Of a stretch of 64,000 nt of DNA, positions 1 through 64,000 are shown one piece after another. How positions within the stretch are numbered: position 1 is the stretch's first letter; each line of letters starts with the position of its first letter. The stretch lies in the UHGV virus genome UHGV-1963645. One strand, 5' to 3'. Below the pieces are notes generated by a model. The model did no database searches. It worked only from the letters and a program-made list of their open reading frames with translations, and had not been told where the DNA came from. This DNA comes from a virus. A program made the translations under genes and the position numbers.

Positions 1-617
1 GCTTCATTTGTGTCCACGATCTTAGACATGCGTGCAGCGCCGCGCTCTGTCCAGAGTGTAAGGCTTCTGGCGTTCTTACCAACAGAGTAACTTCCGGTTA
101 CTCTGTTCTTAAATTCTCTTAATTTTAAACCAGTTAGAAGAAAGTAATGCTTACCTTCTTCAAAGCGGTCAAGGTTGCGAGACAAATTGTTGCGAATATT
201 GGCTTCATCGACCCCATACCCTCTAGCAAGAGTTTCGGTTGTCACGACACGTACTCCCTGCCATTCCAGAACGGGAATTTCATCCGGCTGATTCTGAACA
301 ACCACCAGTTCCGATTCCTGAACTGAAGGTGCATAAATTTTTTCTGATTTAACGTTAGTTGCTTTCATTCTGTGTGCCTCCTTGCGTGCTTCGGCTGCGA
401 CGGTTGCGTAATTCAGATGACCCTGTTCGAGCAGGTATTCACGGATATCGGTTAGCAGAATGCGGTGAACCGCGTGTTTGTCCTTTCTCCGGTAAAGTTG
501 TTTGGTGATCATGAAGTAGTTGGCAATAACGCCCGGTATATCCCTGGTACTGATACAGGCAGTGTGCTGTTCAATTGCCTCGATCATCTCTTCACGGGTG
601 ACTAATGACGTTCTCAT
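1..617 (-). CDS. ant: Antirepressor-like protein, N-terminal part (gene continues past the left edge of the window)
   Basis: Minus-strand reading frame with no stop to position 1; ATG near 617 preceded by AGGAGGG; N-terminus MRTSLVTREEMIEAIEQHTAC... is clearly paralogous to the 345-aa ORF at 49735-50772; start overlaps icd stop as in immI operons. Confidence 0.7.
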   Translation of the reverse strand, partial: MRTSLVTREEMIEAIEQHTACISTRDIPGVIANYFMITKQLYRRKDKHAVHRILLTDIREYLLEQGHLNYATVAAEARKEAHRMKATNVKSEKIYAPSVQESELVVVQNQPDEIPVLEWQGVRVVTTETLARGYGVDEANIRNNLSRNLDRFEEGKHYFLLTGLKLREFKNRVTGSYSVGKNARSLTLWTERGAARMSKIVDTNE

Positions 618-835
618 AGTCCCTCCTGAGCAGAAGCGTTAACAGGGAGGCACCAGTAACTGAGAGAATTGCGCGAATCGATAGAAAAGCGGGCAGAGAA
701 AATACAGGGAGCATCCGGAAGCTGAGAACGTGCCTCATCTTCTGTCGGTGCAATAACGAAGTGATAGTGACGTTTTTGGCAGGAGTAAAAGCGCCAGATA
801 AATTCAGAATGAGCAGGGGTAGGGATAGTAGCCAC
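614..835 (-). CDS. icd: Icd-like small protein (73 aa) translationally coupled to ant
   Basis: 73-aa ORF (apparent GTG start) preceded by AAGGAGG; 4-nt overlap with ant start; near-identical second copy at 50769-50990. Confidence 0.6.
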   Translation of the reverse strand: MATIPTPAHSEFIWRFYSCQKRHYHFVIAPTEDEARSQLPDAPCIFSARFSIDSRNSLSYWCLPVNASAQEGL

Positions 836-899
836 AATGGCAGCCTCCTTTTGCTAATTTAAGGAGCTACCGCGTGAGGTCTCAATCTCAATGGCGGTA

Positions 900-1010
900 G
901 CACTGACTGGGTTGAGACTACCGGCGCAAAAGGGAACCGGCCTGCCTTTCGGCAGCCCAGCCAGCACTACCATTGATCTCTGAGCTAAACGCTACGTATG
1001 GCTGTGCGAT
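900..1010 (-). ncRNA. c4: c4-like antisense regulatory RNA (approximate boundaries)
   Basis: ORF-free leader upstream of icd with long-range complementarity (GGTAGCACTGACTGGG vs CCCAGCCAGCACTACC) and an internal element complementary to repeats upstream and at the icd RBS; same architecture at 51055-51165. Confidence 0.4.
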
Positions 1011-1018
1011 GGCATGAC

Positions 1019-1048
1019 ACAAAAAAAGACGCTTTTGGCGTCTGTGTC
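1019..1048 (-). terminator. Intrinsic-terminator-like hairpin plus U-run (minus strand)
   Basis: Minus strand reads AGACGCCAAAAGCGTCT followed by TTTTTTT; 150 nt downstream of pacB stop; conserved in second immI copy at 51172-51200. Confidence 0.35.
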
Positions 1049-1175
1049 GCCTTTTGCATTATCCGGGGTCTCAATCCCGGCACCCGTTTTAATGAGGTGC
1101 CTGATAAGCATAAACCGAAAATGCCTCAAGGCGCAAGAGGTCAGGTTCAATGTAACATCGGTAGTTAAAAAACAC

Positions 1176-1192
1176 AATTTATTAGAGCAAAT
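1176..1192. promoter_or_regulatory. C1-repressor operator-like site
   Basis: AATTTATTAGAGCAAAT, about 14/17 match to reverse complement of ATTGCTCTAATAAATTT (recalled P1 C1 operator consensus). Confidence 0.5.
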
Positions 1193-1194
1193 AT

Positions 1195-2679
1195 TCATTC
1201 GTTAAGCCATGCCAGAGCTTCATCAACCTGCGCTTCGTCTTCGACGCTAAGCACTTCATCCTGGGGAACATAATCCGCCAGCATAGCGAAACAATATGTA
1301 TCCCAATGGTCTGGTGAGTGCAGGTTGAGTTTTTTCTTCATATCCTCCTTACTCATCACCTTCCATTGACCTGCGGAGTTAATCCCTACAGGGATTTTCG
1401 ACGCTTCCTCAATAGTTTCATTACCCTTATCCAGTCTCATACGACCAGATTTTACGGCCTCTGCGGCTTGAACGTTGGCATAAGCACGTTTATCAAAGTA
1501 CAGGCTCTTATCTTCACGGCTATGCATCTTTTTACCCCAGCGTATACGCTGTACGGTAATACCATAATACTCGTACATCAGATCCGCCGTTGCTTTACCC
1601 AGGCCATCGCCGTCTATCGCTATGGTGATATTTGGGAATCGCTCAGGATTACATTCTGCGAAAATTTTGGCGGCAAGCTGCGTTTCTGTAACGTCTGTGT
1701 ATTCCAGCATTCGATAGTTGATTACACGGCGTTTATTTCGCTGGCCGGACACCATCATGATATTGATAACGGACTTATCCCGTCCCGTACCACCAGCAAC
1801 GTCCACACATGCAAGCCAGCCCCATCCTTTTGCAATCTTGACTTTCCGCCGCGTTGCACGTTCAACCTCATCACGTCCAAGAAGGAAGCCATCCTGTGAT
1901 TTAGGGAATAGGCCGCGTACCTTAATCATGTACATAGGGTTATCACGCCCGCCGTACTCCGCCAGCTTCATTTTGATAAATGCTGGCGTTACCAACGGTG
2001 ATTCCTCACTGTTAAGCGTGATCGCCGTATAAACGCCATCAGGGTTACCAGGACGCTTGGCCAGTTTATGGTGTGTATCGTAGAAATAGCCGCTTGGGCG
2101 TGTAGGCTGTGACAGCAATAAGATGCGGTTATCCTGTCCGGTAAGAGCACCGGTGATGATACCGAAAGCTCTATCACTGACACCGGAGGCTTCATCGATA
2201 ATATACAGAAGATGATCTGCGTGTTCACCGGCGAGAGCTTCTTCACTTCCCAGACGAAAGCCCTTCGGTACTACAGTCCATACACCTTTACCAGTAATCT
2301 CATAGAAAGCGGTTTCTGTCAGAACAAAATAATCAGCAAGCCATGGGAAACGGCTGGGGGCAGTAGCCCAGTTTATCTTGATGTACTTGAATATACCGGT
2401 CATTACCTGCTGAATTTTGTTCGCAACGATAATGGCACGGGCACCTGGATACATGATTATGAACAACATGATCATGATAGAAGTCATGTCTGATTTCCCG
2501 GTACCGTGACCAGACGAAACAGATGTCTTGCTACCCTGTTCCTGCACAGACTCAATAATCAGATCCTGCTGCCAGGTAGGTGTTTTGCCGAACAAAACAT
2601 CAGCGGCAGCAATCCAGTCATAACGATATAGCGCCACCAGCTCGCGCCAACGTGGATCCGTTACGCAACTTCTGGCCAT
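1195..2679 (-). CDS. pacB: Terminase large subunit PacB-like
   Basis: 494-aa ORF directly downstream of pacA with ATGA overlap; size and position match P1 pacB. Confidence 0.85.
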
Positions 2680-3872
2680 TAATCATCATCCCCGTATAGC
2701 TTGCGGGTAACTTCTTCGTCTTCCTCCTCGTCTTCGTCCAGGTCTTGTTCCAGCCATGGGTCGTTTGATACACCTTCAGTATCAACATCTCCATAACCGC
2801 CTGTATCAACGATATCGGCGATTTCTTCCCTACGCTGCTCAATCCACAATGCGGCATCGGCGCGGCGGTTGGCGGCCCGTTCTCGCGCAACTTTGTCCAG
2901 ATCTTCAAGAGAAGGGCCACCGACGGCTGTTTGCCTTTCCTCATCATCGGTATTGGTCTTAGGAGCACGCAGATCGGCTTTGATTTGCTCCAGCATCAGG
3001 GGCGGCACTTTTCCGCCATGCGCCTCGATGAATTCAGCTGCTTCCAGCACTGACCAGTTATTTTCACGCTTTCGTTCGTATGCCAGCTTAACAATGCCAG
3101 CTTGCCCCATAGATAAAGCGTGCTTTTCCGCCTCCCGGCTTTCTTTTCGATAGTTATTCCGGATGCTGTAAATGGTGTTGATCAGGCTGCTTATCTGCGC
3201 GGAACAGCTGTTTAGCATGCTCGCGATACGATATTCAGGCGGAGTCCCTTCATCATCGTCTTTTTGCTGATCGCGCATTTCCTGCACCAGACGAATACAC
3301 GTATCCCTGGCATTCTCCAGCATAAGGAGATGAGAAAGAGACTTTTCCAGAAGAGTGGTTTCCAGAACATCGGCCCCGGACCGACGCAACATAGCGCGCG
3401 CAGCCTTCCGCGCTTCAACGTTATCTATCAGGTAATCGCCAGCTTCGAATTCAAAGCGTTCACCATCATCATCCAGGGTGTCGCGTTCCAGGCGATCACG
3501 TAAGGTCCGGTGGGCGCGGGTGATCACGTCATGATCATCAGAACGATCATTTATGCGCTTATTTTGGCGCTTCGCATTCTCGACTGCGGCACTGACAACG
3601 GCATTAACCCTTTGTTTTTCCGCTATTTCAGCCGCAATGTGATCACCTGCATGTTGATCATTAGAGTGATCAATGATCATGCTTTTTAGTGGCTTCCTGA
3701 CTGGCTTATTTGGCTTGCGGCTGTCCGCTGTCCTGGTGTCTTCTTTGAAGGCACGGAGATAACGACGTGCAGTATTAGGGTTAAGATTAAACTCGGCGGC
3801 ATACTGTGCGATGGTGTAACCACCATCTCGCGCCAGGCGAGCAAAATTCTTCTTGTGATCGTCCCAGGTCAC
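2679..3872 (-). CDS. pacA: Terminase small subunit / pac-recognition protein PacA-like
   Basis: 397-aa ORF containing the clustered TGATCA/G hexamers characteristic of the P1 pac site within its coding sequence. Confidence 0.85.
3521..3682. other. pac packaging site (two clusters of TGATCA-type hexamers with embedded GATC)
   Basis: gtGATCAcgtcaTGATCAtcagaacGATCA at 3521-3550 and TGATCAcctgcatgtTGATCAttagagTGATCAaTGATCA at 3640-3680. Confidence 0.75.
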
Positions 3873-3957
3873 TTATGCTTCCTTTCGTAAAAACTCTTTT
3901 TGACGCGAGGGTAACGAAAGTCACATGTCAAAAGGCCCGGAACGGGCAAGCAATCAA

Positions 3958-4410
3958 TCAGATACGTGCGGATGTGGCATTACCGTAATGACGGTGCTGA
4001 CGGGCCACCTTATTGAAAAGTTGACGCGCCATTACCCAAGGCTGGTGCTCCCGGCGTTCCTTTTCGTCCTGCGTCATATAGAGTTCGTTCTGGAGTTTTT
4101 CATCAAACCGGCGCGGAGCGCGGCTACGGCGAAAGAATTCAGGATTCAGAGAGTGGATCTGAAATCTACGTGGGCGTGTACTGTCATCAATCAAAACAGA
4201 CGAATACTTAGACACAGCGATAGCCTTTAAGCGCAGATAAACATCGCGCTTATCGACATCCAGATGCGGGTATTCCTTTTCAAGAATTGCTGCGAGTTCT
4301 TTCGCTGATAGAAGAGATTTAGTGCGGATCATGTAATCCGCAATCTCGTACGATGTTATTCGTGAGTGATTTATTTCCATGAAGTGGCGTCCCTGCCAGT
4401 TAAGTAACAT
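3958..4410 (-). CDS. lpa: Late promoter activator Lpa-like
   Basis: 150-aa ORF immediately upstream of pacA in the position of P1 lpa; operator-like site upstream at 4481-4497. Confidence 0.55.
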   Translation of the reverse strand: MLLNWQGRHFMEINHSRITSYEIADYMIRTKSLLSAKELAAILEKEYPHLDVDKRDVYLRLKAIAVSKYSSVLIDDSTRPRRFQIHSLNPEFFRRSRAPRRFDEKLQNELYMTQDEKERREHQPWVMARQLFNKVARQHRHYGNATSARI

Positions 4411-4498
4411 CCTGTCACCTACTGATTAGCCCATGTCAACTAATCAACGTGGAATATAATACCCTCGATTAAAGAAATAGCAATACATTAGAGCAATT

Positions 4499-5542
4499 TT
4501 ATCTAACGCTCGACGAGTGACTTGTGATAGCGCCGACTCCAAGCGCGTAATCAAAGAACAATCGTTGATGCATCGCCAGCCTACCGTGCGTCTTCTCCCA
4601 ATTATCGCGGTCACGCTCAATATCACGCTGGCATGACTGGCACAGAGGAATTGCGTAAATGTCATGCGCGCATAATCGACTATGACGAACGATATAAGGC
4701 GTAATGTGAGCGCCAGCTCCCGCCGCTCCACACCCACAGCATGGACGGGAAGCAACAAAGTCCATGTACTCAGGTAATTTTAGCGATTGCAGTTTTGGTA
4801 TTTTGAAATGCGCCATGCCAGGGTCGGAGTCAACATCCACAGGGCATACTTTTGCACGCATCGGCGCGGCGCGTTCTTCCATCATCTGAACATATGCTGT
4901 AGCGCGATCGTCATACGGGCGAATATCCGCCTCTTTCAGAGGTCCGCTATCCTGCGTTGCGGCTTTCATCTTATTTATTGATATACGGCAAACTTCTTCC
5001 GGCATCAGGTGCATCATGTTGCGCATGAAAGCCCACCAGCACAGTTCCTGAATACTTAAATCATGGCCATCTGAAAGCCCCATTTCCTGACGGGCGACAT
5101 CCAGTATCCAGTTAACGCGATTATTATGCAGCGTTTCTTTCAGCTCATTAAAACCACGCATCCGGTAATGGTTATCGTGATGCCAGCACAACAACACCGC
5201 GCTATTGTCTCGTTCTGCGTGGACAATATGGTTGTCACACCAGCTACGATCTGCGGCCTGGCATTGCCCCTCTTTCCTGCGCAACCACGCCACCAGCGCG
5301 TCAATTCCACCAATACGGCGAAACAGTTCATCGCTGTTAAAAAACGGCTGCAACGCCTCATTTGTTGCCATAGTTTGCTCGGAAACAACGAGGCCGTCGT
5401 CCATGTGCTCGATTAACTCACGCGGCACCGGCTCCATAATAAATTTACGGCCAGCCTCCACCAGCTTTCTGACTTCCTGATCCACTTTGAATGTGGCGAC
5501 GCCAAGCTCTTTTTGTACAAAGGGAGTAATTATGGCTTTCAC
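4499..5542 (-). CDS. pdcB: PdcB-like protein (Cys/His-rich C-terminus)
   Basis: 347-aa ORF between the doc-phd operon and lpa; CCGCG...H...C..C motif cluster near C-terminus. Confidence 0.5.
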
Positions 5543-5569
5543 ATCACACCTTTAATCACTGATTGGGCT

Positions 5570-5770
5570 TTATCTGCTGCCCGGCATTCTCTGTTTAAGC
5601 ACAACCATTTCCTGACGGCATAACACAGCAATAGCGGTCCTGACTCCAATTTGCTTACCAACCAGGTATTGCTTTACCTTGCGGCGGCTCACGCCATCAA
5701 GAAGCATCTTTAACGCTTCACGGGACAACTTGTTGTATTTACGTGCCATTAATCTACTCCGCAGAACCAT
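5570..5770 (-). CDS. Small basic protein, possible HTH
   Basis: 66-aa ORF between doc and pdcB; start uncertain. Confidence 0.3.
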
Positions 5771-6134
5771 ACAATCTACGTAACGTGTCGGCGACAGAAG
5801 ATACAGATATCTCGCCAGTCGCAGCGCCTACGGTAAGGTCTGCCAGTTCAGGTGAATCAAATACCTGCACCCCGTTACGGCGTAGAAATAGCAGCGCACT
5901 GTTTAGCGCGGTACGCTTATTGGCATCATTGAATATATGCCCTCTCGCTGTAGCCACCAGGTAGGTGGCGGAGACTTCGAAAAGGTCGGTGATCTCTTCG
6001 TAGGCAACTCTGGCCTGAACTCTCCCGATAATGGCCTCTGCCCTACCCGGATCAGACATTCCCGGCAGGCCGCCGTAGCGGCTTATATTCGCATCATGAA
6101 GCGCAACAAGTTCTTCCGGTGATATATGTCTCAT
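5754..6134 (-). CDS. doc: Doc toxin (Fic-family) of phd-doc addiction module
   Basis: 126-aa protein MRHISPEEL...[19 protein letters not shown] matches recalled P1 Doc; overlaps phd stop. Confidence 0.95.
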
Positions 6135-6355
6135 TATCGGTTAACCAGTTCCTTGTTGGTGGAGTCCAGGGTGTCAAACAGGGATGCAAATTCAGCATCC
6201 AGCGCCGCTTTTTTGTAGGCTTCGAAAGTAGCCTTGCTGACAATTACTGCTGGCTCACGGCCTCTGCGGGTGATTTCAACCTCTTCCCCGGCTTCAACAT
6301 TGTTGAGCACTTCAGAAAGGTTGCCGCGCGCGGTACGGAAGTTAATGGATTGCAT
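6134..6355 (-). CDS. phd: Phd antitoxin
   Basis: 73-aa protein from [40 protein letters not shown]; immediately upstream of doc. Confidence 0.9.
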
Positions 6356-6427
6356 AAACACCTCGTGTACTCGTTATGTGTACACAATTATAAACTTCAC
6401 AGGCATAAAGCACCAGCACTTTGCAGC

Positions 6428-6817
6428 TTAAATAACCGGACAATCATCAAATTCCCCACTTCGGGCATCATTGATGACATGAGTGATCACACCAAAAACA
6501 GCATTACTGCCCGTGTATCCATCGTCATCTACTGGTAACGCCTCTTTCTTCCCGGTGCTTAAGTCCTCCAGGTGCTGGCGCGGATACTTCCTGTATCTCT
6601 TTATGCGATATTCACCCTCCATAGCGCACACAAGCAGAGAACCATCAACCGGAGTAAGCGAGGAATCAACCACCAGCAAAGCTCCCTGCAATATTCCCTC
6701 ACGGTGATGGCTATCAGCTGCCCGCATGAAGTAGGTCGCTGAAGGATGTCTAATTATCTGCTGATCAAGAGAAATTCGGCTTTCAACATAATCCGCCGCA
6801 GGAGAAGGGAAGCCCAT
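6428..6817 (-). CDS. humD: UmuD-like translesion synthesis accessory protein HumD
   Basis: 129-aa ORF with UmuD'-like peptidase-fold C-terminal region; LexA box 20 nt upstream. Confidence 0.8.
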   Translation of the reverse strand: MGFPSPAADYVESRISLDQQIIRHPSATYFMRAADSHHREGILQGALLVVDSSLTPVDGSLLVCAMEGEYRIKRYRKYPRQHLEDLSTGKKEALPVDDDGYTGSNAVFGVITHVINDARSGEFDDCPVI

Positions 6818-6837
6818 AGCGTTTTACCTCAATGATA

Positions 6838-6853
6838 CTGTTTATTCATACAG
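6838..6853. promoter_or_regulatory. LexA (SOS) box
   Basis: CTGTTTATTCATACAG fits CTGT-N8-ACAG, directly upstream of humD start. Confidence 0.6.
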
Positions 6854-6940
6854 TATACATTGAAAAGGCATAGTTTGTGAAAGCGGGGTTTGTAGGCGCG
6901 CCACGCTGGGGGCTAATCACATTTCTCCCCCATCTTGCCG

Positions 6941-7192
6941 TTATTTTTTTGGTGCATCCTCGTTCTGATACACCGGATCGCTCCCTTTTGGCAACTGGAG
7001 GCTTAACTGCCGGTAGTGCCGTAGCCGTTCCATGAAATAGGCGCGCAGGTTTTCCGGTTGCTCACGGGCCACCTGCTCTGCAATCACAGGTATATTCAGC
7101 CGTTCTTTGTAAGCAACGCCGCTGGCGGCAAGGTCTACGTTCACCTTGTCTCGCTCTTCCTGGCTTTTAGCTGCTATATTTCGATCTGACAC
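6941..7192 (-). CDS. hot: Homolog of DNA polymerase III theta subunit (HolE-like)
   Basis: 83-aa protein ...[43 protein letters not shown]... resembles E. coli HolE. Confidence 0.8.
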
Positions 7193-7559
7193 AAGAAACC
7201 TCCAGGAGTTAGTGGATCAGGCACATGCACAATAACGTTCTCAATGTTAGCCGTTCAATTCAGACAATCAGAGACTGCACCAGTGTGGTGGCATCAATCC
7301 CATTGCGAAACAGCATAGACGAACTGCAAATTCGTGTATTGAATCCGAATCAGGCTAATAAGCAATTGCGCTTTATTTTGACGCTGAAAAGTGAAACAGA
7401 GGGGATAAAGCACAGCGTAAAAGTGTTTTCTGAGGCCATTCTGCTTAATGGGAAGCTCCGGCATCTGGTAAGGCCAGAACGTCAATATCCTGACGTCCTG
7501 GCGCGTGAAAAAGACCTTCTTTCTGAAGTTCAGGATAGGGTGATCGATTTCGTCAAATG

Positions 7560-7925
7560 CTATCCCCTGCATTGAGGGCAGGTGTTCCCTTCCGCAAAGT
7601 AGGGAAAATTGCTATCAAGTTCATCACACCATCTGCGATGGTCGTAGCACCAAAACGCCTCCCACGGTGCACGGAAATACTTCATCCACCAGGACACTCG
7701 ATCAGGTATATCTGCTGGTGGCAGTTCTTCTGGCAATAATTTGCCTGATAATTCCCTTTCCGCCCGCGACAGCATTTTTTTGAGGCTCGCGTTCTCTTTT
7801 TCAAGCTCATCTACGCGCACCTGTAATTCAGCTTTCGTTGGCATGGTCCACCTCATGCTTTTCAGCCACCAGCGGCAATAAAGCCCTGGCCATCTTATGA
7901 ACCAATAGTGCATCAATAATGCCAA
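7560..7925 (-). CDS. Hypothetical protein (probable internal start MPTKAELQ...; coiled-coil then Cys-rich C-terminus)
   Basis: ORF in minus-strand block; start ambiguous; overlaps end of upstream gene. Confidence 0.3.
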   Translation of the reverse strand: MALLMHYWFIRWPGLYCRWWLKSMRWTMPTKAELQVRVDELEKENASLKKMLSRAERELSGKLLPEELPPADIPDRVSWWMKYFRAPWEAFWCYDHRRWCDELDSNFPYFAEGNTCPQCRG

Positions 7926-8910
7926 GCGTATGCCCCGGCTTAATGTTTAATGCCGCCTCAAGGCGACACCTTTCCAGGCCACTTTTCTCGGCTTGTTTAT
8001 GATGATCTGGTGTAATAACGTCGCCCAAAACACGGCTAATTCTTTCTCGTAATTGCTGGGTGCCAGCACACTTGATCGCTGTATCGTGGAGACGGTTAAC
8101 CAGTTCGCGATAAACATGCGGCTTAATTCGGATACGTTCACCGGTGACGCCCTTTCCTGGTGCTGGCACCGAACTATCCGGAATATCCGGATAGTTGCCA
8201 GCCAGTCTACGCAAAACAGCCTTAACAGCCTCAATACGGTCATCATCGCAACTTTCCAGCGTATCTATGCGATCGAGCATGATGATGGCGTTATCAATAT
8301 CAGGATTGCCGGTCCACTCATTACCGCGATTGGATTCGGCAGTCTGGTTGCCGCGTACTGGTTGATTCTCGGCTTTACCCTGTCTGTCGTTGCTGCATGA
8401 ATGCCCTTCCAGCCAGACCAGTGCTTGTCGCATGAAATACGCAATATGCTTGCCGTGGTAATCGTCTTCATCGATGTGAAAAGCGATACTGCGGATATAT
8501 TCAATTGCGTTTTCAATGGCCTCTAACGCTATCGGTGCTGGCGGAGTGGTATATAGTTTTCGACATTTGTTTATCCAACCGGCATGGTCAGGCGTGTCTG
8601 TAAAGCGCAAATCGTCTTCGTAGCACTCACGACTTCGTTCTTTCCATTCCGTCCACGGAACACCGCTATTCCAGGTGGGACGAGTGCAGGACTGATACAG
8701 AACAGGCTCTGCTTCCAGTGATGCCAGTGCAATCCGTGCCAGCTCACGCACAACTTCCGGCGGCGCGTAACGGTCATTCAGGTCATCCCACAGGCGTAGC
8801 ATGTTATCGCTACCAGGGTGAACATCCTCGTTAGTTCCGGCCAGCGCACTAATAACCTCATCGGCTGCTTCAATAATTTTCTGTGCCTGTTCTCTGGTAA
8901 TAGTGGTCAT
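7828..8910 (-). CDS. Hypothetical protein, member of MTTIT N-terminal paralog family
   Basis: 360-aa ORF; N-terminus MTTITREQAQKIIEA...ELARIALASLEAEP shared with 9343-9738 and 9946-10410. Confidence 0.6.
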   Translation of the reverse strand: MTTITREQAQKIIEAADEVISALAGTNEDVHPGSDNMLRLWDDLNDRYAPPEVVRELARIALASLEAEPVLYQSCTRPTWNSGVPWTEWKERSRECYEDDLRFTDTPDHAGWINKCRKLYTTPPAPIALEAIENAIEYIRSIAFHIDEDDYHGKHIAYFMRQALVWLEGHSCSNDRQGKAENQPVRGNQTAESNRGNEWTGNPDIDNAIIMLDRIDTLESCDDDRIEAVKAVLRRLAGNYPDIPDSSVPAPGKGVTGERIRIKPHVYRELVNRLHDTAIKCAGTQQLRERISRVLGDVITPDHHKQAEKSGLERCRLEAALNIKPGHTLGIIDALLVHKMARALLPLVAEKHEVDHANES

Positions 8911-8920
8911 TTGTTATGCC

Positions 8921-9118
8921 TCAATACACGAAATCTGTTTTAAATTCATGGTTACATTCTGGACAGCATGTTTCGTAACCTTTTATTTCTTCACATGCCT
9001 GTTTAGCTCCAGAAAACTCCCAGAAATCAGCATCACAAAGCAGATCGAAATTGTGACCGCATTTTGGGCATTCGGTATCAAGTGACAGATTCCAGTAAGC
9101 AGTGGTGTTTTTATCCAT
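8921..9118 (-). CDS. Small zinc-ribbon protein
   Basis: CPKCG...CCPECNH motif pairs; inner start MDKNT abuts next gene. Confidence 0.45.
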   Translation of the reverse strand: MDKNTTAYWNLSLDTECPKCGHNFDLLCDADFWEFSGAKQACEEIKGYETCCPECNHEFKTDFVY

Positions 9119-9119
9119 A

Positions 9120-9341
9120 TCAGTCTCCTTTACCCGCTGCTTTCTCCTGCTCTTTAGCAAGCCGCTCCGCTTCTCTGAAATCCCAGTCAACTCGACGTGC
9201 TATATCAATTGCAGAACGCACGGTACGTTCAATTAGCGTATCCAGATTATCGATTGTCATTGCCATATCTGGATTGCGAGATAAAATCTCCGCCCTCTGA
9301 ATCTGCCAGTTGTTGCAGGTTTCAAGTAATGAGTTAGCCAT
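9120..9341 (-). CDS. Hypothetical small protein
   Basis: Tightly packed in operon (inner start MANSLL abuts neighbours). Confidence 0.4.
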   Translation of the reverse strand: MANSLLETCNNWQIQRAEILSRNPDMAMTIDNLDTLIERTVRSAIDIARRVDWDFREAERLAKEQEKAAGKGD

Positions 9342-9342
9342 A

Positions 9343-9738
9343 TCACTTTCCTTTCCCATGAAGCATAGCCGCGCGGCAGGCATTCCAGCCTCTCACCTCT
9401 GCAATAGCGGCAACAGCATCAACCGCGTACATGCTAAGAGGATTAGGCATTGGTTTTTCTTCCGGTACTACTGGCGCTGGAGGGGCGGCGTAAATACCCT
9501 CTATCACTAAATGTTTGCGCTCAAAATCATCTGGCTCTCGATGATATACGTAACTCCAATCACCAAGGTTATCATTGCGCCTGCAACGGAAACCTATCGG
9601 CTCGACTTCCAGCGCTGCCAGAGCAATTCGTGCCAGTTCTTCCGCTTCTTCTGCTGGCAGTACAACGTTGCTACCAGGTCCGTATGTTTCGCGCCACTGC
9701 TTGATTGTCAGCAGTCGCTCTTTGGTTATAGTGGTCAT
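9343..9738 (-). CDS. Hypothetical protein, MTTIT family
   Basis: N-terminus MTTITKERLLTIKQW...EELARIALAALEVEP paralogous to 7828-8910. Confidence 0.6.
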   Translation of the reverse strand: MTTITKERLLTIKQWRETYGPGSNVVLPAEEAEELARIALAALEVEPIGFRCRRNDNLGDWSYVYHREPDDFERKHLVIEGIYAAPPAPVVPEEKPMPNPLSMYAVDAVAAIAEVRGWNACRAAMLHGKGK

Positions 9739-9944
9739 TTGTTAATCCTCAAAACTTTATGCCCGGGCGCAAAAGCACGCGTTTTGTCTTTGCTTATTCG
9801 CCAGCCATCCTTGCGCGCCTCTTTTGCACAGCCAGCCCATGACGTACCGATATACTCACCGAAGTCTGGCACTGGATATACACCTTCCGTACACTGGCGG
9901 CAGTCACAATAGAGATGCATTGTGTAACTTGCGGCAATAGCCAT
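9735..9944 (-). CDS. Small Cys-rich protein
   Basis: 69-aa ORF with CDCRQC motif; 4-nt overlaps on both sides. Confidence 0.45.
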   Translation of the reverse strand: MAIAASYTMHLYCDCRQCTEGVYPVPDFGEYIGTSWAGCAKEARKDGWRISKDKTRAFAPGHKVLRINK

Positions 9945-9945
9945 A

Positions 9946-10410
9946 TCACCCTCCTTTACCCTGAAGCATGGCGTCGCTCCGCTCTATACTATCCAGCGCG
10001 ATTCGCAGTGCCTGAATTGTGGTAGTGCTATCGTTTGGGGCTATTCCATATCGCTCGAATACAGCTAAATGGTTGCGCATAATCTCAGGCGTAAGCTCTT
10101 TGTAAGCATAAGCAAGAGGCTCTGATGCATTATCCGGCACAACCGACGCAGGCGCGGCAGCATAAACAGGAATAACGTCCGCTTGCTCTTTATTGCTTTC
10201 ATCCGTTAAAGCCCAGAATAATTTCCCGGCCGGATGTTTGAAAATATAAGCAACTGGTTCTGCACTATCAGCTTCGCGCCGCTTCTGTAGCTCTGCTGCC
10301 ATTGCTCTCACGACTTCAACTGGTGCCCTTGCAGCAAACTCTATGTTGGTGATCAGCTCATTAAGATATTGCTCGCTGGGATACTGTTTCTTATTGGTAA
10401 TAGTGATCAT
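9946..10410 (-). CDS. Hypothetical protein, MTTIT-related family
   Basis: N-terminus MITITNKKQYPSEQYL...VEVVRAMAAEL resembles the two paralogs. Confidence 0.55.
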   Translation of the reverse strand: MITITNKKQYPSEQYLNELITNIEFAARAPVEVVRAMAAELQKRREADSAEPVAYIFKHPAGKLFWALTDESNKEQADVIPVYAAAPASVVPDNASEPLAYAYKELTPEIMRNHLAVFERYGIAPNDSTTTIQALRIALDSIERSDAMLQGKGG

Positions 10411-10922
10411 GCCGCGTTTCCTTCTTTCTTATTAACAATTACACCGTCATATATTTCATTAAGGTGCCCTCTCAACTCCATGCGCCTTAATGCAGATAAC
10501 ATGTAATCGCATTCAACCTGCTTATTTCCAGTAAATGGCTTATCGTCAGGATTACCCCAACAGCAATTACCCTTGGGCCACCCATGTACTTTCCGTACTC
10601 TTCCGTTAACAACGTGAAGTAATCCCCAGCCAGGTGGTAAATCCTCAATTGAAATAATTCCCGGCTCACTAATAAAGAATCGCCAGTCGCCCATTCCAAG
10701 AGACGGATTTTTACGGAAACGCTTTTTTCTATCTGCCAACAAGTCAGCACGAGAACACTTCGCCTCTATCAAGCATGATGCTGAACTTCTGAATCCCATA
10801 GCATCTGGCTGTTCTCCGGTGCTGGTTACAGCTATAAAGCGGTCATGAAAGCAAACCTTGAACCCGTTGCGCTTAAGGAACTTGTACGCAATCTGACAGA
10901 GTTCGCGGTGTGTTAACGCCAT
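10407..10922 (-). CDS. Hypothetical protein (possible nuclease-like fold)
   Basis: ORF with inner start MALTHRELCQ that abuts next gene at 10924. Confidence 0.45.
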   Translation of the reverse strand: MALTHRELCQIAYKFLKRNGFKVCFHDRFIAVTSTGEQPDAMGFRSSASCLIEAKCSRADLLADRKKRFRKNPSLGMGDWRFFISEPGIISIEDLPPGWGLLHVVNGRVRKVHGWPKGNCCWGNPDDKPFTGNKQVECDYMLSALRRMELRGHLNEIYDGVIVNKKEGNAA

Positions 10923-10923
10923 C

Positions 10924-11118
10924 TCACTCTCCTTTAGTGCGCAGATAACAGTGGTTTTTCCAGCGGTTTTGCGCCGCGCTGGGCTTTTTGCAAAAACCAC
11001 AATCCATCATCCCGTAATATTTCATCAACCCCATCCGTCGGTTGCTGAGTCTCACCCACTGCCAGACGCCAGGAGCGTTTCTACGAACTAACAGAATCTT
11101 TGCTTTACGGTTTTTCAT
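10924..11118 (-). CDS. Small basic Cys-containing protein
   Basis: 64-aa ORF packed against the downstream gene. Confidence 0.3.
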   Translation of the reverse strand: MKNRKAKILLVRRNAPGVWQWVRLSNRRMGLMKYYGMMDCGFCKKPSAAQNRWKNHCYLRTKGE

Positions 11119-11290
11119 CGCTTTGCTCTCCTGCGTCTCTTTGCTGCTCGTCGTGCCGCTGCAATACCGGTATGGCGGCGCTTTGGTGCCGGGATGATGT
11201 TGTCAGCCATCAGGACATGTGGCTTTGCAATTAGCGCAGAAGCCCAAAAACGAGTCGGGTACGGTAACAAGCCGATACATGCCACACGCA

Positions 11291-12013
11291 TTACTCACCT
11301 CCTTTGATGCGAATGCCTGCGGCGCGGATTGCAGCGATGACTTCAGAAACTTTGTATGCCATTACCGTTTGGTAATCATCGTGAAAATCTGTTCGATGAA
11401 GCATGCTGCTACGTTCCGGGAGCGATATTTCCCGAGCATCCAGTTCCTTAACGCGTTCCTCCAGTTCGTAGACCCTGCATTGTTCTCTATCATCAATCAG
11501 ATATAACCCAAGACATTCGCTTTCTACCCAACCGCCAAAATCATGATCGTAACGCTCACATGAAAACTCACCGTCACCGTCCTTTGTTGGAATGGTGTAA
11601 CTATCTAATGGGCCACCATATGTCGGCACATTTCCCAATGTTGGATGCTCAATCCACATGAAAAATGCACGTCCGGTTATTGGGCAAATATCTGGCCGCC
11701 ATTGGTTACGAACAGCCTTGGTTTCGGATAATTCTTCAGCGTGTTGTTTTACTTCCTCAAGCTCAACTCTCAGCTTCCCTACCGTTAGCGCAATATCCCC
11801 GTTCTTTCTTTCCCGTTCATCCAGCAGCGCCAGCACGGTTTCTGGTCCGGTCAGAAATTTGAAGGCGTTGAGCGCATCAATATCCACACCGTAATCTTTA
11901 AGTTCCTGTTCACTTAACAAATCATCATCAGCTGGCAACATTAACAGGCGTTCCATTGCTGGAATTGCACGTTCCGCCGCCTCACGCAGTGCCTGGTAAT
12001 TAATTTCGCTCAC
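11291..12013 (-). CDS. Hypothetical protein (paralog pair with 12010-12675)
   Basis: N-terminus MSEINYQALREAAERA vs MARMTIDYQVLREAAEQA in neighbour; 4-nt overlap. Confidence 0.6.
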   Translation of the reverse strand: MSEINYQALREAAERAIPAMERLLMLPADDDLLSEQELKDYGVDIDALNAFKFLTGPETVLALLDERERKNGDIALTVGKLRVELEEVKQHAEELSETKAVRNQWRPDICPITGRAFFMWIEHPTLGNVPTYGGPLDSYTIPTKDGDGEFSCERYDHDFGGWVESECLGLYLIDDREQCRVYELEERVKELDAREISLPERSSMLHRTDFHDDYQTVMAYKVSEVIAAIRAAGIRIKGGE

Positions 12014-12675
12014 TGGTTGCCTCCTTTGCGAAGCTGGGCAGCAAAGTCAACTAACCACTCAGTCATTTCAACCTTCCCTACCAGGTCTGAACCAGGGTGC
12101 ATACAGCAATCACTCTGCGCCGCTTTGAAATCCTTATACTCATATTCTTGGGCCACCAGATTTTTTGCAGCTTCTATAGCAGCATCCACCCCCTGCGCCC
12201 GCACTTCAGACAGGAAAGCATCGGTAGCTGGAGTTTCGCTGTGGTGCAGGGCATCGTTGATAATCATTGCAGCAACTCCGGCCTGCCCTGCATCCGTGAC
12301 CGACACATGCTCAAGAGTTACGGCCATTGCGTGTTTCAGCCCAGCGTTCTCCGCCACCAGCGCCGCGAGATTAGTCTCAAGCTCTGCAATTCGACACATA
12401 GCATCAATATTTGTGTCCTCCAGGCGCTTAATTTCATCCAGTAGAGCCAGCACAACTTTGGGTGGGATAGCCGCGATATAACGGGCATTGGCACCAGCGT
12501 TTCTCTGTCCATCAATGCCAGGCCAGTCAATAAAGTATCCGCAATGCCTACCCTCAGACGTATGCGCAGGATAAGTGCCGTTTTGCCCCGGCAAAATATA
12601 TGCTACCCATTCATCTTGCGTTGCCTGTTCCGCCGCCTCGCGCAGTACCTGATAGTCAATTGTCATTCTCGCCAT
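12010..12675 (-). CDS. Hypothetical protein (paralog pair)
   Basis: Shared N-terminal motif with 11291-12013; ALLDEIKRLE coiled-coil segments in both. Confidence 0.6.
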   Translation of the reverse strand: MARMTIDYQVLREAAEQATQDEWVAYILPGQNGTYPAHTSEGRHCGYFIDWPGIDGQRNAGANARYIAAIPPKVVLALLDEIKRLEDTNIDAMCRIAELETNLAALVAENAGLKHAMAVTLEHVSVTDAGQAGVAAMIINDALHHSETPATDAFLSEVRAQGVDAAIEAAKNLVAQEYEYKDFKAAQSDCCMHPGSDLVGKVEMTEWLVDFAAQLRKGGNQ

Positions 12676-13307
12676 CCTTCACAGTTGTAATCACTACAGC
12701 CTTCAAAATCATATGGGCTGTACTGCCAGGTGATTTTTCCGCAATGCGGACAATTCCAACGCACCTTCCCGCTTCGCGACTTCTTTCTTCTGTTCTGCTC
12801 TTTCAACCAGTCAGGCATGACCAAACCTGCGCCCTGAACCATTGTTCTGCGGTTAAAGTTATTGATATTGAACGTCCGGCGCTTTGCTGCATCAGCAATG
12901 GAAAATGGCAACCAAACTATTCCTGGTTCGTTTTTGTTGGCGACGCTAAAGATGGTCGCTTTACTGAAGTCATCTGTTGGCAATCCACCGTGTTGAAGCC
13001 AGTAAACATCGTTGCCGTTCCAGCTACCTTTTTTGTAGGCCACATACGCAGTGCAATCTGACTCAATCAGGCTTTCTGTAGGGATGTACTGGCAATCAAC
13101 GTGCCACACAGCCATTGCATCCACACTATCGGCACAAACAGGCTGATCGATATCTCGCCCACAACTCCAGGCTTTTTGGGCTTCTTCCAGCGTGTAAACA
13201 TGAGCGCGATCGATATCAGAACTGTAACCATTGCCGTTATGGCAATGGAATGAGGCGTTATTACCCACAGTTTCACGCAAGCACATCATGTAAAAGCGGT
13301 TATTCAC
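12663..13307 (-). CDS. Hypothetical Cys-rich protein
   Basis: 214-aa ORF with C-terminal CPHCG...C..C zinc-ribbon-like motif. Confidence 0.5.
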   Translation of the reverse strand: MNNRFYMMCLRETVGNNASFHCHNGNGYSSDIDRAHVYTLEEAQKAWSCGRDIDQPVCADSVDAMAVWHVDCQYIPTESLIESDCTAYVAYKKGSWNGNDVYWLQHGGLPTDDFSKATIFSVANKNEPGIVWLPFSIADAAKRRTFNINNFNRRTMVQGAGLVMPDWLKEQNRRKKSRSGKVRWNCPHCGKITWQYSPYDFEGCSDYNCEGWRE

Positions 13308-13584
13308 TGGTTGCCTCCGCTTCCCACGTTTTCAGACTTTCACCACAGAACGGGCAAAATGAAACTCGAATAGGCGATTTAGAAAATTCACCAGACCGCA
13401 GCATGATCAGGTCTTGTGAATGAATTAATTCATGGTTATAGATTTTGTATTTCAGCAGACCTTTTCGCGTCGTGTATTCAGCGTCATGCTCCAGGGATTG
13501 TGCCAACGCCGCGCACGGTTCTATCTTGTTGCCATTAATTTGGCATTTTGACTCACTCACTGGTTGCCCCCTGAATACGCTCAA
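13300..13584 (-). CDS. Small zinc-ribbon protein
   Basis: 94-aa ORF with CPFCG motif. Confidence 0.4.
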   Translation of the reverse strand: MSVFRGQPVSESKCQINGNKIEPCAALAQSLEHDAEYTTRKGLLKYKIYNHELIHSQDLIMLRSGEFSKSPIRVSFCPFCGESLKTWEAEATSE

Positions 13585-14293
13585 ACTCGATTACCCACAC
13601 CCAGGGATTAGCGTTCCAGCTTTCTTCACCATAGATGGATTCCCACAGGCGCTGGAACGCAACCTTGGCCATTGCGAAATCTCCCTTGGGAGTTAGGAAT
13701 GTTCCCGGGTGATCAGGAAGCAAACTTCCAGCAGGCTGAACGCCCTCATCCCTTGCATCGCATTCGCTGATATCGTTCAACCGCTCAACGCGCACGTTGG
13801 TAATTTCCAACAGAATGCGTGATGCCCATCGCGGCATGTGAATTGATGGACGCCACCCACCATCAAACTTTTCATTCACAGTGTGAGGTTTCCAGTCGGC
13901 ATCATCGGGTATCGACCATAAACCGTAATCACCAGGCTTTTGCTCACAACTGGCCCGATAAATCCTTGCTGCGTTCTTCTCATCGCCACGACAAAGGTTG
14001 TCGTTCCAGTCCACACTGCAACCATCTTCATTGCCTAATATCGCCCATGTTTCACGAACCCAAATTCGATCGCCGACGATACCAAAGGGGCAATTGAAAA
14101 CACTGCTTACACCATCAGCCCCGTACCACTGAAAACCTGCACCAATTTTTCTAACCATCACTGGTGCTTCTGGACCAACTTCCGCAGGCTGATTTTTCAT
14201 TATCCGCCGCGTCTGCGTTTTCCTTCCTTCGAGGATGGCCCGGACCATCTCATCGTTGAAAATCATGCCGCGCTCTTTCACTTCGCCTTTCAT
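13553..14293 (-). CDS. Conserved phage protein (MIFNDEMVRAILEGRKTQTRR N-terminal motif)
   Basis: 246-aa ORF; first gene downstream of the operator at 14472-14488. Confidence 0.55.
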   Translation of the reverse strand: MKGEVKERGMIFNDEMVRAILEGRKTQTRRIMKNQPAEVGPEAPVMVRKIGAGFQWYGADGVSSVFNCPFGIVGDRIWVRETWAILGNEDGCSVDWNDNLCRGDEKNAARIYRASCEQKPGDYGLWSIPDDADWKPHTVNEKFDGGWRPSIHMPRWASRILLEITNVRVERLNDISECDARDEGVQPAGSLLPDHPGTFLTPKGDFAMAKVAFQRLWESIYGEESWNANPWVWVIEFERIQGATSE

Positions 14294-14471
14294 GCATCCC
14301 CCTTACCCATGCGCGACGATGCCGCCAAAAGTGATAGAGAACAGCCAGAAATAGATCGCGGCCATAATGATTTTGAATGCCGTGTTCATATTTTCAGCTC
14401 CTGTGATTGATTGGATACATGCCGCGCCTTGCGGCATGTTTTTATTTTCACTTTCTCTGTTTTAAAAATCA

Positions 14472-14488
14472 AGATTTATTAGAGCAAT
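14472..14488. promoter_or_regulatory. C1-operator-like site
   Basis: AGATTTATTAGAGCAAT, 16/17 to reverse complement of ATTGCTCTAATAAATTT. Confidence 0.55.
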
Positions 14489-14994
14489 TATTGTTGATGA
14501 AGAAGCGCATTTTCATATTCCCTGACCATTAACGTAAGTACGCCGTGACTCCTGAAAACACGCGCCACTTCAATCTTATCTTCCAGCGCGAACGCAATTT
14601 TACTTAGACCAATTTTCTTCAGGAGATCAATCTTTGCAGGGCCGTCATTTCTGTCATCGGTGGCAGGACGCATAGATAGCAAAGGCTCAGCCCCATTTGT
14701 TACGTGCTTACGCAACCAAGCTCGTGTTTTATCCCTGGCTATCTCACAGCGCCCGGTTACAAACCAGAGCGTGTAAATGCTGGACAACTGGCGCACCATA
14801 TCAATAACTGGAGTGATGGGAGCATCAGTGTCACAGGCAAGGTTAAACTCGTTCCAGTGCTCTGTTAATGCACCTTTGCCAGGTGGTGGAAGTAAATGCA
14901 GCCTGTCTTCCGTTGCCTCTGATATCGTCCCATCAATATCTACTATGACGATGTACGGACGTTCCTGGTGTGCGTGTTTATTGAAAATACTCAA
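14488..14994 (-). CDS. HAD-superfamily phosphatase-like protein
   Basis: VIVDIDGTIS motif (DxDGT) near N-terminus; 168 aa. Confidence 0.55.
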   Translation of the reverse strand: MSIFNKHAHQERPYIVIVDIDGTISEATEDRLHLLPPPGKGALTEHWNEFNLACDTDAPITPVIDMVRQLSSIYTLWFVTGRCEIARDKTRAWLRKHVTNGAEPLLSMRPATDDRNDGPAKIDLLKKIGLSKIAFALEDKIEVARVFRSHGVLTLMVREYENALLHQQ

Positions 14995-15066
14995 ATGCCC
15001 TCCTCATTGGACGAAAAAAATGCTGGTGGGCGCACTCCACCAGCATTAAAAGTGACACTGTAACTA

Positions 15067-16329
15067 TCAGCGAACGTAAATAGTGCCGCCGTTCTCTTTT
15101 TCCCATGCATCGCTACGTGCATAGCAAACATCGAGAAGTCTTCTTGCCGCAGTTTCCTCTAAACCCAATTCGACAACCAACTGCTCATGACGGCGGGTAA
15201 CCACATCAAACAGGGTATGCAGCCCTTTAGTTGCCAGATCATCAATGAATTCCGGTTCGAACGGCAGCTCTGCCTCTGCCAACATAACCTCTTGCGCCCA
15301 CTCAACTCGACGGACCAGTTCCGGGCGGCGGCTTTCCATCTCTTTACAGATCAATTCATGGAAGAACTCTACCCAACCTTCCGGCTGGAACTCGCGGAAA
15401 ATGGCCAACGGCTGGAAGTTTGGCATCAACCATTCGTTGATCCGGATATCAATGGCATAGCCCATGTCGCAGCAGAACTGATAAGCAAAGTCCAGCTTAG
15501 AAACGATATAAGGACGCTCGTTATTGAACTCTTTAGGCGATGAGATCCCATAAGCCAGGAGGCGCGGGAAGAAGGAGATTTGCCCTAACGTCGGATGAAG
15601 TTTTCTTGCAGGGAAACGGCGCTCAGTAATGCCATACATTTCCTTCTTGAGCGTCGCAAATTTGGCATTCTCATTAACCAGCGCGGTAACCTCTGCTTTT
15701 TTATTAGCAAATGCCACGCGCGCTTCGCTTGCATCTTTAATAGTTTTTTTGAGCTGTTGGTTAAGGTCGGCGACCTGCTTACGCAGTTCCTGTCGCTCGC
15801 TTTTAGCTTTGTTATAGCGTTTCTCAAGGTTAAAAGGATCAAGTTTCATGATCTCTTTATATTGAGATTTTAGCGTTGAAATCTGTGAGTTCCGCAGTTC
15901 AACCATCGCGGTCATTTCATTGAGCTTTGTTTCCAGCTCAATGCTTATACGTTCGGCATTATCAGCACGCTGGTTGGCGTCATGCGTCGCATCGTCGATC
16001 GCGTCCTGTTGCTGGCGTTTCAAATGTTCAATTTGCAGCTGAAGCTCTTCAATTTCTTTACCCTTCAGACCGAGATCCAACTGCATATTTTCAGCTGCAT
16101 CTACCAGGGAGTTATGGCTATCAGCTTCTGCGTTATAAACATCAATAAGCTGTGCGTGAAGCATCTCCGCTGACTGAACCGCATTATCAAAAAAACGCGC
16201 TGTGAGGTCATCACAAATAACGCGGCGTTGCGCGGCCCGGATGTTCTGGATAATGGCCGGGATACCGGCATTCAGGACGTCAGGGATAGATACATTTTCG
16301 ATTGATTGGTTTTGTGCTGAAGTGCTCAT
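15067..16329 (-). CDS. Large coiled-coil protein
   Basis: 420-aa ORF with long heptad-like Q/E/K-rich central region. Confidence 0.55.
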   Translation of the reverse strand: MSTSAQNQSIENVSIPDVLNAGIPAIIQNIRAAQRRVICDDLTARFFDNAVQSAEMLHAQLIDVYNAEADSHNSLVDAAENMQLDLGLKGKEIEELQLQIEHLKRQQQDAIDDATHDANQRADNAERISIELETKLNEMTAMVELRNSQISTLKSQYKEIMKLDPFNLEKRYNKAKSERQELRKQVADLNQQLKKTIKDASEARVAFANKKAEVTALVNENAKFATLKKEMYGITERRFPARKLHPTLGQISFFPRLLAYGISSPKEFNNERPYIVSKLDFAYQFCCDMGYAIDIRINEWLMPNFQPLAIFREFQPEGWVEFFHELICKEMESRRPELVRRVEWAQEVMLAEAELPFEPEFIDDLATKGLHTLFDVVTRRHEQLVVELGLEETAARRLLDVCYARSDAWEKENGGTIYVR

Positions 16330-16563
16330 TTCAAAGTTCCGTATTAGCTTGTGCTTCGGTCATTTTTCCTAAGTATGAAGGAGGAAGGACTACGCAATTT
16401 GTATCCAGTCCCTCACCTATGGCAGCCTGTAAAATTCTGGCTAAGGTGAGTCTCTTGTTGCGATACCTGGTGATGACATGCCTGATACCGCCGGTCGGCG
16501 TAACAAAGGCGATCAGCCAGTAGTGATATTTCCGTCGGAATGGCCACATAGTGCACCTTGTAG

Positions 16564-16620
16564 ATTGCTCTAATAAAAAAACGTGATGAGTGTACATCAC
16601 GTTTTAAAAATATGGAATTA
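16564..16620. promoter_or_regulatory. Pair of C1-operator-like sites in opposite orientation
   Basis: ATTGCTCTAATAAAAAA (16564-16580) and GGAATTATTAGAGCAAT (16604-16620) flanking a probable promoter. Confidence 0.45.
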
Positions 16621-16631
16621 TTAGAGCAATA

Positions 16632-17333
16632 TTATTCTGATTCTTGCTCAAAAAATGAGCTGATAAGGGGAAGCCAATCCTCTGACACTTCGCGAGGTCG
16701 CGGTTTGCCGTGGAAAAAGATTATTCGGCAGTCTTTTGGTAATGCCCCATTCCCCCTGGAGTAACGCGCGCTCGCATATTTTGAACCAGGTTCCACAACA
16801 TCGGCCTTGTAACTTACAAACCATCCTGGATACAGATCCTGAAATGCTGGTGTATCATCGCCCATAACCTTTCGTAAGAACCCCTGGTCACCCCAGCACT
16901 CAGTAGTGACACAACGAGAAATCCAACCTTCCGGATCTTGCCAGAATGAACTCCAGATATGCGCTTTAACACTATTTGGTATCCACAGGGCACCGCTGCC
17001 ACGATATTGTGGATGGTAAAAATCCCTAAGCATGGTGAAGCTGGTTGGTGGATGCTCTAGGATTGGGCGTATATCACCGGCAATAACCGTGTCCAAATCC
17101 AGATAGAACAGATCATCGGTTATATCCGGTCGGAACAACTCTATTTTCGCCCACCAGCCACGGCACTTTTGCCACTGGTTGATCAATGGGACAACTTTGA
17201 CGCCAGGTACATGTAAACGCTTCAGGTCTGTCAGGCAAATAATTTCATAGCCTTTTGGCAGTTGATTAACCAGCCACTGCACATCGGAAGCGTTATAGTC
17301 ACCACCAGAGCGAAAAACTAAAGCAATCTTCAT
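16632..17333 (-). CDS. Putative nucleotide-sugar transferase-like protein
   Basis: 233-aa ORF with YLDLDTV (DxD-like) motif; 4-nt overlap with ppp. Confidence 0.4.
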
Positions 17334-18022
17334 GCTGCACCATCACCTTTCACTTTCATCAATGTCAGGTTTCCGCAAAATACGGCACCAGTGTCGATAT
17401 ACTGCTGATTCCAGAATGTCTTCGGGCTTTTCACCGGAGTGTGACCAAAGATAAAACGATCTGCGCCCGAAATTTCGCCACCAATATCATCCATCGAATC
17501 ACTGATACGCTCGCGCGCCCAGACAACGTTGAAAAGCGGCACCTCCTTACCGAATTGGTATTCATTATCCGGATAGTCGGCATGGGCTATAACGATAGTT
17601 TCTTGCCCGGTGTTCAACTCAATGATATAGGGCAGACGCTTTACCAGCTCCACCAGCGCCCAGGCTAATATTTCCTGATCAGTGTCCAGCATGAAGAACC
17701 ATTGTCCGCCATTCATTAGCCAGTTATTCACGTTGCCATCTGGACTTAACGCATCAATCATCAGCCGCTCATGGTTCCCCATCACTGCCCTGAACCAGGG
17801 CATCTGCAATAGTTCAAGACATTCGACATTTTCAGTACCGCGATCGATAAGGTCGCCGACCGATATCAGTAAATCCTGCGCCGGGTCAAAATCCACACGA
17901 TGGAGTTCGGACATCACTCTGGTGTAGCAACCATGCAGATCACCAACAACCCAGACATTCCTGTATTTGGTACCGTCGATACGGTGATAAATTGTGGGTG
18001 CCATCATGTATTCTTCAGCCAT
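17330..18022 (-). CDS. ppp: Ser/Thr protein phosphatase (metallophosphatase, lambda-PPase-like)
   Basis: GDLHGC, GDLIDRG and GNHE motifs. Confidence 0.8.
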
Positions 18023-18630
18023 TCTTTAAGAGTCATCTGCGGAATACCTCCCATTTTCCCGCATGAAACAACGTCAATCCGTTCACGCGCAGACTGGAAT
18101 AACAAAGGCAGGTGACTTAGATTTTTTGGCGTGCCGCCGGAGTGAACGCGTGGTTCTTGTGTAGCGTCAACGCCCACCAGGGCGACATGTTTGAATCCGA
18201 TATGGAAAGCCAGGTTCAGAGCGCCATATGCACTATTGCCGCTGGCAATTTCATTCTCATCTTCGCAAAGTCCGAAATGTGCGGACCAGCGCCACGCCCA
18301 CCACTCGGGAGAATTCGTATTTTTTGGCTCCATGCCACGTTCAGCCACACGACGGAAGCACAGAACGCCGTCTCTGACTTCACGTTCTTTAACATCGGGT
18401 AGTGCCATGCAATAACAAACACCACGGCGACGGCGGCCACGACCAACGCGCCGCATATTGTCTGGCGATGGATCAAGTGTGAAAAAATAAGAAGCGCGGT
18501 TCAGCCAGTCGATGGCCCCATTGACCGCTATAATCGGCACTCCGCGCGGCGCAACAAAGTTTGCGGCGCTTGGGCCACTGCCGACGATAATAACGCGATC
18601 ACTGCCTCTAAATTTATTCTTGGGAAACAT
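18004..18630 (-). CDS. Hypothetical Rossmann-like protein (VGSGPS family, paralog B)
   Basis: N-terminal [10 protein letters not shown]...IIAVN motif shared with 18528-19190. Confidence 0.5.
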
Positions 18631-19190
18631 TGAATTGCACTGCTCCTACTTGCATTCAAAATATGTAAATCTGCGTGTTTTTTGCGGGTATCCAGGAACT
18701 GCTGTTGCCATTTTGAAATAGAAACCTGCGTTGGATTCCGTAGGGCTTGAGGGTGCGCGCCATGCCAATGAAGGCCGTTTTGCAGAGAACAGTCATAGCC
18801 GACTAATACCACTACTTCAGCCCCTGATTCAGCAGCCAGACTGATAGCCTGCGCGCCGCTATTTACCCCTTCCGCCGGTCCACAATATCGCCTGTACTCC
18901 AACGAAAATGATTTCGCCGCCGCCAGGTTGGCTGTCACTTTGCGGAATCTCCCTCCCGGTATGGTGGATCCGTATTGCTTCCACCATGACAAATCACCGG
19001 CGTATAAGGCATAAATGTCATCGAACATCTGCCAGGAATTGTTAACCGCTATGATTGAACAGCCAGTTTTTTCTATAGCAGCACAGTCCTCACGAGTGAG
19101 TGACGGACCGCTACCGACACAAAAAACAGTCCTAGTCGCCCTGGGTGGTATGTTCATTCTCAGCTGCAAATTCAGCCTCCAGGCGAGCAT
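18528..19190 (-). CDS. Hypothetical Rossmann-like protein (VGSGPS family, paralog A)
   Basis: FCVGSGPS...IIAVNN...VVVLVGYD motifs; about 100-nt out-of-frame overlap with paralog B. Confidence 0.5.
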   Translation of the reverse strand: MLAWRLNLQLRMNIPPRATRTVFCVGSGPSLTREDCAAIEKTGCSIIAVNNSWQMFDDIYALYAGDLSWWKQYGSTIPGGRFRKVTANLAAAKSFSLEYRRYCGPAEGVNSGAQAISLAAESGAEVVVLVGYDCSLQNGLHWHGAHPQALRNPTQVSISKWQQQFLDTRKKHADLHILNASRSSAIQCFPRINLEAVIALLSSAVAQAPQTLLRRAECRL

Positions 19191-19353
19191 TCATTTCAGC
19201 GATTACAGGGTCCACTACAGCATCTGTTTCCTGTTCATTACGCGGCATGACCGATGCCAGCGACTCATAATTAACCTTGGATGACACGATTATTCTCCCG
19301 ATGTTAAAGTGCGCTACCACAAAGAGCGTAAATGCACTAATTAATTTATTATT

Positions 19354-19932
19354 TTAAGCAGCATGCAACCACTTATCGCCGTTCAATACATGCTCAATAG
19401 CCTCACCCTTTTTAAGACTTATGTATTCCAGGATGGCGGTAATCGCTTGTTCTGCACCATACGCAAGAACAACGTAGTAGCCTTCCTCTCTAAGCCTGCG
19501 CATCCAGGCGATCTGCTCTTTCGTCGGGGCTTTACCATTTGGTTCTTTAAGCTCAATTCGCATGCCGTGATAAATACCGCATGCTTTATCGAGACTCATG
19601 TCCGGATAACCTTTTTTCTGCCCTTCAGCCTTCATTTTCCCGGCGGTTGCTTTTGAACGCTTCCCTCCGTTAGGCGTTGCATGCAACAGCTCATAGATGT
19701 CAGGGTGCTTGCGTTCGAAGTAATCAAAAATGAAAACCTGCTCGAAGTGCTCGCAATTTCCGTCGCGCAGGTCTGGGTTCTTTGCCAGTGCTGCAAGTGC
19801 CTTCGCATGTGGAGAAACTTCTTTTACCGGCGCAAGCGATAAGAATGGATCCTTTTTGGTTTTTGGCCTGGACCGCCCCTTATTTCGACGCTCACTAAAA
19901 GCCTGAAACTCTTCCTCAGTAAAGCGCAACAT
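19354..19932 (-). CDS. VRR-NUC domain nuclease-like protein
   Basis: GYPDMSL...GMRIELKEP...EQIAWMRRL pattern typical of VRR-NUC. Confidence 0.55.
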   Translation of the reverse strand: MLRFTEEEFQAFSERRNKGRSRPKTKKDPFLSLAPVKEVSPHAKALAALAKNPDLRDGNCEHFEQVFIFDYFERKHPDIYELLHATPNGGKRSKATAGKMKAEGQKKGYPDMSLDKACGIYHGMRIELKEPNGKAPTKEQIAWMRRLREEGYYVVLAYGAEQAITAILEYISLKKGEAIEHVLNGDKWLHAA

Positions 19933-19934
19933 AA

Positions 19935-20180
19935 TCAGTCAAATCCTGCCGGTCGCATGCCATATTTACGCTGTTTTGCGGCCTGCTCTTCCCTGTGCCA
20001 TTGCGCACACTCAGCGTCACAATAGATGCCTGATTCGATCGGTTCATTGCAGTAACGACACTTCCCTGTAAATACCTGGCTCACGACCTGTGCCTGCTTT
20101 CTGATGTTATCGATGGCCATGTCTTTGAGAGCTTCTAATTGATTCATGCTCAGCTCTGCATCATCAACACGTTCTGCCAA
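19935..20180 (-). CDS. TraR/DksA-type C4 zinc-finger protein
   Basis: CRYCNEPI...CDAEC motif in 81-aa protein. Confidence 0.55.
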   Translation of the reverse strand: MAERVDDAELSMNQLEALKDMAIDNIRKQAQVVSQVFTGKCRYCNEPIESGIYCDAECAQWHREEQAAKQRKYGMRPAGFD

Positions 20181-20326
20181 TTTTGTTTCCTCGTGAAGAA
20201 CCTACTTAAGGGCAGAATGATACATTTCACAATCTAAATTGCACTAATAATTTTCTTTTATTGAGTTAAATATTCAACAAATGACTAGCGATAGAATCAC
20301 CATCATCTATTTCTGGCAGGCTGACT

Positions 20327-43096: not shown

Positions 43097-44686
43097 ATGT
43101 CTCAATATTCAATTCAACAGTCATTAGGTAATGCATCCGGCGTCGCTGTTAGCCCGATCAATGCCGATGCGACGTTATCTACCGGTGTTGCATTAAATAG
43201 CAGCTTGTGGGCTGGTATTGGCGTATTTGCGCGTGGCAAGCCGTTTACTGTTCTTGCGGTTACTGAGTCCAATTACGAAGATGTTCTCGGCGAACCGCTG
43301 AAGCCGTCTTCCGGCTCACAGTTCGAACCAATTCGTCATGTGTACGAAGCTATTCAGCAAACGTCTGGTTATGTTGTTCGTGCTGTTCCGGATGATGCGA
43401 AGTTCCCGATTATTATGTTCGATGAATCAGGCGAACCAGCTTACAGTGCGTTGCCATACGGTTCTGAAATTGAACTTGATAGCGGCGAAGCCTTTGCTAT
43501 CTACGTTGATGATGGTGATCCGTGTATTTCACCTACCCGTGAGTTAACCATCGAAACGGCAACAGCGGACAGCGCGGGTAATGAACGCTTCCTCTTAAAA
43601 CTGACCCAGACGACTTCGCTCGGCGTGGTAACGACCCTGGAGACACACACTGTGTCTTTGGCGGAAGAAGCAAAAGATGACATGGGCCGCTTGTGTTATC
43701 TGCCTACGGCTCTGGAAGTCCGTTCTAAATATCTGCGCGCGGTTGTTAATGAAGAGCTGATTTCGACGGCGAAAGTAACAAATAAAAAATCGCTGGCGTT
43801 CACTGGCGGTACCAACGGCGATCAGTCGAACATTTCCACTGCTGCTTACCTGCGTGCGGTGAAAGTGCTGAACAATGCGCCGTACATGTACACCGCTGTT
43901 CTCGGCCTGGGTTGCTATGACAATGCGGCGATCACTGCGTTAGGTAATATCTGTTCTGATCGCTTGATTGATGGCTTCTTTGATGTCAAACCGACATTGA
44001 CGTACACGGAAGCGATCTCTGCTGTTGAAGATACCGGTTTACTTGGTACCGATTATGTAAGCTGTGCTGTCTATCATTTCCCGTTCTCCTGCAAAGACAA
44101 ATGGACCCAATCCCGCGTGGTCTTCGGTCTGTCTGGCGCGGCGTATGCGGCGAAAGCTCGTGGCGTCAAGAAAAACTCCGATGTCGGCGGTTGGCATTAC
44201 TCACCGGCTGGTGAAGAACGTGCCGTCATTGCTCGTGCATCACTTCAACCGCTGTATCCGGAAGACACCCCGGACGAAGAAGCTATGGTCAAGGGCCGAC
44301 TCAATAAAGTATCTGTAGGTACTTCGGGCCAGATGATCATCGATGATGCTTTAACTTGCTGCACGCAGGACAACTATCTGCATTTCCAGCACGTCCCATC
44401 CCTGATGAACGCAATCAGCCGTTTCTTTGTCCAGTTAGCCCGACAGATGAAGCATAACCCGGACGGCATTACTGAGTCTGGCCTGACTAAAGGGATGACC
44501 AAACTTTTGGATCGCTTTGTCGCCTCCGGCGCTCTGGTGGCTCCTCGTGATCCTGATGCTGACGGTACAGAACCGTATGTGCTGAAAGTTACGCAGGCGG
44601 AATTCGATAAATGGGAAGTAGTCTGGGCCTGCTGCCCGACTGGCGTAGCCCGTCGTATCCAGGGCGTACCGCTGCTTATTAAGTAA
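43097..44686 (+). CDS. Contractile tail sheath protein candidate (gene 22 position)
   Basis: 529-aa ORF; size, position and composition consistent with a tail sheath. Confidence 0.6.
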   Translation: MSQYSIQQSLGNASGVAVSPINADATLSTGVALNSSLWAGIGVFARGKPFTVLAVTESNYEDVLGEPLKPSSGSQFEPIRHVYEAIQQTSGYVVRAVPDDAKFPIIMFDESGEPAYSALPYGSEIELDSGEAFAIYVDDGDPCISPTRELTIETATADSAGNERFLLKLTQTTSLGVVTTLETHTVSLAEEAKDDMGRLCYLPTALEVRSKYLRAVVNEELISTAKVTNKKSLAFTGGTNGDQSNISTAAYLRAVKVLNNAPYMYTAVLGLGCYDNAAITALGNICSDRLIDGFFDVKPTLTYTEAISAVEDTGLLGTDYVSCAVYHFPFSCKDKWTQSRVVFGLSGAAYAAKARGVKKNSDVGGWHYSPAGEERAVIARASLQPLYPEDTPDEEAMVKGRLNKVSVGTSGQMIIDDALTCCTQDNYLHFQHVPSLMNAISRFFVQLARQMKHNPDGITESGLTKGMTKLLDRFVASGALVAPRDPDADGTEPYVLKVTQAEFDKWEVVWACCPTGVARRIQGVPLLIK

Positions 44687-44695
44687 GGAAATACA

Positions 44696-45511
44696 ATGAG
44701 CAAAAACTTTTTTCAATCCGGGGCATTTTTGGGGAATGGACTGTCCCGTTTCGCTTTGAACTCTGATCCTGTGCAGCTGATGGAGTCTGCCCGAGCAAGC
44801 GCTGAACCGCCAACAGATCCGGTTATTAATAATAATCCGGAACCGGCGGCACAGACTAACGATAACGTTCCATCTGCCCCGGCTCCTGAGCAAATCCTGG
44901 AAGGGAAAGACGGTAAAGAATGGACCGTCGAACAGGCGCACCAGATGATTCTGGAAGCTGCAAATCGAAGTGCTATGCAGAATGCGTTGAGTGATGCGGC
45001 CGACGCCGTTTTCGCCTGGGCTGATAGCGGTGATCTGACTTTCGACTCCCTTGATGGTTTCGTTCAGGCTATCGCTGGTATCTCTGATGACGACGACTCC
45101 GAAGTTACAGAAGAACAGGACGATGCCTATAACGAAGCATGGGCAAATGTTGCTGACTTCCTCGCAGCATGCGGTGTAGATGATGACCTGATCGAAGCAC
45201 TGGCTGACGATGAAGACGACGACGCAGCTGCTGATGTTGGTGCCTCTATCGCTGGTTTAGATAGCGACGACCGCGACGAACTGGAAGCGGCGTTTGTTGT
45301 TGCTGGCACTTCTGATGAAATGCTGACTGAAGCATTTAAGAAGGTTGTTCGTAATGGTGAGATCAAACTCATCCGTAAACGCCTGCGTAAAAAACGTCTG
45401 ACTGCGGCTCAAAAATCGGCGCTGAAAAAAGCGCGTCGAAAAGCCCAGACCGGCGCGGCAAAACTTGCCCGCAAAAAGTCAATGAAACTGCGCCGTAAGC
45501 GCCTTGGCTAA
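44696..45511 (+). CDS. Acidic protein with strongly basic C-terminal tail
   Basis: Asp/Glu-rich centre, C-terminus KRLRKKRLTAAQKSALKKARRKAQ. Confidence 0.5.
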   Translation: MSKNFFQSGAFLGNGLSRFALNSDPVQLMESARASAEPPTDPVINNNPEPAAQTNDNVPSAPAPEQILEGKDGKEWTVEQAHQMILEAANRSAMQNALSDAADAVFAWADSGDLTFDSLDGFVQAIAGISDDDDSEVTEEQDDAYNEAWANVADFLAACGVDDDLIEALADDEDDDAAADVGASIAGLDSDDRDELEAAFVVAGTSDEMLTEAFKKVVRNGEIKLIRKRLRKKRLTAAQKSALKKARRKAQTGAAKLARKKSMKLRRKRLG

Positions 45512-45546
45512 AGGAGGAGGCCGGAGAACTCCGGCCTTTAACTTGA

Positions 45547-46128
45547 ATGGCACCTATACCTTATGGGGTTTACAGCCAGGCTGACGGTGTATCGCCATTT
45601 CTGAAAGTTACTTTAACGAACTCTCAGTATCAGGTTACCGGATATATCAGCCAGGGGGCGGCAATGAACATGGCCCAGAATTGGGAAGCACCGTTTACTG
45701 GTATGTCCATGGGGTCTGTTTCTGGCGCTCTGGGGGGGTTTGTGCAAGTAGGTACTGAAACAACGTCGGTTGCCCGTTGGAACAGCTTAATGGTTTGGGA
45801 AGGGGGGACACCGCCGACGTTCACGCTGCCCGTAACTTTCATTGCTTTGAACAATCCATTCATTGAAGTTTCAGGCGCTATCGCCGCGTTGACAGCCATG
45901 ATTAGCCCGGAACTAAAAGCGGCCAATGTTGGTGGTCGAATCCCGGAACGTGTGACGCTAAACATTGGTCGCCGGATCAACATCACCGATGTCGCTATCC
46001 AGGACTTAAGTTTTGATCTCGATGCGCCAAGGGACAGTAATGGATATTTCCTGAAAAACACCGTCAACCTCCAGTTGACCGGTTCTTCGATATATAACAG
46101 CTCCGATATTGTTCGGGCGTTCCAGTAA
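45547..46128 (+). CDS. Putative tail tube/structural protein
   Basis: 193-aa ORF in structural operon. Confidence 0.45.
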   Translation: MAPIPYGVYSQADGVSPFLKVTLTNSQYQVTGYISQGAAMNMAQNWEAPFTGMSMGSVSGALGGFVQVGTETTSVARWNSLMVWEGGTPPTFTLPVTFIALNNPFIEVSGAIAALTAMISPELKAANVGGRIPERVTLNIGRRINITDVAIQDLSFDLDAPRDSNGYFLKNTVNLQLTGSSIYNSSDIVRAFQ

Positions 46129-46139
46129 AAGGATTTTAT

Positions 46140-46649
46140 ATGGGGCACAATAACACTAAGGGAAACCGTAAATTTATTAAGGGCCGCTATACTGCCAACG
46201 CGGCCAAAGGCGAACGACTGGTATCTTCTGAATTCCAGCTCACTTTTGCAGGCCATGAAGATATCAGCGTACTGGTTCGCACGTCGCAAATTCCTGAAAT
46301 GACCCGCGAGGATGTGGAGGACTATGGTCCGAATGGTGTGAAGTTCAACCAGCACGGACCAATTCGAAACTCTGGGGAAATCCAGGTCCAGTGCGTGGAG
46401 ACTATCGAAGGCGATATTCTTCAGTTCATCAAGGATCGCATTGCGGCGAAGGACTATGTTGATATCACGATGGCTGCTACCCCTGAATCCAAATCTTCCG
46501 GGGTTAACGCTGTAACAAAAGCTGCTACAACAATTGAAATGTTGGACTGCAAAATCTACAGTGATGCAATCGACTTTAGTACCGAAGATGTGACTGCCGC
46601 TGTGCGCCCGTCACTTCGTATCGTCTACAACTGGATTGAGTGGGATTAA
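46140..46649 (+). CDS. Putative tail tube/structural protein
   Basis: 169-aa ORF in structural operon. Confidence 0.45.
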   Translation: MGHNNTKGNRKFIKGRYTANAAKGERLVSSEFQLTFAGHEDISVLVRTSQIPEMTREDVEDYGPNGVKFNQHGPIRNSGEIQVQCVETIEGDILQFIKDRIAAKDYVDITMAATPESKSSGVNAVTKAATTIEMLDCKIYSDAIDFSTEDVTAAVRPSLRIVYNWIEWD

Positions 46650-46820
46650 GAGTCATCCCTTGTATTTTAAAGCTCCTTCGGGAGCTTTTTTTATAACTAT
46701 TTTATATAAACATGCATCGATAACATTGTCTGGAGTTTTATGTTAGATTATTAATGTTCTAATAAACTACAATTATTGAGGTAGATGTTTGTGCCTGTAC
46801 TGTTAAAGGGGGACTCTAAA

Positions 46821-47417
46821 ATGGCTGTGATTCCAATGTCGTACTCCCCGGGTACTGTCGCTCGTCGATTTTCGATCCTGGACGGAGTTACCATCCAGGG
46901 TGTGCTTTACCAGGTTATATGGGATTCCAAAACCCCATTTGCAGCTGTAATAGAGGCTGCGCCTTCTGTTATCGATGGTGATATGCGGCATAAGGTTGTC
47001 GCTACTCTTGAACTTCAACGTCGCCCGCAGCTTGAAGGCGTACTGGTAAGGAAGTTCTGGGAGGATAGCGATGTTGCCCAGATTGAAGGTATCGTGGTTG
47101 ATGGAACTGTCCGGGATGTCGGTTTAGCTACTTTTGTTTACGAAACCGTAGCCTCAAAAGCTGGTGTTGTTTTGCTCAGTGATAATGAGCAATACGAAGG
47201 TGGAAAAGCTCTTTGGCAACATATCGCCCGTCGCTCTTCCGAGCTAAAAGTGTTTATCCTCGACACCGATGCCGCTCAGTATTACCCGTTTGACGGCGAA
47301 CGTGTTTGCTATGACGGGGTAAGTATTCCTGAATCCGAGATATGGAGTGAACACCCAGATCGAAGTAAGCATGGGGTTGTTCTGGTCGCTGAATCCATAA
47401 TTGGAAATGCGGCATAG
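46821..47417 (+). CDS. Hypothetical protein
   Basis: Start at ATG after AAGGGGG RBS. Confidence 0.5.
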   Translation: MAVIPMSYSPGTVARRFSILDGVTIQGVLYQVIWDSKTPFAAVIEAAPSVIDGDMRHKVVATLELQRRPQLEGVLVRKFWEDSDVAQIEGIVVDGTVRDVGLATFVYETVASKAGVVLLSDNEQYEGGKALWQHIARRSSELKVFILDTDAAQYYPFDGERVCYDGVSIPESEIWSEHPDRSKHGVVLVAESIIGNAA

Positions 47418-47599
47418 CAGTAAAAAATTCCTTGCTCCTTAAAATGGGAGAGGGTTAATCTACGTATGCTAAGCATAGATATGGCCTCAGATTAATGTTA
47501 AGCGTCTTGCAGGACGCGTAATGTTATCTGGGGCTTTCTTCTATCTGCTTTTCGGGTAATGCCTGAAGCAGATAGCCTCAAGCACCCGCAACGATTGTA

Positions 47600-47926
47600 T
47601 CAATGTCTGGCTTTTTTTCTATAGAAATCACCTGGAAGGGTGAATATCCACATCAGAAGAAATGTAGCAGCAAACATGATCCCTAATGGCCAGACCGCGC
47701 CAAAGAAAATCCATACTAAGATCTCCTCTGCTCGTTCTTTGCGGTCGATATCGACAAGCATTTTTCGGCTGATCATGTATACACAGAAGCCAATACAAAC
47801 ATATCCTGCAAAAGCGATCGCTAACTGTAAAAAATCAGATTGCATCTCCGACCTCAAACTGAAAACGCCAGGTGACTCCAGATTAGAGCAATCTATCACC
47901 CTCTGAATCCTGCCGGTATACCCCAT
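47600..47926 (-). CDS. Small membrane protein downstream of repL
   Basis: Hydrophobic 2-3 TM ORF; start uncertain. Confidence 0.3.
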   Translation of the reverse strand: MGYTGRIQRVIDCSNLESPGVFSLRSEMQSDFLQLAIAFAGYVCIGFCVYMISRKMLVDIDRKERAEEILVWIFFGAVWPLGIMFAATFLLMWIFTLPGDFYRKKARH

Positions 47927-48741
47927 TGTTCGTTATCTTTATTTTTGGCTAAAACCGCATTAAGAGCTTCGTTTACCGTCATGCAATGCGGCAGATTATC
48001 GAAGTTTGATACCCCGCCAATATCAGGAGAACGCTTGTTCTTCAGGTAAGCATATTTCCGCGCTGCCGCCTCTACTTTCTGCTTGAACTCATGTTTTTGA
48101 GCGCGTTTTTTGGATAACCGCAGATTGTCAGCCTTTGCTTTTGCCTCAGCGATCCATGAAGTCAATTTTTTGAGTCTGGTCGTTCCGGCACCGCCGGAAA
48201 CTGATCTTTTTGTTTTTTTAACTTGTGACTTCTTATTCTTTATTGCCACGTCATCCTGACAGGGGGAGGGGGTATCATTTTGACATGGGGGTGTGGATAA
48301 AAAATTAAATAAAGCCAATGTCTTAGCGAGAACAGCTTTAACCTTGGTTGCCGCTGAAGAGATCTTTAATTTGCTTTCAATCAGCGCATTTTTGGCTTGT
48401 TGTGCGAAGGCCAAAAAGGATGGTGTAAACCGGTACAGGTTAGCACGACGTTCATGGTGATCGCCGATAACAATCTCTACAGACAGAATTCCTTTGTTTA
48501 CAGCTTCACGGAATGCACGAACGACGGTTGATTGGCTATAACCAGTTTCTGCCGCGATCAGGCGGTGAGGCTTGTGAATGAAGTATTCACTGGTTGTTGC
48601 CGCTAGATTTGCACATTGCGACAGGATATGCCCGGCGCTACGAGATAGACCGGAGTGTGTTACAAAGCAGGCCAATTCATAGCCAGAAAAAGTAAAATCG
48701 CTCATCGTTATACAGCTCAGGAAAGTGACTTTAGCCAGCAT
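47896..48741 (-). CDS. repL: Lytic replication initiator RepL
   Basis: 281-aa ORF downstream of kilA; HTH-like segment SQSTVVRAFREAVNKGIL. Confidence 0.8.
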   Translation of the reverse strand: MLAKVTFLSCITMSDFTFSGYELACFVTHSGLSRSAGHILSQCANLAATTSEYFIHKPHRLIAAETGYSQSTVVRAFREAVNKGILSVEIVIGDHHERRANLYRFTPSFLAFAQQAKNALIESKLKISSAATKVKAVLAKTLALFNFLSTPPCQNDTPSPCQDDVAIKNKKSQVKKTKRSVSGGAGTTRLKKLTSWIAEAKAKADNLRLSKKRAQKHEFKQKVEAAARKYAYLKNKRSPDIGGVSNFDNLPHCMTVNEALNAVLAKNKDNEQWGIPAGFRG

Positions 48742-48770
48742 TACAATGCTGGTGGTTCTTACTACGTCTG

Positions 48771-49571
48771 TTAGCGCGTTGCCGCGACAGGTACCAGCAC
48801 ACCAGCATCAAGCAATCGCTTCATCAGCCACTGCTGACCTTTGCCGGTTATACGAGTCGTGAAAGAAATCCTGCTTCCATTGCTTGTATCGATCACGGTT
48901 TCTTTAAGGGTGAAATACCCACGGGATATGTATTCTTGTTTGGGGACGTTCCTGCGTTCACCGGTTGCGATCAGAATTCCGTTATCACGCAACCAGGTGA
49001 AGAGATAGTTTTGGCCCAGGCCGAGCACTTTGGCATAGTTGCCGATTAGAACCCCGCTGGCGGTAGCAACGCGTTCGGCGAATTCGACTTTAGGCGCATC
49101 CATAAGCATTTTTTGCTCCAGCCGTTGCTTTTGCTCTGCCAGGTCGGCAGCCAAACGGAGAGCTTCAGGGAGACTCTGCGGAATAGCAGGTTGTAATCTT
49201 CCGGCTCGATAGTCGATAAATGTCTGGTTTACCTTCAGCCGAAACGCGGGAGAAATCCAGCCTGCGTACTCCACAGCGAGCAATTCATGGGCAAACGTAC
49301 CGCCGCCACGGCCTTCGAACGAAACTATGCAATTCTGCATAGTTTCTTTTTCAAGCTCTTCGATAAGCTGTTTGGCTGACAGCGTTCTTAGCCATTGAGC
49401 TGGCGCTTTATGGGCACCGAGTCCGCTCGCTCTGTGTAGAGCATTAAGGTTGTAACGGCCAGCGCGGTCGGTCGTAATTTCAACACCACAAATAACAGGC
49501 AGAGTGGTTGAAGGATCGACATTTTGATGAAGGTTTGATATATTCATATCCGCATTGAATGTTTGTTGCAT
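48771..49571 (-). CDS. kilA: KilA (KilA-N domain plus antirepressor-like C-terminal domain)
   Basis: 266-aa ORF; C-terminal half paralogous to C-terminus of the ant ORF; first gene after the operator at 49641. Confidence 0.75.
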   Translation of the reverse strand: MQQTFNADMNISNLHQNVDPSTTLPVICGVEITTDRAGRYNLNALHRASGLGAHKAPAQWLRTLSAKQLIEELEKETMQNCIVSFEGRGGGTFAHELLAVEYAGWISPAFRLKVNQTFIDYRAGRLQPAIPQSLPEALRLAADLAEQKQRLEQKMLMDAPKVEFAERVATASGVLIGNYAKVLGLGQNYLFTWLRDNGILIATGERRNVPKQEYISRGYFTLKETVIDTSNGSRISFTTRITGKGQQWLMKRLLDAGVLVPVAATR

Positions 49572-49640
49572 TTTTTCTCCAAATTTGCATCAACCTTCAA
49601 TCACCAGCTCGAAAAGGTGATTCTTTGCACTTAGAAAACG

Positions 49641-49657
49641 AAATTTATTAGAGCAAA
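49641..49657. promoter_or_regulatory. C1-operator-like site heading the kilA-repL operon (Op53-like)
   Basis: AAATTTATTAGAGCAAA, 15/17 to reverse complement of consensus. Confidence 0.65.
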
Positions 49658-49734
49658 TTTTTCTGACCCGATCCAGATCGGGTTGGACGATCTGCTCAGA
49701 AACCTGCCAGTTTGCTGGCAGGTTTTTTCTTTTG

Positions 49735-50772
49735 TTAACCTATTGCTACTGGTTTTAACAAACCAGCATCAAGTAGCTTGCGAGTTAACCACTGCTGGCC
49801 TTTACCCGTTAATTGGGGCGTCAGCCGTATCTGGTAGCCATTTTCATCATCCAGCACCACTTCTTTCACCGTGAAATACCCGGCGTTAATGTACTGCTGG
49901 CGCGGTACGTTTTTGCGCGCACCAAAAGCCATGAGAATGCCGTTCTGGCGCAACCATGAGAAAAGGGCGTTTTGCTTAAGTCCAACGACCTTTGCAAAGT
50001 TCCCGATCAGGATTCCATTGGCCACTGATACCCGGTCGGCAAAATCGACTTTAGGGGCTGCGGCCACCAGCTGTTGTTCCAACTGCATTTTCTGTTCTGC
50101 TAACTCGGCAGCCAGGCGTAGGGCTTCTGGTAATGTCTGGGGGATCGATGGGGTAGGGGAGTTTGCCTGCTGTAATTCTTCCAGTTTGTCGATCAGCGAA
50201 CGGCGGACCGCTTTTGACTCGCGCGCGGCGACTCGCAGGGCTTGTTTGAAAGTCATGGTTATGACAAGCATTGATGTTTTGTTCATTTTTTCCACTACAC
50301 TTTTTGTGTAGTGCTCACCATCAAGCTCATCGAGTATTTTTTCGATGAATTTGTTGTTCCGAACCTCTGGTTCCCCACATAACTTACGCGCTTCATTGAC
50401 CATCTTTAACAGTGTCTGGCTGTCGATTGTGTCTCCAGTGTTGGAGATAACATTCACAGCTGGTGATGGCGTAGCTGAAGCAACAGGTGCTGTTTTTTCA
50501 ACATTTAAATTATTACCGGTCATTCTATGTGCCTCCTTTCTCATTTCTGCTGCCACTGTTGCGTAACGTAGACGTCCTTGTTCAATCAAATAATCCCTGA
50601 TCTCGGCTATCAGTAGCCTGTTGATCACAGCCTTATCTGTTCGGGTATAAAAACGTCTGGTTATCATGAAATAGTTAGCAATTGCGCCGGGGATCTCCCG
50701 TGTCGGCATACAGGCAGTATGCAAGGCGATCGCTTCGGCTATTTCATTACGGGTGACGAGAGGTGTTTTCAT
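49735..50772 (-). CDS. ant: Antirepressor Ant (second copy)
   Basis: 345-aa ORF, N-terminus paralogous to the left-edge ant; overlaps icd stop. Confidence 0.75.
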   Translation of the reverse strand: MKTPLVTRNEIAEAIALHTACMPTREIPGAIANYFMITRRFYTRTDKAVINRLLIAEIRDYLIEQGRLRYATVAAEMRKEAHRMTGNNLNVEKTAPVASATPSPAVNVISNTGDTIDSQTLLKMVNEARKLCGEPEVRNNKFIEKILDELDGEHYTKSVVEKMNKTSMLVITMTFKQALRVAARESKAVRRSLIDKLEELQQANSPTPSIPQTLPEALRLAAELAEQKMQLEQQLVAAAPKVDFADRVSVANGILIGNFAKVVGLKQNALFSWLRQNGILMAFGARKNVPRQQYINAGYFTVKEVVLDDENGYQIRLTPQLTGKGQQWLTRKLLDAGLLKPVAIG

Positions 50773-50990
50773 AAACCCCCCTGAACGTCGGCAGAGAAGG
50801 GGAGGCTCCAGTAACTAAGTGAATTGCGCGAGTTAGTTGAAAAACGGGCAGTAAAAATGCAGGGGCCATCAGGCAATTGAGAGCGTGCTTCGTCTTCTGT
50901 TGCTGCGATAACGAAGTGATAGTGGTGTTTTTGGCAGGAGTAAAAGCGCCAGATAAATTCAGGATGAGTAGGGGTAGGGATAGTAGCCAC
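50769..50990 (-). CDS. icd: Icd-like protein (second copy)
   Basis: 73-aa ORF near-identical to 614-835 copy. Confidence 0.65.
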   Translation of the reverse strand: MATIPTPTHPEFIWRFYSCQKHHYHFVIAATEDEARSQLPDGPCIFTARFSTNSRNSLSYWSLPFSADVQGGL

Positions 50991-51054
50991 AATGGCAGCC
51001 TCCTTTTGCTAATTTAAGGAGCTACCGCGTGAGGTTCCAATCTCAATGGCGGTA

Positions 51055-51165
51055 GCACTGACTGGGTTGGAACTACCGGCGCAAAAGGGAACCGGCCTGC
51101 CTTTCGGCAGCCCAGCCAGCACTACCATTGATCTCGGAGCTATGTGCTACGTATGGTTGTGCGAT
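51055..51165 (-). ncRNA. c4: c4-like antisense RNA (second copy, different predicted specificity)
   Basis: Same architecture as 900-1010 with paired substitutions GGTCTCAA->GGTTCCAA and TTGAGACT->TTGGAACT. Confidence 0.4.
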
Positions 51166-51487
51166 GGCATGACACAAAAAAAGACGCTTTTGGCGTCTAT
51201 GTCGCCTTTTGCATTATCCGGGGTTCCAATCCCGGCATCCGTTTTACTAAGATGCCTGTTTAGGATAAACCGAAAATGCATTAGCACGCAAGCAAGTTAA
51301 TGTAGCATATGAAGCTAAAAAAATAAAATAATTAGAGCAACTTGCAACCATGTAAATTATTTCTCTGGTAACTAAAATGTATGAGTTTAATTGATATGGG
51401 TCAAAGATTTTGACCATTGCATGGTGAAACTTTATGCTACAAAATGTTATTTTAAGGCGTTTTATCTGTGGCAGGAGATAGTTAATC

Positions 51488-51838
51488 ATGTCATCTGAAC
51501 ATGTTCGTAAAGGTGTAACAAATGCGAAATTCAATGAAGAGCAATCTAATATTCTCTTTATTGAAATAGGAATTCTGTCAATACTGATAGGTTTAATGTC
51601 TAAATCATGGTGGGCCTTTGGCGGTTCTTTTCTTGGACTGATTTTTAGTTTAAGAATAAAATTTCTAGCAATACCATTGATGATTGTATTTAGCTTAGTA
51701 TGGGGAGCTATTGGCTATAGTATTGGTACTTTGTTTGAATCAACAGCAGCAAGTATTGTTTTGGGGGTAATTGCTTTCCTGAGTGGTTTGGGTACTCATT
51801 TTGCTGCCGTGCAATGGGCAAATGATATTGCAGAATAA
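51488..51838 (+). CDS. Small three-TM membrane protein (AT-rich cassette gene 1)
   Basis: 116-aa ORF with three hydrophobic helices; AGGAG RBS. Confidence 0.5.
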   Translation: MSSEHVRKGVTNAKFNEEQSNILFIEIGILSILIGLMSKSWWAFGGSFLGLIFSLRIKFLAIPLMIVFSLVWGAIGYSIGTLFESTAASIVLGVIAFLSGLGTHFAAVQWANDIAE

Positions 51839-51860
51839 TTACAGATAAGAAGCGAAAAGA

Positions 51861-52337
51861 ATGAATATGAGATGGTTTTTATTATTTGTATCGTTAGTTT
51901 CAGCAGGAACATTTGCAAAAATTGATCCTCTACAATGGAATGTAATTGAAGAGAGAGGGGGGAGAGAATATACAATCCATAATCATAATGGTGATAAGAT
52001 AAGTTTTTTATGTGATATGGGATTCATGTATGGTTCACCAGATAGTGCAGGTAGTTTAGGCTTGTTGCTAAGTTCGTCGAATAATAAAAAAGAGTATAAT
52101 GCTGACAAGAATAAAATAGTATTAACTATAGATGGTGATCAATATCCTTTTAGCAATCTTGGATCAATGGTTGGAGATTCTTGGTGGTATGCCTTTTGGC
52201 AAGATGCAGCAGATTCAAATGCTAATATGATTGATGCTTATGTTGATAATGAAAAAATTGCTACATTCCCTCTTTCTGGGCTAAGTAAGTTGTATCAACA
52301 AGCCAAAATGGATGGATGTATTAAACGAGGCAAATGA
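51861..52337 (+). CDS. Secreted/periplasmic protein (AT-rich cassette gene 2)
   Basis: Signal peptide MNMRWFLLFVSLVSAGTFA; 158 aa. Confidence 0.5.
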   Translation: MNMRWFLLFVSLVSAGTFAKIDPLQWNVIEERGGREYTIHNHNGDKISFLCDMGFMYGSPDSAGSLGLLLSSSNNKKEYNADKNKIVLTIDGDQYPFSNLGSMVGDSWWYAFWQDAADSNANMIDAYVDNEKIATFPLSGLSKLYQQAKMDGCIKRGK

Positions 52338-52411
52338 TCTTTCTGTGTTAAAGATTAACGCAATCAATAAAACATTGGTTGCGTAATATTCTATTATAGA
52401 AATGGAATAAT

Positions 52412-53446
52412 ATGACAAAAATTACTAATTCTAATGAGTTGAAGTTGCTGTATAAACAGTCAGTGCTCATTCCATCATACAAAGATCACGTAGCGATCTT
52501 GCAAAAACAATTAGGAATAGAAAAACATTCTTTTCAAAATATGCCAAGATTGAATAGACAAGCTGTAATTAGTAACTCTCTTCGAAAACAATTGGCTAGT
52601 ATACCGAACTTGGCTGGAATAGGCAGCAAGTATCGTGAACATATCGCGATTTTACAGAAACAGACTCAGGCTCTTTTCCCTCATGATGCAAATAGATATA
52701 TTCAAATGCTAAGGAAACAGGCCGAAATAGCTATGCCATTACGAAAACAGCTTGAGGTGCTTAATAAGCAAGCTGGTTTAAATAACATGCAAGCGATACT
52801 TAAAGAATTACAACAAAGTGCAAGTTATAAAATAGATGTAAGCCAAGACATAAAGAAAGTACTAGATCACTATGCTAGAACAAGAAATGCTTCATTACAT
52901 CAAATAATAGAGCAGGGGATTTCATCTATTGCGCAGGCTTATGCTGAAGGTGCTACTGAAACATCACACACCAAAAGTAATGTTCAAAATAAAGGATTAA
53001 ATAAACCTAGCTCAAAGTTTGTTGATTCATTTAAAGAGCTTCCTTATCCACTGCAATGGTTACTAATGGTTATATTTTCTCAAGTTGTGTTTGGTGCTTT
53101 TATTGATTACGGAAAAGAGAAAACCTTGCTGGGAATACACAAGGCAGAATCATATTTTATATCTCTGTTTGAGGATAAACCAATATCAAAACAACAATTA
53201 ATTAAAGAAAACAAAGAAATTAGTTGGGAAGATCTCAATGGTTTTCGTTTTATAACTGGTGAGAACGTAAGATTACACGTCAGTCCTTCTATAAATAGTG
53301 AGGTGATTGAATGCATTGGCAAAAATACTATAGTGGCTGTTTTAGATAAAAAAGATCGCCAATGGCTTTTCGTGCAGGTTAAATCAGGGGACGAGTTTAT
53401 TACTGGATGGATTACACGAACATACACAAAGCCTCTTAAGGCTTGA
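52412..53446 (+). CDS. Membrane-anchored protein with C-terminal SH3-like domain (AT-rich cassette gene 3)
   Basis: Internal TM (WLLMVIFSQVVFGAFIDY), N-terminal repeats (HVAILQKQ/HIAILQKQ), C-terminal SH3b-like segment. Confidence 0.5.
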   Translation: MTKITNSNELKLLYKQSVLIPSYKDHVAILQKQLGIEKHSFQNMPRLNRQAVISNSLRKQLASIPNLAGIGSKYREHIAILQKQTQALFPHDANRYIQMLRKQAEIAMPLRKQLEVLNKQAGLNNMQAILKELQQSASYKIDVSQDIKKVLDHYARTRNASLHQIIEQGISSIAQAYAEGATETSHTKSNVQNKGLNKPSSKFVDSFKELPYPLQWLLMVIFSQVVFGAFIDYGKEKTLLGIHKAESYFISLFEDKPISKQQLIKENKEISWEDLNGFRFITGENVRLHVSPSINSEVIECIGKNTIVAVLDKKDRQWLFVQVKSGDEFITGWITRTYTKPLKA

Positions 53447-53575
53447 ATTTTATCACCGTATCTTGGGGCTGGGTGTTGATGACGATGTGCTACTTGAAGT
53501 ACTTGGGTTTTTTAACGCAGCATCTGAAATGTGTAGACTGACCGGTAACAAATGACAACTCGTAGAATCGGGTAA

Positions 53576-54166
<591 letters not shown>

Positions 54167-54176
54167 GGGGGCTGAT

Positions 54177-54788
54177 ATGGGGCTTAATGTTGCTTCAGTA
54201 AAGTCTTATGTATCTTCGGCATTAACGACGACATTATTTGGCTCCGGCGTTGGTGAGCGGGAAGTTGGTAAGCTGACGTCAATCATCATGAACAAAATGC
54301 TGTTCGCGCAAGGATGGCAGTTCTCTGTCGAAGTTGATGGTCTGGAGGGGGCAGACTTCTTTGCTAAAGACATTACCTACCACGATTACAGCATCGAATA
54401 TGAAACGATTAAAATCGGCGGAGGGAATATCCTTCAGCCAACGGAGCGTTCGCCTGGGCAGATAACAATGATGGTCAGGGATACCGTTGATGGCCTCGTT
54501 TTGGACTGGTTTAAGACGGCAAAAAGTCGGGTGATCAATCCGGACGGTACCGGGAATATACCGTCTAAATATTTGCTCAATGTGCGTATTTATCGGTTGC
54601 TGTCCTCCGGTTTAACCAAACTGGAAAATGAGATGACGGTATTCCCGGTCACTACCGGCGATGTCACCTATGCGCGGGATCAGGTTACGGAATTTAAGTC
54701 ATTCCCAATGACCTTCGCATTGCACAGCACGTTTAACCAATCCTCAAGTTCTTTAGCTTCCCTTCTGGGCTTTAGTTTTTCGCTTTAA
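54177..54788 (+). CDS. Tail-associated hypothetical protein
   Basis: 203-aa ORF in operon. Confidence 0.5.
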   Translation: MGLNVASVKSYVSSALTTTLFGSGVGEREVGKLTSIIMNKMLFAQGWQFSVEVDGLEGADFFAKDITYHDYSIEYETIKIGGGNILQPTERSPGQITMMVRDTVDGLVLDWFKTAKSRVINPDGTGNIPSKYLLNVRIYRLLSSGLTKLENEMTVFPVTTGDVTYARDQVTEFKSFPMTFALHSTFNQSSSSLASLLGFSFSL

Positions 54789-54802
54789 ATTAAGGAGCAA
54801 GG

Positions 54803-55684
54803 ATGCTTTTACCTCTTTTCCCGCTACCATCGCGGCCAACTGAATTGATCCAGTTCCGTCAGCCAAATATTGCTGATGCGATGCGTTTCAACTCGATAAC
54901 ACCGGAGGAACAAGAACAACAGACAACGGCGTATTTAAAAGCCTTGCTGGCTGAACCCGCGAAATATGATCCCCTGACATGGACGGCGCAGGACCGGATT
55001 ACCGCGTTATGGTGGATATTTACTGGCTCCCGTGAAACACCGGTCGAGACATTCACCTACACCTGTAAACATTGCGGTAAAGAGCATTATTACGATTGCG
55101 ATATGAATGCTCTGGCTGAAGATATCCAGGTCCTGGAAGTGGAACCGTTCATTGACGATATTGAGGTGTCTGTAGAGGGCGTGCCTTATCAATGGCGTAT
55201 CGTGCCGCTTGATGGTTGGGCAATGGAAATGCTGGAGATGCGCCGTGCAGCATTGCCACCTGAAGACGACGCGGAATTCAAAGAAGCGATCGTTGATTTG
55301 CGTTTTTGGGAATTCGCTTATCAGTGTGAACTTTATAACGATGTTAGCGGTACTCGTGAAGAGCAGGCTGAGCGTCGTTATGAAACGATCAAACGGATGG
55401 CCATTGATACTGAATTTATGAAGCTGGCGGCACACATCCGGGTGGCTCATGAAAAGCTCGAACATGGTTTACCGTGCTACATCGATAAAGGCGAAATGCG
55501 TCTTCGTCTCCCGCCGCACAAATGCCCAAACCAGGATACAAAGGAGTCCACAGAGGGTGCGTATACCCGTCTGTGGGTGCCCTTTCGGGCTACCGACTTC
55601 ATTCCACAGGTGGGGATTGAAAAGCTATCAGACCTTAGTGTCCAACCTGGTTTTGTATGGGGGTATACCGATTCAGGACGCTGA
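54803..55684 (+). CDS. Tail-associated hypothetical protein
   Basis: 293-aa ORF in operon. Confidence 0.5.
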   Translation: MLLPLFPLPSRPTELIQFRQPNIADAMRFNSITPEEQEQQTTAYLKALLAEPAKYDPLTWTAQDRITALWWIFTGSRETPVETFTYTCKHCGKEHYYDCDMNALAEDIQVLEVEPFIDDIEVSVEGVPYQWRIVPLDGWAMEMLEMRRAALPPEDDAEFKEAIVDLRFWEFAYQCELYNDVSGTREEQAERRYETIKRMAIDTEFMKLAAHIRVAHEKLEHGLPCYIDKGEMRLRLPPHKCPNQDTKESTEGAYTRLWVPFRATDFIPQVGIEKLSDLSVQPGFVWGYTDSGR

Positions 55685-55765
55685 AAGGCTCACTGAATCC
55701 TATGCGTTTTTCCTGTTGGAGAAACTGGAAGAAAAACTTAAACCGAAGCGGTAGGCGATAAGATC

Positions 55766-58700
55766 ATGGAAAGAAAAAACGCCAACATTGACGATGTGAT
55801 AAGGACGGTTGAAACCGCCAGCGCAAAAGAGCTGGAAGAGCTTGCAGGTATCCGGGAAGCTGTTGAAGATTTGAAAGGGGGACGCGTTGCAACTGTTGAT
55901 CCTGTCTCTCGCAGTGTGTCGGCATTAAATCGCACAATCGAAAATTCCCGGCCAGACTTTGTGGCCAATGCGCCATCAGTGGACCCTATTGTTGAGGCAA
56001 TGAAACGGCTTAATTTAGGGGACGTTTCTCGTGTAGTTCAGGAGGATGTTGCTCTACAGGAACCGCAGGCCAAATCAACTACGCGAAAGGGTAAAAAACG
56101 ACGCAAGAAGGCTATAACAGAAGATGTAAAGGCGCAACGGACCGAAGCAGCCGAACACGCTCGCGAAATGTTCGGTCAAAAAGGCGGTGCGCAAAAAAGC
56201 CAAAACCAACGCGATGCGCGTGGTCGTTTTATTGGAAAGCCAGGGAGTAAGGCCGCAGCGGAAGATGCCCGTGCTGAACGTGCTGAAAAGGCCAGGCGCA
56301 AAGAGGATGATGAGCGTCTAAATGCTGAATCAGGTTTATTAAAAAAACTGTCAAAAGTAGCTGAAGGCATAGGTAACCCTTCAGAGACTCGTGCCGTCGA
56401 TGCGTTAGGTTATGCTGTTGCTGGTCCATTGTGGGCAGCAGGGAAGGAGCTTGGCGGGATATCAAAAGAAGTTGGTGGATCGCTTAATGGTGCCAGAAAG
56501 TCTATTGCCGATGTGATTCGTGGCAATGACGATAACAGCCGTAGAAAAGGTTTTTTTAGGCGTAAATCGCAAAATAGTGCCGATGTCGTTCAGGTTAACA
56601 CCCAAAAACGGACGGTTCAGGAACTTCAGGAGCAGACCAGCGAAATTAAAGAGGGCAATGACAAGATTCTCAGCGCCCTTGATCAGATAGCCAAAAACAC
56701 CGGGAAAAAGAAGGGCGGCTTGCTGTCTAAACTATTTAGCCTGTTAGGGAAGGGGGCCGGTGGCGTCGCGTCGTTGTTAATGGGGCGTGGCATGCTGAAA
56801 AAAGCTGGAGCACTCGCTTTTGGCGCTCTGGGGGCAAAGAGACTCGTAGGAATGCTACGCGGTGGGGGCAAGAAGACTCTCGCCCATGAAGGCGGAGATT
56901 TGGCTGCCCGGGCAGCAGGTAAACTTGGATTAAAGGCAGTTGGTAAAGGGGCGTTACGCGCAATTCCCCTAGTCGGCACAGTGGCTGGAGGTATTTATGA
57001 TGCGGTAACCGGTTGGAATGATACAGAAGCGCAACGTCGAGCGTTTGGGCTTAAATCAGGACAAGATCCATCATTCCAGCAAAAAGCCGCTTATACGTTA
57101 GCCAATGTTCTTGATTTGGGGGGACTGGTATCTGGTATTAGCAGTGCTATTGGTGATGTTCTCAAATCACTTGGATTTGAGGATATCGGCAATATGTTGC
57201 AATCATTTTCGACGGAAAGTATTGCCCAGGCCATTGATAGCGGGGTTACCAACTTAGAAACATATATTTCTAACCTTGGCGACACCATTTCTACCAAGTT
57301 CGATGATTACACAGCAAAGATTGGTGATGCTGTTTCAGCATGGTTTAGCGATACATCTAATAAGTTGCTTGAAAAGCTGGATGCCATCAAAGACTTCTTT
57401 ACTGTCGATAACCTGAAACAGGTTTTCAGTGATGCAATTGATAGTGCAATTGACTTCATTAAGAACCCAGGGAAACACATTAAAGAGGCGGCTGGTAATA
57501 TTTGGGATGGGGTTAAAAATTTACCCGGTAAAGCATTAGATGCAGCGGTTGATGCCGTTAAAAATACCCCTGCGGCAATGATTGTATCAAAAATACCCAA
57601 TCCGATCGGCGAGGCTAATGCAAAAGAAATCACTCCAGAGTTAAAAGCTCCGGTTAATAGCCACCAGGAGACATCTGATTCTAAAACTGAATCCGATGCT
57701 AAACAGACTAATATTGCTACCCGCGTGATAAATGCGGCACTGGACACGGCGAAAGATAGCAATAAAACAGTTAAAGAAACTGCCAATCAGATTATCAATG
57801 CAAATGCCGTAGAAATGGGCAATAGCGCGGTGCGGAAAATTGATTCAGCTATTGGACAAAATAGCTCGTCATCATCGTCGCGTAATACCACCGGCACTGG
57901 GAATGACATTCAGAAAGCTGCTGATACCTACAATAATGGCAACTTAGATGTAAAAGTCGGAAGCCTTGGCGCTGAAGGTAAGGCAAATCTCGATAAGTTA
58001 GCTCCGTATTTTGCTGAACTAGAGAATAAATATGGTCTTCCTGAAGGCACTCTTTACGCGATTGCTGCAACTGAATCAGGAGGGGATCCTAACGCAAAGT
58101 CTCCGCTTACAAGATCACCAGATGGAAAGTTAAGTGGTGGCGCACTCGGGATGTTCCAGTTTACGCGCGTTGCTCGTGAGGAAACTGGATTATCCCGGGA
58201 AGATTCTTTTAATCCGGAAAAATCGGCAGAAGCTGCGGCTCTTCTCATGAGCAAGTATCTGAAGCAAGCCAATGGAGACTTAAACGAGGCCATCACTGCA
58301 TATAACGCTGGGTTTGGCACTATTAATAAGTGGAAAAAAGGCACCGGTGACTTATCGAAGGAAAACCGTGAGTACGCGATCAAGGTCAATACTCATCGTG
58401 CTCGCTATTTAGGTGGTGAAATCTATACACCTGGGGCAGGAGCACAGGGTGGGGCGCAATATGGAGTGAGGGAACCACTACCTGATAACGCCGTTATCGA
58501 TCAGTCTACTGGTCTGGCGTTTACCCCTGGTGATAGCCCGTTTGAGAAAGGCGGTTTGGTAGACAAAATCGGCAATGCTGTTGGCGTTAACGATCTGGTC
58601 AACAAATTCATGAATGGCCGGGGTATGCGTCGGGAAGTCGTTCAGGGAACGCTCGAAGAACGTGCACGAGGGAAGGGGACCGCAACAGCAGCTGGCAATG

Positions 58701-59188
58701 TGTATGTTAATACTCCGATGCCAGTTGAAGAGGCGCGTCCGGTGGCCAGCAACTCAAGTTACTTTGACCAACTCGGCGCACAAATGGGGATTGATGGACT
58801 ATTCGATAAACTCCGCAACTCGCCGGGGATGCGGAAAAATAATGCGCCTGAACCAGCCTCCACGTCCCAGGTGACGACTGCCGCCAACGATTTGCAGCAA
58901 CCAACCGGTCGTATGCAGATAGACGGGCAGGTTATTAGTGACCTTGGCGGTTCCGGTGCCAAGCCGACAATGCAGTTGGCTGATAATACCGTTTCACTTG
59001 ATGGTGAAACGAAGCGGCTGTTTGCGCAGATGACCTCATTGCTTGCCAGGATTGAAGAGCACACCAAAGACTCGGCGAAAGGCCAGGGAACTGTCGTAAA
59101 GGTCAGCACGCCTCAGCCGGGCGTTATGCGCACGGTACCACTGTCAATTGATGATCCGTTGATGAATGACTACGCGAGAGTTGATTGA
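55766..59188 (+). CDS. sit: Tape-measure-like protein with lytic transglycosylase domain (Sit-like)
   Basis: 1140-aa ORF; SLT motif AIAATESGGDPNAKSP...GALGMFQF. Confidence 0.8.
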   Translation: MERKNANIDDVIRTVETASAKELEELAGIREAVEDLKGGRVATVDPVSRSVSALNRTIENSRPDFVANAPSVDPIVEAMKRLNLGDVSRVVQEDVALQEPQAKSTTRKGKKRRKKAITEDVKAQRTEAAEHAREMFGQKGGAQKSQNQRDARGRFIGKPGSKAAAEDARAERAEKARRKEDDERLNAESGLLKKLSKVAEGIGNPSETRAVDALGYAVAGPLWAAGKELGGISKEVGGSLNGARKSIADVIRGNDDNSRRKGFFRRKSQNSADVVQVNTQKRTVQELQEQTSEIKEGNDKILSALDQIAKNTGKKKGGLLSKLFSLLGKGAGGVASLLMGRGMLKKAGALAFGALGAKRLVGMLRGGGKKTLAHEGGDLAARAAGKLGLKAVGKGALRAIPLVGTVAGGIYDAVTGWNDTEAQRRAFGLKSGQDPSFQQKAAYTLANVLDLGGLVSGISSAIGDVLKSLGFEDIGNMLQSFSTESIAQAIDSGVTNLETYISNLGDTISTKFDDYTAKIGDAVSAWFSDTSNKLLEKLDAIKDFFTVDNLKQVFSDAIDSAIDFIKNPGKHIKEAAGNIWDGVKNLPGKALDAAVDAVKNTPAAMIVSKIPNPIGEANAKEITPELKAPVNSHQETSDSKTESDAKQTNIATRVINAALDTAKDSNKTVKETANQIINANAVEMGNSAVRKIDSAIGQNSSSSSSRNTTGTGNDIQKAADTYNNGNLDVKVGSLGAEGKANLDKLAPYFAELENKYGLPEGTLYAIAATESGGDPNAKSPLTRSPDGKLSGGALGMFQFTRVAREETGLSREDSFNPEKSAEAAALLMSKYLKQANGDLNEAITAYNAGFGTINKWKKGTGDLSKENREYAIKVNTHRARYLGGEIYTPGAGAQGGAQYGVREPLPDNAVIDQSTGLAFTPGDSPFEKGGLVDKIGNAVGVNDLVNKFMNGRGMRREVVQGTLEERARGKGTATAAGNVYVNTPMPVEEARPVASNSSYFDQLGAQMGIDGLFDKLRNSPGMRKNNAPEPASTSQVTTAANDLQQPTGRMQIDGQVISDLGGSGAKPTMQLADNTVSLDGETKRLFAQMTSLLARIEEHTKDSAKGQGTVVKVSTPQPGVMRTVPLSIDDPLMNDYARVD

Positions 59189-59544
59189 TGGCCAACAATA
59201 ATGAAATTGATCCTTTGCTGACGCTGGAGTTATCCGGCGTAAAAACGTATGAGTCCCAGGAGGAGGCCTGGGGCGCTCGTTTATATGAGTGGCTAAACAC
59301 TTATCAGGGTGAGGTATACGGAGATCCGTCATGGGGCAATGTTTTACCGCAGTTTAAACACGAACCGACCAACTTGTCGCATGTTCAAATTGCGGTTGAG
59401 GCAATGCTGTTGCAAAAACTGACGGTAGATTTACCTGACATACCGATTTCTGGCTTGTCAGTAGCCGAGGGAGATGCTTTTGATAAGTTGAAAATATCCA
59501 TTCGTATCAGGGATATAACTATCACACAGGACGTGGTGCTATGA
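59185..59544 (+). CDS. Baseplate-associated small protein
   Basis: 119-aa ORF with 4-nt overlaps on both sides. Confidence 0.5.
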   Translation: MMANNNEIDPLLTLELSGVKTYESQEEAWGARLYEWLNTYQGEVYGDPSWGNVLPQFKHEPTNLSHVQIAVEAMLLQKLTVDLPDIPISGLSVAEGDAFDKLKISIRIRDITITQDVVL

Positions 59545-60974
59545 GTAAAACAACACCGACTAAAGACAGTATTCGTGCAGAGTTTGAAGAGCTTGTCGAG
59601 AAAGATTCATTCTGGTCGAAGTTTGTCGGCTCTCAATTTGTCTCGATGCTGACATTGTTTATTACCCAGATTGTCTACAGGTGCTTTCAGTATGCCGATG
59701 CGGCGCTGGCTGAAGGCTTTATATCGACCGCGACGCGGCGTTCCTCTATCCTGGCAGCGGCAGAAACGAATAGTTACGTTGGTACCAAGCCAACACCGTC
59801 ATCCGGGATGGTTGAGATCACAGCCACAAGTGAAGATGCTCCAGCGGTAATCCCCAAAAACACGCCTTTAATATCTGACGACCAGTACCCTTACATGACT
59901 ATGGATGTATGCAGGTTGGTTGACGGCACCGGTACGGTAGAAGTGGCACAGTTGGAAATCCAGGAGGTGACATATACCGTTACGGCAGCCAAAGAATTTC
60001 TGGAAGTCGTGTTATCAAAGGCTCTCACTGCTGTCTGCTATAAGCTGGAAGTATTCGTGACGACCGATGGTAAGACCACGCAGTGGTCTTCCAGCACTAT
60101 GTTCCGGTTAGCCGGTAGTAAAAGCCAGGTCTACGTTGAGTTTTATAAGCCATCCGAGCAGTTGGGGGTTCGATTCGGTGATGGGCTAATTGGGCAAATA
60201 CCGCCAGAAGGCTCGACCATTACACTTAAGGTATGGTGCACCAACGGAGATATAACCCTGGTTGCTGGCCAAAACCTGACTCCTGTCGATTCTGCGGCTA
60301 ATTTAGCTAATTTGATTTCAGTTAAGACAACGACACCCATAACCGCAGGTACCGATGCCGAAACAACGGAGATCACACGTAATCGTGCACAATATTACCT
60401 TGCCTATGATGATCAGGTCGTATGGGGCGGGGACTATACGTATTTTCTGGTGCGTAACATCCCGGGACTGTCCTGGGTAAAGGCATGGGGCGAAGGCCAG
60501 CAAGAGAAATTAGATGGTGCTTATAATGTTCGGAATATCAATAAGATATTTATTTCAGGATGGCATCCAAACAAAAGCCAGTCAGAGCTTGAAGAAATGA
60601 TCCTGGCTGCCTTTAAGAAGGTGCCGAATGAGTTGAACAAGAAATTCTCGTATAAAGAGGTCAGAAAACTACCCTTTAAGATCACCATCACTGGGCGGAT
60701 ATCGGCAAGCCTGACCATTGAGAACGTGACTGATGAGCTGAAGTCGGCACTGGAAACAAAATTTGGGCGTGACTCAACTTTCTTTGATCCGAACCGTGTC
60801 GGCAAGTACATCCTAATCAAGAAAAAAGACGTTTGGGCATTTATCGAAACGCTGGGTTATTTCCGCGACTTTTATCTGGAATTTGTCGAGTGGAATGAGT
60901 CCAACGGCTTTTACGATTTCGTTTATCTGGATACAGAAAACTCCACCTTTAATATTTCGTATGAGGAGGAGTGA
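59541..60974 (+). CDS. Baseplate J-like/wedge protein candidate
   Basis: 477-aa ORF in baseplate block. Confidence 0.45.
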   Translation: MSKTTPTKDSIRAEFEELVEKDSFWSKFVGSQFVSMLTLFITQIVYRCFQYADAALAEGFISTATRRSSILAAAETNSYVGTKPTPSSGMVEITATSEDAPAVIPKNTPLISDDQYPYMTMDVCRLVDGTGTVEVAQLEIQEVTYTVTAAKEFLEVVLSKALTAVCYKLEVFVTTDGKTTQWSSSTMFRLAGSKSQVYVEFYKPSEQLGVRFGDGLIGQIPPEGSTITLKVWCTNGDITLVAGQNLTPVDSAANLANLISVKTTTPITAGTDAETTEITRNRAQYYLAYDDQVVWGGDYTYFLVRNIPGLSWVKAWGEGQQEKLDGAYNVRNINKIFISGWHPNKSQSELEEMILAAFKKVPNELNKKFSYKEVRKLPFKITITGRISASLTIENVTDELKSALETKFGRDSTFFDPNRVGKYILIKKKDVWAFIETLGYFRDFYLEFVEWNESNGFYDFVYLDTENSTFNISYEEE

Positions 60975-61810
60975 TGCAGCGTTCCTGGTTTAATAACCGG
61001 CTTACATCAGCTAAGCAAAAGTCATTACTTTATAAATCATTGGCTGATTTGGTTCAGTCAATGATGGACACCTTTGTTGACCCATGGTTGGAGCGAATTA
61101 CCAACCGGAAGTCTATTTTCTCCATGAGCAAGGAGGATCTGGAGACTAGGACAAATGAACTTGGCCAGTTTTTTACTATCAGGACGTCGAATTCATCTTC
61201 CGTTCCGATGTTGTTACAACAGCGGTTTGATGAGATCCATTTTAAGGGTACTGAACGCCCTATAAACCAGACAATTTATCGCGAATTTAACGGTATATCG
61301 GTTTTATGGGATCCCATATATGCTCCGGTGGACTTTGAACGTCATCCCTATGGCACGGTCCTGATTCCAGAAAGCACACTGGAAACCACCGGCGGCACAT
61401 TCGGCGAGATGTTTCTGACTTCCAGAGGAATGATCAGTATTCCCATAAACGACCTGGCCCGGACAATGGGTATTACTGGAACGATAGATCAGTCCGCAAT
61501 TACAGAAGAAATTCTCAGAAAGTTTAATCAGTTCGTAAAGCCTCTACTGCCACTGCATATAGTGTTTGATGGGCTTACGCTCTATTTGTCGGTTGTTGTA
61601 AATGAACAGGCCGACATGATCACTTTGAATGAGATTTCTGATACCGAAAAAGCATTCTGCTGGTTTGAAACTTCGGATACAACTTCGCTTACTGAAGTTA
61701 CGTCGATTAACGCCCCGATCACTGCAACGCCGGGCGGCACTATTGTGAAAGCAACGCCTACGTTTGATCGCACCCGCGCAGATGATTTGCTGTTGGATAG
61801 CGATGCGTGA
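60971..61810 (+). CDS. Baseplate/tail-fibre-attachment hypothetical protein
   Basis: 279-aa ORF in operon. Confidence 0.45.
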   Translation: MMQRSWFNNRLTSAKQKSLLYKSLADLVQSMMDTFVDPWLERITNRKSIFSMSKEDLETRTNELGQFFTIRTSNSSSVPMLLQQRFDEIHFKGTERPINQTIYREFNGISVLWDPIYAPVDFERHPYGTVLIPESTLETTGGTFGEMFLTSRGMISIPINDLARTMGITGTIDQSAITEEILRKFNQFVKPLLPLHIVFDGLTLYLSVVVNEQADMITLNEISDTEKAFCWFETSDTTSLTEVTSINAPITATPGGTIVKATPTFDRTRADDLLLDSDA

Positions 61811-61888
61811 CAATCACCCCGTCCGCAGGGCGGGGTGACAAGTTACTTATCTTACAATGAGGCTTCACAACATTGATTAGGGAAAATC

Positions 61889-62323
61889 ATGTCTGACGTC
61901 TCAACAAACCTCTATAAGAGTCAGTTGTTGGACTATTACTATCAGCGGCGCGCTGAATCGTCCATTAACAAAGGCTCTCGATTTTTAATCAGCAAGGCCG
62001 TTTTCGGTACCAGTTCACTGGTTACTAAGAAAGGAGATGGCACTTATGAGATTGGAGAACTGCCAAAGGCTTTCGATCTGGCAGAACTGACCAGTCAATT
62101 TTGCACCATCAACCTCGTCCCAACCTACTCAGGCGGGATAATTACTGTCCGAATGGACCTTGATCAAAGTCAGTTGCAGGAAGGGAAAAACTACCCATTC
62201 AACACTCTGGTTGTTCTGGATAACGAGAATAAGCCAATCGCCATTATTTGTGTCCAAGAAGACTCGCTGTATGTGGGCAAAACATATACCGCAGTTATGG
62301 CCATAAACTCGACTACAGCATAA
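61889..62323 (+). CDS. Hypothetical tail protein
   Basis: 144-aa ORF upstream of fibre gene. Confidence 0.45.
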   Translation: MSDVSTNLYKSQLLDYYYQRRAESSINKGSRFLISKAVFGTSSLVTKKGDGTYEIGELPKAFDLAELTSQFCTINLVPTYSGGIITVRMDLDQSQLQEGKNYPFNTLVVLDNENKPIAIICVQEDSLYVGKTYTAVMAINSTTA

Positions 62324-62334
62324 GGATATGCTTG

Positions 62335-63984
62335 ATGAATGACGTTACAGTTGTTACATCGGTTACTTACCCATCACCCGAGTCGTTGGCTCTGGTGGCT
62401 GATGTGCAATACCACGAACCATATCTGTCAGCCGCTCTAAACCGAAAATTCAGGGGAATTGTTGACCCGGGATTTTATGCTGGTTTCTTGCCTAAGCCTG
62501 GCGGTGGAATGAACCTGTTAATCACCTCAGTGGATGGAGATAAAACCGCTGGCGCGGCGTCAGTGGATATTGGTGAATTCTACCAGGTAACTATTCAGCA
62601 TCGTAAGGATATCTCTCTTGCACTTAACGCAGGCAAGAAATATGCAATTGTGCTGAAGGGAAGATACCTTCTTGGAGAAGATACCTATCAGGTGAATACC
62701 GCGTCACATATTCATGCAGCTGAATTTGTTGCCAGAACCTATACCGATTCATATCAGTTAGGTGATGGGGAACTGCTGGTTTGTACGGTGAATATCCCTG
62801 CTGGCGTATCTACCATTACTCAAGAGATGATTGATACATCCGAGCGTATCAACCGCACGATCGGCATTGATATTTCAGACTCTGTAACCAGTACCAGAAG
62901 TGATGTTGCTGCGAGTTCGCTGGCAGTTAAAAAAGCCTACGATCTGGCGAAAAGCAAGTATACGGCGCAGGATGCAAGCACAACGCAAAAGGGATTAGTT
63001 CAGCTCAGTAGTGCCACTAACAGCACGTCCGAAGTGCTGGCCGCCACACCGAAAGCTGTCAAGGCTGCATATGACCTGGCTAACGGGAAGTATACAGCCC
63101 AGGATGCAACCACGACACAAAAAGGGATAGTTCAGCTCAGTAGCGACACCAACAGCACTTCTGAAACATTAGCTGCAACTCCAAAAGCGGTTAAAGCTGC
63201 ATACGATCTAGCAGCCGGAAAGGCACCATCCAGTCATACACATCCCTGGAATCAGATCACTGGTGTGCCAACAGCTTCATTGACAGCGAAAGGCATCACT
63301 CAGCTCAGTAGTGCCACTAACAGCACGTCCGAAGTGCTGGCCGCCACACCGAAAGCTGTCAAGGCTGCATATGATTTGGCTAATGGAAAGCAAGCGGCAG
63401 ACGCTACGCTCACTGCTCTAGCGGCACTAGCTACAGCAGCAGATAAACTCCCTTATTTCACAGGTGTTGATCGTGCCGCGTTAACTGCATTGACAAGTGT
63501 TGGACGCGCCATTCTTGGTAAGACCAGTATTCAGAGCGTTCTTGATTACCTTGGTTTGGGGGAAGGCTCTGCATTGCCTGTTGGTGTGCCCGTTCCGTGG
63601 CCCTTAGAAACACCACCAACTGGCTGGCTAAAATGCAATGGTGCAGCATTTTCTTCTGAAATGTATCCCAAACTGGCAAAAGCCTACCCCACCAATAAAT
63701 TACCGGATTTACGCGGTGAATTTATCCGTGGCTGGGATGATGGGCGCGGGATTGATGCGGGACGTACCCTGCTTTCAGGGCAGGATGGTACAAGTTTTTC
63801 TCATTACGGAGGTAATTTCGACATTGGGTCTGGTCATTCAATCAATAACTATGACCAAATTGTTTCTAACCAACCAGGATTTTCCCGTTTTTCATTTGCA
63901 GGGCCTTCACGAGGTGATGGGGTTAATTATGTAACCATTCGTCCTCGTAACATTGCGTTTAATTATATCGTAAGGGCGGCATAA
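62335..63984 (+). CDS. Tail-fibre-like protein with tandem repeats
   Basis: Start MNDVTVV after AAGGA; four copies of ...TNSTSE(V/T)LAATPKAVKAAYDLA... Confidence 0.6.
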   Translation: MNDVTVVTSVTYPSPESLALVADVQYHEPYLSAALNRKFRGIVDPGFYAGFLPKPGGGMNLLITSVDGDKTAGAASVDIGEFYQVTIQHRKDISLALNAGKKYAIVLKGRYLLGEDTYQVNTASHIHAAEFVARTYTDSYQLGDGELLVCTVNIPAGVSTITQEMIDTSERINRTIGIDISDSVTSTRSDVAASSLAVKKAYDLAKSKYTAQDASTTQKGLVQLSSATNSTSEVLAATPKAVKAAYDLANGKYTAQDATTTQKGIVQLSSDTNSTSETLAATPKAVKAAYDLAAGKAPSSHTHPWNQITGVPTASLTAKGITQLSSATNSTSEVLAATPKAVKAAYDLANGKQAADATLTALAALATAADKLPYFTGVDRAALTALTSVGRAILGKTSIQSVLDYLGLGEGSALPVGVPVPWPLETPPTGWLKCNGAAFSSEMYPKLAKAYPTNKLPDLRGEFIRGWDDGRGIDAGRTLLSGQDGTSFSHYGGNFDIGSGHSINNYDQIVSNQPGFSRFSFAGPSRGDGVNYVTIRPRNIAFNYIVRAA

Positions 63985-64000
63985 AAACGTTGGTTTGGGA

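Follow-up and report, generated by a model that had tools for sequence, protein, structure and literature searches.

In phage P1, pacB (ending at position 93206) and the convergently transcribed repressor gene c1 (ending at 93231) are separated by a spacer of 24 nt in AF234172, the GenBank annotation of which was used for the P1 facts given here. The initial annotation, which had given this order correctly, drew attention to another arrangement in the DNA analyzed here, a stretch of 64,000 nt of the virus genome UHGV-1963645 (hereafter, the window). The c1 gene was absent from the window, and an operator-like site, c4, icd and ant were reported below pacB. The question is whether c1 (immC) lies further left, past the window, or whether this element has a rearranged immunity architecture.

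Organization of the module adjoining pacB

All of the reported elements were found below pacB where they had been placed, at positions 1-1200 of the minus strand, in the same direction as pacB and pacA. As had also been noted, the largest plus-strand ORF in this interval did not exceed 63 aa in the ORF list. The module consists, in order, of a C1-operator-like site, an IsrK-type leader, a C4 antisense RNA gene, icd and the start of an ant gene (ant'). The following features were located:

2679-3872, minus strand: pacA, upstream co-directional neighbour
1195-2679, minus strand: pacB, upstream co-directional neighbour
1175-1191, minus strand: C1-operator-like site TTTGCTCTAATAAATTG, starting 3 nt past the pacB stop codon
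1107-1154, minus strand: two promoter-like elements, aligning with P2c4 and P1c4, promoters mapped in P1
1022-1100, minus strand: IsrK-type leader RNA (Rfam RF01394, 59 bits; gathering score 50)
890-977, minus strand: gene for the C4 antisense RNA (full-length match, 1-87, to Rfam RF01695; 75.0 bits; gathering score 45)
844-885, minus strand: a2 and b2, the predicted targets of C4 within the 5' UTR of icd, located from motif coordinates
614-835, minus strand: icd, 73 aa, GTG start (NCBIfam NF033153, phage_ICD_like, 2.9e-13)
1-617, minus strand: 5' part of ant', codons 1-205 by translation, running off the left window edge

Most probably, the element has a second, complete antirepressor operon of the P1 immI type, of which positions 1-1200 are the upstream two-thirds, with c1 located just past the left edge.

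The operator-like site TTTGCTCTAATAAATTG deviated at two positions from the consensus of the P1 C1 operator, ATTGCTCTAATAAATTT, and aligned with the annotated P1 operator Oc4 (Op51). Seven sites with at most two mismatches to this consensus were present in the window, compared with 0.01 expected from shuffled sequences. The last 3 nt of the site are shared with a -35-like hexamer, TTGTGT (1172-1177), which forms the first promoter-like element together with an extended -10, TGtTACATT (1149-1154). The second element comprises a -35, TTGCGC (1131-1136), and a -10, TATGCT (1107-1112), separated by 18 nt. Because a strict sigma-70 consensus scan of positions 1-1400 revealed no promoter near the operator, the pacB-side promoters are predicted by homology only. 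The terminator scan found no terminator between pacB and the module.

The leader contains the motifs a1 (UUGAGAC, 1068-1074), located within a hairpin loop, and b1 (GCAAAAGG, 1050-1057). It ends in an intrinsic terminator at 1021-1043, AGACGCCAAAAGCGTCT followed by a T-run, that was detected in the terminator scan. This terminator stands between the promoter and c4, a position that may bear on the yield of C4 RNA. In the C4 RNA, a' (GUCUCAA, 912-918) lies in a single-stranded junction and b' (CCCUUUUGC, 926-934) in a hairpin loop; these labels were taken from the P1 annotation of a2/b2. The target sites are a2 (UUGAGAC, 879-885) and b2 (GCAAAAGG, 847-854), the latter overlapping the icd Shine-Dalgarno sequence AAGGAGG (844-850). 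The leader-c4 precursor folded far better than its shuffles (z = -5.55), and its MFE structure paired a1/b1 with a'/b' in cis.

The small ORFs over the leader and c4 (68, 63, 56, 39 and 30 aa) gave no match in an NCBIfam search and were treated as non-coding. Over the c4 RNA gene, annotation pipelines place an "ash family protein".

The icd stop and the ant' start overlap as ATGA (614-617), and Icd was 79% identical to that of P1. The window part of ant' encodes an N-terminus of the Ant1 type and ORF6N, but not KilAC, which falls beyond the window edge. A putative internal Ant2-like start, M84 (ATG at 366-368), is preceded by AAGGAGG and corresponds in position to the start of Ant2 in P1. Pfam domains were tested in the full-length orthologue from JL22 (370 aa), in which ORF6N (PF10543) covered residues 116-200 (2.5e-18) and KilAC/ANT (PF03374) covered residues 258-359 (1.5e-31).

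Position of c1 in the closest relatives

The window covers approximately two-thirds of a circular genome of approximately 98-100 kb and begins inside ant'. The best match to positions 1-2700 was pS51_2 (99.7%); JL22 was 99.1% identical to positions 1-4500 without gaps, and RCS47 was 97.5% identical to the module region. In the nearest relatives, a 1.7-kb module occupies the place of the pacB-c1 spacer, and c1 follows it in convergent orientation. In JL22 and RCS47, the module starts 3 nt past the pacB stop codon and ends 32 nt before the c1 stop codon, and this 32-nt spacer contains a GC hairpin. The C1 protein of JL22 was identical to that of P1 at 280 of 283 positions. The order pacA-pacB-[operator, c4, icd, ant]-c1-coi-...-cre was found in JL22, RCS47, pS51_2, pB19429_2, pEC13-3 and pMTY10828_p0111. 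Furthermore, c1 followed the module in all 15 IMG/VR loci that reached far enough past it.

The invisibility of c1 within 64 kb would be in favour of its loss or its relocation away from pacB and, with it, of a rearranged immunity architecture, the second possibility raised. This explanation is extremely improbable, given that the window is about two-thirds of a genome cut inside ant', and that c1 directly follows ant' in every relative examined as well as in the 15 far-reaching loci. The c1 stop codon would lie approximately 530 nt past the left edge of the window. The suggestion that immC is located further left, past the window, thus agrees with its position directly after ant' in the closest relatives, and a c1 homolog immediately past the window edge, which the initial annotation had named as refuting its observation, was found by proxy, in relatives 99.1-99.7% identical. 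Of the proposed rearrangement, there remains the insertion of an extra immI-type operon; c1 and the canonical immI are not displaced. By comparison with these genomes, the immunity region appears to have gained one operon, with nothing lost or moved.

Conservation of the module

The state of the module was examined in further copies. In the pacB-side c4 family, a1 was complementary to a' in 46 of 48 modules. Of the 15 full-length IMG/VR modules at the pacB-c1 site, one (L045) had a frameshifted ant' and the other 14 an intact one (370-371 aa), and the central domain of Ant' had diverged to approximately 70% amino-acid identity between variants.

These data bear on the possibility of a functionless immI duplicate, decaying or silent, that was acquired by recombination. 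The module is dispensable, being absent from P1, P7, SJ46 and approximately two-thirds of P1-like plasmids, and the frameshift in L045 and the two modules with a1 mismatched to a' also speak for this possibility. Against this, icd and ant' were both intact in 14 of the 15 full-length copies, and the operator, the Shine-Dalgarno sequence, the ATGA coupling and the internal start were all kept. Moreover, a2 was complementary to a' in 48 of 48 modules across two a' types, a covariation that needs compensatory changes. A functionless duplicate is considered quite unlikely.

Proposed mode of action and possible targets of Ant'

The mode of action proposed for the operon is based on its homology with P1/P7 immI and with IsrK of Gifsy-1. 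Its anatomy, the complementarities and their covariation, the conserved ORFs, the genomic position and the prevalence were observed directly; promoter use, processing, repression and the binding of C1 by Ant' are predictions. In the prophage state, C1 bound at the operator would damp the operator-overlapping promoter, and the second promoter would maintain a low level of transcription. Many transcripts would stop at the leader terminator, and those reading through would be processed with release of C4 RNA. Pairing of a' and b' with a2 and b2, the latter lying over the icd ribosome-binding site, would leave icd untranslated, and because ant' is presumably coupled translationally to icd through the ATGA overlap, no antirepressor would be made. 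C4 could be outrun or titrated if the infected cell had no cognate C4 of its own, or if C1 dropped and the leader RNA with its a1/b1 decoys increased. Icd and Ant', together with a nested Ant2-like form, would then be synthesized, and Ant' would bind and inactivate C1, favouring lytic growth.

It is also conceivable that Ant' acts on something other than C1, namely, on DNA via ORF6N or, like the antirepressors of Gifsy, on repressors encoded by other prophages in the same cell. The central domain of Ant', ORF6N, is unlike the central region of P1 Ant that it replaces, and JL22 and 673R5 carry a Roi annotation for this protein (a Roi-like DNA-binding protein in JL22). In addition, D6 and Stx phages combine the same leader-c4-icd cassette with antirepressors of the unrelated Rha type, which indicates that the effector is exchangeable. 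However, Ant', which is 57% identical to the canonical Ant overall, keeps the Ant1-type N-terminal 84 residues, and its KilAC C-terminal third matches the canonical one at approximately 90% identity. A C1 operator fronts the operon and c1 adjoins it, and ORF6N is likewise present in Ants encoded at the canonical kilA-repL site (L037, L017 and L046). A target other than C1 is accordingly considered unlikely.

The canonical immI operon and the independence of the two C4 RNAs

The same window contains the canonical immI operon, adjoining kilA and repL:

51325-51341, minus strand: operator-like site GTTGCTCTAATTATTTT
51177-51255, minus strand: IsrK-type leader
51045-51132, minus strand: c4, with a' GUUCCAA and b' CCCUUUUGC
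50769-50990, minus strand: icd
49735-50772, minus strand: ant, 345 aa
49735-51341, minus strand: the whole canonical immI
48771-49571 and 47896-48741: kilA and repL, respectively, after the canonical ant

Between the two C4 RNAs of the window, a' is different at 2 nt, for which a1 and a2 carry the corresponding changes, and b' is the same. According to the calculated duplex energies, the canonical C4 would pair weakly with the pacB-side a2 (-2.3 vs -9.1 for the cognate duplex). The pacB-side C4 paired with the canonical a2 at -7.8 kcal/mol, in a shifted register, vs -8.8 for the cognate duplex. For the heteroimmune pair P1/P7, the corresponding a-site values were -9.2/-9.3 for cognate vs -4.1/-6.7 for non-cognate duplexes, and in that pair b differs too. 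The b'/b2 duplex common to both window cassettes (-12.4 kcal/mol) covers the icd ribosome-binding site. Because b' is common and the pacB-side C4 pairs with the canonical a2 in a shifted register, it is doubtful, judging from these predicted duplexes, that the two C4 RNAs would be independent.

The canonical module was 100% identical in four plasmids. The two of these that were examined, pEC13-3 and pMTY10828_p0111, carry a "T"-type c4 at the pacB-c1 site, unlike the window. The cassette pairing of the window was found in pB19429_2, at 99.3% and approximately 92-99% identity.

Specificities of the cassettes across genomes

Three c4 types were found at the pacB-c1 site ("T", 29 modules; D-TCTC, 16; D-TTCC, 7), and the canonical site holds four a'/b' combinations of the P1/P7 family as well as D-TTCC. 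No common specificity was found between modules of one genome in any of the 26 IMG/VR genomes or contigs with at least two recovered modules; the same was true of JL22, RCS47, 673R5, pMTY10828_p0111, pEC13-3, pB19429_2 and the window. However, D-TTCC is the only type present at both sites, and because approximately 0.6 collisions would be expected by chance, as estimated from the type frequencies, the absence of identical pairs is no evidence of selection. Three genomes carry three cassettes each.

It is tentatively suggested, at rather low confidence, that c4-icd-ant cassettes with distinct a'/b' codes, stacked two or three to a P1-like phage-plasmid (canonical, pacB-c1 and beyond c1/cre), work as a multi-lock, multi-key immunity. 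If this is true, each C4 would silence incoming phages of its code, and each Ant would escape prophages lacking that code; the pair in the window would be a minimal natural case, and the a site alone could set specificity.

A related possibility, to which clearly less than an even chance is given, is that related phage-plasmids compete by means of the extra cassette, this being its main role, and not the lysis-lysogeny decision of its own carrier. Its C4 would widen the immunity of the lysogen to phages of the same a/b code, such as D6, the c4 of which has the a' and b' of the pacB-side c4; on superinfection, Ant' would be a second antirepressor, beyond silencing by the different C4 of a resident prophage. 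The heteroimmunity of P1 and P7 has been attributed to c4/ant specificity (PMC6906374; PMC12197685). The variety of specificities, none repeated within a multi-cassette genome, and the genomes with three cassettes are consistent with such a role. On the other hand, the missing identical pairs are uninformative at the collision number estimated above, and the C4 pair of the window has a common b' and the cross-pairing already described. A role in competition would refine the preferred reading, that of a complete immI-type antirepressor operon, and is compatible with it.

Prevalence and prior description

The pacB-c1 module arrangement was found in 243 PLSDB plasmid records and in 240 complete E. 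coli genomes. An ant gene inserted between pacB and c1 was described in pTZ20_1P and RCS47 by Venturini et al. 2019 (PMC6906374), and the insertion in RCS47, pTZ20_1P and JL22 is the same, at the same site, as that in the window. The published account is at the gene level, and the operator, the IsrK-type leader, c4 and its specificity are absent from it (PMC6906374). The c4 of RCS47 has the a' of the pacB-side c4 in the window but a different b' (UUUGAC vs UUUUGC), with b1 matching.

The module is therefore a real, ordinary and already known feature, and cassette stacking with different antisense specificities is its only under-described aspect. For annotation, an apparent anomaly is removed, and what remains is a known accessory insertion, found in about one in three P1-like plasmids. 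Resistance genes in E. coli are commonly carried by P1-like phage-plasmids, and whether these coexist, exclude or induce one another depends on the immI antisense code. Many of these elements contain two or three cassettes of differing code. Both this multiplicity and the "ash family protein" call are relevant to predicting incompatibility and superinfection outcomes. These findings extend a well-understood system without changing it.

Comparison with known systems

The pacB-side module shares with P1/P7 immI a C1 operator over a promoter, a second promoter downstream and upstream copies of a1/b1. The Rfam family of C4, the location of a2 just after c4 and that of b2 on the icd Shine-Dalgarno sequence are also the same, as are the 73-aa Icd, the icd-ant overlap, the Ant1-type N-terminus, the KilAC C-terminus and the nested in-frame Ant2-like start, which is predicted here. 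The map position is different: P1/P7 immI lies between sim and kilA-repL, where the canonical copy at 49735-51341 is found, whereas the pacB-side module has pacB and c1 as its neighbours. Its leader belongs to the IsrK type (RF01394) and contains an intrinsic terminator, whereas that of P1/P7 is of the c4-a1b1 type (RF03163). Moreover, the pacB-side a' and b' differ from those of both P1 and P7, and the ORF6N domain in the center of Ant' sets it apart from P1 Ant.

In phage D6 immI (orf82, antirepressor; orf83, icd), the leader-c4-icd part was 85-95% identical to the window module, and the D6 C4 carries a' GUCUCAA and the same b' as the pacB-side C4. The D6 antirepressor is of the Rha/Roi type and has no significant similarity to Ant', and the genomic context differs. 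D6 was considered as a donor of the whole module and rejected, only leader-c4-icd being similar.

The isrK-orf45-anrP locus of Gifsy-1, a lambdoid prophage of Salmonella, has a leader of the IsrK family, as does the window module. As is predicted for the window module, a terminator there separates a short RNA from a read-through mRNA, and a small ORF is translationally coupled to the antirepressor (PMC4825925). IsrK was described as a trans-activator of orf45/anrP translation, and this action in trans, like Hfq binding, is known from Gifsy-1 only (PMC4825925). The Gifsy-1 locus differs in having no C1 operator, and antisense logic of the C4 type is outside that description. In the second immunity region of P22, immI, a small antisense RNA blocks translation of the antirepressor (PMC12197685). 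This RNA, sar, is cis-encoded over the ant ribosome-binding site and is unrelated to C4 in sequence and structure, and the P22 region has no icd.

Position of c1 and composition of the module

The sequence is that of a P1-like (Punavirus) phage-plasmid, reversed relative to the standard P1 map. The initial annotation gave pacB as followed by the convergent c1 in P1, and this order is correct: the two genes of AF234172 end at 93206 (pacB) and 93231 (c1), 24 nt apart. An immI-like module had been placed downstream of pacB, and every element listed for it was found there, on the minus strand like pacB; likewise, no plus-strand ORF of more than 63 aa was present in 1-1200.

Genes, operator-like site and RNAs of the pacB side (all minus strand)
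3958-4410, lpa
2679-3872, pacA
1195-2679, pacB
1175-1191, C1-operator-like 17-mer TTTGCTCTAATAAATTG, differing from the P1 C1 operator consensus at two positions
1022-1100, IsrK-type leader RNA (Rfam RF01394, 59 bits, gathering score 50)
890-977, full-length C4 antisense RNA (RF01695, 75 bits, gathering score 45)
614-835, icd, 73 aa (NCBIfam phage_ICD_like at 2.9e-13; 79% identical to P1 Icd)
617, start of the antirepressor gene ant', overlapping the icd stop in ATGA; ant' leaves the window at its left edge after 205 codons

Seven C1-operator-like sites with at most two mismatches were found in the window, compared with 0.01 expected from shuffles. Besides the one at 1175-1191, such sites (0-2 mismatches) lay at 14472-14488, 20238-20254, 30656-30683 (an overlapping divergent pair), 34189-34205 and 49641-49657 (the kilA/repL operator). 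At the place of window 854-973 (minus strand), overlying the c4 gene, RefSeq/PGAP calls a 39-aa "ash family protein" CDS in relatives (e.g., pS51_2, 32906-33025). Because this ORF had no NCBIfam match, an RNA gene has probably been called as a protein here, and the call recurs in hundreds of plasmids.

The public sequences closest to window 1-4000 were phage JL22 (99.1% over 1-4500, gapless), plasmid pS51_2 (99.7% over 1-2700) and phage RCS47 (97.5%). In these three, the order was pacA-pacB-[operator, leader, c4, icd, ant']-c1-coi-...-cre, and it was identical in pB19429_2, pEC13-3 and pMTY10828_p0111. The module replaced the P1 pacB-c1 spacer exactly: the operator started 3 nt past the pacB stop, and 32 nt containing a GC-rich hairpin separated the ant' stop from the c1 stop. 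On the coordinates of the window, this predicts a c1 stop approximately 530 nt left of position 1. All 15 IMG/VR loci at the pacB-c1 site that extended far enough carried c1 beyond the module, and C1 of JL22 was identical to P1 C1 at 280 of 283 positions.

Judged from c1 in the relatives and in these 15 loci, immC is predicted to lie beyond the window edge, as one of the two alternatives initially offered had it. The other, a rearranged immunity architecture, did not hold up, since the relatives, serving as a proxy, place c1 just past the edge. The puzzle was an effect of the window boundary. Loss or relocation of c1, which its absence from the window might bring to mind, is extremely improbable given the order in the relatives.

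The canonical immI was unmoved: it occupied 49735-51341 and had its own C4 (51045-51132) and IsrK-type leader, the second of each in the window, with kilA and repL after it. Upstream of it, at 51488-53446 (plus strand), three ORFs of 116, 158 and 344 aa lay where P1 has simABC; the matching place in JL22 and RCS47 is taken by a gene for a putative outer-membrane lipoprotein. A sok antitoxin RNA (RF01794, 97 bits; 47413-47587, minus strand) adjoined repL, so a hok/sok-type module stands beside the lytic replicon. Three tRNA genes (Rfam RF00005, 65-75 bits) were found at 27776-27848, 29852-29924 and 29930-30001 (minus strand).

Prevalence

A query of the module plus pacB was covered to at least 80% in 243 of the 741 matching PLSDB records, and the pacB-module junction occurred in 240 of 679 matching complete E. 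coli genomes (5,426 in the set). The arrangement was absent from P1, P7, SJ46 and phiW39. RefSeq names its genes "host cell division inhibitor Icd-like protein" and "phage antirepressor", and Venturini et al. (PMC6906374) recorded the feature at the gene level, citing RCS47; therefore, it was already known at that level. The literature search found no paper on the operator, leader, c4 or specificity of the module. It is a genuine and, in this group of elements, ordinary feature that databases and one paper already record; less fully described are the regulatory RNA layer and the way in which cassettes that differ in antisense code are stacked.

Regulatory elements

Promoter-like elements were placed by aligning the module with immI of P1 and P7 as annotated. 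Neither pair exceeded the threshold of a consensus promoter scan, and the promoters of the module are therefore assigned by homology. C4 recognition sequences are denoted a' and b'; the names of their target sites follow the P1 annotation, in which a2, directly after c4, has the single-stranded C4 junction as its partner, and b2, on the icd Shine-Dalgarno sequence, has the C4 hairpin loop.

Promoter-like elements and C4 pairing sites of the pacB-side module (minus strand)
1172-1177 and 1149-1154, operator-overlapping -35 TTGTGT and extended -10 TGtTACATT, at a mapped P1 promoter position (homology)
1131-1136 and 1107-1112, TTGCGC and TATGCT, at a mapped P1 promoter position (homology)
1068-1074, a1 UUGAGAC, in the loop of a leader hairpin
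1050-1057, b1 GCAAAAGG
1021-1043, intrinsic terminator
926-934, b' CCCUUUUGC
912-918, a' GUCUCAA
879-885, a2 UUGAGAC
847-854, b2 GCAAAAGG, overlapping the Shine-Dalgarno sequence AAGGAGG (844-850)

The predicted fold of the 280-nt leader-c4 precursor was much more stable than those of shuffled controls (z = -5.55), and its minimum-energy structure paired a1/b1 in cis with a'/b'.

IMG/VR was scanned for three c4 families, and approximately 150 loci were recovered. In the family of both window C4 RNAs, a2 was the exact complement of a' in 48/48 modules and a1 in 46/48. Both the UCUC and the UUCC type of a' kept this complementarity, for which coordinated changes at three places were required. 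In two of the 48, a' and a2 were of one type and the leader a1 of the other, which points to recombination with breakpoints between the leader and c4. In pMTY10828_p0111, the operator, promoter and 5' half of the leader were as in the window, followed by different a1, b1 and c4. Of the 15 full-length IMG/VR copies at the pacB-c1 site, 14 had an intact ant' (370-371 aa). The complementarity and the intact genes speak for a cassette kept functional; that the module is a silent relic is improbable.

The Ant' protein

Full-length Ant' of JL22 (370 aa) consists of three parts and was 57% identical overall to canonical Ant. The N-terminus is of the Ant1 type, with a conserved M84 after AAGGAGG at the P1 Ant2 start position; the centre is an ORF6N domain, whereas P1 Ant has its own central region; the C-terminal third is KilAC, near-identical to that of canonical Ant. 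The central domain differed by approximately 30% between variants at the pacB-c1 site. A target other than C1 could be imagined for such a centre; with the KilAC part so conserved, it seems unlikely. Antirepressor domains are shuffled between the pacB-c1 and canonical sites. At the canonical kilA-repL site, three loci (L017, L030 and L046) encoded antirepressors of 462-469 aa with a P1-type central region plus ORF6N, and one (L037) an ORF6N-type Ant.

Cassette codes

Identity between the pacB-side and canonical cassettes of the window was 86/88 in c4 (97.7%), 96% in the c4-to-icd spacer, 90% in the leader, 81% in icd and 67% in the first 84 codons of ant; codons 85-205 were unrelated. The only two C4 differences lay in a' (GUCUCAA on the pacB side, GUUCCAA in the canonical copy); in each cassette, the same pair of changes recurred in a1 and a2 to match them, and b' was identical. 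Calculated pairing with the cognate a2 was -9.1 kcal/mol for the pacB-side C4 and -8.8 kcal/mol for the canonical C4. Canonical C4 on the pacB-side a2 gave -2.3 kcal/mol, pacB-side C4 on the canonical a2 gave -7.8 kcal/mol in a shifted register, and the b'/b2 duplex common to both gave -12.4 kcal/mol. In the P1/P7 benchmark, the a site gave -9.2/-9.3 kcal/mol (cognate) and -4.1/-6.7 kcal/mol (non-cognate). Therefore, independence of the two cassettes is not settled by sequence alone. The combination was found again in pB19429_2 and hence is not peculiar to the window.

At the pacB-c1 site in IMG/VR, 29 c4 were of the "T" type (a' AGGCCAA), 16 UCUC and 7 UUCC, and the P1/P7 family was never found; the canonical site held four a'/b' combinations of the P1/P7 family and the UUCC type. 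No code was common to two modules in any of 26 IMG/VR genomes or contigs with at least two, or in JL22, RCS47, 673R5, pMTY10828_p0111, pEC13-3, pB19429_2 or the window. Since only one type occurs at both sites, an estimated 0.6 collisions or so would be expected by chance, and their absence is no proof of code avoidance.

In three genomes, another cassette, the third, followed c1 at a distance of a few kb (IMG/VR 2713896909, 2703718869 and 2778261541; loci L039, L133 and L140 with L115, L104 and L053). It was a P1/P7-family cassette whose b' loop differed (..AUGUA..), and it lay inverted on the far side of c1, approximately 6 kb from the pacB-c1 cassette; it echoes the icd-ant homologues near res-mod in pSvP1 (Venturini et al., PMC6906374). 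One locus (L033, IMG/VR 2778261639_000014) had the order pacB - c4 (UUCC) - icd - P1-type ant - kilA - repL. Recombination between the two cassettes, which are direct repeats, would be expected to yield this order and to divide the genome into two circles; the order would equally come from an assembler that had joined the repeats.

Proposed regulation

The sequence features are observed; every regulatory step is proposed by homology with P1/P7 immI and Gifsy-1 IsrK (PMC4825925, PMC12197685). In the prophage, C1 at the operator would limit transcription, and part of the remainder would stop at the leader terminator. C4 would be produced from read-through RNA and block the icd ribosome-binding site by pairing with a2 and b2; no antirepressor would then be made, because ant' translation would depend on that of icd. 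Icd and Ant' would be made on infection of a cell without cognate C4, and also when C1 falls and leader RNA with the a1/b1 decoys builds up; Ant' would then inactivate C1. Late pac-promoter transcripts probably enter the module too, as no terminator was found between pacB and the module.

With fairly high confidence, the module is regarded as a complete, functional second antirepressor operon controlled by C1 and C4, with c1 just past the edge. That the cassette serves mainly in inter-phage competition, as the differing codes of co-resident modules might suggest, is possible, though less likely than not, and is compatible with a C1- and C4-controlled operon. In P1 and P7, the C4 a' sequences (CUGUCAA and CUGCUAA) differ at the same positions as those of the window pair; b' differs as well between P1 and P7, whereas it is identical in the window pair. 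The result is a modest extension of the classical system.

Follow-up and report, generated by a model that had tools for sequence, protein, structure and literature searches.

The c4 RNA of the bacteriophages P1 and P7 is the textbook example of phage immunity whose specificity depends on a handful of bases in an antisense RNA. Both its mechanism in the immI operon (c4-icd-ant1/2) and the change of specificity between P1 and P7 are classical. In P1 the c4 RNA is processed by RNase P and acts in trans, and icd and ant are translationally coupled; c4 complements in trans in P1 and P7. The c4 antisense RNA of the P1/P7 immI operon was reportedly described by Citron and Schuster in 1990 and 1992. 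In the immunity system of phage P4, the CI RNA pairs with seqA and seqC, and transcription of the replication genes is terminated prematurely.

The a1-b1 segment of the c4 leaders corresponds to the "c4-a1b1" motif described by Weinberg et al. 2010 (PMC2864571). In Gifsy-1, the short terminated RNA IsrK acts in trans on a read-through transcript and activates translation of the antirepressor, and a processed c4-like RNA, STnc1160, is located downstream of IsrK (PMC4825925). In the same study IsrK is described as structurally homologous to P4 seqA, and the analogy to seqA, CI and seqC of P4 is drawn (PMC4825925). Extra ant modules have been noted in RCS47, pTZ20_1P and pYU39_89 (PMC6906374, PMC6799933). 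The available text of these two papers deals with gene content, and a search of it gave no c4 specificity elements and no comparison of codes within a genome. A literature search, with most subscription journals and the D6 genome paper outside its range, yielded no specificity-element analysis of extra ant modules.

Two modules of this type were analyzed in the virus genome UHGV-1963645; the whole stretch of 64,000 nucleotides is referred to as the window and belongs to a P1-like phage-plasmid. Each module resembles P1/P7 immI in having a putative operator, a1, b1, a terminator-like hairpin, c4, a2, b2 across the ribosome-binding site of icd and an icd/ant overlap, and a1, b1, a2 and b2 are annotated in this same order in the P1 record. 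The likeness to the P1/P7 c4 RNAs extends to the location of a' in a junction and of b' in a loop, and to specificity changes of two adjacent bases with matched targets. In contrast to P1, the c4 scaffold is D6-like, with megablast homology to P1 stopping inside icd; the left module is situated between pacB and c1 (as seen in the near-identical phage JL22), and the Ant paralogue that it drives has ORF6N in its centre. Unlike in P1 and P7, there are two modules in one genome, which differ at a' alone, and there is an extra, constant a2-like site (site A). The IsrK-orf45-anrP system of Gifsy-1 (Salmonella) is similar in that the isrK model matches at both loci and the leader ends in an intrinsic terminator; from a terminated isrK-like leader one would expect both a short RNA and an antirepressor mRNA made by read-through. 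The Gifsy-1 system differs in having orf45 as its small upstream ORF in place of icd, and trans activation is known from Gifsy-1. P4 immunity also employs a processed small RNA derived from the leader that pairs with sites both upstream and downstream on its own transcript, but CI terminates transcription whereas c4 occludes the ribosome-binding site of the icd-ant pair.

Two c4-icd-ant modules in one genome

The initial annotation assigned c4-icd-ant modules of the immI type to both loci, and this assignment was confirmed by matches to the Rfam C4 and isrK models and by the presence of icd and ant at each (Table 1). At each locus the C4 match was full-length (model positions 1-87) and lay on the minus strand. 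The right copy is found ahead of kilA-repL and the left copy directly behind pacB, exactly as had been described. Both copies show the layout of a P1/P7-type immI region, with exposed a' and b' elements facing a2 and b2 downstream and with a1 and b1 upstream, and b2 covers the icd Shine-Dalgarno sequence in both modules. In line with icd-ant coupling, the stop of icd overlaps the start of ant (ATGA) in both modules, and KilAC is present in the right Ant1 as well as in the JL22 homologue of the left Ant.

Table 1. Elements of the left and right modules in the window (positions in nucleotides).
Feature	Position	Strand	Remarks
Left C1-operator-like site	1175..1191	-	TTTGCTCTAATAAATTG; 2 mismatches to P1 operator consensus
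Left isrK/c4-a1b1-like leader RNA	1022..1100	-	RF01394 (isrK), 59 bits (cut-off 50)
Left a1 target	1068..1074	-	UUGAGAC; loop of 1063-1080 hairpin in fold
Left b1 target	1050..1057	-	GCAAAAGG; b'-b1 100% paired, 3/8 compensatory
Left intrinsic-terminator-like hairpin + U7	1021..1043	-	between b1 and c4
Left c4 antisense RNA gene	890..977	-	RF01695, 75.0 bits (cut-off 45); MFE -46.4 kcal/mol, z = -6.0
Left b'	926..933	-	CCUUUUGC; 12-nt loop of c4 hairpin 2; right copy identical
Left a'	912..918	-	GUCUCAA; 8-nt unpaired c4 junction; variable bases 915-916
Left site A	884..891	-	constant UUGAGAUU, in both leaders; covers first 2 nt of a2
Left a2 target	879..885	-	UUGAGAC; variable bases 881-882; a'-a2 100% paired, 4/7 compensatory
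Left b2 and icd Shine-Dalgarno	844..854	-	b2 GCAAAAGG 847-854, overlapping AAGGAGG 844-850; b'-b2 3/8 compensatory
Left icd-like ORF	614..835	-	GTG start, 73 aa; NCBIfam phage_ICD_like, 49.6 bits
Left antirepressor gene, 5' part	1..617	-	cut by window edge; ORF6N E = 8e-19
Right C1-operator-like site	51325..51341	-	GTTGCTCTAATTATTTT; 3 mismatches; heads right module
Right isrK/c4-a1b1-like leader	51177..51255	-	RF01394, 58.3 bits
Right a1	51223..51229	-
Right b1	51205..51212	-
Right terminator	51176..51198	-
Right c4 antisense RNA gene	51045..51132	-	RF01695, 76.7 bits (cut-off 45); MFE -46.4 kcal/mol, z = -5.1
Right b'	51081..51088	-
Right a'	51067..51073	-	GUUCCAA
Right target region	50999..51046	-	site A 51039-51046; a2 UUGGAAC 51034-51040; b2 51002-51009; Shine-Dalgarno 50999-51005
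Right icd	50769..50990	-	73 aa; phage_ICD_like match; ATGA overlap with ant1
Right ant1	49735..50772	-	345 aa; KilAC domain
kilA	48771..49571	-	after right ant1
repL	47896..48741	-	after kilA

In JL22 the homologue of the left Ant (99.6% identical at the DNA level) is full-length and contains ORF6N and KilAC. It is a 57% identical paralogue of the right Ant1, the N-terminus and KilAC being common to both and ORF6N occupying the centre. The right icd is a mosaic, of which the 5' end stems from a D6-like cassette and the remainder is P1-like; homology to P1 stops at about position 50963. The left isrK-like leader carries a1 and b1 and ends in an intrinsic terminator. The left operator-like site lies directly downstream of the pacB stop and heads the left module, a position equivalent to that held by Op51 in P1, and the window contains 12 C1-operator-like sites versus 0.25 expected by chance. 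A simple consensus scan gave one 9-of-12 promoter-like match overlapping the right operator (3 matches in the region versus 1.5 expected), and no promoter-like match near the left operator-like site. The 39-aa ORF that lies over c4 gave no NCBIfam match at E <= 0.01. The bases GCCA occur directly 3' of the closing stem of c4, which is at most suggestive of RNase P processing.

One dinucleotide swap recodes the a' contact

The leaders of the two modules are 88% identical across ∼700 nt, and their flanks have diverged. The cores, which extend from a1 as far as the start of icd (836-1080 on the left and 50991-51235 on the right), show 12 differences over 245 nt in a gap-free alignment. Half of these differences (6/12) represent one and the same dinucleotide swap, repeated in the three 7-nt elements a1, a' and a2; the swapped bases are 881-882, 915-916 and 1070-1071 in the left copy, and each position +50155 in the right. 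The hypergeometric probability of 6 of the 12 differences falling within 21 of the 245 nt is 1.3e-4, with complementarity not yet demanded. The strings on which the initial annotation was based are all present: GGTCTCAAT at 878-886 and 1067-1075 and TTGAGACT at 912-919 in the left copy, and GGTTCCAAT at 51033-51041 and 51222-51230 and TTGGAACT at 51067-51074 in the right. Its central claim, compensatory change on both sides of the pairing element, holds in that all six element differences (6/6) retain Watson-Crick complementarity and related leaders covary; the a1-a'-a2 span of ∼200 nt is inherited as one cassette, so that the agreement inside the window does not constitute independent evidence of selection.

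An assembly artefact or trivial duplication would account for the high similarity of the two cores and for nothing further, and its probability is negligible. The leaders are not identical: against such an origin stand the 12/245 core differences, the divergence of both flanks and the different Ant paralogues. Moreover, the left and right leaders occur apart from each other, at 100% identity, in at least dozens of independent plasmids among the matches listed, and they occur together in pP136-6 and pB19429_2. These separate and joint occurrences exclude an assembly duplication. The paired c4 switches with a recoded a' contact are real and well supported.

The minimum free energy fold of c4 equals the Rfam consensus, i.e. 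a long closing stem around two hairpins plus an unpaired junction. The swap in a' leaves this structure untouched, because the left and right c4 fold identically. In the Rfam alignment as in the fold, GUCUCAA/GUUCCAA falls within the 8-nt unpaired junction that joins hairpin 2 to the closing stem. This junction element corresponds to a' of P1 and is complementary to two sites: a2, immediately 3' of c4, and a1, which occupies the loop of an upstream hairpin. The substituted bases of a' are outside every internal helix of c4, and complementary to a2 and a1. The earlier description of the element as a base-paired RNA therefore stands as far as the pairing is concerned, which is real, but needs correction as to its place: the RNA is encoded on the minus strand and the pairing is long-range or in trans. 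A local hairpin was rejected, a' being part of the unpaired c4 junction and its partners a2 and a1 being outside c4.

When the leaders of P1 and P7 are aligned with each other, two neighbouring bases of a' and two bases of b' prove to be changed, with matched changes at a1, a2, b1 and b2. A two-base difference between P1 and P7 was named in the initial annotation, correctly as to its kind (adjacent two-base changes) but incompletely, as P1 and P7 differ at a' and at b'. Between the two copies in the window, differences at both a' and b' with matched targets were not found; b', b1 and b2 are identical and only the a'/a1/a2 set differs.

Covariation and reassortment of the contacts

A pattern scan of IMG/VR returned 89 loci, of which 73 are real c4 genes of the D6-like scaffold. 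Among these 73 genes, the a' alleles GUCUCAA and GUUCCAA are found with the b' alleles CCUUUUGC and CCUUUGAC in all four combinations. The a2 and b2 sites match in all D6-type leaders parsed, and a1 and b1 do so too wherever the leader reaches; the exception is a1 of L055, a recombinant with a1 from one allele and a'/a2 from the other, in which the mismatched a1 is tolerated. Pairs were counted in 27 distinct leaders, comprising the D6-type and a third scaffold (AGGCCAA / CCUUGGAC). The P1-scaffold leaders were read with a direct parser and kept apart from the pair counts; a MAFFT alignment of the three scaffolds put a'/a2 of the P1-type scaffold one column off relative to the D6-type. The agreement at a1 likewise comes from the direct parser, the pair-count alignment starting 23 nt short of a1.

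In the 27 leaders, 1269/1269 pairing cells were paired, versus 25-51% when the partners were slid by 1-3 columns, and the observed covariation score was reached by 0 of 500 shuffles. Changes on both sides were found for 4 of the 7 a'-a2 pairs, and for 3 of 8 pairs each of b'-b2 and b'-b1. For comparison, 9 of the 27 internal pairs of c4 had changed on both sides (7, 1 and 1 per helix) with 100% pairing, and the terminator-like stem was invariant in 27/27 leaders. The covariation shows that a' pairing is under selection, so that a c4 RNA carrying the wrong a' is expected to be a weaker repressor. Covariation by itself cannot tell pairing in cis from pairing in trans.

Modules in other P1/D6-like genomes

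The D6-type leader is present in 331 plasmids of PLSDB and is joined to pacB in about 158 of these. Only 4 plasmids have two D6-type leaders, 2 of which were identified among the matches listed. Eleven P1/D6-like genomes with two or three modules, which are related by descent, were examined. The window combines D6-type GUCUCAA on the left with D6-type GUUCCAA on the right, with b' CCUUUUGC in both modules, and pP136-6 has identical codes. Three modules are found in pB19429_2, i.e. the pair of the window plus a middle P1-scaffold module (P7 a', P1 b'), and in p95JB1A, with a third scaffold on the left, the P1 scaffold in the middle (P7 a', UCAUGUAC) and D6-type GUUCCAA on the right. The left module of pEC13-3, MS14385 plasmid 3 and pMTY10828 was read directly and has the third scaffold, and their right module was taken as D6-type GUUCCAA from 100% identity to the leader of the window. 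D6-type GUCUCAA is the left module of JL22, where the right module has the P1 scaffold (P1 a', P7 b'), and of RCS47, where it carries CCUUUGAC and the right module has the P7 code. In 673R5 the third scaffold on the left is accompanied by the P1 scaffold on the right (P7 a', UCAUUCGU), and D6 has D6-type GUCUCAA and the P1 scaffold (P1 a', UCGUAAGU).

On the P1 scaffold, 2 a' alleles (those of P1 and P7) and 5 b' alleles were found, with matched targets; the right module of JL22 and the middle module of pB19429_2 are natural reassortants of P1 and P7. None of the 11 multi-module genomes (0/11) repeats an a' code, and b' is common to two modules only in the three D6/D6 pairs. The unrepeated a' codes are consistent with selection for distinct codes, for which three D6/D6 cases are too few as proof. 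The left module of p95JB1A equals that of the window up to a1, after which the scaffold switches, and to judge from such junctions c4 cassettes have clearly been exchanged as units.

Predicted cross-talk between the modules

Duplex energies were calculated as nearest-neighbour estimates for short segments, tertiary context and Hfq being ignored. For the left a' they were -8.6 kcal/mol with its own a2, -1.3 with the right a2 and -7.0 with site A (UUGAGAUU), which is located just upstream of a2 in both leaders. For the right a' the corresponding values were -8.3 kcal/mol (own a2), -1.8 (left a2) and -0.7 (site A). The strongest predicted duplex, at -11.0 kcal/mol, was that of b' with b2, common to both modules.

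We consider paired immI-type switches with partial, asymmetric insulation to be probably the best explanation of these data. Insulation of this kind is expected because b'/b2 and the constant UUGAGAUU are common to both modules. On the calculated energies, little action of the right c4 on the left module is to be expected, and the left c4 may still hold the right, canonical module in check. Two heteroimmune switches, as had been proposed initially, are plausible by the same calculations, as one-way heteroimmunity at most. The degree of cross-talk and the target of the ORF6N-bearing left Ant we infer.

Full mutual heteroimmunity, in which the two-base difference in a' would by itself make the c4 RNAs orthogonal as in P1 and P7, is unlikely. 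The near-abolition of the non-cognate a'-a2 duplexes (-1.3 and -1.8 versus -8.6 and -8.3 kcal/mol) speaks for it, as do the clear selection on a' pairing and the lack of a repeated a' code in the genomes examined, but P1 and P7 differ at a' plus b' whereas b', b1 and b2 are identical here, and site A offers the left c4 an alternative of -7.0 kcal/mol on the right leader. At the other extreme, judged from the identical b'/b2 over the ribosome-binding site, the modules could be fully cross-repressed. The c4 RNAs would then be redundant, with the common b'-b2 duplex dominating and the a' alleles marking two recombined donor cassettes, a reading to which we give an even lower probability. It agrees with the strength of the b'-b2 duplex over the ribosome-binding site, with the swapping of cassettes as units (the left module of p95JB1A and the mosaic right icd) and with the mismatched a1 of L055; it is at odds with the three coordinated double substitutions required for the origin of either allele, which imply that a' pairing matters, with the persistence of four a' x b' combinations with perfectly matched targets, and with the different a' alleles combined in all three genomes that have two D6-type modules.

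The covarying pairs might also serve in cis only, folding the primary transcript for processing of c4 or for termination and conferring no specificity in trans. All partners are indeed on one transcript, with a1 and b1 upstream of the terminator, and translation of the Gifsy-1 homologue is controlled by a cis structure (PMC4825925). Yet the P1 record annotates the sites as binding targets of c4. With c4 complementing in trans in the P1/P7 literature as well, action in cis only is very improbable. The pair, with its predicted partial insulation, is best described as a variant architecture of a known system, and not as a demonstrated heteroimmune pair.

Proposed mechanism and implications

The identities of the parts, their potential for pairing and their covariation are established here. 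In the mechanism that we propose, transcription of each module would start at a promoter with the C1-operator-like site and proceed through the IsrK-like leader (a1 loop, b1 and terminator), c4, a2 and b2/Shine-Dalgarno into icd-ant. By analogy with P1, c4 would be cut out of the leader, presumably by RNase P. Two of its elements, a' within the multiloop junction and b' within a hairpin loop, are exposed and would pair with a2 and b2, presumably in trans, blocking translation of icd and, via coupling, synthesis of the antirepressor. The short, terminated a1/b1 leader would probably compete for c4, as has been demonstrated for the homologue IsrK of Gifsy-1; given the covariation of a1 and b1 with a' and b', an anti-antisense or decoy role for it is likely. 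The CU-to-UC swap would recode the a' contact alone, through the joint change of a', a1 and a2.

Although real, the recoded pair departs only modestly from a system whose workings have been understood since 1990. There is nothing new in the mechanism itself, and genome papers already mention the extra ant module; in the available text of these papers its code is unanalyzed. What emerges from the comparison is that natural P1/D6-like plasmids carry one to three c4 switches with freely reassorting a'/b' alleles and, in the present sample, an unrepeated a' code. It is tentatively conceivable that a combinatorial a' x b' code, on at least three scaffolds, runs two or three insulated Ant switches per genome and that selection keeps the codes distinct. 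If so, each switch would free a different Ant paralogue, for example against the C1-type repressor of a competing element, and the window would represent the minimal step to a new code together with a hierarchy running in one direction, the canonical immI being under the control of the left c4 as well.

A family-wide coding scheme would replace what has been a curiosity of two phages (P1 versus P7), and it bears on superinfection immunity, on the co-residence or incompatibility of resistance-carrying P1-like plasmids, and on how orthogonal RNA repressors are designed. With scaffold and b' constant and a' different, the window is a clean natural experiment, which could show the contribution of each contact; the partial, one-way insulation is a testable prediction of the variant architecture.

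Exchange of c4 specificity elements

The left module of p95JB1A was compared with the left c4-icd-ant module of the window. The operator/promoter regions of the two match as far as a1, the upstream target of the a' pairing element; past this point p95JB1A has a different c4 scaffold, with AGGCCAA as a' and CCUUGGAC as b', and the pairing at its a2 (the downstream target) includes a G-U wobble. The specificity cassette has been exchanged precisely, with the flanks on either side conserved. A junction was also found at the right module of the window, where megablast homology to ant1-icd of P1, P7 and JL22 stops around position 50963, inside icd. The leader and roughly the first nine icd codons therefore come from the D6-like cassette, and the right Icd is a mosaic.

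Reassorted codes were observed on the P1-type scaffold, as c4 genes that combine a' of P1 with b' of P7 and a' of P7 with b' of P1. Three more b' alleles (UCAUGUAC, UCAUUCGU and UCGUAAGU) were present on this scaffold, and b1 and b2 matched every time. Among the D6-type loci, a mismatched a1 was seen in one of 73, the leader L055, a natural recombinant with a1 of allele 1 (UUGAGAC) but a' (GUUCCAA) and a2 (UUGGAAC) of allele 2. Two readings are suggested: a1 and c4 were separated by a crossover not long ago, or pairing matters less at a1 than at a2.

All D6-type leaders contain, immediately 3' of c4 and overlapping the first bases of a2, the constant UUGAGAUU, which together with allele 1 yields the tandem UUGAGA-UUGAGAC. 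The constant site could be what is left of a duplicated target, or it could serve as a second place for docking.

Protein annotation of the c4 RNA gene

In dozens of plasmids, RefSeq/PGAP annotates a 39-residue 'ash family protein' directly upstream of icd and almost wholly within the c4 RNA gene. The ORF over c4 gave no NCBIfam match at E <= 0.01, and the annotated CDS looks like a protein call made on an RNA gene.

Locations of c4-related loci and other features (L-numbers, sequences from related genomes and plasmids)
Feature	Location	Strand	Remark
P1-scaffold c4	L101		JL22 right
P1-scaffold c4	L105:42353-42600		pB19429_2 middle
P1-scaffold c4	L065		
P1-scaffold c4	L093:36280-36527		
P1-scaffold c4	L098:47874-48121		
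P1-scaffold c4	L108		D6
p95JB1A left module	L093:28570-28960		compared with window 840-1200
L055 recombinant leader	5042-5289		IMGVR_UViG_2778261639_000014
Constant UUGAGAUU	window 884-891, 51039-51046	-	directly 3' of c4, overlaps a2 start
39-aa ORF over c4	window 854-973, 51009-51128	-	same ORF as RefSeq/PGAP CDS
'ash family protein' CDS, pP136-6 (example)	4569-4688, 54881-55000		RefSeq/PGAP annotation
Right icd	window 50769-50990		
C1-operator-like sites (examples)	window 30667-30683, 14472-14488, 34189-34205, 49641-49657		consensus match
sok	window 47413-47587	-	directly past repL; Rfam sok, 97 bits
tRNA genes	window 27776-27848, 29852-29924, 29930-30001	-	
Small ORFs (116 and 158 aa)	window 51488-52337	+	upstream of right module

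Other features of the window

The small ORFs upstream of the right module, which by eye resemble membrane or secreted proteins, lie where P1 has its sim genes, and this arrangement recurs in many plasmids with the right leader. An antitoxin RNA of the hok/sok type (sok) was also located, as were three tRNA genes resembling the tRNA cluster of P1 and RCS47. The P1 C1 operator consensus ATTGCTCTAATAAATTT was matched 12 times in the window at ≤3 mismatches, against a chance expectation of 0.25; these twelve operator-like sites fit a dispersed C1 regulon resembling that of P1.

Follow-up and report, generated by a model that had tools for sequence, protein, structure and literature searches.

The window analysed here, a 64-kb stretch (64,000 nucleotides) of the virus genome UHGV-1963645, carries a phd-doc operon on its minus strand at positions 5754-6355, made of two abutting open reading frames (ORFs) that together span 602 nt. 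The antitoxin gene phd comes first (6134..6355, minus strand) and encodes a 73-residue Phd protein, assigned as antitoxin and autorepressor from its matches to PDB 3HRY and PF02604. The toxin gene doc lies directly downstream (5754..6134, minus strand) and encodes a 126-residue Doc toxin of the Fic-fold kinase type (3K33, PF02661). The two genes meet in the sequence TAATG, in which the phd stop codon TAA (6136-6134) and the doc start codon ATG (6134-6132) have one base in common. Both reading frames are intact and full length, Phd ending in KELVNR and Doc in RLYGSAE, and the ORF calls agree to the base with the coordinates given for the operon in the first-pass annotation. A longer form of phd starting from a GTG at 6361 (ORF 6134-6361, 75 aa) was rejected; this GTG falls inside the Shine-Dalgarno region, and it is the 73-residue form, beginning with the ATG at 6355, to which the crystallised P1 protein is an exact match.

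The proteins encoded by the operon are almost indistinguishable from those of phage P1. Phd is identical to P1 Phd at 73 of 73 residues (3HRY, E = 1.6e-42; also 3K33 and 4ZM0), and its residues 51-73 correspond exactly to the Phd peptide in a co-crystal with Doc (3DD7 chain B), leaving the C-terminal Doc-binding segment intact. The N-terminal DNA-binding and dimerisation domain (residues 1-51) matches PhdYeFM_antitox (PF02604) with 49.8 bits, against a Pfam cut-off of 29.8 bits. Doc aligns end to end with P1 Doc at 125 of 126 residues (3K33, E = 4.4e-78; also 3DD7 and 3KH2) and matches the Fic/DOC family (PF02661) with 36.9 bits, above the 24-bit cut-off. Its sole substitution is I10V (GTT/ATT), a conservative change that does not fall in the Fic motif; no other property sets the present copy apart. 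At the DNA level, the operon differs from P1 (NC_005856) at 4 of 602 nt, and a megablast search with positions 5600-6500 returned 21 phage records with 97-99% identity, all of them P1-like and all annotated doc/phd. By these comparisons, the match to P1 phd-doc is far beyond chance. The first-pass annotation had claimed a close match to the P1 sequences, and alignment with P1 phd and doc, the check it named, yields high rather than low identity (99.3% for nucleotides, 100% for Phd and 99.2% for Doc).

The Fic motif of Doc is intact in the translation, reading H66-I-F-N-D-A-N-K73-R74 (residues 66-74), and agrees with the consensus for Doc kinases, HxFx(D/N)(A/G)NKR (PMC4177925). The lysine at motif position 8 stands where AMPylating Fic proteins have glycine, and its presence leads to ATP being bound in an inverted orientation, so that phosphate instead of AMP is moved to the target (PMC4177925). 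In P1, Doc phosphorylates EF-Tu at Thr382, which leads to translation arrest (PMC4803016); PMC4177925 and PMC4803016 credit the EF-Tu kinase activity of Doc to Castro-Roa 2013 and Cruz 2014. With 99.2% identity to P1 Doc, the protein encoded here is likely to have the same EF-Tu Thr382 kinase activity. The earlier description of Doc as a Fic-family kinase is thus consistent with the PF02661 score of 36.9 bits and the HIFNDANKR motif as regards the family, and with near-identity to P1 Doc as regards the predicted kinase activity.

The regulatory DNA upstream of phd is the same, base for base, as that of P1, including the promoter, the operator palindromes and the ribosome-binding site; phd together with 85 nt upstream is P1-identical, and all four nucleotide differences fall within doc. 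The promoter Pphd (6387..6415, minus strand) consists of a -10 box TATAAT (6392-6387) and a weak -35 box TGGTGC (6415-6410). It was placed by means of the P1 annotation, in which the -10 and -35 boxes lie at L001 6787-6792 and 6810-6815, and its positions in the window follow from the exact, constant offset of 400 bases and the 100% identity of the upstream region. Pphd escaped a generic sigma-70 scan, since its -35 box agrees with the consensus at fewer than 4 of 6 positions. Two palindromes separate the -10 box from the start of phd. The one beside the -10 box (6377..6386, minus strand) is a perfect 10-bp palindrome, TGTGTACACA, 100% complementary and P1-identical, and the one closest to phd (6364..6373, minus strand) is an imperfect palindrome, CGAGTACACG, symmetric at 8 of 10 positions and likewise P1-identical. 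The 6364..6373 site forms a GTGTAC/GTACAC inverted repeat together with the neighbouring palindrome. Going by the P1 literature, we take TGTGTACACA (6377-6386) and CGAGTACACG (6364-6373) to be the two Phd operator sites, which are putative in this element. In addition, a putative Shine-Dalgarno sequence, GAGG (6361..6364, minus strand), can be read 5 nt ahead of the ATG of phd.

The single non-synonymous change relative to P1 Doc raises the question of whether I10V has disabled Doc or the operon is unexpressed, which would make this copy a silent or inactivated relic. The other three differences are synonymous (Arg2 AGA/AGG, Thr101 ACC/ACT and Gly103 GGC/GGA), as purifying selection would give, and the full-length frames, the Fic motif, the promoter, the operator and the ribosome-binding site are all unchanged. 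In addition, the same 667-nt sequence occurs at 100% identity in four entries of a plasmid collection (NZ_CP100671, NZ_CP116091, NZ_OP242269 and NZ_CP117715; 89-99 kb), whose hosts are E. coli and Salmonella, and unchanged in two more E. coli plasmids of 92-94 kb in a genome collection. Human, duck and river sources are represented among the isolates whose plasmids conserve the allele at 100%. Because the frames and motifs are intact, most of the changes are synonymous and the allele is unchanged in plasmids from unrelated sources, an inactivated relic appears very unlikely, and it is the least probable of the readings weighed here. A further reading is a functional shift: the Doc I10V allele, which is found here in a sub-lineage of P1-like phage-plasmids with a non-P1 replicon, might differ in toxicity, Phd affinity or operator control, and could then be tuned to another copy number or loss rate. 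The module does serve a replicon other than that of P1, but nothing observed in the window points to altered behaviour of V10 Doc, and we regard such tuning as improbable.

The surroundings of the operon are those of a P1-like plasmid prophage. Gene order around it is humD-phd-doc-pdcA-pdcB, as in P1 and SJ46: according to Pfam and the P1/SJ46 annotation, a UmuD-like Peptidase_S24 gene corresponding to P1 humD lies upstream of phd, and the small ORF pdcA followed by the gene for PdcB, a DUF968 protein, lies downstream of doc. The whole 64-kb window is collinear with the P1-like phage-plasmids RCS47, JL22, SJ46, P7 and P1, with RCS47 covering 82% of its first 25 kb and 99% of its second 25 kb. 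It encodes a Rep3-type RepA of 294 aa (36735-37619) and P1-like ParA (38890-40086) and ParB (40103-41104) proteins, and contains three P1-type tRNA genes. The stretch 1197-6865, which includes the operon, is 93.0% identical to P1 overall and 98.2% identical to SJ46; for phd-doc alone, identity to P1 reaches 99.3%. Either the addiction module is therefore more conserved than its pac, lpa and pdcB neighbours, or the block 1197-6865 is mosaic.

Among 5426 complete E. coli genomes, phd-doc is found at no less than 80% coverage in 1226 and with any match in 1233, and 1245 of the 1331 matching places are on plasmids. The claim of the first-pass annotation that the module enforces plasmid-prophage retention fits both this distribution and the P1-like backbone with RepA, ParA and ParB. 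A competing view is that the module is intact but mainly benefits its carrier as an abortive-infection-type phage defence or through a part in stress responses or persistence, with post-segregational killing not its chief role. Phage defence and persistence are among the roles proposed for type II toxin-antitoxin systems in reviews (e.g., PMC10532202), and PMC9207808 ties Salmonella Doc to persisters. The ParA/ParB partition system and the probable remnant of a second killer system (see below) would also allow the element to be retained without sole reliance on phd-doc. However, the locus bears no defence-specific feature, in genes and regulatory DNA alike it is the P1 module, and the E. coli copies are overwhelmingly plasmid-borne. 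For that P1 module, Lehnherr et al. in 1993 (cited in PMC4803016) reportedly described the addiction phenotype and defined the phd-doc system. A chiefly defensive or persistence-related role is accordingly improbable, if somewhat less so than an inactivated relic. We consider it highly probable, at about 96%, that a P1-like plasmid prophage carries here its canonical phd-doc operon, a type II toxin-antitoxin (addiction) module; this reading draws on sequence identity and genomic context, and no feature of the sequence speaks against it.

For an addiction operon of this kind, the best explanation is likely the published P1 mechanism, because nothing in the locus departs from the studied P1 system. 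The steps concerning repression, neutralisation, ClpXP and killing by Doc are taken from published work on the P1 proteins, and expression, toxicity, neutralisation, proteolysis and stabilisation would be expected here by virtue of identity to P1. Transcription from Pphd would yield one message from which both phd and doc are translated, a coupling that the observed layout suggests. In P1, the N-terminal domain of Phd serves for repression and the disordered C-terminus for neutralising Doc, and a rising Doc:Phd ratio switches Doc from co-repressor to de-repressor, a behaviour known as conditional cooperativity (PMC4803016). Since Phd and the operator are 100% identical to those of P1, Phd dimers would similarly bind the two palindromic operators overlapping the promoter and repress it, with Doc acting as a co-repressor at low Doc:Phd ratios and as a de-repressor at high ratios. 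The disordered Phd C-terminus would fold onto Doc and block it as long as the antitoxin is supplied. Phd is reportedly a ClpXP substrate, a finding attributed to Lehnherr and Yarmolinsky in 1995 (a reference of PMC4803016), and the identical Phd encoded here is likely to be equally labile. If so, cells that lose the prophage would lose Phd first and be arrested by Doc: in a daughter cell lacking the plasmid prophage, Phd would be degraded by ClpXP without replacement, and the stable Doc would be freed. Because Lys73 replaces glycine in its Fic motif, Doc would bind ATP in the inverted orientation, and the freed toxin would phosphorylate EF-Tu at Thr382 and arrest translation. Cured cells would then stop growing or die, and the element would be retained in the population.

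Several segments of the window are unlike P1. A local blastn comparison of the window with positions 30000-79999 and 81901-94800 of P1 NC_005856 found no match, within these parts of the reference, for the segments 1-1196, 7181-7862, 8204-13598, 27858-28953, 36529-38790, 46692-47881, 50964-53546 and 63082-64000; the window segment 16882-18782, likewise unmatched, corresponds to a part of P1 (about 80000-81900) that lies outside the compared reference and is uninformative. The segment 36529-38790 is the replicon, whose RepA has no megablast match to P1 oriR/repA/incA, and an ORF of 269 aa with a T5orf172 domain (37912-38721) lies between repA and parA. The segments 7181-7862 and 8204-13598 make up some 6 kb of accessory DNA that P1 lacks, with a hot-like theta-subunit gene (6941-7192) on one side and the pmgT region on the other. 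This accessory DNA encodes two Ead/Ea22-like proteins (11291-12013 and 12010-12675), which probably account for hundreds of matches to Stx-converting phages, as well as several ORFs without a Pfam match; the lxr gene of P1 is missing. The segment 27858-28953 adjoins a tRNA-Met(CAT) gene where P1 has tciA-C, 50964-53546 lies in the c4-upstream/sim region, and 63082-64000 lies in the variable part of the tail fibre.

The more unusual features of the window are the non-P1 replicon, a second C4 antisense-RNA module and a hok/sok remnant. Rfam identifies two pairs of C4 antisense RNA and isrK-like elements, one in its customary place at immI (51045-51132 and 51177-51255, minus strand) and the other next to pacB (890-977 and 1022-1100, minus strand). 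In P1, c1 is directly adjacent to pacB at the place where the second pair sits here, and in JL22 an antirepressor-like gene, 'roi', followed by c1, is annotated beyond the pacB-side point. Identity between the two C4 copies is about 92%, and paired swaps, GAGAC/GTCTC versus GGAAC/GTTCC, set them apart. The c4 RNAs of P1 and P7 differ by compensatory specificity changes. The paired swaps seen here look like those changes, and by this analogy the element may carry two heteroimmune C4 antirepressor circuits.

The hok/sok feature is a match to the sok leader model RF01794 (47413-47587, minus strand), scoring 97 bits in Rfam against a gathering score of 59. It lies downstream of repL and of an ORF encoding a membrane-like protein of 108 aa, and P1 has rlfA/rlfB in its place. 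No Hok-like peptide follows the terminal AUG of the RF01794 model in any frame, and the space for hok is filled by a convergent ORF of 210 aa (46785-47417, plus strand). The match was therefore rejected as a second working killer system and is probably the remnant of one. Pfam gave no match for RepL or PacB, nor for either of the two ORFs (108 aa and 210 aa) next to the sok match.

By its presence, the module identifies the window as a P1-type phage-plasmid whose addiction system is intact, and this bears on the persistence of these elements, frequent carriers of resistance genes, among populations of E. coli and Salmonella. Beyond its correct annotation, this copy of phd-doc matters little and touches no open question; it is the known prototype system, carried here by a close relative of P1, and every defining feature that sequence can show is present.

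Compared with the P1 phd-doc operon (NC_005856; PDB 3HRY, 3K33, 3KH2 and 3DD7), the present copy has the same promoter, operator, Shine-Dalgarno sequence, one-base overlap and neighbours, and differs by the four nucleotide changes in doc (I10V and three synonymous). The element that carries it is a mosaic relative of P1 with another plasmid replicon and other accessory segments. The phages SJ46, RCS47, JL22 and P7 carry the locus at 97-99% identity, and together with about 1,250 enterobacterial plasmids they show no notable difference from it; SJ46 has I10 in Doc and a synonymous change in phd, unlike the present copy. Chromosomal Phd/YefM-Doc systems such as those of Salmonella Typhimurium and Streptococcus pneumoniae (PMC4257102 and PMC9207808) comprise the same two protein families in the same operon order. 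However, these are distant chromosomal homologues, whereas the copy described here is the plasmid-prophage prototype.

Follow-up and report, generated by a model that had tools for sequence, protein, structure and literature searches.

A P1-like block of accessory genes is a mosaic carrying a mobile trio of putative glycosyltransferases

Two phosphatases, a nuclease and several transferase-like proteins encoded side by side on one strand raise the question of whether they form a single modification system or an assembly of unrelated genes. We addressed this for positions 14472-19932 of a 64,000-nucleotide stretch of virus genome UHGV-1963645 (the window), for which an original prediction had proposed one accessory operon modifying a host or phage macromolecule. 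Judged from its sequence, the block corresponds to pmgM-pap of a P1-like phage-plasmid: positions 14300-20200 are 98.5-98.9% identical at the nucleotide level, over 100% of their length, to P1, P7, JL22, SJ46 and RCS47, with gene order and operators in common. The genes run pmgM, pmgN, pmgO, pmgP, ppp, pmgQ, pmgR, pmgS and pap. Open reading frame lengths, a 103-nt pmgO/pmgP overlap and C1 operators Op82, Op83, Op86a, Op86b and Op88 are identical to those of P1 and P7, with no material difference within the block; the P7 names are upf81.2, hdmA-D, ppp, shtA/B and pap. The pmgM-to-pap genes were annotated previously, and the majority of the domain labels are present in RefSeq. All reading frames first described were found on the minus strand where they had been placed; the P1 identity had been overlooked. 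The features are:

14472-14488, minus: C1 operator (P1 Op88 / OpmgT), 1 mismatch to the consensus; the same place in P1 is annotated as C1-controlled
14488-14994, minus: pap, stand-alone HAD phosphatase of the T4 Pnk / Pnkp1 3'-phosphatase type, motif DIDGT
15019-15047, minus: terminator-like hairpin between pmgS and pap, 11-bp stem and T run
15067-16329, minus: pmgS, 420 aa, central coiled coil, phrog_1660
16331-16549, minus: pmgR, 72 aa, essential for head completion / head-tail joining, located as in P1
16564-16580, plus: Op86b, C1 operator of the pmgR promoter (motif match and P1 annotation)
16578-16605, minus: terminator-like hairpin closing the pmgN-pmgQ unit, flanked by Op86b and Op86a
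16614-16630, minus: Op86a, C1 operator of the pmgR promoter (motif match and P1 annotation)
16632-17333, minus: pmgQ, GT-A fold glycosyltransferase resembling CAZy GT8 (retaining hexosyltransferases), DLD motif
17330-18022, minus: ppp, lambda-phosphatase-type Ser/Thr (PPP family) metallophosphatase
18004-18630, minus: pmgP, Maf/GT42-like (MptE-like, DUF115) glycosyltransferase-fold protein, PmgO paralog
18528-19190, minus: pmgO, Maf/GT42-like glycosyltransferase-fold protein
19132-19287, minus: pmgN, 51-aa acidic protein encoded at the head of the pmgN-pmgQ unit
19331-19347, plus: C1 operator (P1 Op83 / Oppp), 3 mismatches, annotated in P1 and P7
19354-19932, minus: pmgM, VRR-NUC (PD-(D/E)xK) nuclease, motif GYPDMSLD...IELK
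19935-20180, minus: pmgL, DksA/TraR-like zinc-finger protein (phrog_54 1.7e-13; P1 annotation), first gene of the pmgL-pmgM unit
20238-20254, plus: C1 operator Op82 (O26), 2 mismatches, P1 annotation

The whole window holds 12 C1 operator-like 17-mers, against 0.25 expected from shuffles, with mismatches counted from the consensus ATTGCTCTAATAAATTT. The block is framed by such sites, as predicted; the one at 14472-14488 lies at its edge and controls the downstream pmgT unit. Op83 lies between pmgM and pmgN, just 5' of the latter. Op82 falls within the region that controls the divergent pmgL and gene 26; this region contains the P1 late promoters as well and differs from P1 at 2 of 150 positions (99% mean column identity). 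With five C1 operator-like sites and two terminator-like hairpins as boundaries, the block falls into four or more transcription units and is not the one operon proposed. Two of the operators and both strong hairpins inside the block had been missed, and pmgL lay outside the coordinates considered.

The genes surrounding the transferases point to diverse functions. PmgM, described earlier as a VRR-NUC nuclease-like protein, is a predicted VRR-NUC junction nuclease: it resembles stand-alone VRR-NUC resolvases and matches a solved VRR-NUC structure (4qbl, E 3.5e-17) and phrog_5702 'Holliday junction resolvase' (4.8e-27), with a Pfam VRR_NUC score of 21.3 bits, slightly below the 23.8 cut-off. 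The proposed lambda-type Ser/Thr phosphatase is Ppp, which carries the three PPP motifs (GDLHG / GDLIDRG / GNHE) and scores 2.3e-15 and 57.9 bits with Metallophos and 1.1e-80 with the PrpA/PphA model; the P1 annotation gives 64% identity to lambda phosphatase. Its gene shares 19 nt with pmgP and 4 nt with pmgQ. Only the P1/P7 lineage has ppp between these two genes; it is missing from that position in loci L083-L086, L089 and L108, and occurs alone in phage D6. The HAD-type phosphatase, Pap, falls in the polynucleotide-kinase 3'-phosphatase clade, from which its activity is predicted (Pfam HAD_PNKP 1.3e-11, 45.3 bits; cut-off 27.6). Its family profile matched Pnkp1 (4xrp, 1.9e-26) and T4 Pnk (1ltq, 8.9e-21), with no match to KdsC. 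Unlike T4 polynucleotide kinase and bacterial Pnkp1, Pap has no kinase half; six of the seven ~300-aa Pap relatives scanned combine an AAA_33 kinase domain with HAD_PNKP. PmgS, the 420-aa coiled-coil protein of the original prediction, has weak SMC/Rad50 coiled-coil matches (residues 62-235) and no relatives among solved structures, and is confined to P1-like elements.

Deletion of P1 pmgR leaves heads and tails unjoined and is complemented in trans (PMC9024508), and pmgN is essential by CRISPRi and nonessential by deletion (PMC10695390); neither gene had been noticed in the block. PmgM, Ppp and Pap are each dispensable for plaque formation, ppp and pmgS are nonessential, and a pap deletion is viable. 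The block is a mosaic of functionally unrelated, mostly dispensable genes. The idea that the gene combination implies a single modification system is unsupported for several reasons: the transferase trio and ppp separate in relatives, pmgR is an essential head-completion gene, and Pap lies in the polynucleotide-kinase 3'-phosphatase clade.

The sole coherent module in the block is PmgO-PmgP-PmgQ, three transferases. The two Rossmann-like proteins recognized originally by VGSGPS...IIAVN share (V/A)GSGPS...IIAVN and are paralogous (hhalign profile-profile probability 97.8%, E 1.2e-12, 159 columns). By profile comparison they are small proteins of the Maf/GT42-like, sialyl/Kdo-transferase fold. 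With Pfam MptE-like they reach 23.4 (PmgO) and 21 bits (PmgP), short of the gathering cut-off of 34.6; CstI is among the top matches of PmgO, and PmgP has 328 relatives. The likeness to Maf and GT42 enzymes includes an N-terminal G-x-G-P-S nucleotide-binding strand ('GNGPS' in CstII) and an invariant Asp/Ser/Asp (D66, S111, D133) that may match the acidic-Ser-acidic residues required for Maf activity. An HWHGxH motif is present in PmgO but not in PmgP. Maf, a cytoplasmic protein O-glycosyltransferase, is the closest solved fold, and Maf enzymes transfer Kdo from CMP-Kdo onto Ser/Thr in E. coli (bioRxiv 10.1101/2020.06.03.131540). At ~200 aa against ~630 aa, PmgO and PmgP are without the large flanking domains by which Maf is thought to recognise flagellin; unlike Maf they form a paralogous pair, with no flagellin involved. 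PmgQ, the predicted DxD-motif transferase, has a GT8-like GT-A fold with the motif as DLD. LgtC is among its best matches and E. coli WaaJ aligns weakly; identity to GT8 retaining glycosyltransferases (LgtC, glycogenin, GlyE, Skp1 alpha-galactosyltransferase, WaaJ/WaaO) is just 12-17%, and Pfam Glyco_transf_8 gave no match. Its family is small (41 matches) and essentially phage-borne.

The out-of-frame overlap of about 100 nt noted between the paralogs measures 103 nt, with pmgP in the -1 frame of pmgO, and is conserved in relatives; hence it is not a sequencing error. The pmgP ATG, preceded by its own AGGAG, is nested within the conserved 'QCF' codons of pmgO and kept in five enterobacterial-type lineages, and the last ~22 residues of PmgO are a non-conserved read-through tail over pmgP. 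A natural O-P fusion protein (P0092) occurs in L083.

Gene neighbourhoods indicate that pmgO, pmgP and pmgQ move together between unrelated phages. Contiguous trios lacking ppp, pmgM, pmgS and pap occur in a Pseudomonas prophage (L084/L107), Citrobacter rodentium phage phiNP (L085/L109/L111, H54), Zhongshania (L092/L113), L110, L112, L114, L115 and phage EP_H11 (L186); non-P1 trio loci lack pmgS throughout. Ochrobactrum (L086) and Methylophilaceae (L102) have pmgP and pmgQ only. Four distinct HK97-like prophage types carry the module directly 3' of the major capsid gene, before head-tail connector/head-completion genes, and in L110/L112 it follows terminase and portal. The chromosomal copies of the three genes in Pseudescherichia flank giant Ig-repeat adhesins, namely a 1177-aa inverse-autotransporter adhesin and further Big_1 repeat proteins. 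The position between lysis and terminase genes in phiNP and L083 is a typical 'moron' site and fits any accessory role. A divergent P1-like locus, L089, has kdsB (CMP-Kdo synthetase) in the block (270 bits; cut-off 155), directly coupled to a Pap homolog; P1-like L108 has a second kdsB-like gene at the same relative position, split over two reading frames. No kdsB was found in the 64-kb window.

Our best inference for the trio, as yet unproven, is cytoplasmic glycosylation of a protein, probably of the virion, using CMP-Kdo and UDP-hexose; together with the mosaic nature of the block, we give this explanation a probability of about 0.4. PmgO and PmgP would act as a pair, their expression coupled through the nested start codon, because one phage fuses them and the nested pmgP ATG is conserved. 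They would transfer a CMP-activated ulosonic acid, which in E. coli is most likely Kdo taken from the CMP-Kdo pool of the host; this donor is favoured because of kdsB in L089 and L108 (a linkage seen at just two loci) and the use of CMP-Kdo by Maf. PmgQ would add an alpha-linked hexose from a UDP-sugar. The three enzymes would jointly make a short cytoplasmic glycan on a protein, for which a virion (head) protein is the most probable candidate. Such a target is favoured because of the adjacency to capsid genes and to terminase and portal, the flanking of adhesins, and the protein O-glycosyltransferase activity of Maf. The C1 operator upstream of pmgN suggests action during lytic growth, after C1 repression is lifted. 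Tailed-phage capsids can carry glycans: phage-encoded transferases of mycobacteriophages Che8 and Rita decorate the major capsid protein (as summarised in PMC11256854). Those enzymes belong to other families and hosts, and Che8-type phages carry the transferase genes close to the genome 3' end (PMC11256854); no glycan is known from P1 or any other phage with PmgO, PmgP and PmgQ. Against the Maf-like reading stand the sub-cut-off MptE-like scores and the missing flanking domains, and against a virion target the distance of the module from the capsid gene in P1. A P1 virion proteomics paper reports no glycan, and a 3.2 Å cryo-EM paper and a tail-baseplate preprint are silent on glycans. Deletions of pmgO, pmgP and pmgQ give normal plaques and hence no phenotype from which to deduce a function.

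The same trio could instead modify host LPS on the cytoplasmic side of the inner membrane, one example being the attachment of extra Kdo and hexose to its core. The P1 receptor, the LPS core, would be masked or truncated, excluding superinfecting phage or reducing progeny loss on cell debris. Lipo-oligosaccharide is the classic substrate of GT8 and GT42 enzymes (LgtC for PmgQ, CstI for PmgO, both LPS/LOS core enzymes), so fold cannot separate a protein from an LPS acceptor. Kdo, suggested by the kdsB linkage, is itself an LPS sugar, PmgQ aligns weakly with WaaJ, and the fused homolog has a faint precomputed match to WaaZ_KDO_III; direct comparison with E. coli WaaZ gave a probability of 14% over 28 columns only. 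Expression argues the other way. C1 repression would keep the genes silent in lysogens, the state in which converting the receptor would be an advantage, and the embedding between capsid and connector genes in the four HK97-like prophage types implies late expression, within minutes of lysis, which leaves hardly any time for old LPS to be exchanged for new; the Pseudescherichia partners are secreted adhesins and not LPS genes. We therefore consider LPS modification unlikely.

Far less probable is that the whole block, as first suggested, modifies one macromolecule, for example by DNA glycosylation/repair for anti-restriction. Its genes are adjacent, on one strand and all C1-controlled, ppp is translationally coupled into the transferase unit by its overlaps, and Pap is tied to kdsB in L089. 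Yet the parts separate freely (the trio without the rest, ppp alone in D6, L089/L108 without ppp), terminators and promoters lie inside the block, and Pap and PmgM group with 3'-phosphatases and junction resolvases that are each predicted to be self-sufficient. Mutants singly deleted for pmgL-Q, pmgS, ppp or pap behave normally for restriction on EcoA, EcoB and EcoK hosts. To our knowledge, the three transferase folds all differ from those of known DNA glycosyltransferases. Equally improbable is a programmed -1 ribosomal frameshift that would make a PmgO-PmgP fusion resembling the one in L083. The -1 frame and the X_XXY_YYZ heptamers T_TTC_CCA and A_AAT_TTA, in the pmgO frame shortly 3' of the pmgP ATG, are compatible with it. 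However, A_AAT_TTA is missing from L085, L088, L089 and L100, T_TTC_CCA merely encodes conserved Cys-Phe-Pro and is not in L085 or L089, such a heptamer arises by chance in 34 codons about once in eight (an estimate), and pmgP has its own AGGAG and ATG.

Outside the block the window is a mosaic P1 variant, P1-like records covering just 65-70% of positions 1-14400, and its pmgT allele differs from that of P1.

The block at 14472-19932 is already known as the pmgM-to-pap stretch of phage P1, and its domain labels are public. Across 14300-20200, the sequence matched P1, P7, JL22, SJ46, RCS47, and other P1-like phage-plasmids at 98.5-98.9% nucleotide identity over the full length, with the same ORFs, gene order, and operator positions as P1. 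All minus-strand ORFs listed in the original prediction were present, and their names follow from mapping the block onto the curated P1 record. ORF lengths equal those of P1, so the block carries no frameshift relative to this reference. RefSeq labels pmgQ "glycosyltransferase", pmgO "alpha-2,3-sialyltransferase", pmgM "VRR-NUC domain-containing protein", and ppp "metallophosphoesterase". The observation thus stands, although the region it describes is known and annotated. E. coli genetics makes heavy use of P1, yet about one-third of its genes, those of the block included, are still labelled "putative morphogenetic function".

Genes (names mapped from P1), C1 operator consensus matches, and terminator-like hairpins in and beside the block
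14472-14488, Op88, C1 operator consensus match
14488-14994, minus strand, pap
15047-15019, coding strand, strong terminator-like hairpin after pmgS (11-bp stem and T run)
15067-16329, minus strand, pmgS
16331-16549, minus strand, pmgR
16564-16580, Op86b, C1 operator consensus match
16605-16578, coding strand, strong terminator-like hairpin after pmgQ (11-bp stem and T run)
16614-16630, Op86a, C1 operator consensus match
16632-17333, minus strand, pmgQ
17330-18022, minus strand, ppp
18004-18630, minus strand, pmgP
18528-19190, minus strand, pmgO
19132-19287, minus strand, pmgN
19331-19347, Op83, C1 operator consensus match
19354-19932, minus strand, pmgM
19935-20180, pmgL, just beyond the block as originally delimited
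20238-20254, Op82, C1 operator consensus match

Elsewhere in the window, P1-like records covered just 65-70% of 1-14400, the remainder matching cargo of lambdoid/Stx phages, for which related records list ead/Ea22-like, DUF551, and HNH genes. At the pmgT position, the ORF (13553-14293, 246 aa) shares only 40-46% identity with its counterparts in other P1-like elements; PmgT of P1 itself has an annotated length of 309 aa. Coverage by P1-like records was 82-85% across 40001-64000, a stretch for which related records list a transposase or mobile element, and G+C falls to 0.376 at 52001-54000.

The consensus operator of C1, the repressor of P1 lytic genes, was matched 12 times in the window (0.25 expected), with five matches within or beside the block. 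Such sites frame the block, as had been noted, and further ones lie inside it. Based on these operators, the terminator-like hairpins, and the promoters annotated in P1, the block comprises at least four units: pmgL-pmgM, pmgN-pmgO-pmgP-ppp-pmgQ, pmgR-pmgS, and pap. The control region of pmgL (late promoters and Op82) differs from that of P1 at just 2 of 150 positions. The proposal of one accessory operon does not hold, since internal C1 operators and promoters and two hairpins divide the block and its components come apart in relatives. A C1 operator precedes the pmgN-pmgQ unit, which should therefore be on during lytic growth and off in the lysogen. Outside the block, a pair of C1 operator matches overlap on opposite strands (30656-30683; one perfect, one with 2 mismatches) and have the look of a bivalent operator, and single matches occur at 1175, 4481, 34189, 49641, and 51325. 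Between Op88 and the ORF in the pmgT position lies a strong terminator-like hairpin (14417-14439, plus strand; 10-bp stem, 6 G-C pairs, T run).

Within the second unit, PmgO, PmgP, and PmgQ (the three TRANSFERASES) have transferase-like folds. The two proteins singled out for a VGSGPS motif are paralogs as proposed (hhalign probability 97.8%, E 1.2e-12; SGPS, IAVN, D, NS(G/A), and G-x-D motifs aligned), and they share the fold common to Maf and sialyltransferases (PmgO model pLDDT 85.9). Both score below the gathering cut-off of the Pfam MptE-like family (PF01973, 34.6 bits; PmgO 23.4, PmgP 21) and are therefore filed by fold, not as curated family members; P0092, a 376-aa protein in which one phage (L083) has PmgO and PmgP fused, clears this cut-off with 44.6 bits. 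Residues D66, S111, and D133 are invariant in PmgO, and their D/S/D counterparts in PmgP do not vary either; these may correspond to the acidic-Ser-acidic catalytic set of Maf, which includes E324 and D415. True Maf proteins comprise 632 aa with flanking domains and a flagellin acceptor, whereas PmgO and PmgP (208-220 aa) do not have these domains; no flagellar genes were found near pmgO/pmgP. The PmgP relatives number about 330. A comparison of PmgP with the E. coli Kdo III transferase WaaZ reached an hhalign probability of 14% (E 0.002) over only 28 columns, and P0092 has a faint precomputed Pfam match to WaaZ. The DxD-motif protein, PmgQ, also proved transferase-like, with a GT-A fold and a DxD metal/nucleotide-sugar motif of the GT8 type in a confident AlphaFold model (pLDDT 94.3). 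Its family is small (41 matches), with D79-L-D81, H208, G209, P211, and P213 invariant. PmgQ matched no Pfam family at E <= 0.1 (Glyco_transf_8 included), and comparisons with 6mw5 (phmmer, E 0.086) and WaaJ (hhalign probability 35%) were weak.

The ~100-nt overlap of pmgO and pmgP, flagged as a possible sequencing error, is instead a conserved arrangement, because the nested start recurs in divergent relatives: the overlap measures 94 nt in a C. rodentium prophage (L085), 70 nt in L088, 109 nt in L089, and 49 nt in L100. The pmgP ATG sits inside the codons for a conserved "QCF" near the PmgO C-terminus, with AGGAG 12 nt upstream, and the final ~22 residues of the PmgO tail beyond it are not conserved among homologs. 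HK97-like prophages have an overlap of ~11 nt or less. The arrangement is compatible with coupled production of two partners. Two X_XXY_YYZ heptamers (T_TTC_CCA and A_AAT_TTA, 18599-18615) lie in the pmgO frame right after the pmgP start, with pmgP in the -1 frame. A programmed -1 frameshift fusing PmgO to PmgP is unlikely because the heptamers are not conserved in the same four relatives, and they are probably due to chance or a consequence of Cys-Phe-Pro coding.

Distant genomic contexts came from exact-protein look-ups, from scanning genomes, and from a further viral scan, as the first viral contig scan gave only near-identical P1 copies; flanks of distant homologs were searched with a panel of P1 proteins. 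All of the following loci have PmgO, PmgP, and PmgQ side by side and lack ppp, pmgM, pmgS, and pap.

Loci with contiguous PmgO-PmgP-PmgQ
L084/L107, Pseudomonas prophages
L085, L109, L111, and H54, C. rodentium phage phiNP
L092/L113, Zhongshania, with an inserted SAM methyltransferase
L110 and L112 (small elements) and L115, all having an additional, fourth GT-A-like gene
L114
L186, 111-kb phage EP_H11

PmgP and PmgQ alone were found in Ochrobactrum (L086) and Methylophilaceae (L102). In the divergent P1-like plasmids L089 and L108, pmgQ directly follows pmgP, and phage D6 carries ppp (89% identical) in a set of lambdoid cargo genes that includes none of the transferases; ppp is thus an insertion specific to a lineage, and the gene combination is a mosaic. 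The idea that this combination implies a single modification system is contradicted by the separation of its components in relatives, and given the patchwork nature of the block there is no point in seeking a single "modification operon". The PmgO-PmgP-PmgQ trio behaves like a mobile module for glycosylation, which we put forward as a testable lead, not a result; clean P1 deletion mutants exist for such tests (Gonzales et al. 2022). Extensions of the module are frequent (L083:11757-12335, L084:9254-9835, L110:7555-8139, L115:8222-8797, and L092:8570-9139). Several phages encode a fourth GT-A-like protein of ~190 aa with a weak Nucleotid_trans match; a SAM-dependent methyltransferase is added in L092, L113, and L114, and an unclassified 322-aa protein in EP_H11. 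These extensions suggest that the glycan differs between phages. As far as the literature searched shows, the mobile module, the PmgO-PmgP fusion, the adjacency to capsid and adhesin genes, and the kdsB link in two P1 relatives (see below) are undescribed.

The remaining genes of the block fall into unrelated families, and the guesses of a VRR-NUC nuclease, a lambda-type Ser/Thr phosphatase, and a HAD-type phosphatase were borne out. PmgM aligns with a solved VRR-NUC structure (4qbl, E 3.5e-17) across its PD-(D/E)xK core (GYPD...E-x-K) and scores slightly below the Pfam VRR-NUC cut-off (21.3 vs. 23.8 bits). Ppp is a lambda-type PPP phosphatase (Metallophos 57.9 bits, cut-off 21.5) with the three motifs GDxHG, GDxxDRG, and GNHE (MGNHE); its match to the enterobacterial PrpA/PphA model (1.1e-80, 270.8 bits) stays under the equivalog cut-off of 326. 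Pap contains a HAD_PNKP domain (45.3 bits, cut-off 27.6) with a DxDGT motif (D19, D21, and T23 invariant) and belongs to the PNKP 3'-phosphatase clade, itself without a kinase domain. A library-wide search returned 3008 relatives, some of ~300 aa with an AAA_33 kinase ahead of the phosphatase, the architecture of T4 Pnk. Because of these kinase-fused relatives, and because the family profile matches Pnkp1 (1.9e-26) and T4 polynucleotide kinase (8.9e-21) and no sugar-phosphate phosphatase (KdsC structures included), Pap is predicted to be a stand-alone polynucleotide-type 3'-phosphatase. The same evidence led us to reject a KdsC-like Kdo-8-phosphate phosphatase role, an idea that arose from the coupling of kdsB to a Pap homolog in L089. 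PmgL has a DksA/TraR-like zinc finger, and for PmgS, a coiled-coil protein, neither solved structures nor Pfam yielded an informative relative. Except for pmgR, the block consists of dispensable genes. Plaques were normal, as was restriction on EcoA, EcoB, and EcoK hosts, when pmgL-Q, pmgS, ppp, and pap were deleted in frame, and CRISPRi concurs, pmgN excepted (PMC10695390). PmgR is an essential head-completion factor whose deletion leaves heads and tails unjoined (PMC9024508).

Clues to the substrate come from gene neighborhoods. Four distinct types of HK97-like prophage have the module right after the major capsid gene and ahead of head-tail connector/head-completion genes; it follows terminase and portal in the small elements L110 and L112, and occupies ordinary cargo positions in P1, phiNP, and L083. 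P7 curators label these genes "head morphogenesis". At five chromosomal loci of Pseudescherichia (L090-L095, e.g. L091:3337-9200), homologs of the trio flank an inverse-autotransporter adhesin of 1177 aa (IAT_beta and seven Big_1 repeats), with other Big_1/invasin-repeat proteins beside it and no phage genes detected with the reference-protein panel; this is a protein context, not an LPS one. Maf enzymes transfer Kdo from CMP-Kdo to Ser/Thr in E. coli (bioRxiv 10.1101/2020.06.03.131540). The divergent P1-like phage-plasmid L089 (L089:12658-13892) encodes a bona fide CMP-Kdo synthetase, kdsB (TIGR00466, 270 bits vs. cut-off 155), downstream of its pmgS homolog, preceded by an unclassified 271-aa gene and sharing 4 nt with the beginning of the Pap homolog. 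Another, divergent gene resembling kdsB occupies the equivalent position in L108 (L108:10763-11454), where it seems to be distributed over two reading frames. No kdsB was found within the window.

We hypothesize, at a probability of about 0.4, that PmgO and PmgP act as a pair moving an ulosonic acid, with Kdo drawn from the CMP-Kdo pool of the host as the probable sugar, and that PmgQ would add an alpha-hexose from a UDP-sugar. The glycan would be placed on a protein, with a virion or head component as the most plausible candidate, and this would happen in the cytoplasm, ahead of assembly or in its course. Counting against this mechanism are the absence of a plaque phenotype in the deletion mutants, the cargo positions of the module in P1, phiNP, and L083, and the absence of any reported glycan on P1 virions: two cryo-EM studies and a proteome paper report none, and our literature search found nothing on such glycans or on pmgO/P/Q function. 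The main rival is that the trio modifies the LPS core, the receptor of P1, a reading that the GT8 and GT42 folds and the Kdo link favor. C1 repression of the unit, the placement of the module in late operons of other phages, the neighboring adhesins in Pseudescherichia, and the weak WaaZ comparison speak against LPS as the target, and we regard it as unlikely. Modification of DNA and a single integrated system are both very improbable.

Protein glycosylation by the trio could extend beyond P1. More doubtful than the mechanism itself is a portable kit, shared by P1 and scattered tailed phages of Proteobacteria, in which a split Maf-like Kdo/ulosonic-acid pair and a GT8 hexosyltransferase would O-glycosylate a virion protein in the cytoplasm via host CMP-Kdo, and which would also decorate Ig-repeat adhesins in some Enterobacteriaceae. 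If true, phages of Gram-negative bacteria would gain their first known virion glycosylation system and protein-linked Kdo a natural example, and virion glycosylation would bear on the immunogenicity, stability, and host recognition of these phages; if untrue, the pmgO/P/Q genes are ordinary dispensable cargo. Four HK97-type major capsid proteins upstream of the module end in short Ser/Gly-rich tails (GSLSES, L084:6179-7375; SGATGS, L086:5900-7330; GNLSGAS, L092:5841-7214; GSLKDGS, L102:3396-4628), an observation that covers these four. In the window, the tail-fibre ORF at 62248-63984 contains several near-identical Ser/Thr-rich repeats (TTQKG-VQLSS-TNSTSE-LAATPKAVKAAYDLA), which could conceivably serve as O-glycosylation sites.

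Follow-up and report, generated by a model that had tools for sequence, protein, structure and literature searches.

What occupies the AT-rich stretch between the immunity region and the tail genes of the virus genome UHGV-1963645, and what might it do for its carrier? In the sequence that we analyzed (the window, 64,000 nucleotides of this genome), the stretch carries three plus-strand open reading frames, as the initial annotation had described. We call them orfA, orfB and orfC; existing annotations list them as hypothetical proteins only. The DNA had been judged by eye to be roughly one third GC against about half elsewhere, and a sliding-window calculation agrees: positions 51301-53450 have a GC content of 0.338, against a window mean of 0.476 (standard deviation 0.027, 2,150-bp windows), and form the lowest-GC stretch of that length in the 64 kb. 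The island does deviate from its flanks, which have GC contents of 0.473 and 0.475.

The left boundary is a C1 repressor operator equivalent to Oc4/Op51 (51325-51341, minus strand; GTTGCTCTAATTATTTT, with 3 mismatches to the consensus ATTGCTCTAATAAATTT). Its core, ...ATTAGAGCA, belongs to a control-region block common to the window, P1, P7 and the elements L010 and L003, and aligns with the annotated Oc4 of P1; immediately to the right of the core, the five sequences part. The divergent immI operon contains the C4 antisense RNA (51045-51132, minus strand; Rfam RF01695, 76.7 bits) and an isrK-like RNA (51177-51255, minus strand; RF01394, 58.3 bits), both above the gathering score. The right boundary is the conserved LPsit late-promoter block upstream of pmgC (53548-53599, plus strand), where the five aligned sequences come together again; by megablast, homology with P1 and P7 begins at 53547-53548 and overlaps the annotated LPsit, and LPsit-pmgC-tub-pmgB-sit lies directly downstream of the cassette. 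The slot is an accessory position of about 2.2 kb between the C1-controlled c4/immI promoter region and LPsit. That this position is low in GC and hypervariable among P1-like phage-plasmids has already been published, under the names variable region 4 and sim hot-spot (PMC9603915, PMC6906374).

We found at least seven configurations of this slot, every one coding for proteins with export or membrane signals. P1 carries SimA, SimB and SimC, whose translations have N-terminal hydrophobic, signal-like sequences; P7 carries a lipoprotein with weak TraT similarity together with a DUF5384 protein. The window combines orfA with a YfjT-family protein and an SH3 protein, while L003 has orfA, YfjT and a reverse-strand DUF4760 gene. 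A long form of SimA (SimA-long) accompanies YfjT and SH3 in L010 and L015, YfjT in pO111_2 (L013/L014), and orfA and YfjT in the Salmonella element L021. The element analyzed is a P1-like phage-plasmid, and its cassette is almost certainly one allele of a hypervariable 'sim slot' that is built of exchangeable envelope-protein modules. A query spanning both slot junctions (51200-53600) matched 403 plasmids in PLSDB. The YfjT family recurs in five slot configurations and is present in 182 plasmids of that database, which makes a YfjT-family gene, rather than sim, the most frequent element of the slot.

The first gene, orfA (51488-51838, plus strand; phrog_15014, unknown function), has an AGGAG 8-9 nt upstream of its ATG and encodes a small, glycine-rich product of 116 aa. 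It had been described as a membrane protein with three transmembrane (TM) segments; the membrane character stands, and the count does not, as a hydropathy scan finds four hydrophobic segments, suggesting a small inner-membrane protein with about four TM segments. It has homologs in P1-like elements of Salmonella (72% identity), in Vibrio, in metagenome contigs and in an Anoxybacillus phage-plasmid (45%), and orfA is present in 53 PLSDB plasmids; a PDB sequence search gave no match. The immunity proteins for pore-forming colicins have a size and a four-TM layout resembling those of orfA, and relatives of orfA are spread over mobile elements of several kinds and also occur on one chromosome-like contig that has no phage genes nearby. 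Both observations would suit lysogenic-conversion cargo, that is, genes that change the host envelope for the benefit of the host and are unrelated to phage exclusion, for example by immunity to periplasm or membrane toxins (colicins, T6SS effectors), serum or stress tolerance, or an altered surface. Pfam, however, gives no immunity or resistance family match.

A small, glycine-rich, multi-TM product could also belong to an abortive-infection or membrane-toxin system, with orfB, or the SH3 domain in orfC, as a periplasmic or membrane sensor of infection and orfA as the component that would depolarize the membrane and kill the cell. The Vibrio homolog of orfA follows an AAA_15/AAA_21 ATPase gene, and such domains are often found in defense islands. 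We nevertheless consider a system of this kind quite improbable: orfA occurs without partners in several contexts, the cassette proteins have no recognizable effector or enzymatic domain, and free reassortment of modules would be ill tolerated by a toxin and its control partner. In addition, PADLOC-DB v2 contains no match at E <= 1 for orfA, orfB or orfC, and none at E <= 0.01 for the proteins of the alternative slot configurations. PADLOC is also without SimC, and its library thus leaves this protein class uncovered.

The second gene, orfB (51861-52337, plus strand), encodes a secreted, presumably periplasmic protein of 158 aa with two conserved cysteines and, as had been proposed, an N-terminal signal peptide (ending ...VSAGTFA before K). 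It matches phrog_3429 at E 5.9e-71, the same PHROG that E. coli K-12 YfjT matches at 6.9e-15, and BLASTP aligns the two proteins at 26% identity (E about 1e-6). The assignment to Pfam family PF27224 comes from a precomputed match on the 98%-identical cluster representative P0049, the local Pfam copy being without this family. In the family alignment (about 150 aa), C51 is invariant and C153 nearly so, and full-length members have a hydrophobic N-terminus. The predicted fold of orfB is confident. We rejected a relationship to IalB-like periplasmic proteins (PF06776), to which there is no clear structural or sequence similarity, and judged three long multi-repeat matches from an exhaustive search (P0072, P0077 and P0083) to be spurious alignments to repeat proteins. 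A literature search returned nothing on YfjT function or on the present cassette.

In K-12, yfjT sits in the cryptic prophage CP4-57 beside the small membrane protein YpjK and the lipoprotein YfjS. Like orfA-orfB, the ypjK-yfjS-yfjT group has a small membrane-protein gene upstream of a YfjT-family gene in a mobile element, but orfA is unrelated to YpjK, the cassette is without a YfjS-like lipoprotein, and the CP4-57 genes are not AT-rich (GC 0.51). For a genome-wide context scan of YfjT relatives, a first alignment was too divergent; a tighter one yielded two loci only, one of them a mis-binned P1 fragment. On an Enterobacter chromosome, a small-membrane-protein and YfjT-like pair lies close to an open reading frame that resembles, by eye from its translation, the T6SS protein Hcp. 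The CP4-57 and Enterobacter contexts, together with the P7 lipoprotein weakly resembling TraT (a complement-resistance protein according to its Pfam entry), would again fit conversion cargo. Yet the T6SS proximity is found at a single locus, and the sole experimentally characterized occupant of the slot is a phage-exclusion gene; we regard the conversion-cargo reading as somewhat unlikely.

The third gene, orfC (52412-53446, plus strand; phrog_7086), encodes a 344-aa bitopic protein. The initial annotation gave it N-terminal repeats, one TM helix and an SH3-like C-terminus, and hydropathy and a borderline SH3_3 match agree. A helical-repeat half (residues 1 to about 210, with [LI][QRK]KQ repeats) is followed by a TM segment at about 212-234 and a putative SH3_3 domain at about 278-338. 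Residues 285-338 score 26.0 bits against SH3_3 (PF08239), where the gathering score is 27 (E 1.1e-5); most clusters of orfC homologs have a precomputed PF08239 match, and a low-confidence AF2 model places six beta-strands at 278-334. The AF2 model, made with 31 homologs, has a pLDDT of 43.6 and was unusable for fold search, and a PDB profile search with the family gave compositional helical-repeat matches only (an HP0242 chimera; JetA, E 0.3). The homologs form 48 clusters of 235-481 aa, some partial and all from Enterobacterales, and the family is present in 64 PLSDB plasmids; its length varies through the number of N-terminal repeats, and the C-terminal half, with the linker and SH3_3, is almost invariant. 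Probably orfC is anchored in the inner membrane with its SH3 domain facing the periplasm, the sole argument for this topology being a 210-residue N-terminal domain without a signal peptide. Counts of K+R flanking the TM segment slightly favor a cytoplasmic C-terminal side (2.4 vs 1.6).

SH3_3 domains are also found in endolysins, and orfC has a weak match to phrog_1794 (amidase; E 0.009). With the cassette placed directly upstream of the pmgC-tub-pmgB-sit genes and their late promoter, the three genes could be lytic-cycle accessories concerned with lysis timing, cell-wall handling, or tail or injection assembly. We find this highly improbable. Slot content is non-homologous among otherwise near-identical phages, some elements are without orfC, and a search of 50,697 deposited phage genomes found orfC in none. 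A terminator-like hairpin at the end of orfC (53429-53444, plus strand; AAGCCTCTTAAGGCTT then GAATTTTATC), also present in L010, and the separate LPsit insulate the cassette from the tail operon. Finally, lytic growth of P1 does not need the sim genes, which are non-essential for the phage (PMC10695390).

Upstream of orfA, the initial annotation had noted a 7-bp inverted repeat at 51401-51417. The repeat, GGTCAAAgatTTTGACC, exists, at 51399-51415 by exact scan, but it is not beyond chance: the island holds 1 perfect 7-bp inverted repeat against 1.69 +/- 1.55 in shuffles, and the 148-bp intergenic region would hold one or more by chance in about 10% of cases. L003 keeps the right arm, TTTGACC, but has a broken left arm (GATCAAAGACTTTGACC). 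We therefore rejected the repeat as a regulatory palindrome; its arms are better taken as two TTGACC -35-like hexamers placed back to back. A candidate sigma-70 promoter for orfA-orfB (51410-51438, plus strand; TTGACC, 17-bp spacer, TATGCT; 9/12 consensus matches) lies about 70 bp to the right of the C1 operator without overlapping it, although promoter-like sites are no commoner in the region than in shuffles, which weakens this candidate. A promoter lying outside the C1 operator would probably drive the cassette genes in the lysogen; H-NS silencing of such AT-rich DNA is possible.

The junction between orfB and orfC is marked by a terminator-like hairpin with an 11-bp stem (52358-52384, plus strand). 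L003 keeps it, with compensatory changes in the stem, ahead of the convergent DUF4760 gene, and homology between the window and L003 stops just past the hairpin. This hairpin is probably a weak or bidirectional terminator. Neither scan nor eye found a dedicated orfC promoter in 52338-52411, where the best hexamers are spaced 11 nt, and orfC therefore probably relies on read-through of the hairpin.

The three genes had been taken as one cassette. All three are present, with export or membrane signals in each as predicted for membrane or secreted products, but they are not one unit: orfA and orfB are a pair closed by the conserved hairpin, whereas orfC is separable, swapped for the DUF4760 gene elsewhere and found alone in other elements. 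These exchanges show the cassette to be a mosaic of two modules, the orfA-orfB pair and orfC. Such reassortment makes it unlikely that the three proteins act through one concerted mechanism. The proposed horizontal acquisition of an accessory module beside immI and the tail genes is supported by the exchange seen between slots.

Low GC content and hypothetical-protein annotations might suggest decaying junk, or open reading frames that are chance features of AT-rich DNA. However, dN/dS ratios of 0.07 for orfA (against L003) and 0.22 for orfB show both genes to be under purifying selection; this, with a conserved family for each gene, effectively refutes such a reading, and the confident fold of orfB and the identical cassette copies carried by dozens of plasmids of diverse host and country make it barely credible. 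The synonymous divergence (dS) of the cassette, 0.11-0.20, is far above that of the adjacent pmgC/tub (0.007), which shows old alleles, far older than the flanking DNA, moving between near-identical backbones. Between YfjT lineages of the slot, identity is only 27-38%, and the orfC repeat number varies, pointing to rapid diversification.

As to function, we tentatively favor, by analogy, phage exclusion at the envelope that would protect the lysogen. P1 simABC has most probably been replaced through recombination by non-homologous envelope-protein genes, with orfA-orfB supplying a four-TM inner-membrane protein and a YfjT-family periplasmic protein, and orfC a separate anchored SH3 module. To judge from their position, the products may act at the envelope as Sim does, and by the same analogy the periplasmic and inner-membrane products might hinder an incoming phage at tail-tip penetration or at DNA transfer. 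Position is a weak argument for exclusion, since unrelated cargo, the DUF4760 gene for instance, can also settle in a hot-spot. A broader proposal, which we think unlikely, is that YfjT-family proteins with interchangeable partners (orfA, SimA-long, orfC) are an unrecognized, widespread class of superinfection-exclusion modules, with orfC acting as a membrane-anchored, periplasmic SH3 'gate' against tail penetration mediated by the Sit transglycosylase, and the fast YfjT divergence and variable orfC repeats reflecting an arms race among competing P1-like phages.

Clinical and animal E. coli often harbor P1-like phage-plasmids, whose cargo includes resistance genes, mcr-1 and blaCTX-M among them. 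Which relatives, phages or phage-plasmids, are able to enter a lysogen probably depends on what the sim slot contains, and slot content would thereby shape the spread of P1-like elements and the use of P1-based transduction tools. The analysis identifies the locus as the sim slot, defines its separable modules, and gives the K-12 y-ome gene yfjT a testable hypothesis. A new principle does not follow: the low GC content of the hot-spot, and the hot-spot itself, were published before, and the function is inferred.

Comparison with P1 is the most direct. P1 simABC occupies the identical slot with the same orientation and boundaries (Oc4 to LPsit), divergent from c4 and co-directional with pmgC. 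The initial annotation had seen no obvious match to sim in orientation or sizes; position and orientation match exactly, whereas the sizes (116/158/344 aa against 52/111/264 aa for Sim) and the sequences do differ. GC content is also alike (0.336 for sim and 0.338 for the cassette, against 0.45-0.48 for the backbone), and both are accessory, exchangeable sets of three co-directional genes whose products have export or membrane signals. BLASTP found no alignment of the cassette proteins to SimA, SimB or SimC below E = 0.7, the PHROG families differ, and hhalign of the orfB family against SimB and SimC gave probabilities below 1%, with signal peptides alone aligning. SimC is reportedly a processed, secreted protein, unlike the membrane-integral orfA and orfC, and Sim is proposed to prevent the DNA of superinfecting phages from reaching the cytoplasm. 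The passage of PMC8546580 that cites Kliem and Dreiseikelmann 1989 states that Sim causes superinfection exclusion.

In the sister phage P7, upf50.5 and upf50.0 occupy the same slot and encode exported envelope proteins of unknown function, but there are two genes only and their sequences are unrelated to the cassette; we rejected homology of orfB to upf50.0, since hhalign of the orfB family aligns the signal peptide alone. Beyond the borderline SH3_3 match, the cassette proteins match no named family in Pfam, NCBIfam, PADLOC or PHROGs, and in PHROGs and Pfam they have no homology to any protein of known function. Exclusion proteins that block injection, such as T4 Imm and Sp, HK97 gp15, P22 SieA, lactococcal Sie2009 and TP-J34 Ltp, offer an analogy, and no more than that: they too are small proteins of the inner membrane or periplasm, or lipoproteins, whose genes lie next to immunity regions and are expressed by the prophage.

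GC content along the window falls from about 0.47-0.50 to 0.32-0.37 at about 51,200-53,500 and then recovers. With 33.8% GC, the interval 51301-53450 is the lowest-GC 2150-bp stretch anywhere in the 64 kb; the mean over the window is 47.6%, with an sd of 2.7% among 2150-bp stretches. The island is filled by three plus-strand genes, orfA (51488-51838, 116 aa), orfB (51861-52337, 158 aa) and orfC (52412-53446, 344 aa), as the initial annotation had described.

The window belongs to the P1-like phage-plasmids, and its cassette fills the sim slot of this group exactly, which is a new point. To its left are minus-strand Icd and Ant homologs, a canonical C4 antisense RNA (51045-51132, minus strand) preceded by an isrK-like RNA, and the C1 operator (51325-51341, three mismatches to consensus), which is the control-region block shared by the five sequences aligned below; to its right are pmgC, tub, pmgB and sit. 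We aligned the window with P1, P7 and two other P1-like plasmids: all five sequences diverge at once to the right of the C1 operator and converge again at window position 53548, in the annotated LPsit block. These two shared boundaries define the slot, and in the annotated P1 record the equivalent position is occupied by simA, simB and simC, a region as AT-rich as the cassette (GC 0.336). Many E. coli plasmids of about 95-100 kb, pSBF22b among them, contain the 2.4-kb query (51200-53600) at 100% identity; P1 and P7 match it only over its final 53 bp, at the LPsit/pmgC junction. The initial annotation's view that the orientation did not obviously fit sim was mistaken; in both cases the genes point away from the c4-icd-ant (immI) operon and towards LPsit-pmgC-tub-pmgB-sit.

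Two modules of C4 antisense RNA, isrK-like RNA and C1 operator are present in the window (890-1191 and 51045-51341), each beside an Icd-like ORF (614-835 and 50769-50990); P1 has a single immI. The first module (890-1191) lacks a divergent cassette and lies immediately next to a minus-strand ORF of 494 aa (1195-2679), beyond which comes one of 397 aa; judged by eye, the two ORFs are candidates for the packaging genes pacB and pacA. At 47413-47587 on the minus strand there is a sok antitoxin RNA (RF01794, 97 bits), which implies a hok/sok post-segregational killing module; gene order suggests that this region corresponds to the one in which P1 carries rlfA/rlfB beside repL.

BLASTP of the three cassette proteins against SimA, SimB and SimC gave nothing meaningful, and when the orfB family profile was compared with those of SimB, SimC and P7 upf50.0, the signal peptides alone aligned. 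PHROGs assigns the cassette proteins to families different from Sim, all of unknown function. The cassette is not sim.

Wang et al. (PMC9603915) describe eight variable regions in P1-like phage-plasmids, of which simC-simB-simA is region 4, and remark on its low GC; Venturini et al. (PMC6906374) count sim among the low-GC loci that were acquired recently. We found at least seven configurations of the slot: simABC in P1; a lipoprotein with sub-threshold TraT similarity plus a DUF5384 protein in P7; orfA, a YfjT-like gene (orfB) and the SH3 gene (orfC) in the window; orfA, a YfjT-like gene and a convergent DUF4760 gene in the P1-like element L003; 'SimA-long', YfjT-like and SH3 genes in L010 and L015; SimA-long and YfjT-like genes in pO111_2 (L013) and L014; and SimA-long, orfA and YfjT-like genes in a Salmonella element (L020/L021). 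All products of the slot carry a signal peptide, a lipobox or TM segments. The 51200-53600 query, which covers both slot junctions, matches 403 PLSDB plasmids; in the same database the YfjT family occurs in 182 plasmids, the orfC family in 64 and orfA in 53. That YfjT-family genes dominate the slot is also new.

Several observations concern individual carriers. P7 upf50.5 (L004 2408-2929) has the RefSeq product name 'DNA methyltransferase', the label of phrog_1277, yet the same record annotates an outer-membrane lipoprotein with a signal peptide, and the protein combines a glycine-zipper region with weak similarity to TraT; the name looks like an annotation error. On a 2.9-kb contig labelled as a 'Bacillota bacterium' MAG (JAFAFU010000002.1), pmgC and tub match the window at 98% amino acid identity and a YfjT-like gene matches its pO111_2 counterpart at 99%; the contig is a piece of a P1-like element that was probably binned with a Firmicute MAG by mistake. 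The Sit transglycosylase/tape-measure protein (sit, window 55766 onward) has about 1239-1241 aa in the orfA-orfB carriers L003 and L002 (the latter window-identical across 51200-53600) and is shorter elsewhere (1140 aa in P1, 1130 in P7 and pO111_2, 1124 in L010 and L015), which could reflect simple linkage or functional coupling of slot type to the injection machinery.

The initial annotation had called orfA a 3-TM protein; a membrane protein it is, but a hydropathy scan finds four hydrophobic segments, making it a small 4-TM protein (phrog_15014). Related genes are present in P1-like elements of Salmonella (72% identity), in Vibrio, in metagenome contigs and in a phage-plasmid of Anoxybacillus (45%), and several of them adjoin recombinase or integrase genes. 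The family crosses phyla, the 45% relative being in the Firmicute phage-plasmid pBstUI51 (L016 4995-5345), with others at L005, L017 and L018; at L018 the gene comes after one for a DUF4431 protein that shows weak similarity to SimA-long (27% identity, E 2e-4).

A signal peptide had been proposed for orfB, and its N-terminus is indeed signal-like (MNMRWFLLFVSLVSAGTFA before a K); the protein has two cysteines. We place orfB in the YfjT family. The collection's precomputed annotation assigns it to PF27224 (YfjT); YfjT of E. coli K-12, from cryptic prophage CP4-57, shares 26% identity with it, and both match phrog_3429. An exhaustive HMMER search finds only about 20 representative clusters of this family, whose full-length members (about 147-166 aa) have a signal peptide and conserved Cys51, Cys153, Trp26 and Trp109.

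The repeats and the single TM helix claimed for orfC (phrog_7086) were seen, as five [LI][QRK]KQ motifs in the N-terminal half and a hydrophobic helix at about 212-234; Pfam gives a match to SH3_3 at residues 285-338, one bit under the gathering score. The 210-residue N-terminal domain lacks a signal peptide, which argues for an SH3-out topology; the charges flanking the helix are ambiguous on this point, and the AF2 model is too poor for structure search. All family members come from mobile elements of Enterobacterales; the TM-linker-SH3 half hardly varies among them, while the N-terminal helical repeats vary in length (full-length members, about 318-481 aa).

The modular anatomy of the cassette is new. 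The third slot position holds orfC, the reverse-strand DUF4760 gene or nothing; orfA also occurs without partners in some elements, and remote orfC homologs are found by themselves in other elements, about 90-100 kb in size, and, in Yersinia, beside umuDC-like genes. Homology between the window and L003 stops just past a hairpin with an 11-bp stem after orfB (52358-52384), which L003 has with compensatory changes. Compared with the Salmonella element, orfA is 72% conserved, while the YfjT partner there is 28% identical to orfB. Over 41 residues, P1 SimA (52 aa; L001 5560-5718) matches the N-terminal end of the secreted, 163-222-aa SimA-long (phrog_3933; L013 2777-3424, L010 3928-4419, L021 4234-4902) at 93% identity. 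The match is a visible recombination scar; because SimA-long is intact elsewhere, P1 simA looks like a truncated remnant of cassette exchange rather than a complete accessory gene. Comparison of the window with L003 gives a synonymous divergence of 0.11 for orfA and 0.20 for orfB against 0.007 for the adjacent pmgC and tub; dN/dS is 0.07 for orfA and 0.22 for orfB. These alleles are old and under selection, and they move between backbones that are themselves recent. The proposal of a horizontally acquired accessory module is supported. That the cassette is junk DNA is excluded by this selection.

The 7-bp inverted repeat previously placed in the promoter region exists (GGTCAAAgatTTTGACC), but at 51399-51415, two bases to the left; the island holds one such repeat, in line with shuffled sequence (1.69 +/- 1.55). 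Its right arm is the -35 hexamer of the best plus-strand promoter-like site, a candidate (TTGACC from 51410, 17-bp spacer, TATGCT), and its left arm is the same hexamer on the opposite strand; L003 retains the right arm only. With about 70 bp between the site and the C1 operator, direct repression by C1 is not an obvious possibility. Promoter-like sites are as frequent in shuffles as in the region, so this one is only a lead. orfA has a good ribosome-binding site (AGGAG), and a terminator-like hairpin lies at the orfC stop codon.

The analysis thus establishes the identity of the slot, the predicted targeting of its products to the envelope, the exchange of modules and selection. As to function, the CP4-57 context of YfjT and an Enterobacter locus near an Hcp-like gene suggest lysogenic conversion unrelated to phage, such as toxin immunity; we regard this main rival as rather unlikely. 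Abortive infection and a role in the lytic cycle are less likely. Phage exclusion, a reasonable guess of the initial annotation, is our tentative preference by analogy with sim, the sole characterised slot occupant: the cassette genes would protect the lysogen at the envelope, and the K-12 y-gene yfjT gains a testable function, a further new point. PMC8546580, citing Devlin 1982 and Kliem and Dreiseikelmann 1989, credits sim with superinfection exclusion, and describes it as thought to stop superinfecting phage delivering DNA to the cytoplasm. P1 growth does not need the sim genes (PMC10695390). Beside simABC, the cassette is a non-homologous, uncharacterised allele in the already-described sim hot-spot.
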